From contig CM120641.1 of NCBI GenBank assembly GCA_051362555.1, positions 7,626,001 through 7,690,000 of the forward strand: a stretch of 64,000 bases of DNA, given 5' to 3'. A program made the translations under genes and the position numbers. Within the stretch, counting starts at the first letter, position 1; each line of letters begins with the position of its first letter. The DNA is from Lingula anatina (taxonomy: Eukaryota > Animalia > Brachiopoda). The notes below the pieces were generated by a model. It searched no databases and was not told the DNA's origin. It saw only the letters and a program-made list of their open reading frames with translations. Shown here one piece after another: positions 1 through 64,000 of the stretch.

Positions 1-2900
1 AGCATCGGAATCTGTCGGTCTTAAATTTTGGCACTTTGTATCTATTGTTAGATCTTAAAAGACGATTGGAATGCTCAATTAAGACGTGATTCAATTTGTC
101 AGAGGATTCAGTTATTTTGTAAAAGAAAGTTTTGCACAGATCTTCCCTTCGTTTTTCTAAAGTGCACATATTTGCCAGGTTCAGGGCTTCATCATAGTGT
201 AGGTCAGGGAAAATGATTTTTAAAGCACGACTTTGGACAGTCTCTAAAAGTTTGCATTGCTCTATAGTTAGTCCTGGATGCCATACAAGACAGGCATATT
301 CTAGAATTGAGCGCACAATACTTTGGTAAACTTGGATTAAGTCAGCAGGGCTGAGCTTAGCTCGCTTCAGTTGACGGAGGAAATAGAGTCTTGCACATGC
401 CTTTTTATATATATGATCCACATGAGTACCCCATTTTAGGTCATTGCTAATATGGATGCCCAGAAGTTTGAACTGTGTAACCTCACAGATTGGTGTGTCA
501 TTTATAACTATTGGTGGGAGGTCTGGTTTAGAACGTGTAAAATTTAGGGTCATGGTCTTGGTTTTTTTGGCATTCAGTTTCATATTGTTATTTTGTGTCC
601 ACAGCACTATTTCGTTACTTGCACTTTGTAAGTGGCATGGACCATCAATATTACAAATGTCATACACTGTAGTATCGTCAACATATTTGTAGTCTGGACA
701 TCTGGATTTTAAGTCATCAATCATGACGGCAAAAAGCAGTGGCCCAAGAAGGGTACCCTGGGGTACTCCACCATGTGGGTGTAGCCATTCAGAGAGTGAG
801 CTTTTATATTTTACTCTCTGGGAGCGGTTGGATAGGAAGGACTGCACCCACCTGACAAGTAGTTCAGGTACACCCTTGTCATAAAGTTTTCTTAGTAAAA
901 TGTTATGATCAATGAGATCAAATGCCTTTGAAAAGTCCAGGAAAAGAATTCTGGCATATTTTTTGTGATTTTGAGAGGGTTCAAGACCCTGCATCCAATT
1001 GTGAATGAGTTCAGTTACTGCATGTGTAGTGGAACTGCCCTTGACTACTCCAAACTGTGTTCTGTCAATATTAATGTATTCGCAAATCCACTTAACAATA
1101 AATGATTCAAACACTTTACTAAGAACAGGAGTGAGTGATATTGGATGCAAGTCATTCTCAATAGACATTGGTGGAGAGGATTTAGGAAGAGGGATGACAT
1201 CTGCTGATTTCCATACGTCAGGGACAAATCCCTCGCGCAATGAGCTGTTGAAAATGGCGCAAATCGGCTTCGCAAGGAACCCTGCAAAATCCCTCAGCAC
1301 CCAAGTTGGGAGCTGGTCTGGGCTGATGGCCTTGCTAGTGTTGAGATTTAGTAGGCATTTCTCTACATCGTCTGGGTCTATTGAAAGATGTGCAATGGAT
1401 TCAGGTTTGTATTCTGAAGACGGTGGGACTAATGGAATGAGATTTTGGCTCACTGAGATAAAGAAATTGTTAATTCTACTTGTAAGGATGTTGATGTCAC
1501 CACCACAGGTTTTATCTGCTAGGGATTGTAGAGAACTCGGCCGATTGTATATACCAGAGAGTTCCTTTGTGTGATTCCACCATTTCTTTGAACAACAATC
1601 TTTCAAGGCCTCTACCTTTTTCTGATAGTATCTGGCTTTCAGAGAACGGTTCATCCGGTTAACCTTATTCCTTAGAGAGTGGGCTGTTTGCGTGTCACCA
1701 AGCTTAAAAGCCTTTTGCCTTGTTTTGATGAGTTCCTTGAACTCAACTGACACCCAAGGCTTATCTGAACTGTATTTTGTGATGGTTTTCATGGGAAGGT
1801 AGATGTCAAGTGCATCCTGGACAGTTTCCGTGAAGTGTTTGAATTGTTCGGCACAATTATTCATCCGGTAAAGAGGTGTCCAATCATGTTGCATCAGTTC
1901 ACTAGCAAAAAGGGCTTTTTCGTTTTTGCCAGCCTGTCGCTGTTTGATTGAAATAGGTTGCTCCATTTGAATTTTGTCATGGTTCACTGGAAAAGTTACT
2001 ACAGTGTTGTGGTCAGAGAGGCCTATGGGTGGGAGAATGACAGGGACCTTGTACAGGTGGTGCGAATTTGTAAACATTTTATCTAGGATAGCATTTTTCC
2101 TTGTTCCTTTATTTACTATTTGCTTCAGGTTAAATGTCCTTTTAAATTGTTGATCGGGTAAAGTATTGAAATCACCTAGGAGGAAAATTGCTGAAAAAGG
2201 GTGGGACTTTAAAATATGGTCCACAGATGAGATTATGTGATCTATCATTGGCCGGTTTTCTGAGCCTGGTGGGTGGTATATTGATCCTACGCTGATGTGT
2301 GATATGGCTCGTGGTAGACTTTTTGGACGCAATGTTATCCATAAGGACTCGAGGTTGTTGTCTAATCCACTCCAAACATGGTATGGGATTCCATCTTTAA
2401 TGTAACAAACTAAACCCCCTCCTCTCTTGTATTCTCTATCTTTCTGTGTTATAGTTGGGAATTTGAATGCCATCATCAGGGATAGATTCATTGCACCAGG
2501 TTTCAGTGATACAGGCAAAACAATGTCAAATTGCTTTAAAACAACTGCTAGTTCATCACATTTACTTGGCAGTGATCTAGTGTTGGTGTTTAAAATGTGG
2601 GGGAGGTTCCACTTCTTGGTAACTACACTAATCAGGTTGTTGATATCAGCGCCCAGTTGTCCACTTGTTGAAGTAGCTGTTATTGAACTTTGCAAATGAC
2701 CCGGTCTATCAGAAATTTTGACTTGAATATGTCTTTGTAAGCTGGAGCCAGCTCTATTTCCACGGTGAGTTGGTTTTATTGTGTTGATGCCCAGGTTTCT
2801 AATAATGTGTGTTGCCTCTAGTGATAATTGTGGCTTGTAGCCTAATGTACTCCAAATTGTCCATAATTGTTTGCATGAGTAGCTTTTCACACGCATGATT
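1..2900 (-). mobile_element. Non-LTR retrotransposon (CR1/L2 group) ORF2: APE endonuclease + reverse transcriptase; 3' end runs off the window
   Basis: Manual minus-strand translation gives endonuclease motifs CITETW (~2500), GDFN (~2170), ILDKMFTN and SDH (~2010). RT motifs are LFLDFSKAFD (~930), GGVPQGTLLGP (~760) and YVDD (674-685). The RT frame is still open at position 1. There are frameshifts near 2420-2530. Confidence 0.95.
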
Positions 2901-5142
2901 GAAGTAGCTTTAAAGAGTAGTGGTCAAGCCCAGGGCTATGGTTTCCTCTGCTAAAGTTGTGCTGGGTATGTACATGTATATTTTCTCAAACAGTCTGGCA
3001 AAGGCTTTCCACTGGTCACGACGTGAATATGCTGATATCCTAGGAGTCCAGGTACATTCATAAAAAGAGCAGTGCAGTCTAAAACATTATCAAAGATCTG
3101 ACATCACTAAAAAAAAAGGAAAATTGGCCTGGAACTTCTAAAGGCAGCCACTTGGCGCACTTGTCCTTGACCTGTCCTTTTGCCTTTTCTCAATGTGTTT
3201 TAATATGACATGCTTTTTAAATAAAATACTTATAAGTAATTTGAAGTTACACTGAATTCCGTTTGAGTACCAGTTGGTATTCTTTGATACGGGTGATTGA
3301 ATTTTCATCGGAAGTACGTCTACGCCTCGACGCTGAACAAGCCTTGCGGGTTGAAAACAACTGATCTCAGACTGGTAAAAAATTTCAATTTGGTTGATTT
3401 CAGTTGTCATATTAAAATTCAAATAGGGCGTACGTAGATCACATAACTAGTTTAAGTCTACTAAAGCTACCGGTTTCAAATATAAGTGATCGGCCTTTGT
3501 TTACAACACCTAGTAGGCTTGTTAAGAGGTCAAACGCTGCATTTTATAGTACAAATGTCTAACTTGGCATAAATGTTCCTTGGGTCAAAAGAAAATTTTT
3601 TATCCAAAGAGACGCCCTCTATCGATACATTAATTAGCATAAATTATGCAAATTATGTGCCAAAATATATAATATTTCATATTTCCATTAATTTTTGGCC
3701 TAGAAACATGAATAGATTATCAAACCTGACTAAATTAGGGACAAGGAACCCATTTTTGATCATTTGAAAGCAATTGGTGGCCATTTTGTGCCTCAAATCC
3801 AAGATGGCCGCCACCCGCCATTTTGAAAGTAGACATAATTTTGCTATTTTATGTTGAATTTTGAAGCGTTAGGTCTAACTATACTTATTATATATATCGA
3901 TTCTTACTATTTTGGGGGTGCAAAGGTCATTTTTGATATTGTTATGGTGATAGTAGGTGATTTGAAGGAACAAAGAGGGTGTTTTAAGTGCCTACCAAGA
4001 TATGTGTGAACGCTGCAAAACCATGGATATTGATAACCCGTATTCAAATATATCTCAATGCAATTTTTTGTTATATACCATCGCTATTGGACTATATTAT
4101 GAGCAAAAAAACACATTTTACCATTATGGAGGCCATTGGTGGCCGTTTTATCCCTCAAATCCAAGATGGCCGACAAAAACCATTATGAAATTGGGCATAA
4201 TTCGCTATTTTGAAACTATATGTATTACATCTTTGTAAATGAGTAATACGTCGTTTTATATTATTTTCTGGTGCAGAATACATTATTTGTTTCATAAAAT
4301 TTGTGCCTCAAATCCAAGATGACCCTCATACGCCATTTTCAAATTGAGCATTATTCACCATTTTGAAACTATCACACCTTCATAAGCGTGCCATACGTCA
4401 TTTTTGATTATTTCCTGGTGCAGAATGCATTTTCGGTTTCATAATATGTAAATAGAAACTTTTATAAGCCTTCAAATAAATATAGGATTCAGTCGCCACA
4501 TGGGCCTGCAGTTTATATGTACAATTGGTAATCCAATTAGTGCAAAACTGCTTTTGCCCGATCTATAAAACAAGTGTCAGCAAACAAAATGGCTGCATTA
4601 AAGCAAATTAATACATCTTTGACCGCATGAGGATAATTGTTAGCCATTATTTTGATCAAAACCAAGTGTTGGTTGCATGCCGCTATTTTAATAATTTGGT
4701 GTAATTTATAACCTTTGAACTGTGGGCTTGTATTAGGTAAAATGGTACTATTCTGGGGGCTCAAAAGTAAATTTCCGGTGCTAATTTGATGACAGAAGAT
4801 AATAAAAAGGTACCGTAATATAAGGTTGTAAAATAAATTCCAAGATGAGTTTCGTTGAGTCTGTAACAAAAATGTGGAACCCGAACCACATGCTCAAATA
4901 TATCATTTAGATTTATCTTAAGTGACCATCCACTAAAATATATTGAATAATTTAAAGGTAAGCAATAAATATATATACATAGTGGTATTATATTATTAAT
5001 CTTTTACTGGTCAATGTGAACCAAAAAGCCACATGTACATTTATGTCCCAGTCACTGGGGCTTGCATTTGCATGTTAAATATAGTCCAGAAGATTTGAAG
5101 GGTGAACAATGTGTCATCTTATAATACTATGGAACTTGGTTA

Positions 5143-7465
5143 CGGTAAAGTCTTGAAAATTTCGTCGTTCTTGAAAATTTCGTCGGCAGACGATTTTCCG
5201 CCGACATAATTTTTTTCCCTTTGAAAACTTCGTCGACCTTGAAAATGAGGTACTCGATAATTTTTGAAAAGTTCGTCACCAAATATGGCCGCGTTGTCCA
5301 GCTCAAACATGAAGGTAATGCGTCAGTTGATTCAAGACAATGATACGATCAGGATATCATTGCCGATAACACTCTCAATGGGAGATAGGAACAATAGTGC
5401 GCCCCTGCGAGCGGTTACTCACAATATAGATGGTTTAGATGTGAATACCCGTTTTCAATTGGAGGAACGTCGGCCTTTTTGTCTTTAGTTTCATTACTAT
5501 TACCTGGCTTAAGGCGCGTTATCAACCCGGTAAATAGAAGTCACAGGCCGCGGCTTTGTCATGTGTAACGCCGTTATTGTTATCGGCGGCTGTCCTAAAT
5601 GAGGAAGACACAATGAAAAAATCAAGATATTATCTCGAAGTGAAATGTATCTGTCACTTCTATTCATGTCCATGTTCAACTTAGGACCATTTGACGATTA
5701 CCTGGCTCGTACATGGAGATCGTTCGCAATGCGAATGGGACGAGATGGCAATATTCATATCTTCAGCGGAGAATCGTCCGCGTAATATCGTCAACAGATT
5801 GTTCGCGATCCAAACGAGACGAGAAGATAATTTTCATATTTGTAGCTGACTCCGTTCGCATAAGATCATCAGCGGGAGATCAGCGTTTGCGATTCGAGAG
5901 AGACGAAAAGGCAATCTTCATATCTTCAGCGGGAGATCGTTCGCGATGTTAGCGAGAATAAAATGCACTTTTCATATTAGTTCAAGGGAACTTCGTTCGT
6001 GGAAGATCGTCAGCAGGAGATCATTATTTTAACCCCCTCTCCCCCTTTGAATTTTATAAATAATATATATTTTTCATTTTATCTTTAACTCCCCCTTCCC
6101 CCGCTCACGGCATATCTTCAGCGGAGAATCGTTCGCGTAATATCGTCAAGACTTTGTTCGCGTAAGATCGTCAGAAGGAGATCGTTCGCGATCCGAGCGA
6201 GACGAAAAGGCAATTTTCATATCATCATCGGGAGATCGTTTGCGATGTAAGCAAGAATGAAATGCAATTTTCATATTAGTTCAAGGGATTTAGGGAACTT
6301 CGTTCGCGGAAGATCGTTAGCAGGAGATCATTATATTAACCCCCCCTCCCCCTTTGAATTTTATAAATAATATATATTTTTCATTTTATCTTTAACCCCC
6401 CCCCCCCCCTTCCCTCGCTCACGGCATATCTTCGGCGGAGAATCGTTTGCGTACTATCTTCAGGACTTTGTTCGCGTAAGATCGTCAGAGGGAGATCGTT
6501 CGCAATCCGAGCGAGACGAAAAGGCAATTTGCATATCATCATTGGGAGATCGTTCGCGATGTAAGCAAGAATGAAATGCAATTTTCATATTAGTTCAAAG
6601 GATTTAGGGAACTTCGCGAAGATCGTCAGCGGGAGATCATTATTTAACCCCCCCCCCCCCCCCCACACACACACACAAACTTTGGATTTTTTTTTTAATA
6701 TTCATTTTCATTTTATCTTTAATCCGCCCCCTCCCCCGCTCACGGTATATTTTCGGCGGAGAATCGTTCGCGTAATATTCTCAGGACTTTGTTCGCGTAA
6801 GTTCATATCACTGATCAGAGGGAGATCGTTCACGATCCTTGCTAGACGAAAAGGCAATTTTCACATCTTCATCGGGAGATTGTTCGCGATGTAAGCAATA
6901 ATAAAATGCAGTTTTCATATTAGTTCAAGGAACTTAAATTGCGGAAGATCGTCAACGGGAGATCATTATTTTAACTCCCTGTAAATTTTTAGGAAGTTAC
7001 AGATGGTAATTTTAGAAGGCCTGACACTCAATCCTGGGAAAAGCCCTGTATGCAACAAACGTTGCCAAGTACGTAATTTTTATAACATGTCGCGTCCACG
7101 TTATGATGCAACGTTGAAATTAGGCTTATCTTGATCCTTCTCCTCTATCAGGAGGTATGTTTCTTACCGAGAAGATAATTCTCAACATGTTTTCGGGTAC
7201 AGTAAGTCAAGTATAACTTAATCGAGATGCGCTTATAAATAGATTATTTACCAACAGAAAATGACTTAGGAAGTAGTAATAAATATCCCACAATATAGGA
7301 GGGTCAAAGATAACAGTCGCTAAGGATAAAAGCACAAAGGCCGGATTTTTGAAAATTTCGTCATACCCAGGAGTCGGGGAAAGGTTATTTTGAAAAATTA
7401 GTCAGATTTACACAATTAAAAATATTAATTAATTTTTAAGCGACGAAATTTTCAAGACTTTACCG
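5143..7465. mobile_element. Nested non-autonomous DNA transposon (Tc1/mariner-type ends), 25-bp TIR, TA TSD
   Basis: CGGTAAAGTCTTGAAAATTTCGTCG at 5143-5167 has its exact reverse complement at 7441-7465. TA lies on both sides. No transposase ORF was found. Confidence 0.85.
5715..6980. repeat. Internal tandem repeat, ~4 diverged units of ~315-355 bp
   Basis: The motif ATCTTCAGCGGAGAATCG (and variants) recurs at ~5758, 6113, 6427 and 6748, with repeated GGAGATCGTTCGCGA sub-motifs and poly-C tracts. Confidence 0.9.
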
Positions 7466-7559
7466 TAGTTGTATTGATGCGAAAATGCCCGTGAAAGACA
7501 AGCAAATGGACTTTGCTTTGAAATAGCTCCAGATCTTGTCTGCAAAAGCATTCAGCAGC

Positions 7560-7564
<5 letters not shown>

Positions 7565-7616
<52 letters not shown>
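7565..7616 (+). repeat. Poly(A) homopolymer (~50 nt)
   Basis: Uninterrupted A run visible in the sequence. Confidence 0.95.
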
Positions 7617-7618
<2 letters not shown>

Positions 7619-9966
7619 CATGATCAGCTCTGGTAGGCCAATAAGACAACAGCCAGTAAGAATTGAGGTTTTGTCAGTGTCCTATGAGAAACAGCCAAAC
7701 AATATAGTAAAATCCAGTTTCCAGATAAACATCAATGCATGAGAACATGTCGCATCAAAGGAAAGTGGTATCTTTACACAAAAGAAGGAATCTGCAAAAC
7801 CAACTAGAAAGCAGCAGCTGCGCAGGTAGGCAAGAGGGATAAAGCAAAAAAAGTCGAGGAAGCAGCCTCTTTTCCTAGTTGACAGTGCCAGTGATCATTC
7901 CTAGCATGATTTGGCCAGACAAGTCATCTCACTACCAATAGAAATCCATAAGGCAACTACAGTACATAGTTCTCATTGTTTCCAATGGACGAACAAGCAC
8001 AAAACATCTACAGTATATGACAACTACAGGAAAATTCGATCATCTTGGAATCATCTTAAAACACCTTATGCCTTTGTTATTATCCTCTGTCACCAGAATA
8101 ACACCGGAAATTAATTACGTACTTCCAAAATAGTAACAATTGATGTATTACAATCATATATGAAAGTCCAACAGCTCAGAAAGGTATATTATGCCATAAT
8201 TTAAAAATAGTGACAGGCTCTTGGATATGAACAACAGAATAGCTAACAGAAGTCACCATAAAGTCGAATCAGCCATGCTGGATCTCTTGCACTTAATCTC
8301 TGTCTGGCAAAACGATTTTATAATTGTTATATAACATATTTTTGCACAAATTTGACTTCAAGACGTATACAAGACATAAGCCTGTATTGGTGTTGGAGCC
8401 TTGTAATATTTTCTTTTTGTATTATATCTCAGAAGAGATAAGACACGACTTCTACAACCCAAATGATAAGAAACGATGTATAACATGCTAGTGTAAGAGC
8501 AATAGCTTCAAATTGATGAGTTATGCCTTACCCGTATTTCAAAATTGTGACTGGCGGCCATCTTGAATTTGAGGATCAAAATGGCTACCAATTGTCTTCA
8601 AAGCACCAGGTATGTGTTCTTTACCTTTAATTAAGCCATTTAGATCTCTGACGCTTGTTTCAAGCTCTTTAGGATTTAATAAAACATTTTGTACTAATTA
8701 GACTACATGGCACTTAAGCCTACATGCATATTGATTTTGGAGGCTAAAATAGTTTGTACTCACATTTCATGAAACAGATAATGTATTCTGCACCAGAAAA
8801 TAATATACAACGACTATTACTCATTTACAAAGATGTAATACATATAGTTTCAAAATAGCGAATTATGCCCAATTTCAAAATGGTTTTTGGCGGCCATCTT
8901 GGATTTGAGGGATAAAACGGCCACCAATGGCCTCCATAATGGTAAAATGTGTTTTTTTTGCTAATAATATAGTCCAATAGCGATGGTACATAATGAAAAA
9001 TTGCATTGAGATATATTTGAATACGGGTTATCAATATCCATGGTTTTGCAGCGTTCACACATATCTTGGTAGGCACTTAAAACACCCTCTTTGTTCCTTC
9101 AAATCACCTACTATCACCATAGCAATATCAAAAATGACTTTTGCAAAATAGTAAGAATCGATATATATATATATCAAGTATACAGTAGTAATAAAAATTA
9201 AGTTTCCGTTGTACGACGTTTTACAAACGTCAGAAACGTTTTAATCCCTATCCTATGAATAGAAGGGGGCGGACAAACAATGGAGAGCTGTCTAATCCCT
9301 TCAAAATTCGAACGCCAAAACACAATAGTTTAGACGTAATAACACACAATACCTTAGGCGAGTGAACCCCATGACGCCTGTTTCTGTGGTCCAGCGCGAG
9401 CGCGACAATCCGCTGTGACCAGGTGTAATTAACAGCAGGATACATCAGCCAGAAGGTGCCTATTGTTTGTTGCGGCGATAGGATTATAGCTTTAAGATGC
9501 TAGAACCCATGCTAACGCGTGCCACTCCCGTGGCCACCTATCCTTTTGTTCACTAGCTTGGCACGCGCAGCAGATCATGTTTTAATTAAGTGTTGCAAGA
9601 AAACTGCTAGTTTAATTTAGTATCAGTTATTTTATTCAATATGAAGTGTTCTGTGGTCAAAAATTGAATTTGATATACATGTATCAGCAACGTACATCAG
9701 CATGATCAACAAATCACCCCGTCTCAAAAAGTTTAAAGATGCTCCATACACAAATTTCAATCATCGCTACCTGTGTAAAAATAGATAACTGTTTAGAAAT
9801 AACAAAGAAAGAAACATTATTAAAACAATTTTTTCACATTACAAGCTGACGTGTTGCCTCAATTACTACATTAAGTTACATTTTATATAAAATAATAGAG
9901 CGAATCCGTAAAAGGATAATAATAATAGAAAGTCTTAATAAATAAATAAATAAATAAATAAATAAA

Positions 9967-10134
9967 CAGGCCCGCAGCCAGGGGGAGTTCGGGAGGTTCG
10001 AAAGACCCCCCTTTTGCTGAAAAAAGGTCCACTCTGGGTAAAATTTGACATAATTACATGGGTATTTTCCGGTAAAAGGTCCACTTTGTCAGAAAAGGAT
10101 CCCCCCCCCTTTGAAATTGCTGGCTACGGGCTTG
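9967..10134. mobile_element. MITE with CAGG termini and 5-bp TSD (hAT5-like), copy 1
   Basis: CAGGCCCGCAGCCAG...CTGGCTACGGGCTTG, with ATAAA on both sides. Homologous to 30662-30828. Confidence 0.8.
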
Positions 10135-10789
10135 ATAAATAAATAAATTATTTAAATAATAAAGTAAATAATAAGATGACATTAAGAATCAAATAAAAAA
10201 GATAGATAGAAATTAGATGATATAAATCATTAAATAAAAGATAAATTATTTTAAATAATTTCATAAGTAAATTTTGATTTAATAATTAAATGAATAAATC
10301 TCTGTGAAGTCTACCCATTATCAGGGTCACTGATAGATTTTCACTACTTGCCAGTATAGACAGATATGTATCTGTTTATTTGATGGGACTTTTTTGCACG
10401 CGCGTTAGGGGAACGAGCATATAAACTAATTTCTTTTAAGATTAAAGTGAGTGTCCTATCATTTGAAAGCCAACAAAATATTTCATTCCACATTAGAGAA
10501 ATTAGCCTCATAATTACATTTGTAAATTTATAACCGGGTGTACGTAACTCTTCGCTGTTCAGTAACAGTTATAAAGGAAAGTTAGATTTTGCTTGTATAA
10601 AACACACTTTTTATTCTGATAAAAATCGACTGCGCACGAAGCATAATGATATTAGGCTTTCGATGATGATTGTGCATGAAACATCAAGTCAATTTTCCTT
10701 TTCATAATAGTGCTGGGCACCCAGGTTGTAGCGGACCACGAGTAATTGAAGCAACACCATTGGATAATACTGCCGTTTATTCACGCAGT

Positions 10790-10862
10790 GAACAGAACTG
10801 AACAGAATCTGAACAGAAACTGAACAAAAACTGAACAGAAACTGGACAAAACTGGTGAAAAC
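10790..10862. repeat. Minisatellite, ~10-bp unit (GAACAGAACT-like), ~6 copies
   Basis: gaacagaactgaacagaatctgaacagaaactgaacaaaaactgaacagaaactgg. Confidence 0.8.
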
Positions 10863-13800
10863 TATAAAAAGAAAAGAAAAAGAAAAAAAATAATAACAAT
10901 ACAGTGAAATAAAGATAAATAAACTAGATATACTAAACAACTTAATTCATGTGATCTTAACAACAAATAATTGATCTTTGCATGTGTGTAAGTTTTTACT
11001 ATTTATTATTTAATTTTAAACACTCACACTAGAACAATATCCAGACTCGCTTTCTCCGCTAGTAACTGGCTGCTCAGATACGGCCATAGAAATCTGAGCT
11101 GGTACTGTAAATTTATTTGATAACAAATATACATGTGCGTGTTGGTCATGAAAATGTCACACCCATACTAACATAAATTTTAATAAACACGATGCTCATA
11201 ACTTATGTTACTGATTAAACTTAAGTAAACTTATGTAAACTTTTGTAAACTACACAAAATATCTCTATATAAGTGAATTACACTTAATTAAAACACAAAT
11301 TTTACACAATCTACACGTAATATCGTAAAATACCTCCACTCTGCCAGTAAGTATATAAATGACCGCGCAGAGTACATGCAACATCGGCTTTTATACAGTT
11401 CATCACATGACTAGATGAATAGATGTTACTTAATATTGAGCAGTGTTCTAGTGTCTTCTCTAACGCAATATAAATAAACATAAGAACAGCGTGGAAAATA
11501 TAAAATAAAAATGATAACGTATATAATTTCTGCCGTGTCGGCAACACAGGTGTTGAATCTTTTACTCGACGTGCATCTCCTAATATTGTATAGGCATGAT
11601 TTCAGGTTGTTCTGGAGCGATGACGATTGCGTTCAAAATGGGTTGTTTGCAGCATAAGTGATGTGAATAAACCTAGCTTACTAATTAACTATTACCAAAG
11701 TAAAGCAGGGCTTTAGGTTTATCAGCCTAAGATTTATTCAATATGGGCAGTTAACTTGGACCAGTCTTGTTTCATTAACTTTGCGAATGAAAGCCTCCGT
11801 CGTTAACGTAAATTTCCAATATGATTTTACATCACTTATCTGATTTAACAATCTTATTGTTTAGGTTTTGTTTAAGGTTGCATGAGAACAGATAATGATC
11901 GAGTTTAACAATAGATTGAGGGCTATAGTAAGTCCTTCCTCTTTGGGCGATGTCTAAGACTGTTAATTCAACGTACATAAACATGTAGTGTGACCACACT
12001 GTCAGCCATCCCCCTTGTTGCACGTTGCAAGCGATTTGTCTCATAACTATGACAAGGCGTTCTTTTTTCTCGTTGTTGTTTTAAAACGGACCACTTTGTT
12101 AAGGCTAATTGCTTAGCTCATTGCGCGTCATATGTAAACGCTAAGATATGAGTGTTATACCGAGTAGTTGATTGTTTTGCCCGGGCGCCGCACTTATGCT
12201 TTCTTACTAGAGCGATCTAGAACAAGTCGCTAGTTTGCCCTGTTTGTAACTGTAGCAAATATGTTCGACATGCCGTTTCTGCACGACAGCCGGAGACACA
12301 GTTATTGTATAAGGCATGGTTTAAGCTTGTTCGAGAGATAATAACAGTCGCGTTTAACAAAAGATAGTAAGACCCCCTCCTCTTTAACTGATGTCTTACA
12401 CTGTTAATATTGACCGCACTTTCATATATTATGTAATGCACTGACAGACTTTCCCCTGTTGCACGTTGGCGTTGGATTGTACTTGTGCCTCTGTCAATGC
12501 ACCTCATTTAGTTTAAATATTTTTACCGCATAAATCTTTGTGGTTTAGAGCTATAAGTTTAGTAGTAGGAATAGGATGGTTGGACAAAAAGCTTCTAGTC
12601 AACTGGCTTAGACCTAGGGTGTGATGCTGCTATCATCCGAGAAAACACCTACACTGAATCCTCTTCCTGAAATCCCCCTAGCTGAAACAAAAAATGCCCC
12701 TTGAACCGGTCCATTTTTACAGCGTCGAATCATTTTTGATATCATTGAGCGTCTTTAAACGAAAGCTTTTAAGTGACAAAAACAGAACCGTGTGGTGATT
12801 GTTTATTAAAGCGTAGGTTTATTCATCATGATCTATTTTGTAAACAATACATGCCTAAATTTTACTTGGATTGATCATCGTCACTGTTTGGCAACTCGCC
12901 TGTAATGCGTGCTGAACGACAGACAACTTATAAATATTATCTGTGTTACTGTGTATTTGACCAAGTTAAAATAGAACGGTGTCGGTGATTTAATCCATCG
13001 AACATATTTATATTTCTTCTTTTAAAACCACTGTTAGGTTAACATCAAGTCAAATTAAGTAAAGCTAAGTAAAGCCTGTTTCTAGTTCATCCACGCTATA
13101 AATACATGAAGGATAACAAGTCTCTGTAGCCAATTAACTTTCACAATGCCCTGTGCTTTAGAGTCCCATGTTATACAAGCAAATGAGTATGGCCTGAGAG
13201 AAATATAAATATGAGGCCGTGTATGAAGATGTTTCAAATAATAAGAATCAAGAATTTAAACATGTTAGGTACATGCACATCATTTAATAAGTCATTTCAC
13301 AAAAATGGCATCTAATTTTTCAGATAAACCTCCACTTTTATCTATCTCAACGCCTTGTCTGATGTTTACATGTAGGCGGTATACTCCAATATTAATTGCG
13401 AACAATATCAACAGCGACTCGAGATCGTTGCCTGTCTTTCACACTTTTACACAAACACATGAAGGGTTAATAAAAGGATTCGCGTTGCGACATCTATCTC
13501 TTTCTTTCGAACAACCAAATTAAGGGCTGACCCGAAGTAAGCTGGCATAACTAATTTCTCTTTGACTGTACAAGGGTATATTGTAATTACTCCACTTGGT
13601 CGCCTCCATTGTCTTGTAACAGTGACAAAGAATGTGTTTTCACACGCTAGTTTACATAACTCCTTTGCCTTGTGTCTTTATCAAGGTTATAATCAGTTTG
13701 AATAGGTTGTCTTGCCTCACTTAAAAAGGGAGTTGTTCTTCACACTGTTTTTTGCCTAGCTTATGCTAACCTATTTTGTACAAATATGGTTTTAATAAAT

Positions 13801-16006
13801 CGCCAAAATCATGACACTAGTGAACATTGTGTATCAAACGTTTTGATACGATTAAATAAATGTGCAAGAAGGATTACGGAATGAGTTACTATTTACCTCC
13901 CCCCCCCTCCCCCCCCTCCCCCCAAAAAAATGCTCTTTTGATTTCGAAATGAATTTGTTTTTAACGTAAAGAAATCCAATACCCCTTTTACGACTCAGTC
14001 ATTGTACAGCATGTTGTAATCGATATTTAAAAAAGTTCATAACTTGGACCGGAGTTTGATATACAGTGTACTGTAGCTACAATGGCATTCCTCAAGTTGG
14101 GTCTGCTGGGGGAGGGGGGCATTTAAATGATAAACGAAGAAGTCCACCTGTAAACAGCAGCGGTTTAAATGATCGCTATCTCGGTTCCTTTTTCTTTGAC
14201 AGCATCATAGAAAATGTTAAGGGAGAAAGTCACACATACCCACGGCGTTGTTTTGTCTTCAGTATTTCCTCCTTCCTGCTTACTGCAATTATTATCGTCA
14301 ATTAATTAAACCGAGAAAGCAATTAAATGATGGCACATTGAATATAATCACTATGTGCATTTCGCTGAGTGTAAACAAGATCTAGCGAAACATTTTATTT
14401 CAAAATAAATTTATATGTGATTTCACCTCTGTCGTTTGTGTTATTTCAAACAAAACGATTTCCTGAAAGACCAACTTTAAAATGTATGTCTATTCAGCAA
14501 AATAATGTAATTTAATACAACTATGAGTAATGTATTTAAACCACGGCCGTATATGCGATGGCCATGTGGGATTATAATTGCATATCTTGATGCAAAACAG
14601 TCTATCGTTTCTCCCACCGCAAGTCCCTTTAATTAATGTATTATATTACTCTTTACCCTTTTTATTTGACACTGTCTCTGTTTCTCTCCCCTTTTCCTTT
14701 CTCTTGTAAGAAGGAGGGCAAATAATTAAGCATTCAAAATATGCATCACCAATCTTCAGAAAAGAATGAGTGAATGAACCAATGGGCTGGCCCACAACGT
14801 CCGACACAGCAGAATAAATTAAATAACAGCTTTCACAGATTTAACTGCAGTTAGCTGTATAGCGTCACTATATACATAATCCGCTGCACGCGCGAAGCTG
14901 TTGAACAAAAGGATAGTTCTCTATGGAAGACCTTTTGTTTACATAAGTACTTTAAGGGGGCGTGCCTAACCAGGCGACAAGAGGATTAGGCTAGTCACTA
15001 TATTCCGTCAAATTCGTTTAGCGACCCTATCATTATCGCACTCCCTCTATTGTATTTTCTGACGTTATAATTGTATCTAATCTTCTTACGTTAGATGGAA
15101 TAAATGCACACATACATAATCTTATGACTGTAGTTAGACCTAACGCTTCAAAATTCAACATAAAATAGCAAAATTATGTCTACTTTCAAAATGGCGGGTG
15201 GCGGCCATCTTGGATTTGAGGCACAACATGGCCACCAATTGCTTCCAAATGATCAAAAATGGGTTCCTTGTCCCTAATTTAGTCAGGTTTGATAATCTAT
15301 ACATGTTTCTAGGCCAAAAATTAATGGAAATATGAAATATTATATATTTTGGCACATAATTTGCATAATTTATGCTAATTAATGTATCGATAGAGGGCGT
15401 CTCTTTGGATAAAAAAATTTCTTTTGGCCCAAGGAACATTTATGCCAAGTTAGACATTTGTACTACAAAATGCAGCGTTTGGCCATTTTTTGGTCCTTAA
15501 CAAGCCTACTAACCTAGCTGTCTCTGGGGAAATACTCGTCCCACTCGTGAAGCGCATCATGAAAATGATCGTAGGTGAGGGAAACATATAATTAGCAATT
15601 ATAATTGTCGTCTTTTTTAATGTTAAGTAATGTTAGCACATATTGTACACAGCAAAATAAGATTTTAAAAGGAGGATAAAACAAGCCTGAAACACGTGTT
15701 AGGCGAAAATTGCGGCTTATCTTGCGTAACACTTCCGGTAAAATGCAATACTTCCGGAAAGATGGACGTTTTAGCAGATGCCCCTAACAATCCGACGATA
15801 TCAAAGGTTTCCATTTGCTGTATTTTAATCAATTCGACCAAACGGACATTTCCATGAAATTAATTAATTAATCTTGGTCGAATTGTTTGGCATATTACCG
15901 TACTGTTTCTTTCCTTTTATGATAATGTTACGAGTGAACAGACAACTGTTATCAACAAAAACTTTGTTTGTAATGTCTGGACACCATCTGGTCAATTTTT
16001 TTTCAG

Positions 16007-19000
16007 GTGATCCATGTGAAAAACAGAGCTCAAATTATAGATGATGCCTTCAACATAGCAAAGTAAGAATGATGAGTAGATATTTAAGATGATTTGGTTC
16101 TTTTTTTAAGGAAGAAAAATATATCCCAGCAAAATGTACTGTTTTTTTGTCTTCTGTAAAATATGAAGTAATATTTTGTGTTTTCTTCTAAAATATGAGG
16201 TCCTCCTTATATTTTATTGTGTTATTCAGCTGTTAGAGAGTTTTGTATTTTTGAATGTCCTGTATGTAATACTCAAAAGGTGAATATAAAATGCTAAATG
16301 TGTGTTCTTTTAGTTCTGGCATTGATCCAGCTGTGGACATAGAGCTAGCTATGCAGACGACCAAGTATTTATCCAAAGAGACAGAGTACATCCCGTGGGA
16401 GGCAGCACTCTTGAATGTTGGTTACTTGGACATTATGATGAGCAAAACCCAACACTATGGAAACTACCAGGTATATCTTTCAAGTTCTCTTCTGCAAGTT
16501 GCGGGATTACAATGAATTGTTGCTTTTGAAATGCCAACAGGTGTTATCATTGTTGCCTTAAAAGAGCAATTATTTGGAAAACCAGCCAATATAAAATGGT
16601 AGGAACAGTCAATACAATATGAGAAATTGGTGTGAGGTTTACCCTCAGAAATCATGAACTCACATGCAACCAAATGGAAATGTTTCTTTATTCACTTAAT
16701 ATTTGAACAGGTTTGGTTGTATTCCTCATTTTTAGTGCCATGAAATTATCCAGATTTATCTAGTATTTCAAAATCATTGATGTACAAATGGATTTAGCTT
16801 AGCATGTATATATCTTATTTCCATAGTGAGTTTGAACAGTGAAAGTACCATTTTTGGTGAGACATTGCCTTAATTTATCTATTAATCTTAATATCAATCT
16901 TGTGATTTCCAGAAGTACATGTTGCACCAGATATTACCACTGTACAACAGGGTGGGATGGGAGGATACTGGAGGGCCTGGAGAGCACCTTGAACAGTAAG
17001 GATTTATAATAAACTACATATGTCTGTCTTGTTTGTCATCTTTATAATAAGATGTTGCCACGCTGTTAAAAATATATTATGAATGTTGGGTTTCATATTT
17101 TGTTTTTGTTCTTTCTTTTCAACTTTTCCTTTACTTGACATATCTCTTCAGTTACAATAGGATCAATGCTTTGGGTAGAGCCTGTGCCTATGGATACCAA
17201 CCTTGCCTGGATAAAGCCACAGAGATGTTCAACAGTTGGATGAATTCAGCAAACCCTGATGAAGATAACCCGTAAGTAGGGTCTGACTGTTTTAAGTAGT
17301 TTTTGTGAAACTATTGAATTCAGTCTAAACCTACCACAGAGCATTGTGTTAAATGCATTGTGGTATAAATGATCAATTTAAACTAATTGCAATCAACTTT
17401 TGAAACAAGGGGGGATTGAGCTTTGTATCTGATTATGTGTGATTATATATCATCATGTATATATTAATAAATTGAAGATTAGGGCCCAGGCTAACAGTTA
17501 GGTCAAATAACAGGCAAATTGTTTTTTCTTTTTCTCTCAGAATTCCACCAAATTTGAAATCTTTGGTCTATTGCAACGCCATTAAGAAAGGCACTTCCCA
17601 GATGTGGGACTGGACATATGAAAGATACAAGAAGGCCAATGTGGCATCAGAACAAGTCAAGCTGCTGTATGGACTGTCTTGTAGTTCTCAGACTTGGATT
17701 CTTAGCAGGTGAATGTCTCTGTTGGTTTTTTTCAAATTTTGTTAAGTATCGATCTACTATATTGCAGTAGAAGTTTGTTAATATTAATGCATGCATTTCT
17801 ATAGATATGAGTAATGATGAATAGGAGGGTCAAGAAACCCTCAAATTTATATGCATTTGAAAATGATAGACGTAAAGAGTGAAGATATGTTTAACTTTAT
17901 TTTTCTACTAGAGTTTGCTTGTTTGGTGATCAGGACACTTTACAATCATAAGAATTTTTTTATTTCAAAAGCTTTAACATTAATGAAAATTCGATGGGGA
18001 TAGATTAGATGATACATGATTTTGATATTCATCAGATATCTAGAGTATGCCATAACTTCAAGTGAGATTCGTAAACAAGATGGCACCTCAGTAATTGTGT
18101 ATGTTGCAAGGAACCATATTGGAAGAGGTCTTGCCTGGGACTTCATCAGGTCTAAATGGAACTTTTTAATGAATGAGTAAGTAGATCTGTGATATGGGTG
18201 TAATTTTGGAACTACTTGTTGTATTGGTAATTAACAAGCATGTGTGATTCAAATGAATATTTGTGTTTTGTTCATGGGGCCATTTAAATAAGACTTATCC
18301 ATTTAATTTGAATATTGATAATAATATGTTTTGTCATAGTTAATTGAAGTCATTGCTATTAATTGTACTATGTTCATAACACCGGATTGTTTGCATGGCT
18401 TTACTTTTGTCTTAAGTGGTGAAATTCAGTAACTTTCGATGTTCAAAATTCATAAAATCCAAGTGTCGTTATAAAAAGGTTAACCTCTTCATTACAGTTA
18501 TGGTGGTGGAAGCTTCTCTTTCTCCAGTATCATCAGAGGAGTTACCACTCACTTCAACACACAGTTTGAACTAGAAAAAGTAAGTCAATTTTTTCATCCA
18601 TTCTCTGTGAGCACTGGAAGTACTCATGGTGAAACCAGGAAATAGTTGGAATAACATTTTTATACTCCAACATAAATGATGCAGTGAAGGAAATAGGAGG
18701 GATATTGAACTTGTAAAACTAAAATAGTCAAACTTGGAAACGTATGTTGAGATATTAAATTTACATGAATAACCAGGTCTTTTCATTATCAAGGTGGTTG
18801 TTGTGAAATGCTCTGAAGAAAACACAGCAAAAAACATACTGATAACAAGAGTGAGAGAGAACAAATGATAAAAAGTTATAATTATGTTATAACATTTATA
18901 AGAATTGTAATCTTATTCCAATTTTAGTTAAATGAATTCATATCTAGCCGTGACAATCTGGGATCAGGTCAGCGTGCCTTTGAACAAGCTGTGGAGAAGA

Positions 19001-19070
19001 CACAGGCAAATATCAAGTGGATGGAGGCCAATGAACAGAAACTGGGAGATTGGCTGGCAGCAAATGTAGA
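16007..19070 (+). CDS. ANPEP: M1 aminopeptidase N-like, upstream unit: last 8 exons (ERAP1-C domain); catalytic exons not in window
   Basis: GT-AG exons 16007-16062, 16314-16470, 16913-16995, 17152-17271, 17541-17708, 18036-18176, 18498-18579 and 18928-19070 join in frame. Peptides include NRAQIIDDAF, ETEYIPW, NLKSLVYC, IRKQD, LAWDF and QAVEKTQANIKW. Confidence 0.9.
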
Positions 19071-19526
19071 GTAAGTGGCATCAGAAATCATCATTCCTTC
19101 TATAATGTAACTGTATGATTATGAATATAATTTCATTGAATTTTGTTTTATTTTAGTTTAAAAGGATTTCAGTTGTAAAATACAAAGCAAATTCAATTTT
19201 GAAATATTAAAATGTTTAAGATGAAAAGGTTTTAAAGATGATTAAATTGTTAAAACAGACATTTTTGTATTAGTGTATTATTATTATTCCTAAGTGCTGT
19301 TTTAAATGGTTAAATGTGCATGAAATGAAATATATTGAGCTAATGTAGTATTCTCTATCAGAGTTTTTGTTCAATTTCTTTTCTTTTGGTACGTGTAAGC
19401 AAGAAATTTAAATGCAGTAAGATTTTCCCGTTTTTTTGTACAATCAGTGATCTGGAATTTGGTACTTTGCAACAAAGTCAAAAAATGTCATGTGCTGTTG
19501 AACTTGATTGTCTTCTTTTTTAACAG

Positions 19527-22500
19527 CTCTACAGATTTGGTCACTAAACCAACTGATGTCCGCCTGCCTGCTGACCTCATGCCTTCCTATTATAAGCTGG
19601 AGTTGCGACCTGATATATATCAAGAGGAACCAAAAGATTTTAATTTCAGTGGCAAAGTAGACATAACCATGCATTGTAATAATGCCACAAATGTTATCAA
19701 ACTGCACATCAAAAGTTTGACCATAGATGGAGTGGAATTGGTTGATATGAATGGTTTGCCAGTGCCATATACAAATACTGAAGAGGACAAATCAAGAGAG
19801 TTCTTCATTGTAAATCTACCACAGATGTTGGTTCAGGGAATGAATTACACATTAACATTAAATTTCTCAGGACCTCTGAGGGATGATCTAGTAGGGCTTT
19901 ACTGGAGTCAATATTTCAGCAGTATGAAGAATAAGACTGTGTAAGTTTCGTTCATTTAAAGATACCATGGCTTTAATTTGGTGACACTTCAAACATTTCA
20001 ACATAGTTTAGATATTTACAAATTCTATTCTGGCTATGGGCATTGGAGTGGCATGATAGATATTCTTAAATGGCAGATTTGTTTGTATAGCCACTGCCCA
20101 GATGTAGCCCACAGATGTCCCTGTTTTGATGAAACTGTAATTAAAGCTGTATTTTAAGTGTATTTAGAGAGGTCATATCATATGAAATCCTTACTGCACA
20201 TGCCTCAGTTAATATAGAGGGCATTCTCAACGAATTAAGCCAGGCTTTACAAAGCCGGTGACCTAAAAATGGCGGACGTACATGAAAGAAAAACCGCCTA
20301 ATCTTTTAATAGTCTCTCCGCCTCTCACACGCCTCCCCACACGTCGTCCCTGCGGGGTACAGTAATTAAATCTCGGTTCCGAACATTAATATTTCCGTGA
20401 ATATCTCTGGTGATATTATCTCCATAGATAGTCGATTCATTGCTGCTCTACGGGCCAAATTATTCCTTTTTCGTCTCTGTTTTCAAAGATAATAGAACAG
20501 AAGAGCTTTTTTCCTTCGATCGCCTTCAGCCGCCATGCTTTCTTCACCACGAGTTTAACTGATGAGCATGCGCACTTAATATTTCTCAGGTAGCTTCCGC
20601 ATGGCGAATGGAGACACGATTTAATTACTGTACCCCGCAGGGACGACGTGTGGGGAGGCGGAGAGACTATTAAAAGATTAGGCGGTTTTTCTTTCATGTA
20701 CGTCCGCCATTTTTAGGCTTTGTAAAGCCTGGCTTAATTCGTTGAGAATGCGCTCATAGACTATTAATGTAGATAAGTGTGCATTTTTGCAATCAAAAGT
20801 GGTATTTTATCCTTATCAATAGCCACATAGCCACCAGTCAACTAGCTCCAACTGATGCAAGAAAAGTTTTTCCCTGTTTTGATGAGCCTGCCATCAAAGC
20901 TGAATTTGAAGTGATTTTACTTAGGAAAAGCCACATGAAATCACTTTCAAATATGCCTCAGCGCTTTAATCAATCAAGGTGAGTGAACAGCAGTATTCTT
21001 TGTTGCATCTAACACCTAATGACCTGGCACTTCACTTGGTAACCTCTAAATGGACACCAACGTTCTTTACAATATTGAATATTTGGTGATGTCAGTTTAA
21101 CTGTTTTGATGTAAGAAAGACCACCTCTGAATACTTAGAGACTTTGCTTAAACTTAACTTTTATTACACTGGTTACACCTGGCCACCTTTGTCACATGCT
21201 GTTTTTTCCAGTTCTATTTTGTGTTCTTTCTTTCTATTTTACAGTAAATATATATGTATATGTGTGCTATCATATTTATATCTCCTCTATCCCATGTAGT
21301 ATAAGAAGCAATTAAAGAAATCAAATAACAAACAATATATATATATATATATATATGGCCAGTTAGGTCCACTTGAGAATTAATACAATTTTATTTGAAC
21401 AAATTAACTATGCTATAAAAAAAGTAACCTATAATAATTGATAATAGTTCTGAACTTAAATATTACAACAATAACGTATTCTCTGATTATTTGTATTTTA
21501 TCTTACAGAGGAGATGACTGGTATGCAGATCACTATGCTCCAACAGTCAAAATGTCCACATATCTCCTTGCATTTGTTGTCTGTGATTTTGACTATGTTG
21601 AAAACACAACGGCTAATGGAACAAAAGTAAGATAATCGAATAGATTATTGAATTTAGCACAATTTAGATATTCTAATTGTTCATTAATTTATGGGGAAGC
21701 TGAGGAGGATGTTGGGTAGAGATTTTTTCAACATGATTATTCAAGTCATTGTTTGGAAAAGGGCATTTAGAAATGTTAAAATTATCCATGATTTCATTAA
21801 AAAAAATAAAAATGAAAATATTTGTCTCTCAGGTCAGAGTTTGGGCAAGAGCAGAGGCAATGAACCAGACACTATATGCTCTACAGGCAGGAGTCAGAAT
21901 ACTGGGATATTTTGAAAGATACTATGCCATTGATTATCCTCTTCCTAAGCAAGGTATAAACAATCTGAAGTTTTTTCTGCAATCTTCAAATTTATTTTTA
22001 AATAACTGAATTAATGCTCTAATCAATAAGCAGATGGACAAACAATTCAGCATTTTAGATGATAAATTGATTTGAAGTTGTATTATTTTTAAATAGAAAA
22101 CATGTTGCGTATCTCTAGTAAAAATGTTAATAAAAAACTTAATTGTTTTTCACATAGACATGATAGCTATCCCAGACTTTGCTGCTGGAGCCATGGAAAA
22201 CTGGGGTCTGATTACTTACAGGGAGACGGCTCTGCTTTATGACCCTAAAGTGTCGTCTGCTAGTAATAAACAGAGAGTGGCAGTTGTTGTGTCACATGAA
22301 CTGGCCCATCAGGTTTTTATTAATTGTCTTTTTAATTATTTTTAAGATACACATGTATATTTTATTTCACCAACAAAACTGTCATATGTCCCATCCATTC
22401 TGCTAGAGAAATGCTTAACATTTCATACCAGAGAGCAATTGTCACAGACTTGAATTCATTTTCAGTCATTATTTCATGTAATCTGCAAAATCTGCAAAAA

Positions 22501-25500
22501 TTAACATTGAAACGGGAAGATAACTGGTAAATGTTTTTCTTTATATTTCATTGAATGTTAATGATATAAAACTAAAGGAAATTACCTTTTCCTTCCAGTG
22601 GTTTGGCAACCTGGTAACTCCACTGTGGTGGGATGACATTTGGCTTAACGAAGGATTTGCCAGCTATGTGGAATACCTGGGAGTGGACTACATAGAGCCA
22701 ACATGGAAAATGGTAAAATTTTGCTGTTACTAAGATATGAGCAAATTCCTGAGAAAACTGTAACAGTTCTATTTAAACAATGTGTTTTAATATCTGCAAT
22801 CTGTGTATTTTCCTCAACTGAAGATCATTTTTCATGGGTCATATATAGTGTCACTTTCTCATAATATTGTGAGGTTTTACTTATAACACAATTTTGCATA
22901 CCATTTACAGATGGAACAGTTTTTAGTTGAAGATCTTGAGTATGTGTTCAAATTGGATGGCCTTGCTAGCTCACACCCCATCTATGTTCCTGTGGGACAT
23001 CCTGATGAGATCAATGAGATATTTGACAGGATCTCTTATTCTAAGGTATGGCTCTTTTTGTCACCCATATTGTATATGTTAATTCACCACATTAGGTATG
23101 TGCAGACAGGTTAAAAACTTAATCCTGCCCTTTCTTAGAGATCTGGCTCATGTAGTGTATTAAAGATCAGAATGATTTTAGTTAAAAACCCCACCAGATT
23201 GCAGTTCTTCTCAGCTTCATCTTTGAATCCAAAATTATTCATCTTTGATTGAAACTGGCCATATTGCCTTTATGAGACAATATGCCCAGATATACTTAAA
23301 TACTTAAATATAAGAAATTTTTTACATTTCAGGGAGCCTCAATAATCAGAATGATGAGCAGCTTTTTAACAGAGGACACTTTCAAGAAAGGATTAACTGT
23401 AAGTTTGAGTAACAGAAAGAAATGAATAAATACAACAAGTAGAATACTATAGTAAGATACATTTCAAGTGTACATCATTTCCTTTTTGGCTGTATCTAAT
23501 TAGAAAATTCTTTGTTTAATTTAGTTTAGGTTTTGTTGGAATGTTAAGAGAAAATCTTATGGTCATACCTATGTAATTCCAAATATATTATAAGCTGAGA
23601 AGCATAGAAAATCTCATTTGGTTCACTTAATATTTGCAGCTTTATCTCAATAAGCATGCCTATGATGTCGCCACCCATGATGATCTGTGGAATGCCCTGA
23701 GCACAGTATGTTTTTTACTGTTGAAATATTTGAAATATACGAATACAGAATGATTATCCAGTGAATATACATAAATACACATTTGAAAGGAATAGTTTAT
23801 TTAATTGAAACATACTTGATAAATATTTGTACCATATACTCCTTGGTTATTAAAATTCAACAAGATTATAGAATTATGGACAGGATAAGAAAGAACAGAT
23901 ATTAATGTACCTTCTAATAAGAGAGTTTGTGAAAAAATTGATAATGTCAGTTTATAATGGAGATCAGGGTCAGTTGCAGTATATTTATGCCATCATTTGA
24001 AGAAGTGGGGGTATATTGCTTTGCACATGTCAGTCTGTCCTTAACCAGAGCCTGTTCATAAAGAAAAATTTGGTCCATGGTATTCATATTTGGTAGAGAG
24101 GTATGTTGATTTTGAGGTCAGTACTGGTAGGTCAAAGGTAAAGGTCACAGATATGGTACAGAATTTATACTTAAACCACTTTCAGCAAACTGCTTCAGAG
24201 GGGAGGGCTATTGATGTTAAGAGCATAATGGACACTTGGACACTCCAAATGGGCTACCCTGTTGTCAAGGTGGATGTCCAGACAAGGAATGTCACCCAGA
24301 TGCACTTCTTACAGGACCCCTCTGCTACACCTGATCCCAAATATGACTCAAGCTTTAAGTAAGTTCATTGCAGGCATTCATAGTTTGATATTACACTATA
24401 TATACATAAATGTAGGTATTTTCGTGTTTATTGATTTTATGCAATGGCCAACAAATTCAGTGCCTTCTTGGAAACTAGAATGTTTTCAAAGTGTCTTTAA
24501 AATGTACAGTTGCCCATACTTGATTAGTTTATTTATTCAGTTAATCACATTAAAAAAACACATCTGATCTTGAAAGATGTATTGCATGATTATGATAAAG
24601 AAAGTACATACATAACAGCCTTTTGACTCTAGTTTGAATTAAACTGACAATATATTTTCCACTAGTTACAAGTGGTATGTTCCTCTGACACTGACTTCTT
24701 CACAACACGTAGATTGGAATAGCCAAAACATTATTTGGATGAACTTGACTGATGGTAAGTACAATGGACAAGTAAATTGCTTGATATCTTTACAAACATA
24801 ACCTGTCATATGTATTTTAAACAAATGGACACAATGGATGCAATGTGTAACTTACATTATTAGTAATAAATAATGCATATTCATGCATTACTAGTTGTGC
24901 AACTGTAGGTCATTTTTCAAAGCACTCGCAGTCATATGTAGATTTCCAAAATTCTCAAAGAACATACAAACTGGGGTTAAAAATATCAGTTTATTAAAGA
25001 GACCACCTCATTAATAAAAGCTGTTGAGGTGTGATTTGTTCTGTTGCTATAGTTACCCTGACATCAGCTGATATGGGCAGTCCTGATCCTACCAATGGTG
25101 ACTGGGTTATTGCCAATCTTCAGCAATTTGGATACTATAGGGTGAACTATGACCTTCAAAACTGGCAGAATATTCTAACGCAGTTGTCTGTTAACCACGC
25201 AGTAAGTATTGGGGAAAATTAACATCAGTAAATTCTTGAGAATTTTATAAGAAAGCCTGCAGAATTACAGTATTAGTTTGGGTTACCTTTTTGATATTTA
25301 GTGTAGAATTTCTTTTTTAGACACTATTTATCGATGCTGCAATTGTATATAGAAAATAATAAATCAATTTCTTTTTGTAATAATAAATATAAAAAAGCAT
25401 ACAAATATCAACAATAATTTACTTTTGATGTATCATAATACTTTGGTTTAAATTTGATTGATTTAAGATAGTTCTCTCTGAGACAGTGTTAAACTTCTTT

Positions 25501-28500
25501 TTTCAGGTGATCAATGTCAAAAATAGAGCTCAGCTCATAGATGATGCATTCAGTGTGGCTGGGTGAGTAGAAAAAAAAGTAGTATGATTTTAATGAAAAA
25601 TGACAAATTATATTTAACTGAGATCTGCAAAGTAACTGTTCATATTCTGCTTCAAGAATAGTACATAGGTTGATTACTAGTATATGACCATTTTTTGATG
25701 ATTATAAGGAAATAAGAAATTGACAAAAGCGAATAAATTTGATGTTGTAAGCATCACATGATTGTACCCTAGGGGTTGATGATGTCGGCATAAGCTTACT
25801 ATGCAAGAAAATATGTTTCAGCTCTGGAATTGACCCTGATATAGATGTGAAGTTTGCAATGAAAACAACACTCTACCTAGTAAATGAGACAGAATACCTT
25901 CCTTGGAATTCAGCCATCACCAATTTAGATAGGGTGGACCTGTTGTTGAGCAGCACTGGTTACTATGGTTTCTATCAGGTAAGATTTGCTGGAAATACTG
26001 GTTGATATGGTGATTATTGGCTATCACGGTCAAGTTGGCAAATTGACATATTTAAACAATTATAGAAATCTTATGTTACTTCTGAGTATCAAGACAAGGG
26101 AGCTTAAAGAAATTTAGTTTTTAGTTATATTTTTAACTATGTTTGAAAACATAATGAAATAAAATGATTATCGTCGTTAAAATGCCAAAATAGGAACTTG
26201 GTTAAATCAATAGTTGATTAAAATAAGCAAATGGCGGTTTGAATTGAATGTGGAATTTATAAACATGAAATATAGCAATATATTATTAATTTGTTTTCAA
26301 ATTTTTCATTACAGAAATACATGCTGAAGCAGATTCTTCCCCTGTATGAGATGGTAGGCTGGGAAGACAATGGTGATCAATTAATGCAGTAAGTACAGTC
26401 TGATGGAAGTTGTCAAAAATTATTATGATAATTTAAAAAAACAACATATTTGCCTGTTTATGATTATTTAGTTTGGACATACAGAAGTAGTAGTTGGTAA
26501 TATTTCCAAAACAAGAAGAAAACTGAACTATTCTTCTCCTTGTGCTTTTTCCTTGCAAATTTTGCTGGGCAATAAATGCATTTTGGGTTGAGCATTGCAA
26601 TATTCAAACAGTGCATTGTTATAAATTGTGATGCATATATATGGAAAACCGGTTACTTGGGGTTTAAATTATTCTGGTTGTAGATCATAGGTGAAGAAGA
26701 TGGCATGTGTATTTGAATTCAATTGTCACTTGTCAAAAAGAATGGCATAGATTTGTAAACATGCTCATGATGATGTGCATACATATGATGGTGTTGTAAG
26801 AGTCTTGTCTTGTCATCCTAGGTACAATCGTATTAATGCTCTGAATAAAGCTTGTTCGTATGGACATCAGCCTTGTCTGGACAATGCTACAACTCTCTTC
26901 AATACTTGGAAATTAGAAGTAAATCCTGATGAAATTAATCCGTAAGTAGCTGCTATTTCAGTGAATGTTGATGTTGGTTTTTTTATGAACAGAGAATGGC
27001 ACTGATAAGTTTATAAAAGTGTCTTTCAAAATAAAAATGGGAAATGAATTTAGAGTAATCTGCTATTGATATTAAATCACCTAGAAGATAAATAAATTAC
27101 TTGGATATATAGATAACTGATACAAAGCTTCCTGAATATGTTAGAATAATGCAAATTAGATGCTATTTTCTTTCATCTGTCTTGTGCATGAAAATCTTTA
27201 CAATGAATATGTGCAGGATTTCAGTAAAAAGTTATCAAAAAAATTATGTTTAGAATTTCAGTATTTTTCCAGCCTCCTTTCATGGACATTTTTGTAAAAT
27301 ATTTCAATATCATATTTGAAATTGTTTCAGAATCACACCCAATCTTAAATCCACTGTGTACTGCAATGCCATTGAGAATGGAGGTCAGGAGGAATGGGAC
27401 TGGATGTATGAAAGATACAAGAAGGCCAATGTGGCCACTGAACGAAGCAAGCTGTTAGTAGGACTGTCGTGTAGTAGAGAACCTTTTATTTTAAGCAGGT
27501 ATGGAGATAATCTTGTATACAAATTATTATGTACAGTGCTAGTTAATTGGCATGGATTATGTGGTATGTTTTTCATCTCCTGGACCCAGTTTCACCGAAG
27601 TACTTAAGACCAACATTTTGGTCATCTTTGAACCAACATAAATCAGTGGAGGCCACTTAATGAAATTTTGCAACTGTTTCATAACAAGAAAAGAAACACC
27701 AGTATTTAATACATAGATTCATTATTGTAGTGGATAGCTGAATATTCTGTCTTAAGTTGCAGTTAACCAAAATTTAGATTTGAAATTCTTTTGTGACTGC
27801 TCCATTAGGTGAGATTTAGGCTATTTCTTAAGTGGGTGGATAAAAATGAAGAGTTTGAATTATTGAATACCAAAATTAACAATCATTATTGATATTATAC
27901 AGAATATGTAGTATTTTTTCACCATTTTATTGCACAATTAAAAAAAGAAAAGAAAAGAAAATAGAAGGAAAATAAATATGAAAAGAAATAATCTTTATCT
28001 TTCTAAAATATGTACCTGTCTTGTTTCAGATATTTGAGTTATTCCTTGAACAGTGCTGAGATCCGTAGGCAGGATGGCCCTTCAGTGATAGGGTACATAG
28101 CAAGGAATCCTATAGGTCGTCTGATGGCCTGGGACTTCATGCAGTCCCAGTGGGACAAAATTATGGAAATGTAAGGGATTTTTGTGTAGTTCTTATCTGA
28201 GACAGTGTGGCAAGAATCATCATTAGGCTTTTATCTTAAATGTGCTGTCAATTCTATGTCGGTAGTTTGAAAGAGTTAAAGGAAACATTATCAACTAACC
28301 ATTGTATGAGACTTTCCAAGAAAGAATTCAGATTTTTCTTTTAAAAACATGGACATTTGGTCAAAATCTTTGAGGTTACAATGGAGCTTTCTTATTTTCA
28401 AAGGAGACATATTGTACCTTCCCTGGGTATAAAAAAGGCACATTATTAAGACAGATGGGTATAATGCAAGACAATGAAATGAGCTAAAGTCAAACTTCCT

Positions 28501-29554
28501 TAGTGAATTTCAAAATGAATGCTAAGGCTCCATTGTTTGGAGCCTTTGAAAGCCTACTATGCCTTGCTGGACCCTACTATGTTGTTTCTCACACCAGCAA
28601 TACTGTTATTTACTTGGACTTTTGCTTGCAATTTTTCGTGAGAAATATTGAACAATCAACAATAAGGGTCTCACAGTAAATTTGTGAAAGTTGTAAGGTC
28701 TCCATGTCAAGTGGACCTGGTGTGCTTTATAATAAAATCTAAAATGGTTGAAAATCATGCCATCTTCTTGATAATCGGATCTGTATCTTGATTGTGAATT
28801 TTAGATATTACAAGGTATATTTGGAATTATGTTTTATGAAAAATTTAATACAAATTAAGTACAATATTTTGTTTTATTTAATGAAAAAACTTAGAACTTG
28901 TGTTATCTGATTGCAGATATGGCAAGTCAACCTTCTCCTTTCCTCGCATTATAAAGGGTGTCACAAGTACTCTTACTACACCCATAGAACTTCAACAGGT
29001 AATTGTACTCATTAATTTAGTTATCTTCGTAAAGTTAATGTTTACTGGCCCAGTAGTTAAGTAGTTCTCATGTCGATTTACAAAATTAACTAAAATAATT
29101 AATTGCAACTACAAGTAAAGTGTGCATCATGCAGTTATAATTAGCATTTATGAATATGCATGTTGCTTTTAAGCAGGTACACGCTCGCACACCCACACAC
29201 ACACACACACACACACTCTTCCTTGACACAATGGGCAGCATGAAGTATTGAGATAATGCTTTTTTGATGATTTACCTTGAACATGCAGGTGGATGAGCTT
29301 TTGTTATTGGTGTTATGTGGTGTTCCCTTATGCCATACTTTATTTTCCAGCTGACCATATATAATCTGACCATACATATAAGATCTTATTTTGATGCATT
29401 TCAGGTTGAAGCATTTGTAAAACGACAGAGCAACCTGGGCACAGGAGAGAGAGCATTCCAGCAAGGCATAGAGGAGATCAAAGCCAATGTAGCATGGATA
29501 GAGAAAAATGCTGAAAATGTTGGAAACTGGCTTAAAGAAAACACCTCAACTTAA
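19527..29554 (+). CDS. ANPEP: M1 aminopeptidase N-like, complete downstream unit (20 exons, ~900 aa), no signal anchor of its own
   Basis: Exons: 19527-19940, 20823-20978, 21509-21626, 21833-21953, 22158-22312, 22599-22712, 22911-23045, 23333-23398, 23640-23705, 24186-24358, 24666-24754, 25053-25201, 25507-25562, 25822-25978, 26315-26388, 26822-26941, 27331-27498, 28030-28170, 28917-28998, 29405-29554 (TAA). Motifs VRLP, FPCFDEP, KMSTYL, GAMENWG, HELAHQW, WLNEGFA and ISYSKG are intact. Confidence 0.95.
20085..20208 (+). pseudogene. Degenerate duplicate (pseudo-exon) of aminopeptidase exon 20823-20978
   Basis: Reads [38 protein letters not shown], against the functional [45 protein letters not shown]. 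Confidence 0.85.
20217..20755. mobile_element. Intronic fold-back MITE with ~140-150-bp inverted arms
   Basis: Arm 20217-~20370 is the reverse complement of ~20619-20755 (GAGGGCATTCTCAACGAATTAAGCCAGG.../...CCTGGCTTAATTCGTTGAGAATGCGCTC). ATA flanks both ends. Confidence 0.9.
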
Positions 29555-29954
29555 TATTGAATGATTTACACATGCATCTTTGTAATCTATGTAAAATATA
29601 TAGCATGAAAAACATAGGAAATCCTGTGGTGACTTGATAAAAGGTGAAAAAAAATTAATGGGTTTGAATTAGATGTACATAAATTTATTTTTAAAGATGA
29701 CTTTTATACATGAATATCATCATGAAAAAACAATGCAATATGGGTATATTAACTTGAACATAAGTGATTAATGGTTTTTACTGATATTACATATTTTATA
29801 TTTACACTATTCCAATGAAAAATACATAAATAGGACATTTAAACCTACACAGACAGTTGATTTTTGAAAAGAGTTATGTTCTATTTCTTAATGAAAGATA
29901 TTCATATATCAAAGAATTTTTGATGTAAAAATAGTTGTAATTAAATCTTTTAGC

Positions 29955-29960
29955 AATAAA
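29955..29960 (+). promoter_or_regulatory. Candidate polyadenylation signal of the aminopeptidase gene
   Basis: AATAAA ~400 nt after the stop at 29554. The AT-rich context makes it uncertain. Confidence 0.4.
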
Positions 29961-30661
29961 AAAATGTATACTTATGAATCAGAAATAACGATTTGTCTAA
30001 AATTAGATTTATCTGAAATTGTGTGCTGTGAGAGTATAGTAAACTGAAAAGGAAAAAAGCCTAAATTGGTGCTGTTTTATTATGTTTGTGCCATAAAATC
30101 ACTGTTAATTAACAAATTACATGTATATGAATAAGAATAGATCTTTTAATTCCTCCCTGATTTCGCTATTTATGTTACTTTTTATGTGACTTAATACAGA
30201 GATTATGTAAGTAAATAGACACAAATTACTGTGGCCTCTGTGAATAAGCAGTGTGGACATGTATCTAAATCCAAGAAGCAATAAAAAATTTGCAGTGACA
30301 CTGTGTTTAGAGTTCACTATTAGCCAATTAGTTAACCATTGTTCCATGTACCGGTAACTCTTTTCTCCTTTAGCTGCATGATATCACATCTTGATACATG
30401 AAATACATCAGCTGAGGTTATGCACGTTTAACCTGACCTTCATTCATATAAACCTCCAATATCTAATAGAAACATAATATATAGATATAATTCTCACAAG
30501 ACAATTTTCACAAGACATTAAAATTCCTTTACCAAATATAAGCTCGCTCTTGGGACAGGCTTCCTTTCATCTTCAGTGCCCAACTCTCAAATGAGAGTTA
30601 TACCAGTACAGCTCGCATTGCGATGAGCGACTTATTGTTATATAAATATTATTATGATTAC

Positions 30662-30828
30662 CAGGCCCGTAGCCAGGGGGGGTTGGGGGGTTCGAAAGAA
30701 CCACCCCTTTTGGTCGGAACATGTCCACTCTGGGTGAAATTTGATCGAGGTTCATGAAGTTTTTATGGAAAAAGGTCTACTTTTTCAGAAAAAGAACCCC
30801 CCTTTTGAAATTGCTGGCTACGGGCCTG
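30662..30828. mobile_element. MITE with CAGG termini and 5-bp TSD (hAT5-like), copy 2
   Basis: CAGGCCCGTAGCCAG...CTGGCTACGGGCCTG is a perfect 15-bp TIR. ATTAC lies at 30657-30661 and 30829-30833. Confidence 0.85.
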
Positions 30829-31268
30829 ATTACTATATATATCGGGTCCAAGGTAAATACAAGATATGTCTCATTTTAGTGTGAAGTTTTCACATGTTAC
30901 TGTCTTAAATATTAAAAAACAAAAATTTTATTGGATGTGTGTGGTGATGGTGGTGGTGGTGGGGACCCCTTTACTTGTATTCACTGTTCTTCTCCTCGTT
31001 TGCCTCACCTATGATAATTGTGCAGTGCACAGCTAATATTAATTTCATGTAACATTTTTTAACATAAAATAAATCGATTGCTTTTTGTTGATAAGGGATA
31101 CAATAGGCCTACAAGTGAAATATTCATCAACAGTTCTGACTTCATTATAAAAAAACAGCGTTTTTCCGGTTATCAGTTATACAGTATGTATACTTACACA
31201 TTTACAAGCAAACTCGAAATAAATGTTACTGTACTGCTTACCAAACCACTTCAGAGCTTGTCAGAGGC

Positions 31269-31304
<36 letters not shown>

Positions 31305-32740
31305 TACGCCCATGGTTATCTTACATGTATAAACTACATATATACATCAATTATTTACATGCAATTTCTGTGTAAATGTTTCAGGAAGATGACTCTGTAA
31401 TAGATTTAAAGAAATCAATCTTCACAATAATTTACATTACTTTTTAAAATATTTACATGTACTTCATAGAGCAATCACAATATTAATATTCATGAGGTAG
31501 CAATTTTGCAACTTTGTTATTTGTAACTGCTTGACTACGTTCCGCAGGCTTTTTCCTGAGGAATTGACAATTTGCGGCTGTTCGCTGCCTAGTGCTCGTT
31601 TCTGTGCGAAAAAACTTTGGCTGGCTTATTCTTCTAACTAAATTTGTTTGTCAACTAACGTTCCGCATCAGACACTTGAGCGGCAGGCTGTACAGACATT
31701 TCAAGTAGACGAGAAACTGTATATTGTTTTGAATGGACGCCGCATATTAGGTTCACTGGGAGCTCCTTGGTAGGCTGGTGGCGATTTTACTCTCAACTCT
31801 CTTGACCGTTGCAGCCTCCAAACTCAACTAAAATAACATGAAGTGTCCTTCAAACTACACATGTCAACTATGTTCCGACTGAGAAACGAGTGAAAATCCC
31901 ATTAAGACCATTCCCATGACAATTAATCACGATACATTGAATTAAGGCGAAGGATAATACGTTTCCAAAAATTCATGGATTTTTTTTTACTCAGGAAATA
32001 TCATTTAAGTTATGATTTTAAAAAAGGCTACCTACCCTAAAACTTCCAAAACTTCATTGTGGTTTGCCTTTCTTGGCGATTGTCGGGGGAAGATGGCTTG
32101 TCTAGAAGTGTAATAAAGATTTTCTCCTCGGGGTTTGGAGGAAAGGCTGTCCCTGGACATGCACTTTTAATTATTATCTCGGATACGGTCCCGATACTGG
32201 TGGAAGATTGTAATGTCTTTATGTTCTTTTTTTCTTCCAAAAATTACAAGTGCCCTTATTTCCTCCATTTTTCTGAGGTAATAAAAGCAGACTGGCTTGT
32301 GGGCCTACGCCCAACTCACGAATCTTAAGCGTTGGCCACAGGGGATGGATTTGATTCTGCAGCCTTTAACCTTAATAAACAAAAGTACGAAAATTTTCAC
32401 TAGCTCACTTAATTTTGAATATCACAGATTAGCTCTTACAGCATATGAATTACCTTACATAACATGCTACTGCTAGGCTGGCTGCTACCGAATGCTGAAA
32501 ATGTCAAATAAAAGCTGAAAACAAACCGACTTTTTTCTTCTAAATGATTTTCTTATATAAATATTCAAACATCTTAAATAGTACAGCGAAAAAAATTTAC
32601 TTATCAGATTTTTTAGATCCATGACTTGATCTGTAGTGAAGAAGATGAAAATGGCGAGGAAAGCATTACAGAAACACCTGATAACGAGTCAATAAAAGAT
32701 GTAGTCTCTTGTGTTTTAGGTACGAGAGTCAGTGTCTCAC

Positions 32741-32935
32741 CCAGAGCTTTTAGATCGATCTATCCCCGCGGGGAGTCTCACTAGATTACTGTCAGATAAT
32801 CCGGCTTAAATGTCCGTTCCGCCTACTACAAGCTGTAAGGGGGTAGTTAACTTTCGTGTCCGCTCGGCTGACAGCTATTTAGCGTGAACCCCCAGGGAGT
32901 TAGGTCGATCTAAAGTAGATCGATCTAATCTCTGG
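32741..32935. mobile_element. Small MITE-like insertion
   Basis: CCAGAG..TAGATCGATCTA at the left end pairs with TAGATCGATCTAATCTCTGG at the right end. The interior is more GC-rich than the flanks. No clear TSD. Confidence 0.45.
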
Positions 32936-33226
32936 AAATGGGGTCTTAGGTGGATGTTGATGAATCCTCCGTGGTTGACCGATTAAGGCGTCTTATACGT
33001 ACCATTAAAAGCAATGATATCTTCGGCGTGCATTATTTTTTTATTGCGGTGGATCCCTGTTTAGCTGAATTAGTGTTGAGCTACAGTATGTATGTGTATT
33101 GGAGGCACTTCAAAAAGGAGACACTTTAGGCAGACAGCTTAAGGGCGTTCCTAAGGAGTACTCTGGTTACTTGCATTGTTGTTAAACCCTCTGTTCAACT
33201 GTGACTTAATCAACTCTCATGGTGGT

Positions 33227-35671
33227 TCAAATTCCTTCCGTTGTTTCACGTGTTCCAGTGATCTCCTCCAAAGTAGATCCCATGTTAATACTAAAACCCA
33301 ATCTAGCATCAGAAGGGCTGTTGGTAAATGATAGAAAAGAGACCTCGGAATGGGGGTCAAATTGCTCAAGATCTTTTGGGAGGCTCATATCACTCTCACC
33401 GCTGTTTGGCCGAGATGTAGACTCAGACCCCCAAATAGAGGTCGATATAGATGAGAGAGAAACTTCAGACTGACTTCTATGCAATTCGATTTCCCCTGTA
33501 TCAGAGATTTCGCTTAACACACTGCTGGGATTGTGTGAGGGGGCTTCGAGGGGGCTAGGAGGGTATGAAGTTCCAAGTGTTGGAAACAATTCCTCGGAAA
33601 CACATTCAACGGAACTGCTGTGGCTTGTTTCATGGCAGGGTCCATCCACAGATGTAGGGGAAGACGACGACAGAGATTCGAATGATTCATCTGAGGTGCT
33701 TTGGTGAACGGTTGATTCATTGGCCTCGAGCATTTCATCCACCACAATTGTGCCGTCCAGTCCAATGAACACAGAGGTGCTTGGGAGGGCGGATTCTGTT
33801 TTTTCATTCATGTTATCTTCTAGAAAAAGGTAAACTTGATCTGTGAAGGTTCCCGGGCCGTCTGTGCCAAAGATGTCAAAAGACAGCAGACTGACAGAAG
33901 TGAGGGAGTCACTTTCTACTGAATCTGAGCTGACAGTACTGTCAGTACTGGTGTCAGGAGATGTTGCCATAAGGGACACCTCAGAACTGGTGGCGGAGGG
34001 ACCAACTGCCTCACTTGGCTCATCCAGATTTCTGTTTTCTGCTTTGTCAGATCTCGATTCAGGCTCAGATACCTCCTCTGTCCCTGCGATGGCGTCGACT
34101 TTGGTCAGTACAATCTCAGTGTCTTGTTCCTCCTGGAGCTGAATAATGCCCACAAGCACTGTATCATAAGGATCGGAACTCGTCTGGATAATTGATATTT
34201 CCTCAACTGGTGTCTCATAAGTATCATTGACTCCGCTCGTGACATTTCCACTTGAAGTGCCGCTTGTTTCTGTGGGAGTCGCCCTTTTAGTTGTGGTTGC
34301 AGACGATTCGGGGGAAGGCAAAGGTGACTTAGTTTCACCGACTGAACCTTTTTTCAGCTGACGTTCTCTCCTAGGTTCAGGGGATGGTATTTGCCCAGGA
34401 AGAAGAACTTCTTCACGCAAAGGTTCAACTGTAGATAACCTGTAAGAGTATAAGTTATATCTTCATTGAAACAAATGACTTTTACAAATCGCTGAATTCA
34501 AGAGTTACAAATTGGAATGAATATCCAATGAAACTTAAATCTCGTATTTTATGTTGGATTTAATTTTCTGATAATTTTTTATATGATGATAAACGTTAAT
34601 ACTGATACTTTAGTTCATATGTGGATCATTTTGTTTCCATGTGAAGCTGGCAAGACTAACGCGGAGAACTAATGCTGTAATAGGCTACATATCGAGTAGC
34701 AAAATAGGGAGTTATTCATCGACACTTTAATTGCTTTTTATGCAACAAATAACATGTTTAAGGGATATTTTGCAGGGGCGGATCCAGGATTATTTGAAGG
34801 GGGGTGGGGTTCGATGCCTGCTCAAGGGCCCCGAAAAATTTTGGTGTTTTGGAGAGCAAACAGTGCCTTTTGGTACGGTTTAGATCTATGATTTAACTAG
34901 TCAAAATTCTAATTTCAAGAGGAAAATATTGGTGTGATATATTTTTCAGAAACCGAAGGACCCCCCTGACCCCCTCTAAATCCGCCACTGGATTGAAACA
35001 GTAAAACATTAGTATCACTTATACTTTGCTTAGGTTTCAGCAGTGTTGTAAATTACTCATGTAAAATATTTAACTATGTTAAGAAGATATAACATAAAAT
35101 ACTTATGAATTGAGATAACGCTAACCTATGTCCCACATAAGAGATATAAATACTATATAAATAGAGAGATATAAATACTATTTGATGATCAAATTATGTG
35201 CAAAGTTCATTTTTTCCTGTTTTTCAATACTTTTTTTTCACCAATGTAAGATATGAAATTGATTAATCTTTCTTATGCATGTAATTTGGTTTCATGTGAA
35301 TACATATCTGTAATGTATGTAGGCCCCTAATGGTCTAATTTATTTGAGAAATCTAGTCGAATACCAATTTCAGAGATTGTAGTCGTTTAGGTTAGTAATT
35401 TCTCACCAACCACAAGCGGATTATTGTGAAAACTCAAACATTGGAATTAGATATAAGATAAAGTGAGACACATTACAGATAGCTTCCTCGCATAAGTTAA
35501 AACCACTATTACACACTTTGACAGTGGTAGGCCTACTTACTTTGTCCTATTCAAAGTCAAAATTCCATCGTTTTCTCTTACGGAGTTCGGTCTGCTGATC
35601 TCAATTACTTCGGTTGAACCCGAAGAACAACAATTGATTCTATTCCAGGCTCTTCTTAGCCAGGATGGCAT
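33227..35671 (-). CDS. Uncharacterised acidic Ser/Thr/Glu-rich, probably disordered protein (~447 aa, two coding exons)
   Basis: Exon 1 is 35671-35541 (MPSWLRRAWNRINCCSSGSTEV...RT, donor GTAAGT, phase 2). It joins in frame to the acceptor TTACAG at exon 2, 34439-33227, which contains the 397-aa ORF. No domain recognised. Confidence 0.7.
34773..34990. mobile_element. hAT-type MITE in the intron of the minus-strand gene
   Basis: CAGGGGCGGATCCAG...CTAAATCCGCCACTG imperfect TIRs. TSD not cleanly preserved. Confidence 0.65.
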
Positions 35672-35746
35672 ATTTCGTGCGTTTTAACAACATCATGGAG
35701 ACACGCGTGTCCACATTTGTATATTGCGGTTAAACTATTTTATCGA

Positions 35747-35863
35747 TGACGTCATAAGAAAGGGTCACGTGGGTTCGGCTCTTCTTTTATTGTCGACAAC
35801 AATGCCTCTTTCATTATCAAAAAGTGGTGAAATCTTTTAATGATGAAGAAGGGATTGACGTCA
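35747..35863 (-). promoter_or_regulatory. Candidate proximal promoter: two full CRE palindromes and an E-box
   Basis: TGACGTCA at 35747-35754 and 35856-35863, and CACGTG at 35766-35771, all 75-190 bp upstream of the ATG at 35671. Confidence 0.55.
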
Positions 35864-36141
35864 CAATTAAACTTTTTGGAAACGAGAGGAAAATAAACAA
35901 TATTTGAAAAAAGACACAAAAAAGGAAGTTGATATCATTATATTTATGCACTGTGTTCTTTTACATTTGTTCTAAAATTTTCAATTATAAGTCTCCAGAA
36001 AATGGTAGACAAATTGTTTTATCCATATTCCGTGCAAGATAGGCTGGATTTCCAATCGGTAACTTCACAGAAGTAGAGAAAACTCGACTTCTATGGTAAC
36101 ATTTAGGAGAACGATTTATTTATGTGGATACAGTGAGGCCT

Positions 36142-36190
36142 TTTTGTCCCAACGAACGGTATAGGGCCTATACCGTTCGTTGGGACAAAA
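36142..36190. repeat. Perfect 24-bp inverted repeat with 1-nt spacer
   Basis: TTTTGTCCCAACGAACGGTATAGG-G-CCTATACCGTTCGTTGGGACAAAA. Confidence 0.95.
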
Positions 36191-39100
36191 CTATTCTACT
36201 TTGAAACTCGTCTGATATGCTTTCCAGTTTTGTGGCTCATCTCGTGCAGACATATTTCAATTAAAATTAAATACATGGAAAATCTGACAAAAAAAAAAAA
36301 AAAAAAAAACAAAACAGTATTGACTTGAAAAAACTTTTATTCACAGAGATGGCAATTTAAATCCAAAGTTTCTAGTTAATATTAGCTTCTTTTTTTGAAA
36401 AAAAAACAAAAAAAAAAACGTATTTCTTTATACAGTACTAGTATAGATAAATTCTGTTGAAGCAAATGTGAAAGCGGCGTAATATTTAGCGGCGTAATAT
36501 TTCGTATTTTGTAAAAAAAAACAAAAAAAAAAAAAATTTATTCTGTGTGTATACTGTATGTTATTTGACATTCACATATGCTTTCATTTCATACATACAT
36601 ATTTAGTTGCAAACCAACATTTGTCAGACACAATGGTGCAGTATTTCACATCTAGCCGTTTTGACTCATTGACGAAAGATGAAATCGTGAAAAAAATCTG
36701 ACTTTTGAAATAAGTTTTCCTTTTACTATTTACATTATTCACATATCTATTTAAATTTCAAGTATTTCCGATAACAAACATATCTATATATACAGTAATC
36801 AGTTCCAAGCCAACGATAGATATAAATTGATATATTTGTTGTATCAAATGCTCCGACTAGAAACTTGGGACTACAAACCAATAGATAGACAAAGGGCAAA
36901 TAACGTAGCTGAACAAGTGCACGTCACAACAACGACCTGGCCCCTGAATCGGGATGCCACGAGACGAGAACGAATGAGGGCTCTCGTGGGACTTAGCAAA
37001 TTACCTTTTGCATAAAAATACGATATATTTCAGAAAGTTTAAATCTGCTTCGACAATTATATTTCCTTGCTCTTCAGTTAAAAGTCCTTATATTGCTGCC
37101 ACGATCTTGAACTTCAACTGAGCTAAAGCTAACTCCGTACGTACTGCATTTCATCAAAATGTGCTATCTTTTTGGTGGGATTATCAGAGAGAAAACTTTT
37201 GATTTTTTACAAAAGTTGCGTCGCCTCTACTCCTTTTATCAGGCACAAGCTTTATCTATTTATGCCCCTCCTTTCCTATCTTGGGCCCTTGCTTCTCAAG
37301 AACGTTCATATGTTCATGCAGTACCCGGGGCAAGTCCGCAGTCGACATTTGAAAGAGTAAAGACTACTCAATACTAAAACCGCCGAGGTTTGAACAGCTG
37401 TGCATCTCACCGTGCTCTATAACGTCAAAGGTGAAACCAAACGTTATCTCAGTGCAAAACAAAATGAAAATAAAGACATCTGAAGTCATTTAACTATAGG
37501 AACGTTCAGAACAGGCCTATCAATGAATGCGATCCAACTTGTTTTGATTCAGTAGCTTTTCCCGTATAACAGCAGGTCATACCACCTGTTAACCGTGTTC
37601 GGTAGAAAAACGATGTCTCCTCGGCAGAATTATTTGCCAAATATGTTTCACTCAAAATTACCATTGAATGTTATTTATTATCATTATTATTATTTTTTTT
37701 TTTTTGATTCTCTCCTCTTAGGTTCTCACTAAAAGTAAAACACGCCTGTTGTGAACCTCCTCTGATCCGTGTGGACTCTTTAATATCATGGGTAAATCCA
37801 AAATAAATCTCAGTATGAAACAAACTCCGAGCTCCGTGTCGGGTTCTCAAACACGATTTCCTGTGCATCATGAACTTTACCGTTCATGTCTGGGACTGGG
37901 GTTTTGTAGGATGAAATGGGGCACCGGGATTATCGATTGGGATAGCAGTTGTACACATGTACATCCAATCTGGCGCTCTCCGTGACAAGGTTGAAAGTTT
38001 CCATCTGATCGTAGCTGGTCGACGAAGCTGTCGTGGCTGTGTGGTAACTCTGCTGCTTTGCAGATAGGCAGGAACTCGGACGATGGTTCGAGTCCCAGTA
38101 GATACTATGTCATTTTTTGCCAGAATTAATTTTCTAAAAATTGCGCTTGATTACTATAAGAGGAAACTCGCACATGCGGACGGTGGGCGGGTCAGTCACG
38201 GAGCAGTCGGTAGCGTGCATGGATGGAAATGAGACAGCCGAAGCCTCATCAACCTTGGTAACGCAAAGTCACGGGTTCGAGGCCCGGATGAGGCACGTCA
38301 CGACAACGACTTGGCCCCTGAATCGGGATGCCACGAGACGGGAATGAATGAGGGCTCTCGTGGGACTTAGCAAATTACCTTTTGCGTAAAAATACGGTAT
38401 ACTTCAGAAGGTTTAAATCTGCTTCGACAATTATATTTCCTTGCTCTTCAGTTAAAAGTCCTTATATTGCTGCCACGATCTTGAACTTAAACTGAGCTAA
38501 AGCTAACTCCGTGCGTACTGCATTTCATCAAAATGTGCTATCTTTTTGGTGGGATTATCAGAGAGAAAACTTTTGATTTTTTACAAAAGTTGCGTCGCCT
38601 CTACTCCTTTTATCAGGCACAAGCTTTGTCTTTTTATGCCCCTCCTTTCCTATCTTGGGCCCTTGCTTCTCAAGACCGTTCATGTATGTTCATGCAGTAC
38701 CCGGGGCAAGTCCGCAGTCGACATTTGAAAGAGTAAAGACTACTCAATACTAAAACCGCCGAGGTTTGAACAGCTGTGCATCTCATCTTGCTCGATAACG
38801 TCAAAGGTGAAACCAAACGTTATCTCAGTGCAAAACAAAATGAAAATAAAGGCATCTGAAGTCATTTAACTATAGGAACGTTCAGAACAGGCCTATCAAT
38901 GAATGCGATCCAACTTGTTTTGATTCAGTAGCTTTTCCCGTATAACAGCAGGTCATACCACCTGTTAACCGTGTTCGGTAGAAAAACGATGTCTCCTCGG
39001 CAGAATTATTTGCCAAATATGTTTCACTCAAAATTACCATTGAATGTTATTTATTATTATTATTATTTTTATTTATTTTTTTTTTTTGATTCTCTCCTCT

Positions 39101-42100
39101 TAGGTTCTCACTAAAAGTAAAACACGCCTGTTGTGAACCGCCTCTGATCCGTGTGGACTCTTTAATATCATGGGTAAATCCAAAATAAATCTCAGTATGA
39201 AACAAACTCCGAGCTCCGTGTCGGGTTTTTAAACACGATTTCCTGTGCATCATGAACTTTACCGTTCATGTCTGGGACTGGGGTTTTGTAGGATGAAATG
39301 GGGCACCGGGATTATCGATTGGGATAGCAGTTGTACACATGTACATCCAATCTGGCGCTCTCCGTGACAAGGTTGAAAGTTTCCATCTGATCGTTGCTGG
39401 TCGACGAAGCTGTCGTGGCTGCGTGGTAACTCTGCTGCTTTGCAGATAGGCAAGAACTCGGACGATAGTTCGAGTCCCAGTAGATACTGTGTCATTTATT
39501 GCCAGAATTAATTTTTTAAAAATTGCGCTTGATTACTATAAGAGGAAACTCGCACGTACGGAGGGTGGCGGGTCAGTCACGGAGCAGTCGGTAGCGTGCA
39601 TGGATGCAAATGAGACAGCCGAAGCGTCATCAACCTTGGTAACGCAAAGTCACGGGTTCGAGTCCCGGATGAGGCACGTCACGACAACGACCTGGCCCCT
39701 GAATCGGGATGCCACGAGACGGGATTGAATGAGGGCTCTCGTGGGACTTAGCAAATTACCTTTTGCGTAAAAATACGGTATACTTCAGAAAGTTTAAATC
39801 TGCTTCGACAATTATATTTCCTTGCTCTTCAGTTAAAAGTCCTTATATTGCTGCCACGATCTTGAACTTAAACTGAGCTAAAGCTAACTCCGTACGTACT
39901 GCATTTCATCAAAATGTGCTATCTTTTTGGTGGGATTATCAGAGAGAAAACTTTTGATTTTTTACAAAAGTTGCGTCGCCTCTACTCCTTTTATCAGGCA
40001 CAAGCTTTGTCTTTTTATGCCCCTCCTTTCCTATCTTGGGCCCTTGCTTCTCAAGACCGTTCATATGTTCATGCAGTACCCGGGGCAAGTCCGCAGTCGA
40101 CATTTGAAAGAGTAAAGACTACTCAATACTAAAACCGCCGAGGTTTGAACAGCTGTGCATCTCACCGTGCTCTTTAACGTCAAAGGTGAAACCAAACGTT
40201 ATCTCAGTGCAAAACAAAATGAAAATAAAGGCATCTGAAGTCATTTAACTATAGGAACGTTCAGAACAGGCCTATCAATGAATGCGATCCAACTTGTTTT
40301 GATTCAGTAGCTTTTCCCGTATAACAGCAGGTCATACCACCTGTTAACCGTGTTCGGTAGAAAAACGATGTCTCCTCGGCAGAATTATTTGCCAAATATG
40401 TTTCACTCAAAATTACCATTGAATGTTATTTATTATCATTATTATTATTTTTTTTTTTGATTCTCTCCTCTTAGGTTCTCACTAAAAGTAAAACACGCCT
40501 GTTGTGAACCTCCTCTGATCCGTGTGGACTCTTTAATATCATGGGTAAATCCAAAATAAATCTCAGTATGAAACAAACTCCGAGCTCCGTGTCGGGTTCT
40601 CAAACACGATTTCCTGTGCATCATGAACTTTACCGTTCATGTCTGGGACTGGGGTTTTGTAGGATGAAATGGGGCACCGGGATTATCGATTGGGATAGCA
40701 GTTGTACACATGTACATCCAATCTGGCGCTCTCCGTGACAAGGTTGAAAGTTTCCATCTGATCGTAGCTGGTCGACGAAGCTGTCGTGGCTGTGTGGTAA
40801 CTCTGCTGCTTTGCAGATAGGCAGGAACTCGGACGATGGTTCGAGTCCCAGTAGATACTATGTCATTTTTTGCCAGAATTAATTTTCTAAAAATTGCGCT
40901 TGATAACTATAAGAGGAAACTCGCACATGCGGACGGTGGGCGGGTCAGTCACGGAGCAGTCGGTAGCGTGCATGGATGGAAATGAGACAGCCGAAGCCTC
41001 ATCAACCTTGGTAACGCAAAGTCACGGGTTCGAGGCCCGGATGAGGCACGTCACGACAACGACTTGGCCCCTGAATCGGGATGCCACGAGACGGGAATGA
41101 ATGAGGGCTCTCGTGGGACTTAGCAAATTACCTTTTGCGTAAAAATACGGTATACTTCAGAAGGTTTAAATCTGCTTCGACAATTATATTTCCTTGCTCT
41201 TCAGTTAAAAGTCCTTATATTGCTGCCACGATCTTGAACTTAAACTGAGCTAAAGCTAACTCCGTGCGTACTGCATTTCATCAAAATGTGCTATCTTTTT
41301 GGTGGGATTATCAGAGAGAAAACTTTTGATTTTTTACAAAAGTTGCGTCGCCTCTACTCCTTTTATCAGGCACAAGCTTTGTCTTTTTATGCCCCTCCTT
41401 TCCTATCTTGGGCCCTTGCTTCTCAAGACCGTTCATGTATGTTCATGCAGTACCCGGGGCAAGTCCGCAGTCGACATTTGAAAGAGTAAAGACTACTCAA
41501 TACTAAAACCGCCGAGGTTTGAACAGCTGTGCATCTCATCTTGCTCGATAACGTCAAAGGTGAAACCAAACGTTATCTCAGTGCAAAACAAAATGAAAAT
41601 AAAGGCATCTGAAGTCATTTAACTATAGGAACGTTCAGAACAGGCCTATCAATGAATGCGATCCAACTTGTTTTGATTCAGTAGCTTTTCCCGTATAACA
41701 GCAGGTCATACCACCTGTTAACCGTGTTCGGTAGAAAAACGATGTCTCCTCGGCAGAATTATTTGCCAAATATGTTTCACTCAAAATTACCATTGAATGT
41801 TATTTATTATTATTATTATTTTTATTTATTTTTTTTTTTGATTCTCTCCTCTTAGGTTCTCACTAAAAGTAAAACACGCCTGTTGTGAACCGCCTCTGAT
41901 CCGTGTGGACTCTTTAATATCATGTGTAAATCCAAAATAAATCTCAGTATGAAACAAACTCCGAGCTCCGTGTCGGGTTTTTAAACACGATTTCCTGTGC
42001 ATCATGAACTTTACCGTTCATGTCTGGGACTGGGGTTTTGTAGGATGAAATGGGGCACCGGGATTATCGATTGGGATAGCAGTTGTACACATGTACATCC

Positions 42101-43525
42101 AATCTGGCGCTCTCCGTGACAAGGTTGAAAGTTTCCATCTGATCGTTGCTGGTCGACGAAGCTGTCGTGGCTGCGTGGTAACTCTGCTGCTTTGCAGATA
42201 GGCAAGAACTCGGACGATAGTTCGAGTCCCAGTAGATACTGTGTCATTTATTGCCAGAATTAATTTTTTAAAAATTGCGCTTGATTACTATAAGAGGAAA
42301 CTCGCACGTACGGAGGGTGGCGGGTCAGTCACGGAGCAGTCGGTAGCGTGCATGGATGCAAATGAGACAGCCGAAGCGTCATCAACCTTGGTAACGCAAA
42401 GTCACGGGTTCGAGTCCCGGATGAGGCACGTCACGACAACGACCTGGCCCCTGAATCGGGATGCCACGAGACGGGATTGAATGAGGGCTCTCGTGGGACT
42501 TAGCAAATTACCTTTTGCGTAAAAATACGGTATACTTCAGAAAGTTTAAATCTGCTTCGACAATTATATTTCCTTGCTCTTCAGTTAAAAGTCCTTATAT
42601 TGCTGCCACGATCTTGAACTTAAACTGAGCTAAAGCTAACTCCGTACGTACTGCATTTCATCAAAATGTGCTATCTTTTTGGTGGGATTATCAGAGAGAA
42701 AACTTTTGATTTTTTACAAAAGTTGCGTCGCCTCTACTCCTTTTATCAGGCACAAGCTTTGTCTTTTTATGCCCCTCCTTTCCTATCTTGGGCCCTTGCT
42801 TCTCAAGACCGTTCATATGTTCATGCAGTACCCGGGGCAAGTCCGCAGTCGACATTTGAAAGAGTAAAGACTACTCAATACTAAAACCGCCGAGGTTTGA
42901 ACAGCTGTGCATCTCACCGTGCTCTTTAACGTCAAAGGTGAAACCAAACGTTATCTCAGTGCAAAACAAAATGAAAATAAAGGCATCTGAAGTCATTTAA
43001 CTATAGGAACGTTTAGAACAGGCCTATCAATGAATGCGATCCAACTTGTTTTGATTCAGTAGCTTTTCCCGTATAACAGCAGGTCATACCACCTGTTAAC
43101 CGTGTTCGGTAGAAAAACGATGTCTCCTCGGCAGAATTATTTGCCAAATATGTTTCACTCAAAATTACCATTGAATGTTATTTATTATTATTATTATTAT
43201 TTTTTTTTTTTAATCTCTCCTCTTAGGTTCTCACTAAAAGTAAAACACGCCTGTTGTGAACCTCCTCTGATCCGTGTGGACTCTTTAATATCATGGGTAA
43301 ATCCAAAATAAATCTCAGTATGAAACAAACTCCGAGCTCCGTGTCGGGTTCTCAAACACGATTTCCTGTGCATCATGAACTTTACCGTTCATGTCTGGGA
43401 CTGGGGTTTTGTAGGATGAAATGGGGCACCGGGATTATCGATTGGGATAGCAGTTGTACACATGTACATCCAATCTGGCGCTCTCCGTGACAAGGTTGAA
43501 AGTTTCCATCTGATCGTTGCTGGTC

Positions 43526-43623
43526 GACGAAGCTGTCGTGGCTGCGTGGTAACTCTGCTGCTTTGCAGATAGGCAGGAACTCGGTCGATGGTTCGAGTCC
43601 CAGTAGATACTGTGTCATTTTTT
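43526..43623 (+). ncRNA. Putative Pol III small RNA 'A', vault-RNA-like (~91 nt + T6); representative copy, one per array unit (first at 38021-38118)
   Basis: A-box-like GTGGCTGCGTGG (43538-43549), B-box GGTTCGAGTCCC (43590-43601) and TTTTTT terminator (43618-43623). The 5' and 3' ends are partly complementary. There is no tRNA acceptor stem. Confidence 0.5.
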
Positions 43624-43689
43624 GCCAGAATTAATTTTCTAAAAATTGCGCTTGATTACTATAAGAGGAAACTCGCACGTACGGAGGGT

Positions 43690-43888
43690 GGGCGGGTCAG
43701 TCACGGAGCAGTCGGTAGCGTGCATGGATGCAAATGAGACAGCCGAAGCGTCATCAACCTTGTTAACGCAAAGTCACGGGTTCGAGTCCCGGATGAGGCA
43801 CGTCACGACAACGACCTGGCCCCTGAATCGGGATGCCACGAGACGGGATTGAATGAGGGCTCTCGTGGGACTTAGCAAATTACCTTTT
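43690..43888 (+). ncRNA. Putative Pol III RNA 'B', tRNA-derived/SINE-head-like (~130-200 nt); representative copy, one per array unit
   Basis: TATAAGA sits at 43660 (-30). The A-box/D-loop-like CGGAGCAGTCGGTAGCGTG starts at 43704 and the T-arm/B-box CGGGTTCGAGTCCCG spans 43777-43791. A terminal stem GGGCGGGTC/GACCTGGCCC and a hairpin CCACGAGA/TCTCGTGG follow, then TTTT at 43885-43888. Confidence 0.5.
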
Positions 43889-46800
43889 GCGTAAAAATAC
43901 GGTATACTTCAGAAAGTTTAAATCTGCTTCGACAATTATATTTCCTTGCTCTTCAGTTAAAAGTCCTTATATTGCTGCCACGATCTTGAACTTAAACTGA
44001 GCTAAAGCTAACTCCGTACGTACTGCATTTCATCAAAATGTGCTATCTTTTTGGTGGGATTATCAGAGAGAAAACTTTTGATTTTTTACAAAAGTTGCGT
44101 CGCCTCTACTCCTTTTATCAGGCACAAGCTTTGTCTTTTTATGCCCCTCCTTTCCTATCTTGGGCCCTTGCTTCTCAAGACCGTTCATATGTTCATGCAG
44201 TACCCGGGGCAAGTCCGCAGTCGACATTTGAAAGAGTAAAGACTACTCAATACTAAAACCGCCGAGGTTTGAACAGCTGTGCATCTCACCGTGCTCTTTA
44301 ACGTCAAAGGTGAAACCAAACGTTATCTCAGTGCAAAACAAAATGAAAATAAAGGCATCTGAAGTCATTTAACTATAGGAACGTTTAGAACAGGCCTATC
44401 AATGAATGCGATCCAACTTGTTTTGATTCAGTAGCTTTTCCCGTATAACAGCAGGTCATACCACCTGTTAACCGTGTTCGGTAGAAAAACGATGTCTCCT
44501 CGGCAGAATTATTTGCCAAATATGTTTCACTCAAAATTACCATTGAATGTTATTTATTATTATTATTATTATTATTTTTTTTTTTAATCTCTCCTCTTAG
44601 GTTCTCACTAAAAGTAAAACACGCCTGTTGTGAACCTCCTCTGATCCGTGTGGACTCTTTAATATCATGGGTAAATCCAAAATAAATCTCAGTATGAAAC
44701 AAACTCCGAGCTCCGTGTCGGGTTCTCAAACACGATTTCCTGTGCATCATGAACTTTACCGTTCATGTCTGGGACTGGGGTTTTGTAGGATGAAATGGGG
44801 CACCGGGATTATCGATTGGGATAGCAGTTGTACACATGTACATCCAATCTGGCGCTCTCCGTGACAAGGTTGAAAGTTTCCATCTGATCGTTGCTGGTCG
44901 ACGAAGCTGTCGTGGCTGCGTGGTAACTCTGCTGCTTTGCAGATAGGCAGGAACTCGGTCGATGGTTCGAGTCCCAGTAGATACTGTGTCATTTTTTGCC
45001 AGAATTAATTTTCTAAAAATTGCGCTTGATTACTATAAGAGGAAACTCGCACGTACGGAGGGTGGGCGGGTCAGTCACGGAGCAGTCGGTAGCGTGCATG
45101 GATGCAAATGAGACAGCCGAAGCGTCATCAACCTTGTTAACGCAAAGTCACGGGTTCGAGTCCCGGATGAGGCACGTCACGACAACGACCTGGCCCCTGA
45201 ATCGGGATGCCACGAGACGGGATTGAATGAGGGCTCTCGTGGGACTTAGCAAATTACCTTTTGCGTAAAAATACGGTATACTTCAGAAAGTTTAAATCTG
45301 CTTCGACAATTATATTTCCTTGCTCTTCAGTTAAAAGTCCTTATATTGCTGCCACGATCTTGAACTTAAACTGAGCTAAAGCTAACTCCGTACGTACTGC
45401 ATTTCATCAAAATGTGCTATCTTTTTGGTGGGATTATCAGAGAGAAAACTTTTGATTTTTTACAAAAGTTGCGTCGCCTCTACTCCTTTTATCAGGCACA
45501 AGCTTTGTCTTTTTATGCCCCTCCTTTCCTATCTTGGGCCCTTGCTTCTCAAGACCGTTCATATGTTCATGCAGTACCCGGGGCAAGTCCGCAGTCGACA
45601 TTTGAAAGAGTAAAGACTACTCAATACTAAAACCGCCGAGGTTTGAACAGCTGTGCATCTCACCGTGCTCTTTAACGTCAAAGGTGAAACCAAACGTTAT
45701 CTCAGTGCAAAACAAAATGAAAATAAAGGCATCTGAAGTCATTTAACTATAGGAACGTTCAGAACAGGCCTATCAATGAATGCGATCCAACTTGTTTTGA
45801 TTCAGTAGCTTTTCCCGTATAACAGCAGGTCATACCACCTGTCAACCGTGTTCAGTAGAAAAACGATGTCTCCTCGGCAGAATTATTTGCCAAATATGTT
45901 TCACTCAAAATTACCATTGAATGTTATTTATTATTATTATTATTTTTATTTTTTTTTTTTTGATTCTCTCCTCTTAGGTTCTCACTAAAAGTAAAACACG
46001 CCTGTTGTGAACCTCCTCTGATCCGTGTGGACTCTTTAATATTATGGGTAAATTCAAAATAAATCTCAGTATGAAACAAACTCCGAGCTCCGTGTCGGGT
46101 TCTCAAACACGATTTCCTGTGCATCATGAACTTTACCGTTCATGTCTGGGACTGGGGTTTTGTAGGATGAAATGGGGCACCGGGATTATCGATTGGGATA
46201 GCAGTTGTACACATGTACATCCAATCTGGCGCTCTCCGTGACAAGGTTGAAAGTTTCCATCTGATCGTTGCTGGTCGACGAAGCTGTCGTGGCTGCGTGG
46301 TAACTCTGCTGCTTTGCAGATAGGCAGGAACTCGGTCGATGGTTCGAGTCCCAGTAGATACTGTGTCATTTTTTGCCAGAATTAATTTTCTAAAAATTGC
46401 GCTTGATTACTATAAGAGGAAACTCGCACGTACGGAGGGTGGGCGGGTCAGTCACGGAGCAGTCGGTAGCGTGCATGGATGTAAATGAGACAGCCGAAGC
46501 GTCATCAACCTTGGTAACGCAAAGTCACGGGTTCGAGTCCCGGATGAGGCACGTCACGACAACGACCTGGCCCCTGAATCGGGATGCCACGAGACGGGAA
46601 TGAATGAGGGCTCTCGTGGGACTTAACAAATTACCTTTTGCGTAAAAATACGGTATACTTCAGAAAGTTTAAATCTGCTTCGACAATTATATTTCCTTGC
46701 TCTTCAGTTAAAAGTCCTTATATTGCTGCCACGATCTTGAACTTAAACTGAGCTAAAGCGAACTCCGTGCGTACTGCATTTCATCAAAATGTGCTATCTT

Positions 46801-48675
46801 TTTGGTGGGATTATCAGAGAGAAAACTTTTGATTTTTTACAAAAGTTGCGTCGCCTCTACTCCTTTTATCAGGCACAAGCTTTGTCTTTTTATGCCCCTC
46901 CTTTCCTATCTTGGGCCCTTGCTTCTCAAGACCGTTCATATGTTCATGCAGTACCCGGGGCAAGTCCGCAGTCGACATTTGAAAGAGTAAAGACTACTCA
47001 ATACTAAAACCGCCGAGGTTTGAACAGCTGTGCATCTCACCGTGCTCTTTAACGTCAAAGGTGAAACCAAACGTTATCTCAGTGCAAAACAAAATGAAAA
47101 TAAAGGCATCTGAAGTCATTTAACTATAGGAACGTTCAGAACAGGCCTATCAATGAATGCGATCCAACTTGTTTTGATTCAGTAGCTTTTCCCGTATAAC
47201 AGCAGGTCATACCACCTGTTAACCGTGTTCGGTAGAAAAACGATGTCTCCTCGGCAGAATTATTTGCCAAATATGTTTCACTCAAAATTACCATTGAATG
47301 TTATTTATTATTATTATTATTATTATTATTTTTTTTGATTCTCTCCTCTTAGGTTCTCACTAAAAGTAAAACACGCCTGTTGTGAACCTCCTCTGATCCG
47401 TGTGTACTCTTTAATATCATGGGTAAATCCAAAATAAATCTCAGTATGAAACAAACTCCGAGCTCCGTGTCGGGTTCTCAAACACGATTTCCTGTGCATC
47501 ATGAACTTTACCGTTCATGTCTGGGACTGGGGTTTTGTAGGATGAAATGGGGCACCGGGATTATCGATTGGGATAGCAGTTGTACACATGTACATCCAAT
47601 CTGGCGCTCTCCGTGACAAGGTTGAAAGTTTCCATCTGATCGTTGCTGGTCGACGAAGCTGTCGTGGCTGCGTGGTAACTCTGCTGCTTTGCTGATAGGC
47701 AGGAACTCGGTCGATGGTTCGAGTCCCAGTAGATACTGTGTCATTTTTTGCCAGAATTAATTTTCTAAAAATTGCGCTTGATTACTATAAGAGGAAACTC
47801 GCACGTACGGAGGGTGGGCGGGTCAGTCACGGAGCAGTCGGTAGCGTGCATGGATGCAAATGAGACAGCCGAAGCGTCATCAACCTTGTTAACGCAAAGT
47901 CACGGGTTCGAGTCCCGGATGAGGCACGTCACGACAACGACCTGGCCCCTGAATCGGGATGCCACGAGACGGGATTGAATGAGGGCTCTCGTGGGACTTA
48001 GCAAATTACCTTTTGCGTAAAAATACGGTATACTTCAGAAAGTTTAAATCTGCTTCGACAATTATATTTCCTTGCTCTTCAGTTAAAAGTCCTTATATTG
48101 CTGCCACGATCTTGAACTTAAACTGAGCTAAAGCTAACTCCGTACGTACTGCATTTCATCAAAATGTGCTATCTTTTTGGTGGGATTATCAGAGAGAAAA
48201 CTTTTGATTTTTTACAAAAGTTGCGTCGCCTCTACTCCTTTTATCAGGCACAAGCTTTGTCTTTTTATGCCCCTCCTTTCCTATCTTGGGCCCTTGCTTC
48301 TCAAGACCGTTCATATGTTCATGCAGTACCCGGGGCAAGTCCGCAGTCGACATTTGAAAGAGTAAAGACTACTCAATACTAAAACCGCCGAGGTTTGAAC
48401 AGCTGTGCATCTCACCGTGCTCTTTAACGTCAAAGGTGAAACCAAACGTTATCTCAGTGCAAAACAAAATGAAAATAAAGGCATCTGAAGTCATTTAACT
48501 ATAGGAACGTTCAGAACAGGCCTATCAATGAATGCGATCCAACTTGTTTTGATTCAGTAGCTTTTCCCGTATAACAGCAGGTCATACCACCTGTTAACCG
48601 TGTTCGGTAGAAAAACGATGTCTCCTCGGCAGAATTATTTGCCAAATATGTTTCACTCAAAATTACCATTGAATG

Positions 48676-48711
<36 letters not shown>

Positions 48712-51700
48712 TTTTTTTTTGATTCTCTCCTCTTAGGTTCTCACTAAAAGTAAAACACGCCTGTTGTGAACCTCCTCTGATCCGTGTGTACTCTTTAATA
48801 TCATGGGTAAATCCAAAATAAATCTCAGTATGAAACAAACTCCGAGCTCCGTGTCGGGTTCTCAAACACGATTTCCTGTGCATCATGAACTTTACCGTTC
48901 ATGTCTGGGACTGGGGTTTTGTAGGATGAAATGGGGCACCGGGATTATCGATTGGGATAGCAGTTGTACACATGTACATCCAATCTGGCGCTCTCCGTGA
49001 CAAGGTTGAAAGTTTCCATCTGATCGTGTTGGTCGACGAAGCTGTCGTGGCTGCGTGGTAACTCTGCTGCTTTGCAGATAGGCAGGAACTCGGTCGATGG
49101 TTCGAGTCCCAGTAGATACTGTGTCATTTTTTGCCAGAATTAATTTTCTAAAAATTGCGCTTGATTACTATAAGAGGAAACTCGCACGTACGGAGGGTGG
49201 GCGGGTCAGTCACGGAGCAGTCGGTAGCGTGCATGGATGCAAATGAGACAGCCCAAGCGTCATCAACCTTGTTAACGCAAAGTCACGGGTTCGAGTCCCG
49301 GATGAGGCACGTCACGACAACGACCTGGCCCCTGAATCGGGATGCCACGAGACGGGATTGAATGAGGGCTCTCGTGGGACTTAGCAAATTACCTTTTGCG
49401 TAAAAATACGGTATACTTCAGAAAGTTTAAATCTGCTTCGACAATTATATTTCCTTGCTCTTCAGTTAAAAGTCCTTATATTGCTGCCACGATCTTGAAC
49501 TTAAACTGAGCTAAAGCTAACTCCGTACGTACTGCATTTCATCAAAATGTGCTATCTTTTTGGTGGGATTATCAGAGAGAAAACTTTTGATTTTTTACAA
49601 AAGTTGCGTCGCCTCTACTCCTTTTATCAGGCACAAGCTTTGTCTTTTTATGCCCCTCCTTTCCTATCTTGGGCCCTTGCTTCTCAAGACCGTTCATATG
49701 TTCATGCAGTACCCGGGGCAAGTCCGCAGTCGACATTTGAAAGAGTAAAGACTACTCAATACTAAAACCGCCGAGGTTTGAACAGCTGTGCATCTCACCG
49801 TGCTCTTTAACGTCAAAGGTGAAACCAAACGTTATCTCAGTGCAAAACAAAATGAAAATAAAGGCATCTGAAGTCATTTAACTATAGGAACGTTCAGAAC
49901 AGGCCTATCAATGAATGCGATCCAACTTGTTTTGATTCAGTAGCTTTTCCCGTATAACAGCAGGTCATACCACCTGTTAACCGTGTTCGGTAGAAAAACG
50001 ATGTCTCCTCGGCAGAATTATTTGCCAAATATGTTTCACTCAAAATTACCATTGAATGTTATTTATTATTATTATTATTTTTTTTTTTTTTATTCTCTCC
50101 TCTTAGGTTCTCACTAAAAGTAAAACACGCCTGTTGTGAACCTCCTCTGATCCGTGTGGACTCTTTAATATCATGGGTAAATCCAAAATAAATCTCAGTA
50201 TGAAACAAACTCCGAGCTCCGTGTCGGGTTCTCAAACACGATTTCCTGTGCATCATGAACTTTACCGTTCATGTCTGGGACTGGGGTTTTGTAGGATGAA
50301 ATGGGGCACCGGGATTATCGATTGGGATAGCAGTTGTACACATGTACATCCAATCTGGCGCTCTCCGTGACAAGGTTGAAAGTTTCCATCTGATCGTTGC
50401 TGGTCGACGAAGCTGTCGTGGCTGCGTGGTAACTCTGCTGCTTTGCTGATAGGCAGGAACTCGGTCGATGGTTCGAGTCCCAGTAGATACTGTGTCATTT
50501 TTTGCCAGAATTAATTTTCTAAAAATTGCGCTTGATTACTATAAGAGGAAACTCGCACGTACGGAGGGTGGGCGGGTCAGTCACGGAGCAGTCGGTAGCG
50601 TGCATGGATGCAAATGAGACAGCCGAAGCGTCATCAACCTTGTTAACGCAAAGTCACGGGTTCGAGTCCCGGATGAGGCACGTCACGACAACGACCTGGC
50701 CCCTGAATCGGGATGCCACGAGACGGGATTGAATGAGGGCTCTCGTGGGATTTAGCAAATTACCTTTTGCGTAAAAATACGGTATACTTCAGAAAGTTTA
50801 AATCTGCTTCGACAATTATATTTCCTTGCTCTTCAGTTAAAAGTCCTTATATTGCTGCCACGATCTTGAACTTAAACTGAGCTAAAGCTAACTCCGTACG
50901 TACTGCATTTCATCAAAATGTGCTATCTTTTTGGTGGGATTATCAGAGAGAAAACTTTTGATTTTTTACAAAAGTTGCGTCGCCTCTACTCCTTTTATCA
51001 GGCACAAGCTTTGTCTTTTTATGCCCCTCCTTTCCTATCTTGGGCCCTTGCTTCTCAAGACCGTTCATATGTTCATGCAGTACCCGGGGCAAGTCCGCAG
51101 TCGACATTTGAAAGAGTAAAGACTACTCAATACTAAAACCGCCGAGGTTTGAACAGCTGTGCATCTCACCGTGCTCTTTAACGTCAAAGGTGAAACCAAA
51201 CGTTATCTCAGTGCAAAACAAAATGAAAATAAAGGCATCTGAAGTCATTTAACTATAGGAACGTTCAGAACAGGCCTATCAATGAATGCGATCCAACTTG
51301 TTTTGATTCAGTAGCTTTTCCCGTATAACAGCAGGTCATACCACCTGTTAACCGTGTTCGGTAGAAAAACGATGTCTCCTCGGCAGAATTATTTGCCAAA
51401 TATGTTTCACTCAAAATTACCATTGAATGTTATTTATTATTATTATTATTTTTTTTTTTTTTTTGATTCTCTCCTCTTAGGTTCTCACTAAAAGTAAAAC
51501 ACGCCTGTTGTGAACCTCCTCTGATCCGTGTGGACTCTTTAATATCATGGGTAAATCCAAAATAAATCTCAGTATGAAACAAACTCCGAGCTCCGTGTCG
51601 GGTTCTCAAACACGATTTCCTGTGCATCATGAACTTTACCGTTCATGTCTGGGACTGGGGTTTTGTAGGATGAAATGGGGCACCGGGATTATCGATTGGG

Positions 51701-54700
51701 ATAGCAGTTGTACACATGTACATCCAATCTGGCGCTCTCCGTGACAAGGTTGAAAGTTTCCATCTGATCGTGTTGGTCGACGAAGCTGTCGTGGCTGCGT
51801 GGTAACTCTGCTGCTTTGCAGATAGGCAGGAACTCGGTCGATGGTTCGAGTCCCAGTAGATACTGTGTCATTTTTTGCCAGAATTAATTTTCTAAAAATT
51901 GCGCTTGATTACTATAAGAGGAAACTCGCACGTACGGAGGGTGGGCGGGTCAGTCACGGAGCAGTCGGTAGCGTGCATGGATGCAAATGAGACTGCCGAA
52001 GCGTCATCAACCTTGTTAACGCAAAGTCACGGGTTCGAGTCCCGGATGAGGCACGTCACGACAACGACCTGGCCCCTGAATCGGGATGCCACGAGACGGG
52101 ATTGAATGAGGGCTCTCGTGGGATTTAGCAAATTACCTTTTGCGTAAAAATACGGTATACTTCAGAAAGTTTAAATCTGCTTCGACAATTATATTTCCTT
52201 GCTCTTCAGTTAAAAGTCCTTATATTGCTGCCACGATCTTGAACTTAAACTGAGCTAAAGCTAACTCCGTACGTACTGCATTTCATCAAAATGTGCTATC
52301 TTTTTGGTGGGATTATCAGAGAGAAAACTTTTGATTTTTTACAAAAGTTGCGTCGCCTCTACTCCTTTTATCAGGCACAAGCTTTGTCTTTTTATGCCCC
52401 TCCTTTCCTATCTTGGGCCCTTGCTTCTCAAGACCGTTCATATGTTCATGCAGTACCCGGGGCAAGTCCGCAGTCGACATTTGAAAGAGTAAAGACTACT
52501 CAATACTAAAACCGCCGAGGTTTGAACAGCTGTGCATCTCACCGTGCTCTTTAACGTCAAAGGTGAAACCAAACGTTATCTCAGTGCAAAACAAAATGAA
52601 AATAAAGGCATCTGAAGTCATTTAACTATAGGAACGTTCAGAACAGGCCTATCAATGAATGCGATCCAACTTGTTTTGATTCAGTAGCTTTTCCCGTATA
52701 ACAGCAGGTCATACCACCTGTTAACCGTGTTCGGTAGAAAAACGATGTCTCCTCGGCAGAATTATTTGCCAAATATGTTTCACTCAAAATTACCATTGAA
52801 TGTTATTTATTATTATTATTATTTTTTTTTTTTTGATTCTCTCCTCTTAGGTTCTCACTAAAAGTAAAACACGCCTGTTGTGAACCTCCTCTGATCCGTG
52901 TGGACTCTTTAATATCATGGGTAAATCCAAAATAAATCTCAGTATGAAACAAACTCCGAGCTCCGTGTCGGGTTCTCAAACACGATTTCCTGTGCATCAT
53001 GAACTTTACCGTTCATGTCTGGGACTGGGGTTTTGTAGGATGAAATGGGGCACCGGGATTATCGATTGGGATAGCAGTTGTACACATGTACATCCAATCT
53101 GGCGCTCTCCGTGACAAGGTTGAAAGTTTCCATCTGATCGTGTTGGTCGACGAAGCTGTCGTGGCTGCGTGGTAACTCTGCTGCTTTGCAGATAGGCAGG
53201 AACTCGGTCGATGGTTCGAGTCCCAGTAGATACTGTGTCATTTTTTGCCAGAATTAATTTTCTAAAAATTGCGCTTGATTACTATAAGAGGAAACTCGCA
53301 CGTACGGAGGGTGGGCGGGTCAGTCACGGAGCAGTCGGTAGCGTGCATGGATGCAAATGAGACAGCCGAAGCGTCATCAACCTTGTTAACGCAAAGTCAC
53401 GGGTTCGAGTCCCGGATGAGGCACGTCACGACAACGACCTGGCCCCTGAATCGGGATGCCACGAGACGGGATTGAATGAGGGCTCTCGTGGGACTTAGCA
53501 AATTACCTTTTGCGTAAAAATACGGTATACTTCAGAAAGTTTAAATCTGCTTCGACAATTATATTTCCTTGCTCTTCAGTTAAAAGTCCTTATATTGCTG
53601 CCACGATCTTGAACTTAAACTGAGCTAAAGCTAACTCCGTACGTACTGCATTTCATCAAAATGTGCTATCTTTTTGGTGGGATTATCAGAGAGAAAACTT
53701 TTGATTTTTTACAAAAGTTGCGTCGCCTCTACTCCTTTTATCAGGCACAAGCTTTGTCTTTTTATGCCCCTCCTTTCCTATCTTGGGCCCTTGCTTCTCA
53801 AGACCGTTCATATGTTCATGCAGTACCCGGGGCAAGTCCGCAGTCGACATTTGAAAGAGTAAAGACTACTCAATACTAAAACCGCCGAGGTTTGAACAGC
53901 TGTGCATCTCACCGTGCTCTTTAACGTCAAAGGTGAAACCAAACGTTATCTCAGTGCAAAACAAAATGAAAATAAAGGCATCTGAAGTCATTTAACTATA
54001 GGAACGTTCAGAACAGGCCTATCAATGAATGCGATCCAACTTGTTTTGATTCAGTAGCTTTTCCCGTATAACAGCAGGTCATACCACCTGTCAACCGTGT
54101 TCAGTAGAAAAACGATGTCTCCTCGGCAGAATTATTTGCCAAATATGTTTCACTCAAAATTACCATTGAATGTTATTTATTATTATTATTATTTTTATTA
54201 TTATTTTTTTTTTTGATTCTCTCCTCTTAGGTTCTCACTAAAAGTAAAACACGCCTGTTGTGAACCTCCTCTGATCCGTGTGGACTCTTTAATATTATGG
54301 GTAAATTCAAAATAAATCTCAGTATGAAACAAACTCCGAGCTCCGTGTCGGGTTCTCAAACACGATTTCCTGTGCATCATGAACTTTACCGTTCATGTCT
54401 GGGACTGGGGTTTTGTAGGATGAAATGGGGCACCGGGATTATCGATTGGGATAGCAGTTGTACACATGTACATCCAATCTGGCGCTCTCCGTGACAAGGT
54501 TGAAAGTTTCCATCTGATCGTTGCTGGTCGACGAAGCTGTCGTGGCTGCGTGGTAACTCTGCTACTTTGCTGATAGGCAGGAACTCGGTCGATGGTTCGA
54601 GTCCCAGTAGATACTGTGTCATTTTTTGCCAGAATTAATTTTCTAAAAATTGCGCTTGATTACTATAAGAGGAAACTCGCACGTACGGAGGGTGGGCGGG

Positions 54701-57700
54701 TCAGTCACGGAGCAGTCGGTAGCGTGCATGGATGCAAATGAGACAGCCGAAGCGTCATCAACCTTGTTAACGCAAAGTCACGGGTTCGAGTCCCGGATGA
54801 GGCACGTCACGACAACGACCTGGCCCCTGAATCGGGATGCCACGAGACGGGATTGAATGAGGGCTCTCGTGGGACTTAGCAAATTACCTTTTGCGTAAAA
54901 ATACGGTATACTTCAGAAAGTTTAAATCTGCTTCGACAATTATATTTCCTTGCTCTTCAGTTAAAAGTCCTTATATTGCTGCCACGATCTTGAACTTAAA
55001 CTGAGCTAAAGCTAACTCCGTACGTACTGCATTTCATCAAAATGTGCTATCTTTTTGGTGGGATTATCAGAGAGAAAACTTTTGATTTTTTACAAAAGTT
55101 GCGTCGCCTCTACTCCTTTTATCAGGCACAAGCTTTGTCTTTTTATGCCCCTCCTTTCCTATCTTGGGCCCTTGCTTCTCAAGACCGTTCATATGTTCAT
55201 GCAGTACCCGGGGCAAGTCCGCAGTCGACATTTGAAAGAGTAAAGACTACTCAATACTAAAACCGCCGAGGTTTGAACAGCTGTGCATCTCACCGTGCTC
55301 TTTAACGTCAAAGGTGAAACCAAACGTTATCTCAGTGCAAAACAAAATGAAAATAAAGGCATCTGAAGTCATTTAACTATAGGAACGTTCAGAACAGGCC
55401 TATCAATGAATGCGATCCAACTTGTTTTGATTCAGTAGCTTTTCCCGTATAACAGCAGGTCATACCACCTGTTAACCGTGTTCGGTAGAAAAACGATGTC
55501 TCCTCGGCAGAATTATTTGCCAAATATGTTTCACTCAAAATTACCATTGAATGTTATTTATTATTATTATTTTTTTTTTTTTTTGATTCTCTCCTCTTAG
55601 GTTCTCACTAAAAGTAAAACACGCCTGTTGTGAACCTCCTCTGATCCGTGTGGACTCTTTAATATCATGGGTAAATCCAAAATAAATCTCAGTATGAAAC
55701 AAACTCCGAGCTCCGTGTCGGGTTCTCAAACACGATTTCCTGTGCATCATGAACTTTACCGTTCATGTCTGGGACTGGGGTTTTGTAGGATGAAATGGGG
55801 CACCGGGATTATCGATTGGGATAGCAGTTGTACACATGTACATCCAATCTGGCGCTCTCCGTGACAAGGTTGAAAGTTTCCATCTGATCGTGTTGGTCGA
55901 CGAAGCTGTCGTGGCTGCGTGGTAACTCTGCTGCTTTGCAGATAGGCAGGAACTCGGTCGATGGTTCGAGTCCCAGTAGATACTGTGTCATTTTTTGCCA
56001 GAATTAATTTTCTAAAAATTGCGCTTGATTACTATAAGAGGAAACTCGCACGTACGGAGGGTGGGCGGGTCAGTCACGGAGCAGTCGGTAGCGTGCATGG
56101 ATGCAAATGAGACAGCCGAAGCGTCATCAACCTTGTTAACGCAAAGTCACGGGTTCGAGTCCCGGATGAGGCACGTCACGACAACGACCTGGCCCCTGAA
56201 TCGGGATGCCACGAGACGGGATTGAATGAGGGCTCTCGTGGGACTTAGCAAATTACCTTTTGCGTAAAAATACGGTATACTTCAGAAAGTTTAAATCTGC
56301 TTCGACAATTATATTTCCTTGCTCTTCAGTTAAAAGTCCTTATATTGCTGCCACGATCTTGAACTTAAACTGAGCTAAAGCTAACTCCGTACGTACTGCA
56401 TTTCATCAAAATGTGCTATCTTTTTGGTGGGATTATCAGAGAGAAAACTTTTGATTTTTTACAAAAGTTGCGTCGCCTCTACTCCTTTTATCAGGCACAA
56501 GCTTTGTCTTTTTATGCCCCTCCTTTCCTATCTTGGGCCCTTGCTTCTCAAGACCGTTCATATGTTCATGCAGTACCCGGGGCAAGTCCGCAGTCGACAT
56601 TTGAAAGAGTAAAGACTACTCAATACTAAAACCGCCGAGGTTTGAACAGCTGTGCATCTCACCGTGCTCTTTAACGTCAAAGGTGAAACCAAACGTTATC
56701 TCAGTGCAAAACAAAATGAAAATAAAGGCATCTGAAGTCATTTAACTATAGGAACGTTCAGAACAGGCCTATCAATGAATGCGATCCAACTTGTTTTGAT
56801 TCAGTAGCTTTTCCCGTATAACAGCAGGTCATACCACCTGTCAACCGTGTTCAGTAGAAAAACGATGTCTCCTCGGCAGAATTATTTGCCAAATATGTTT
56901 CACTCAAAATTACCATTGAATGTTATTTATTATTATTATTATTTTTATTTTATTTTTTTTTTTTTTGATTCTCTCCTCTTAGGTTCTCACTAAAAGTAAA
57001 ACACGCCTGTTGTGAACCTCCTCTGATCCGTGTGGACTCTTTAATATTATGGGTAAATTCAAAATAAATCTCAGTATGAAACAAACTCCGAGCTCCGTGT
57101 CGGGTTCTCAAACACGATTTCCTGTGCATCATGAACTTTACCGTTCATGTCTGGGACTGGGGTTTTGTAGGATGAAATGGGGCACCGGGATTATCGATTG
57201 GGATAGCAGTTGTACACATGTACATCCAATCTGGCGCTCTCCGTGACAAGGTTGAAAGTTTCCATCTGATCGTTGCTGGTCGACGAAGCTGTCGTGGCTG
57301 CGTGGTAACTCTGCTGCTTTGCTGATAGGCAGGAACTCGGTCGATGGTTCGAGTCCCAGTAGATACTGTGTCATTTTTTGCCAGAATTAATTTTCTAAAA
57401 ATTGCGCTTGATTACTATAAGAGGAAACTCGCACGTACGGAGGGTGGGCGGGTCAGTCACGGAGCAGTCGGAAGCGTGCATGGATGCAAATGAGACAGCC
57501 GAAGCGTCATCAACCTTGTTAACGCAAAGTCACGGGTTCGAGTCCCGGATGAGGCACGTCACGACAACGACCTGGCCCCTGAATCGGGATGCCACGAGAC
57601 GGGATTGAATGAGGGCTCTCGTGGGACTTAGCAAATTACCTTTTGCGTAAAAATACGGTATACTTCAGAAAGTTTAAATCTGCTTCGACAATTATATTTC

Positions 57701-60700
57701 CTTGCTCTTCAGTTAAAAGTCCTTATATTGCTGCCACGATCTTGAACTTAAACTGAGCTAAAGCTAACTCCGTACGTACTGCATTTCATCAAAATGTGCT
57801 ATCTTTTTGGTGGGATTATCAGAGAGAAAACTTTTGATTTTTTACAAAAGTTGCGTCGCCTCTACTCCTTTTATCAGGCACAAGCTTTGTCTTTTTATGC
57901 CCCTCCTTTCCTATCTTGGGCCCTTGCTTCTCAAGACCGTTCATATGTTCATGCAGTACCCGGGGCAAGTCCGCAGTCGACATTTGAAAGAGTAAAGACT
58001 ACTCAATACTAAAACCGCCGAGGTTTGAACAGCTGTGCATCTCACCGTGCTCTTTAACGTCAAAGGTGAAACCAAACGTTATCTCAGTGCAAAACAAAAT
58101 GAAAATAAAGGCATCTGAAGTCATTTAACTATAGGAACGTTCAGAACAGGCCTATCAATGAATGCGATCCAACTTGTTTTGATTCAGTAGCTTTTCCCGT
58201 ATAACAGCAGGTCATACCACCTGTTAACCGTGTTCGGTAGAAAAACGATGTCTCCTCGGCAGAATTATTTGCCAAATATGTTTCACTCAAAATTACCATT
58301 GAATGTTATTTATTATTATTATTATTATTTTTTTTTTTGATTCTCTCCTCTTAGGTTCTCACTAAAAGTAAAACACGCCTGTTGTGAACCTCCTCTGATC
58401 CGTGTGGACTCTTTAATATCATGGGTAAATCCAAAATAAATCTCAGTATGAAACAAACTCCGAGCTCCGTGTCGGGTTCTCAAACACGATTTCCTGTGCA
58501 TCATGAACTTTACCGTTCATGTCTGGGACTGGGGTTTTGTAGGATGAAATGGGGCACCGGGATTATCGATTGGGATAGCAGTTGTACACATGTACATCCA
58601 ATCTGGCGCTCTCCGTGACAAGGTTGAAAGTTTCCATCTGATCGTGTTGGTCGACGAAGCTGTCGTGGCTGCGTGGTAACTCTGCTGCTTTGCAGATAGG
58701 CAGGAACTCGGTCGATGGTTCGAGTCCCAGTAGATACTGTGTCATTTTTTGCCAGAATTAATTTTCTAAAAATTGCGCTTGATTACTATAAGAGGAAACT
58801 CGCACGTACGGAGGGTGGGCGGGTCAGTCACGGAGCAGTCGGTAGCGTGCATGGATGCAAATGAGACAGCCGAAGCGTCATCAACCTTGTTAACGCAAAG
58901 TCACGGGTTCGAGTCCCGGATGAGGCACGTCACGACAACGACCTGGCCCCTGAATCGGGATGCCACGAGACGGGATTGAATGAGGGCTCTCGTGGGACTT
59001 AGCAAATTACCTTTTGCGTAAAAATACGGTATACTTCAGAAAGTTTAAATCTGCTTCGACAATTATATTTCCTTGCTCTTCAGTTAAAAGTCCTTATATT
59101 GCTGCCACGATCTTGAACTTAAACTGAGCTAAAGCTAACTCCGTACGTACTGCATTTCATCAAAATGTGCTATCTTTTTGGTGGGATTATCAGAGAGAAA
59201 ACTTTTGATTTTTTACAAAAGTTGCGTCGCCTCTACTCCTTTTATCAGGCACAAGCTTTGTCTTTTTATGCCCCTCCTTTCCTATCTTGGGCCCTTGCTT
59301 CTCAAGACCGTTCATATGTTCATGCAGTACCCGGGGCAAGTCCGCAGTCGACATTTGAAAGAGTAAAGACTACTCAATACTAAAACCGCCGAGGTTTGAA
59401 CAGCTGTGCATCTCACCGTGCTCTTTAACGTCAAAGGTGAAACCAAACGTTATCTCAGTGCAAAACAAAATGAAAATAAAGGCATCTGAAGTCATTTAAC
59501 TATAGGAACGTTCAGAACAGGCCTATCAATGAATGCGATCCAACTTGTTTTGATTCAGTAGCTTTTCCCGTATAACAGCAGGTCATACCACCTGTTAACC
59601 GTGTTCGGTAGAAAAACGATGTCTCCTCGGCAGAATTATTTGCCAAATATGTTTCACTCAAAATTACCATTGAATGTTATTTATTATTATTATTATTATT
59701 ATTTTTTTTTTGATTCTCTCCTCTTAGGTTCTCACTAAAAGTAAAACACGCCTGTTGTGAGCCTCCTCTGATCCGTGTGGACTCTTTAATATCATGGGTA
59801 AATCCAAAATAAATCTCAGTATGAAACAAACTCCGAGCTCCGTGTCGGGTTCTCAAACACGATTTCCTGTGCATCATGAACTTTACCGTTCATGTCTGGG
59901 ACTGGGGTTTTGTAGGATGAAATGGGGCACCGGGATTATCGATTGGGATAGCAGTTGTACACATGTACATCCAATCTGGCGCTCTCCGTGACAAGGTTGA
60001 AAGTTTCCATCTGATCGTTGCTGGTCGACGAAGCTGTCGTGGCTGCGTGGTAACTCTGCTGCTTTGCAGATAGGCAGGAACTCGGTCGATGGTTCGAGTC
60101 CCAGTAGATACTGTGTCATTTTTTGCCAGAATTAATTTTCTAAAAATTGCGCTTGATTACTATAAGAGGAAACTCGCACGTACGGAGGGTGGGCGGGTCA
60201 GTCACGGAGCAGTCGGTAGCGTGCATGGATGCAAATGAGACAGCCGAAGCGTCATCAACCTTGTTAACGCAAAGTCACGGGTTCGAGTCCCGGATGAGGC
60301 ACGTCACGACAACGACCTGGCCCCTGAATCGGGATGCCACGAGACGGGATTGAATGAGGGCTCTCGTGGGACTTAGCAAATTACCTTTTGCGTAAAAATA
60401 CGGTATACTTCAGAAAGTTTAAATCTGCTTCGACAATTATATTTCCTTGCTCTTCAGTTAAAAGTCCTTATATTGCTGCCACGATCTTGAACTTAAACTG
60501 AGCTAAAGCTAACTCCGTACGTACTGCATTTCATCAAAATGTGCTATCTTTTTGGTGGGATTATCAGAGAGAAAACTTTTGATTTTTTACAAAAGTTGCG
60601 TCGCCTCTACTCCTTTTATCAGGCACAAGCTTTGTCTTTTTATGCCCCTCCTTTCCTATCTTGGGCCCTTGCTTCTCAAGACCGTTCATATGTTCATGCA

Positions 60701-63700
60701 GTACCCGGGGCAAGTCCGCAGTCGACATTTGAAAGAGTAAAGACTACTCAATACTAAAACCGCCGAGGTTTGAACAGCTGTGCATCTCACCGTGCTCTTT
60801 AACGTCAAAGGTGAAACCAAACGTTATCTCAGTGCAAAACAAAATGAAAATAAAGGCATCTGAAGTCATTTAACTATAGGAACGTTCAGAACAGGCCTAT
60901 CAATGAATGCGATCCAACTTGTTTTGATTCAGTAGCTTTTCCCGTATAACAGCAGGTCATACCACCTGTCAACCGTGTTCAGTAGAAAAACGATGTCTCC
61001 TCGGCAGAATTATTTGCCAAATATGTTTCACTCAAAATTACCATTGAATGTTATTTATTATTATTATTATTTTTATTATTATTTTTTTTTTGATTCTCTC
61101 CTCTTAGGTTCTCTCTAAAAGTAAAACACGCCTGTTGTGAACCGCCTCTGATCCGTGTGGACTCTTTAATATCATGGGTAAATCCAAAATAAATCTCAGT
61201 ATGAAACAAACTCCGAGCTCCGTGTTGGGTTCTCAAACACGATTTTCTGTGCATCATGAACTTTACCGTTCATGTCTGGGACTGGGGTTTTGTAGGATGA
61301 AATGGGGCACCGGGATTATCGATTGGGATAGCAGTTGTACACATGTACATCCAATCTGGCGCTCTCCGTGACAAGGTTGAAAGTTTCCATCTGATCGTTG
61401 CTGGTCGACGAAGCTGTCGTGGCTGCGTGGTAACTCTGCTGCTTTGCAGATAGGCAAGAACTCGGACGATAGTTCGAGTCCCAGTAGATACTGTGTCATT
61501 TATTGCCAGAATTAATTTTTTAAAAATTGCGCTTGATTACTATAAGAGGAAACTCGCACGTACGGAGGGTGGCGGGTCAGTCACGGAGCAGTCGGTAGCG
61601 TGCATGGATGCAAATGAGACAGCCGAAGCGTCATCAACCTTGGTAACGCAAAGTCACGGGTTCGAGTCCCGGATGAGGCACGTCACGACAACGACCTGGC
61701 CCCTGAATCGGGATGCCACGAGACGGGAATGAATGAGGGCTCTCGTGGGACTTAGCAAATTACCTTTTGCGTAAAAATACGGTATACTTCAGAAAGTTTA
61801 AATCTGCTTCGACAATTATATTTCCTTGCTCTTCAGTTAAAAGTCCTTATATTGCTGCCACGATCTTGAACTTAAACTGAGCTAAAGCTAACTCCGTACG
61901 TACTGCATTTCATCAAAATGTGCTATCTTTTTGGTGGGATTATCAGAGAGAAAACTTTTGATTTTTTACAAAAGTTGCGTCGCCTCTACTCCTTTTATCA
62001 GGCACAAGCTTTGTCTTTTTATGCCCCTCCCTTCCTATCTTGGGCCCTTGCTTCTCAAGACCGTTCATATGTTCATGCAGTACCCGGGGCAAGTCCGCAG
62101 TCGACATTTGAAAGAGTAAAGACTACTCAATACTAAAACCGCCGAGGTTTGAACAGCTGTGCATCTCACCGTGCTCTATAACGTCAAAGGTGAAACCAAA
62201 CGTTATCTCAGTGCAAAACAAAATGAAAATAAAGGCATCTGAAGTCATTTAACTATAGGAACGTTCAGAACAGGCCTATCAATGAATGCGATCCAACTTG
62301 TTTTGATTCAGTAGCTTTTCCCGTATAACAGCAGGTCATACCACCTGTTAACCGTGTTCGGTAGAAAAACGATGTCTCCTCGGCAGAATTATTTGCCAAA
62401 TATGTTTCACTCAACCATTGAATGTTATTTATTATTATAATTATTTTTTTTTTTTTTATTCTCTCCTCTTAGGTTCTCACTAAAAGTAAAACACGCCTGT
62501 TGTGAACCTCCTCTGATCCGTGTGGACTCTTTAATATCATGGGTAAATCCAAAATAAATCTCAGTATGAAACAAACTCCGAGCTCCGTGTCGGGTTCTCA
62601 AACACGATTTCCTGTGCATCATGAGCTTTACCGTTTATGTCTGGGACTGGGGTTTTGTAGGATGAAATGGGGCACCGGGATTATCGATTGGGATAGCAGT
62701 TGTACACATGTACATCCAATCTGGCGCTCTCCGTGACAAGGTTGAAAGTTTCCATCTGATCGTTGCTGGTCGACGAAGCTGTCGTGGCTGCGTGGTAACT
62801 CTGCTGCTTTGCAGATAGGCAGGAACTCGGACGATGGTTCGAGTCCCAGTAGATACTGTGTCATTTTTTGCCAGAATTAATTTTCTAAAAATTGCGCTTG
62901 ATTACTATAAGAGGAAACTCGCACGTACGGAGGGTGGGCGGGTCAGTCACGGAGCAGTCGGTAGCGTGCATGGATGGAAATGAGACAGCCGAAGCGTCAT
63001 CAACCTTGGTAACGCAAAGTCACGGGTTCGAGTCCCGGATGAGGCACGTCACGACAACGACCTGGCCCCTGAATCGGGATGCCACGAGACGGGAATGAAT
63101 GAGGGCTCTCGTGGGACTTAGCAAATTACCTTTTGCGTAAAAATACGGTATACTTCAGAAAGTTTAAATCTGCTTCGACAATTATATTTCCTTGCTCTTC
63201 AGTTAAAAGTACTTATATTGCTGCCACGATCTTGAACTTAAACTGAGCTAAAGCTAACTCCGTGCGTACTGCATTTCATCAAAATGTTCTCTCTAAAAGT
63301 AAAACACGCCTGTTGTGAACCGCCTCTGATCCGTGTGGACTCTTTAATATCATGGGTAAATCCAAAATAAATCTCAGTATGAAACAAACTCCGAGCTCCG
63401 TGTCGGGTTCTCAAACACGATTTCCTGTGCATCATGAACTTTACCGTTCATGTCTGGGACTGGGGTTTTGTAGGATGAAATGGGGCACCGGGATTATCGA
63501 TTGGGATAGCAGTTGTACACATGTACATCCAATCTGGCGCTCTCCGTGACAAGGTTGAAAGTTTCCATCTGATCGTGTTGGTCGACGAAGCTGTCGTGGC
63601 TGCGTGGTAACTCTGCTGCTTTGCAGATAGGCAGGAACTCGGTCGATGGTTCGAGACGGGATTGAATGAGGGCTCTCGTGGGACTTAGCAAATTACCTTT

Positions 63701-64000
63701 TGCGTAAAAATACGGTATACTTCAGAAAGTTTAAATCTGCTTCGACAATTATATTTCCTTGCTCTTCAGTTAAAAGTCCTTATATTGCTGCCACGATCTT
63801 GAACTTAAACTGAGCTAAAGCTAACTCCGTACGTACTGCATTTCATCAAAATGTGCTATCTTTTTGGTGGGATTATCAGAGAGAAAACTTTTGATTTTTT
63901 ACAAAAGTTGCGTCGCCTCTACTCCTTTTATCAGGCACAAGCTTTGTCTTTTTATGCCCCTCCTTTCCTATCTTGGGCCCTTGCTTCTCAAGACCGTTCA

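What the first reader, a model, noticed from the sequence alone, without database searches (positions are those of the whole stretch)
18928..19940. Two M1 aminopeptidase units appear fused in frame into one polyprotein
Seen: the last exon of unit 1 ends ...WLAANV-GA|GTAAGT, a consensus donor at 19071. After 456 nt, the acceptor TTTTTTAACAG|C at 19527 completes codon GAC and reads [15 protein letters not shown] straight into the N-domain of unit 2. Unit 2 has no ATG, signal peptide or anchor exon in that gap. Paralogous exon sizes match (56, 157, 83/74, 120, 168, 141, 82) while the proteins are clearly diverged, so this is an old internal duplication. Known: APN is normally one catalytic unit per chain. 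Inference: a tandem enzyme with at least two catalytic units (roughly 1800 aa or more).
Basis: partly seen in the sequence, partly recalled or inferred. Interest (0 to 1): 0.75.

Follow-up and report, generated by a model that had tools for sequence, protein, structure and literature searches.

The report
Chain of fused aminopeptidase enzyme units
In a gene that likely belongs to a lamp shell (Lingula), RNA reads show one aminopeptidase N unit spliced in frame into the next, so the gene likely makes one very long peptide-trimming enzyme, possibly with five catalytic units, a design common in invertebrate gene models but not found described in the papers searched.

Summary
The fusion is real. 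46 RNA reads in three runs join 19070 to 19527, and the 456-nt intron had no coverage in the four runs laid. The 28 exons form one open frame of 1217 aa ending at TAA 29552. Unit 2 is a complete M1 aminopeptidase with GAMEN and HEXXH-18-E; only the last 316 aa of unit 1 lie in the window. Unit 1 is 98% identical to part of a fragmentary Lingula anatina RefSeq model that holds four partial units. The reads also show two further unit-to-unit junctions, both found in that model. So the chain likely has about five units (~4,500 aa, inferred), not two. The design is not unique: 139 of 160 fetched long relatives have units joined by short linkers, across seven animal phyla (a biased sample). Units group by lineage, and one clade of all terminal units is rejected, pointing to repeated duplication or gene conversion. 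Ten literature searches found no description. Protein-level evidence is lacking. Look-ups in this scan's own notes showed no earlier finding of it.

The parts
16007..19070 (+). Unit 1, last 8 exons only (16007-16062, 16314-16470, 16913-16995, 17152-17271, 17541-17708, 18036-18176, 18498-18579, 18928-19070): 316 aa of domain IV (ERAP1_C)
   Evidence: Exon model, GT-AG, open frame; Pfam ERAP1_C on 3 of the 4 unit-1 exons scanned; all 7 introns read as joints; 98.4% identical to XP_013400083.2 aa 1747-2062
19071..19526 (+). Junction intron, 456 nt, phase 2, GTAAGT...TTTTTTAACAG; unspliced it would give Glu-stop
   Evidence: 46 joint reads in X7, X8, X9; depth 0 in bins 19071-19476 in 4 of 4 runs
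19527..19940 (+). First exon of unit 2: about 11-aa Thr/Pro-rich linker, then Peptidase_M1_N (domain I)
   Evidence: Pfam PF17900 E 3e-20; best solved-structure hits are aminopeptidase N; covered by reads in X7, X8, X9, not in X1
20823..29554 (+). Remaining 19 exons of unit 2 (the terminal unit, 901 aa in all), ending in TAA at 29552-29554; no hydrophobic C-terminal tail
   Evidence: Pfam M1_N, Peptidase_M1 and ERAP1_C in order; joints
22158..23045 (+). Catalytic exons of unit 2: GAMEN (22187), HELAH (22295), WLNE glutamate (exon 22599-22712), SYSKG tyrosine (end of exon 22911-23045)
   Evidence: about 3-fold read depth and loose ends into unit-C sequence show near-identical copies elsewhere
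29555..30400 (+). 3' UTR with AATAAA at 29955 and 30280
   Evidence: Read depth in X7 up to the end of the stretch laid; motif scan
1..16006 (+). Stretch upstream of unit 1's first visible exon: no M1 exon, rich in repeats; a likely intron of 16 kb or more, or a break
   Evidence: tblastn blank; pattern search blank; RT ORF and repeats

Best explanation
The window holds the 3' end of a spliced gene in which one zinc-aminopeptidase (M1/APN) unit runs in frame into the next through a short linker; it likely encodes one chain of about five units (~4,500 aa), predicted to work as an extracellular peptide-trimming enzyme with several active sites. SHOWN: the in-frame splice, no read-through of the intron in the runs laid, intact catalytic motifs in the last unit, and expression of two more unit-to-unit junctions. 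INFERRED: the order A-B-C-D-E, with window unit 1 as the C-terminal part of D and window unit 2 as E; origin by repeated internal duplication of a 'stalk end + ectodomain' module, with recent duplication or gene conversion keeping parts nearly identical; one N-terminal type II membrane anchor or signal for the whole chain, as in the Owenia and mollusc two-unit relatives, since the last unit has no C-terminal anchor; units acting side by side without being cut apart, which raises active-site density per anchor and may let units differ in substrate preference.
For: Joint reads 19070->19527/19529: X7 19, X8 8, X9 19; intron depth 0 in 4 of 4 runs. One open frame of 1217 aa over 28 exons, all introns GT-AG. 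Loose ends from the same exon continue into two other linkers (92 reads at 19070, 26 at 19056). Both are unit-to-unit junctions in RefSeq XP_013400083.2 (aa 2063 and 698), which has three intact GAMEN/HEXXH cores. In X7, depth at listed variant sites is 46-67 on unit-1 exons 16314-18176, 14-40 on unit-2-only exons and 69-77 on catalytic exons, as expected for about 2, 1 and 3 near-identical copies. 245 short junctions (25 aa or less) in 139 of 160 fetched proteins over 1500 aa; 348 of 390 cores keep both motifs. Logan contigs of 6-11 kb carry unbroken 1,600-2,700-aa multi-unit frames. No hydrophobic 19-mer above 1.08 in the 1217 aa.
Against: The N-terminal 585 aa of unit 1, including its active site, are not in the window. 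The 16 kb upstream lacks exons, while the 27 visible introns are 156-882 nt. Short reads cannot phase the three junctions onto one molecule, and the RefSeq model is itself fragmentary. Run X1 has 6 reads of the other junction, none of the window's junction and none on exon 19527-19940 (0 of 6, p 0.03 if 50:50), although it has a few reads on later unit-2 exons. In unit 2, 23 of 37 listed read differences change an amino acid against 6 of 25 in unit 1 (p 0.004), which could mean relaxed selection on the last unit. No protein-level data.
Confidence: 0.75

Rival explanations
1. The fusion is real, but the chain is shorter (2-4 units): the three junctions belong to different gene copies or to haplotypes made by unequal crossing-over (one going C->D, the other C->E), and window unit 1 is simply unit C.
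For: Window unit 1 is 98-99% identical to RefSeq unit C, no more different than alleles. RefSeq goes C->D while the window goes unit 1->E. X1 shows only the C->D junction.
Against: X7, X8 and X9 each express all three junctions, and unit-1 exons have about twice the depth of unit-2-only exons in X7. That is simplest if the copies lie in cis, though pooled or heterozygous samples could also give it.
Confidence: 0.2
2. The chain is a true polyprotein: it is made as one precursor and cut at the linkers into separate ~900-aa enzymes.
For: The linkers are short, exposed, low-complexity segments; brush-border sucrase-isomaltase is cut between its two units (recalled, not from a call).
Against: The three Lingula linkers have no dibasic or R-X-X-R site, are Thr/Ser/Pro-rich like the APN stalk, and linker sequences are not conserved across taxa.
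Confidence: 0.15
3. Two neighbouring single-unit genes: unit 1 ends at the Glu-stop at 19069-19074 and unit 2 has its own 5' exon; the junction is chance or rare read-through splicing.
For: An in-frame TAA follows the exon at the place where a unit normally ends. 24 of 277 database junctions are long and hydrophobic and look like merged gene models.
Against: Zero intron depth in four runs, 46 joint reads and no other 5' exon among the loose ends shown. 13 of 14 phase-2 introns in this gene put a stop right after the exon, so the stop is a property of the donor consensus.
Confidence: 0.03

Closest known systems
RefSeq XP_013400083.2 'putative aminopeptidase-2', Lingula anatina, 2308 aa (P0170)
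   Same: aa 1747-2062 are 98.4% identical to window unit 1; it has several M1 units in one chain and both extra junctions seen in the reads.
   Different: Fragmentary: four partial units, cut at both ends. It lacks window unit 2, which is only 60-67% identical to any of its units, and it lacks the 19070->19527 junction. An automated model.
Mammalian aminopeptidase N / CD13 (M1 family; PMC5385526, passages read)
   Same: Four-domain ectodomain with HEXXH plus a distal Glu; best solved-structure hits of the first unit-2 exon are APN.
   Different: One ectodomain of about 930 aa per chain, with a type II anchor and dimerisation through domain IV; here ectodomains are joined head to tail in one chain.
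Uncharacterised multi-unit M1 gene models: Owenia CAH1790157.1 (2 units), clams, abalone and cephalopods (2), bees, wasps, ants, ticks, spiders, rotifers (3), Ostrea and Mizuhopecten (4 or more)
   Same: Same architecture with short linkers (median 8 aa over 198 junctions) and mostly intact cores.
   Different: The units are not positional orthologues across phyla: they group by lineage. Insect forms often have a hydrophobic C-terminal tail, which the window's last unit lacks.
Tandem-domain ectoenzymes: somatic ACE (2 x M2), carboxypeptidase D (3 x M14), sucrase-isomaltase, maltase-glucoamylase, lactase-phlorizin hydrolase (recalled, not from a call)
   Same: Several catalytic units of one family on one anchor, made by internal gene duplication.
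   Different: Other enzyme families; they are biochemically characterised, while no tandem M1 enzyme was found characterised in the papers searched.

Membership tests
M1 aminopeptidase (APN-like), unit 2 | HEXXH-X18-E zinc motif | tested here: met
   HELAH...NE at unit-2 aa 317-340
M1 aminopeptidase (APN-like), unit 2 | GAMEN exopeptidase motif | tested here: met
   AGAMEN at aa 280; motif pair named as defining in PMC13127027 (passage)
M1 aminopeptidase (APN-like), unit 2 | Domain order M1_N, Peptidase_M1, ERAP1_C | tested here: met
   Pfam on single exons, in order along the gene (10 of 13 exons scanned had a family)
M1 aminopeptidase (APN-like), unit 1 | Intact catalytic domain | tested here: inconclusive
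   Not in the window; the near-identical RefSeq unit C has GAMEN and HEXXH-18-E
M1 aminopeptidase (APN-like) | Zinc-dependent aminopeptidase activity | not testable with these tools
   Needs an enzyme assay
Canonical APN/CD13 | One ectodomain of about 930 aa per chain | tested here: not met
   Spliced in-frame junction between units
Canonical APN/CD13 | N-terminal type II membrane anchor | not testable with these tools
   The 5' end lies outside the window, no genome is held, and the RefSeq model lacks its N-terminus
Tandem-domain ectoenzyme (ACE / CPD / sucrase-isomaltase kind) | Two or more homologous enzyme units on one spliced transcript, in frame | tested here: met
Tandem-domain ectoenzyme (ACE / CPD / sucrase-isomaltase kind) | Duplicated exon-intron structure | tested here: met
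   8 paralogous exon pairs with matching size and phase
Tandem-domain ectoenzyme (ACE / CPD / sucrase-isomaltase kind) | Full-length multi-unit protein present, with more than one active unit | not testable with these tools
   Needs proteomics and assays
True polyprotein (cut into separate proteins) | Conserved processing site between units | tested here: inconclusive
   No dibasic or R-X-X-R site in the three Lingula linkers; linkers vary across taxa

The most novel reading that the evidence does not exclude
Multi-unit aminopeptidase N chains are an unrecognised class of giant invertebrate ectopeptidases that arose again and again by internal duplication in at least seven animal phyla. This Lingula gene would be a five-unit, ~4,500-aa (~500 kDa) example, kept uncut, whose units have diverged in substrate preference and act together as a peptide-trimming array, with a fast-evolving terminal unit.
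Probability: 0.35. Interest if true: 0.72.

Novelty: new variant of a known kind. Interest (0 to 1): 0.52.

Why it matters
Long multi-unit M1 entries in databases are easy to dismiss as merged gene models. Here RNA junction reads show that such a junction is really spliced, and the short linkers, intact cores and long unbroken contig frames in relatives suggest most are real too. That would add M1 aminopeptidases to the short list of enzyme families with tandem ectoenzymes (ACE, carboxypeptidase D, gut glycosidases). It makes clear questions testable: whether units differ in specificity, how head-to-tail units fit with the domain IV dimer of mammalian APN, and why the design keeps returning. 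It also matters for annotation: the donor consensus puts a stop exactly where a unit would end, so gene finders can split such genes. The locus itself is one example of a widespread design, which limits the surprise.

Tried and rejected
No genome is held, so the 5' part of the gene could not be read. No RNA holder was listed by index; nine same-species raw-read runs were offered and six were laid (X1, X2, X4, X7, X8, X9). X4 barely covers the gene. Searches of the window for the upstream exon and for the other linker were blank. A word-indexed protein search with exon 19528-19938 found nothing at 241-2000 aa. A search for longer forms (4040-5000 aa) gave 7 proteins, none labelled Lingula. The protein atlas did not answer. 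Ten literature searches listed no title or abstract on tandem M1 units; passages from four papers had nothing on it; two papers I recalled were not held. Five look-ups in the scan's notes showed nothing that bears on this. No structure or complex prediction was run: two units exceed the size limit, and fragments across the linker would tend to assemble like one monomer. Rejected: the Glu-stop at 19069-19074 as a sign of a gene end; a single ancient duplication preserved without conversion (terminal units as one clade, p-AU 2e-85). The 67-row tree is a quick tree; the careful one did not finish. Physella and Palaemon 'tandems' carry anchor-like sequence in the junction and were treated as probable merged models; they were left out of the 30-row tree along with other rows dropped for speed.
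Full report
OBSERVATION. Exon 18928-19070 ends in GA followed by GTAAGT at 19071; after 456 nt the acceptor ends at 19526 and C at 19527 completes GAC. Joining 28 exons from 16007 to 29551, all flanked by GT-AG, gives one open frame of 1217 aa, while the other two frames have 90 and 107 stops. Eight exon pairs match in size and phase between the units; protein identity over the shared part is 57.5%, with dS about 1.7 and dN about 0.34. Pfam places ERAP1_C before the junction and M1_N, Peptidase_M1, ERAP1_C after it. Unit 2 (901 aa) has AGAMEN, HELAH-X18-E and the SYSKG tyrosine (the catalytic role of that tyrosine is recalled). Only the last 316 aa of unit 1 are in the window; no M1 exon was found in 1-16000.

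THE SPLICE IS USED. On 18433-20172, reads join 19070 to the exon at 19527 in X7 (4 exact plus 15 with an allelic change next to the joint), X8 (4 plus 4) and X9 (3 plus 16): 46 reads, with up to 74 letters on the shorter side. Depth is 0 in all seven bins 19071-19476 in 4 of 4 runs, no start or end pile-up is listed, and no loose end lies before 19527 among the 21 rows shown (5 hidden). The in-frame TAA just after the exon is no sign of a gene end: 13 of 14 phase-2 introns of this gene do the same. Reads continue past TAA 29552 into a 3' UTR in X7, so unit 2 is the last unit.

MORE UNITS EXIST. Reads laid on exon 18928-19070 also leave into two sequences that do not continue in the window: 92 reads at 19070 (X7 34, X8 30, X9 22, X1 6) and 26 at 19056 (the first was searched for in the window and is absent). 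The closest database protein is RefSeq XP_013400083.2 from Lingula anatina (2308 aa): its aa 1747-2062 are 98.4% identical to unit 1, so the window likely comes from Lingula. That model holds four partial units A-D with three intact cores, and its A->B (aa 698) and C->D (aa 2063) linkers are the two extra read sequences. Window unit 2 is only 60-67% identical to any of them, so it is a further unit, E. In X7, depth at listed variant sites is 46-67 on unit-1 exons 16314-18176, 14-40 on exons private to unit 2 and 69-77 on its catalytic exons: roughly two, one and three copies. The simplest reading is A-B-C-D-E with window unit 1 as the end of D, about 4,500 aa. This is inferred: short reads do not phase the junctions, and separate copies or haplotypes remain possible.

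AGAINST OR UNEXPLAINED. The gap upstream of 16007 is at least 16 kb, against 156-882 nt for the other 27 introns; it holds a reverse-transcriptase ORF and repeats. 33 reads in X7 link exon 16007 to an upstream exon like that of unit C, but they could come from unit C itself. X1 shows 6 reads of the C->D junction and none of the window's (p 0.03 if equal), and X1 and X2 have no depth in 19288-19771; depth is low in both. Among the read differences listed (best-supported rows only), 15 of 20 in exon 19527-19940 and 23 of 37 in unit 2 change an amino acid, against 6 of 25 in unit 1 (p 0.001 and 0.004). This fits relaxed or diversifying selection on the last unit; none of the listed changes makes a stop.

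RELATIVES. In a profile-free search of 1.84 billion representatives, 20 of the best 150 hits were over 1,300 aa or matched the query more than once; 19 of them were M1 multi-unit models and one was a spurious repeat protein. A search with a two-unit abalone protein gave 1163 hits of 1044-3324 aa. Among 160 fetched proteins over 1500 aa, 139 have at least one junction of 25 aa or less (245 junctions), while 24 junctions are long and hydrophobic and look like merged models; 348 of 390 cores keep both motifs. This sample is biased towards multi-unit proteins and gives no frequency. Short-linker forms come from molluscs, an annelid, a brachiopod, arthropods, rotifers, echinoderms, a hemichordate and a chytrid fungus (phylum labels from my knowledge). 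Several come from Logan contigs of 6-11 kb almost filled by one frame, which likely are transcripts. Forms of 4,000-4,600 aa exist; the scallop one has 4 cores and 5 ERAP1_C domains.

HISTORY. In a 30-row maximum-likelihood tree of domain IV, units group by lineage: Owenia, abalone, sea star, horseshoe crab and bee pairs at 100% bootstrap, the four Lingula rows at 85/80 (not starred), while clams and cephalopods keep first and second units as older orthologous pairs. One clade of 11 terminal units is rejected (p-AU 2e-85). So the design arose many times or has been homogenised within lineages; the tree cannot tell these apart. In Lingula both old (45-62% in domain IV) and recent (98-99%, C against window unit 1) events are present. 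In Owenia the linker repeats the stalk of the first unit almost letter for letter, which suggests that the duplicated module is the end of the stalk plus the ectodomain.

MECHANISM. Each unit likely folds as a four-domain APN ectodomain and removes N-terminal residues at its own zinc site (family knowledge; PMC5385526 passages). The 1217 aa have no membrane-like stretch and the last unit has no C-terminal anchor signal, while Owenia and mollusc relatives have one hydrophobic N-terminal segment, so one type II anchor or a secretion signal likely serves the whole chain. The linkers lack convertase-type sites, so I favour an uncut chain (inferred). The likely gain is more active sites per anchor and room for units to specialise, as recalled for somatic ACE, carboxypeptidase D and gut glycosidases. 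Tissue and substrate are unknown; the runs are coded.

NOVELTY. The architecture is visible in automated annotations, including a fragmentary model of this gene family in Lingula, but ten full-text searches listed no paper describing it (listings and abstract starts seen; passages read in PMC6795024, PMC12858984, PMC13127027, PMC8002144 and PMC5385526; no supplements opened). Subscription journals were not searched, so absence from print is not established. Verdict: a real, RNA-supported, new variant of a known enzyme family and one example of a widespread, apparently uncharacterised design. Interest 0.52.

Noticed in passing
window 36900-64000: Tandem array of about 20 copies of a ~1377-bp unit, 97-100% identical. 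By eye the unit has two tRNA-like stretches with box A/box B-like motifs, but ARAGORN and Rfam found no gene.
   Followed up: partly
window 2-2923, minus strand: 974-aa open frame with an RVT_1 domain, running off the window start; looks like a non-LTR retrotransposon inside the likely giant intron.
   Followed up: partly
window 33227-34462, minus strand: 411-aa Ser/Thr/Glu-rich open frame with no Pfam match; probably one exon of a neighbouring gene.
   Followed up: no
window 20215-20770: Palindromic, MITE-like element in the intron after exon 19527-19940; heavily covered by RNA reads that run on into other loci.
   Followed up: no
window 3511-4303, 8761-9169, 15131-15511, 5854-6930: Two pairs of 95% identical inverted dispersed repeats (381 and 416 bp) and a 314-bp tandem repeat in the exon-free stretch.
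   Followed up: no
window 19527-19940: 15 of 20 listed read-versus-window differences in this exon change an amino acid, against 6 of 25 in unit 1: possible diversifying or relaxed selection on domain I of the last unit.
   Followed up: partly
window 22158-23045: Reads 92% or more alike to these catalytic exons run on into unit-C flanking exons, although neighbouring domains are only about 52% identical: a sign of gene conversion limited to the active-site exons.
   Followed up: partly
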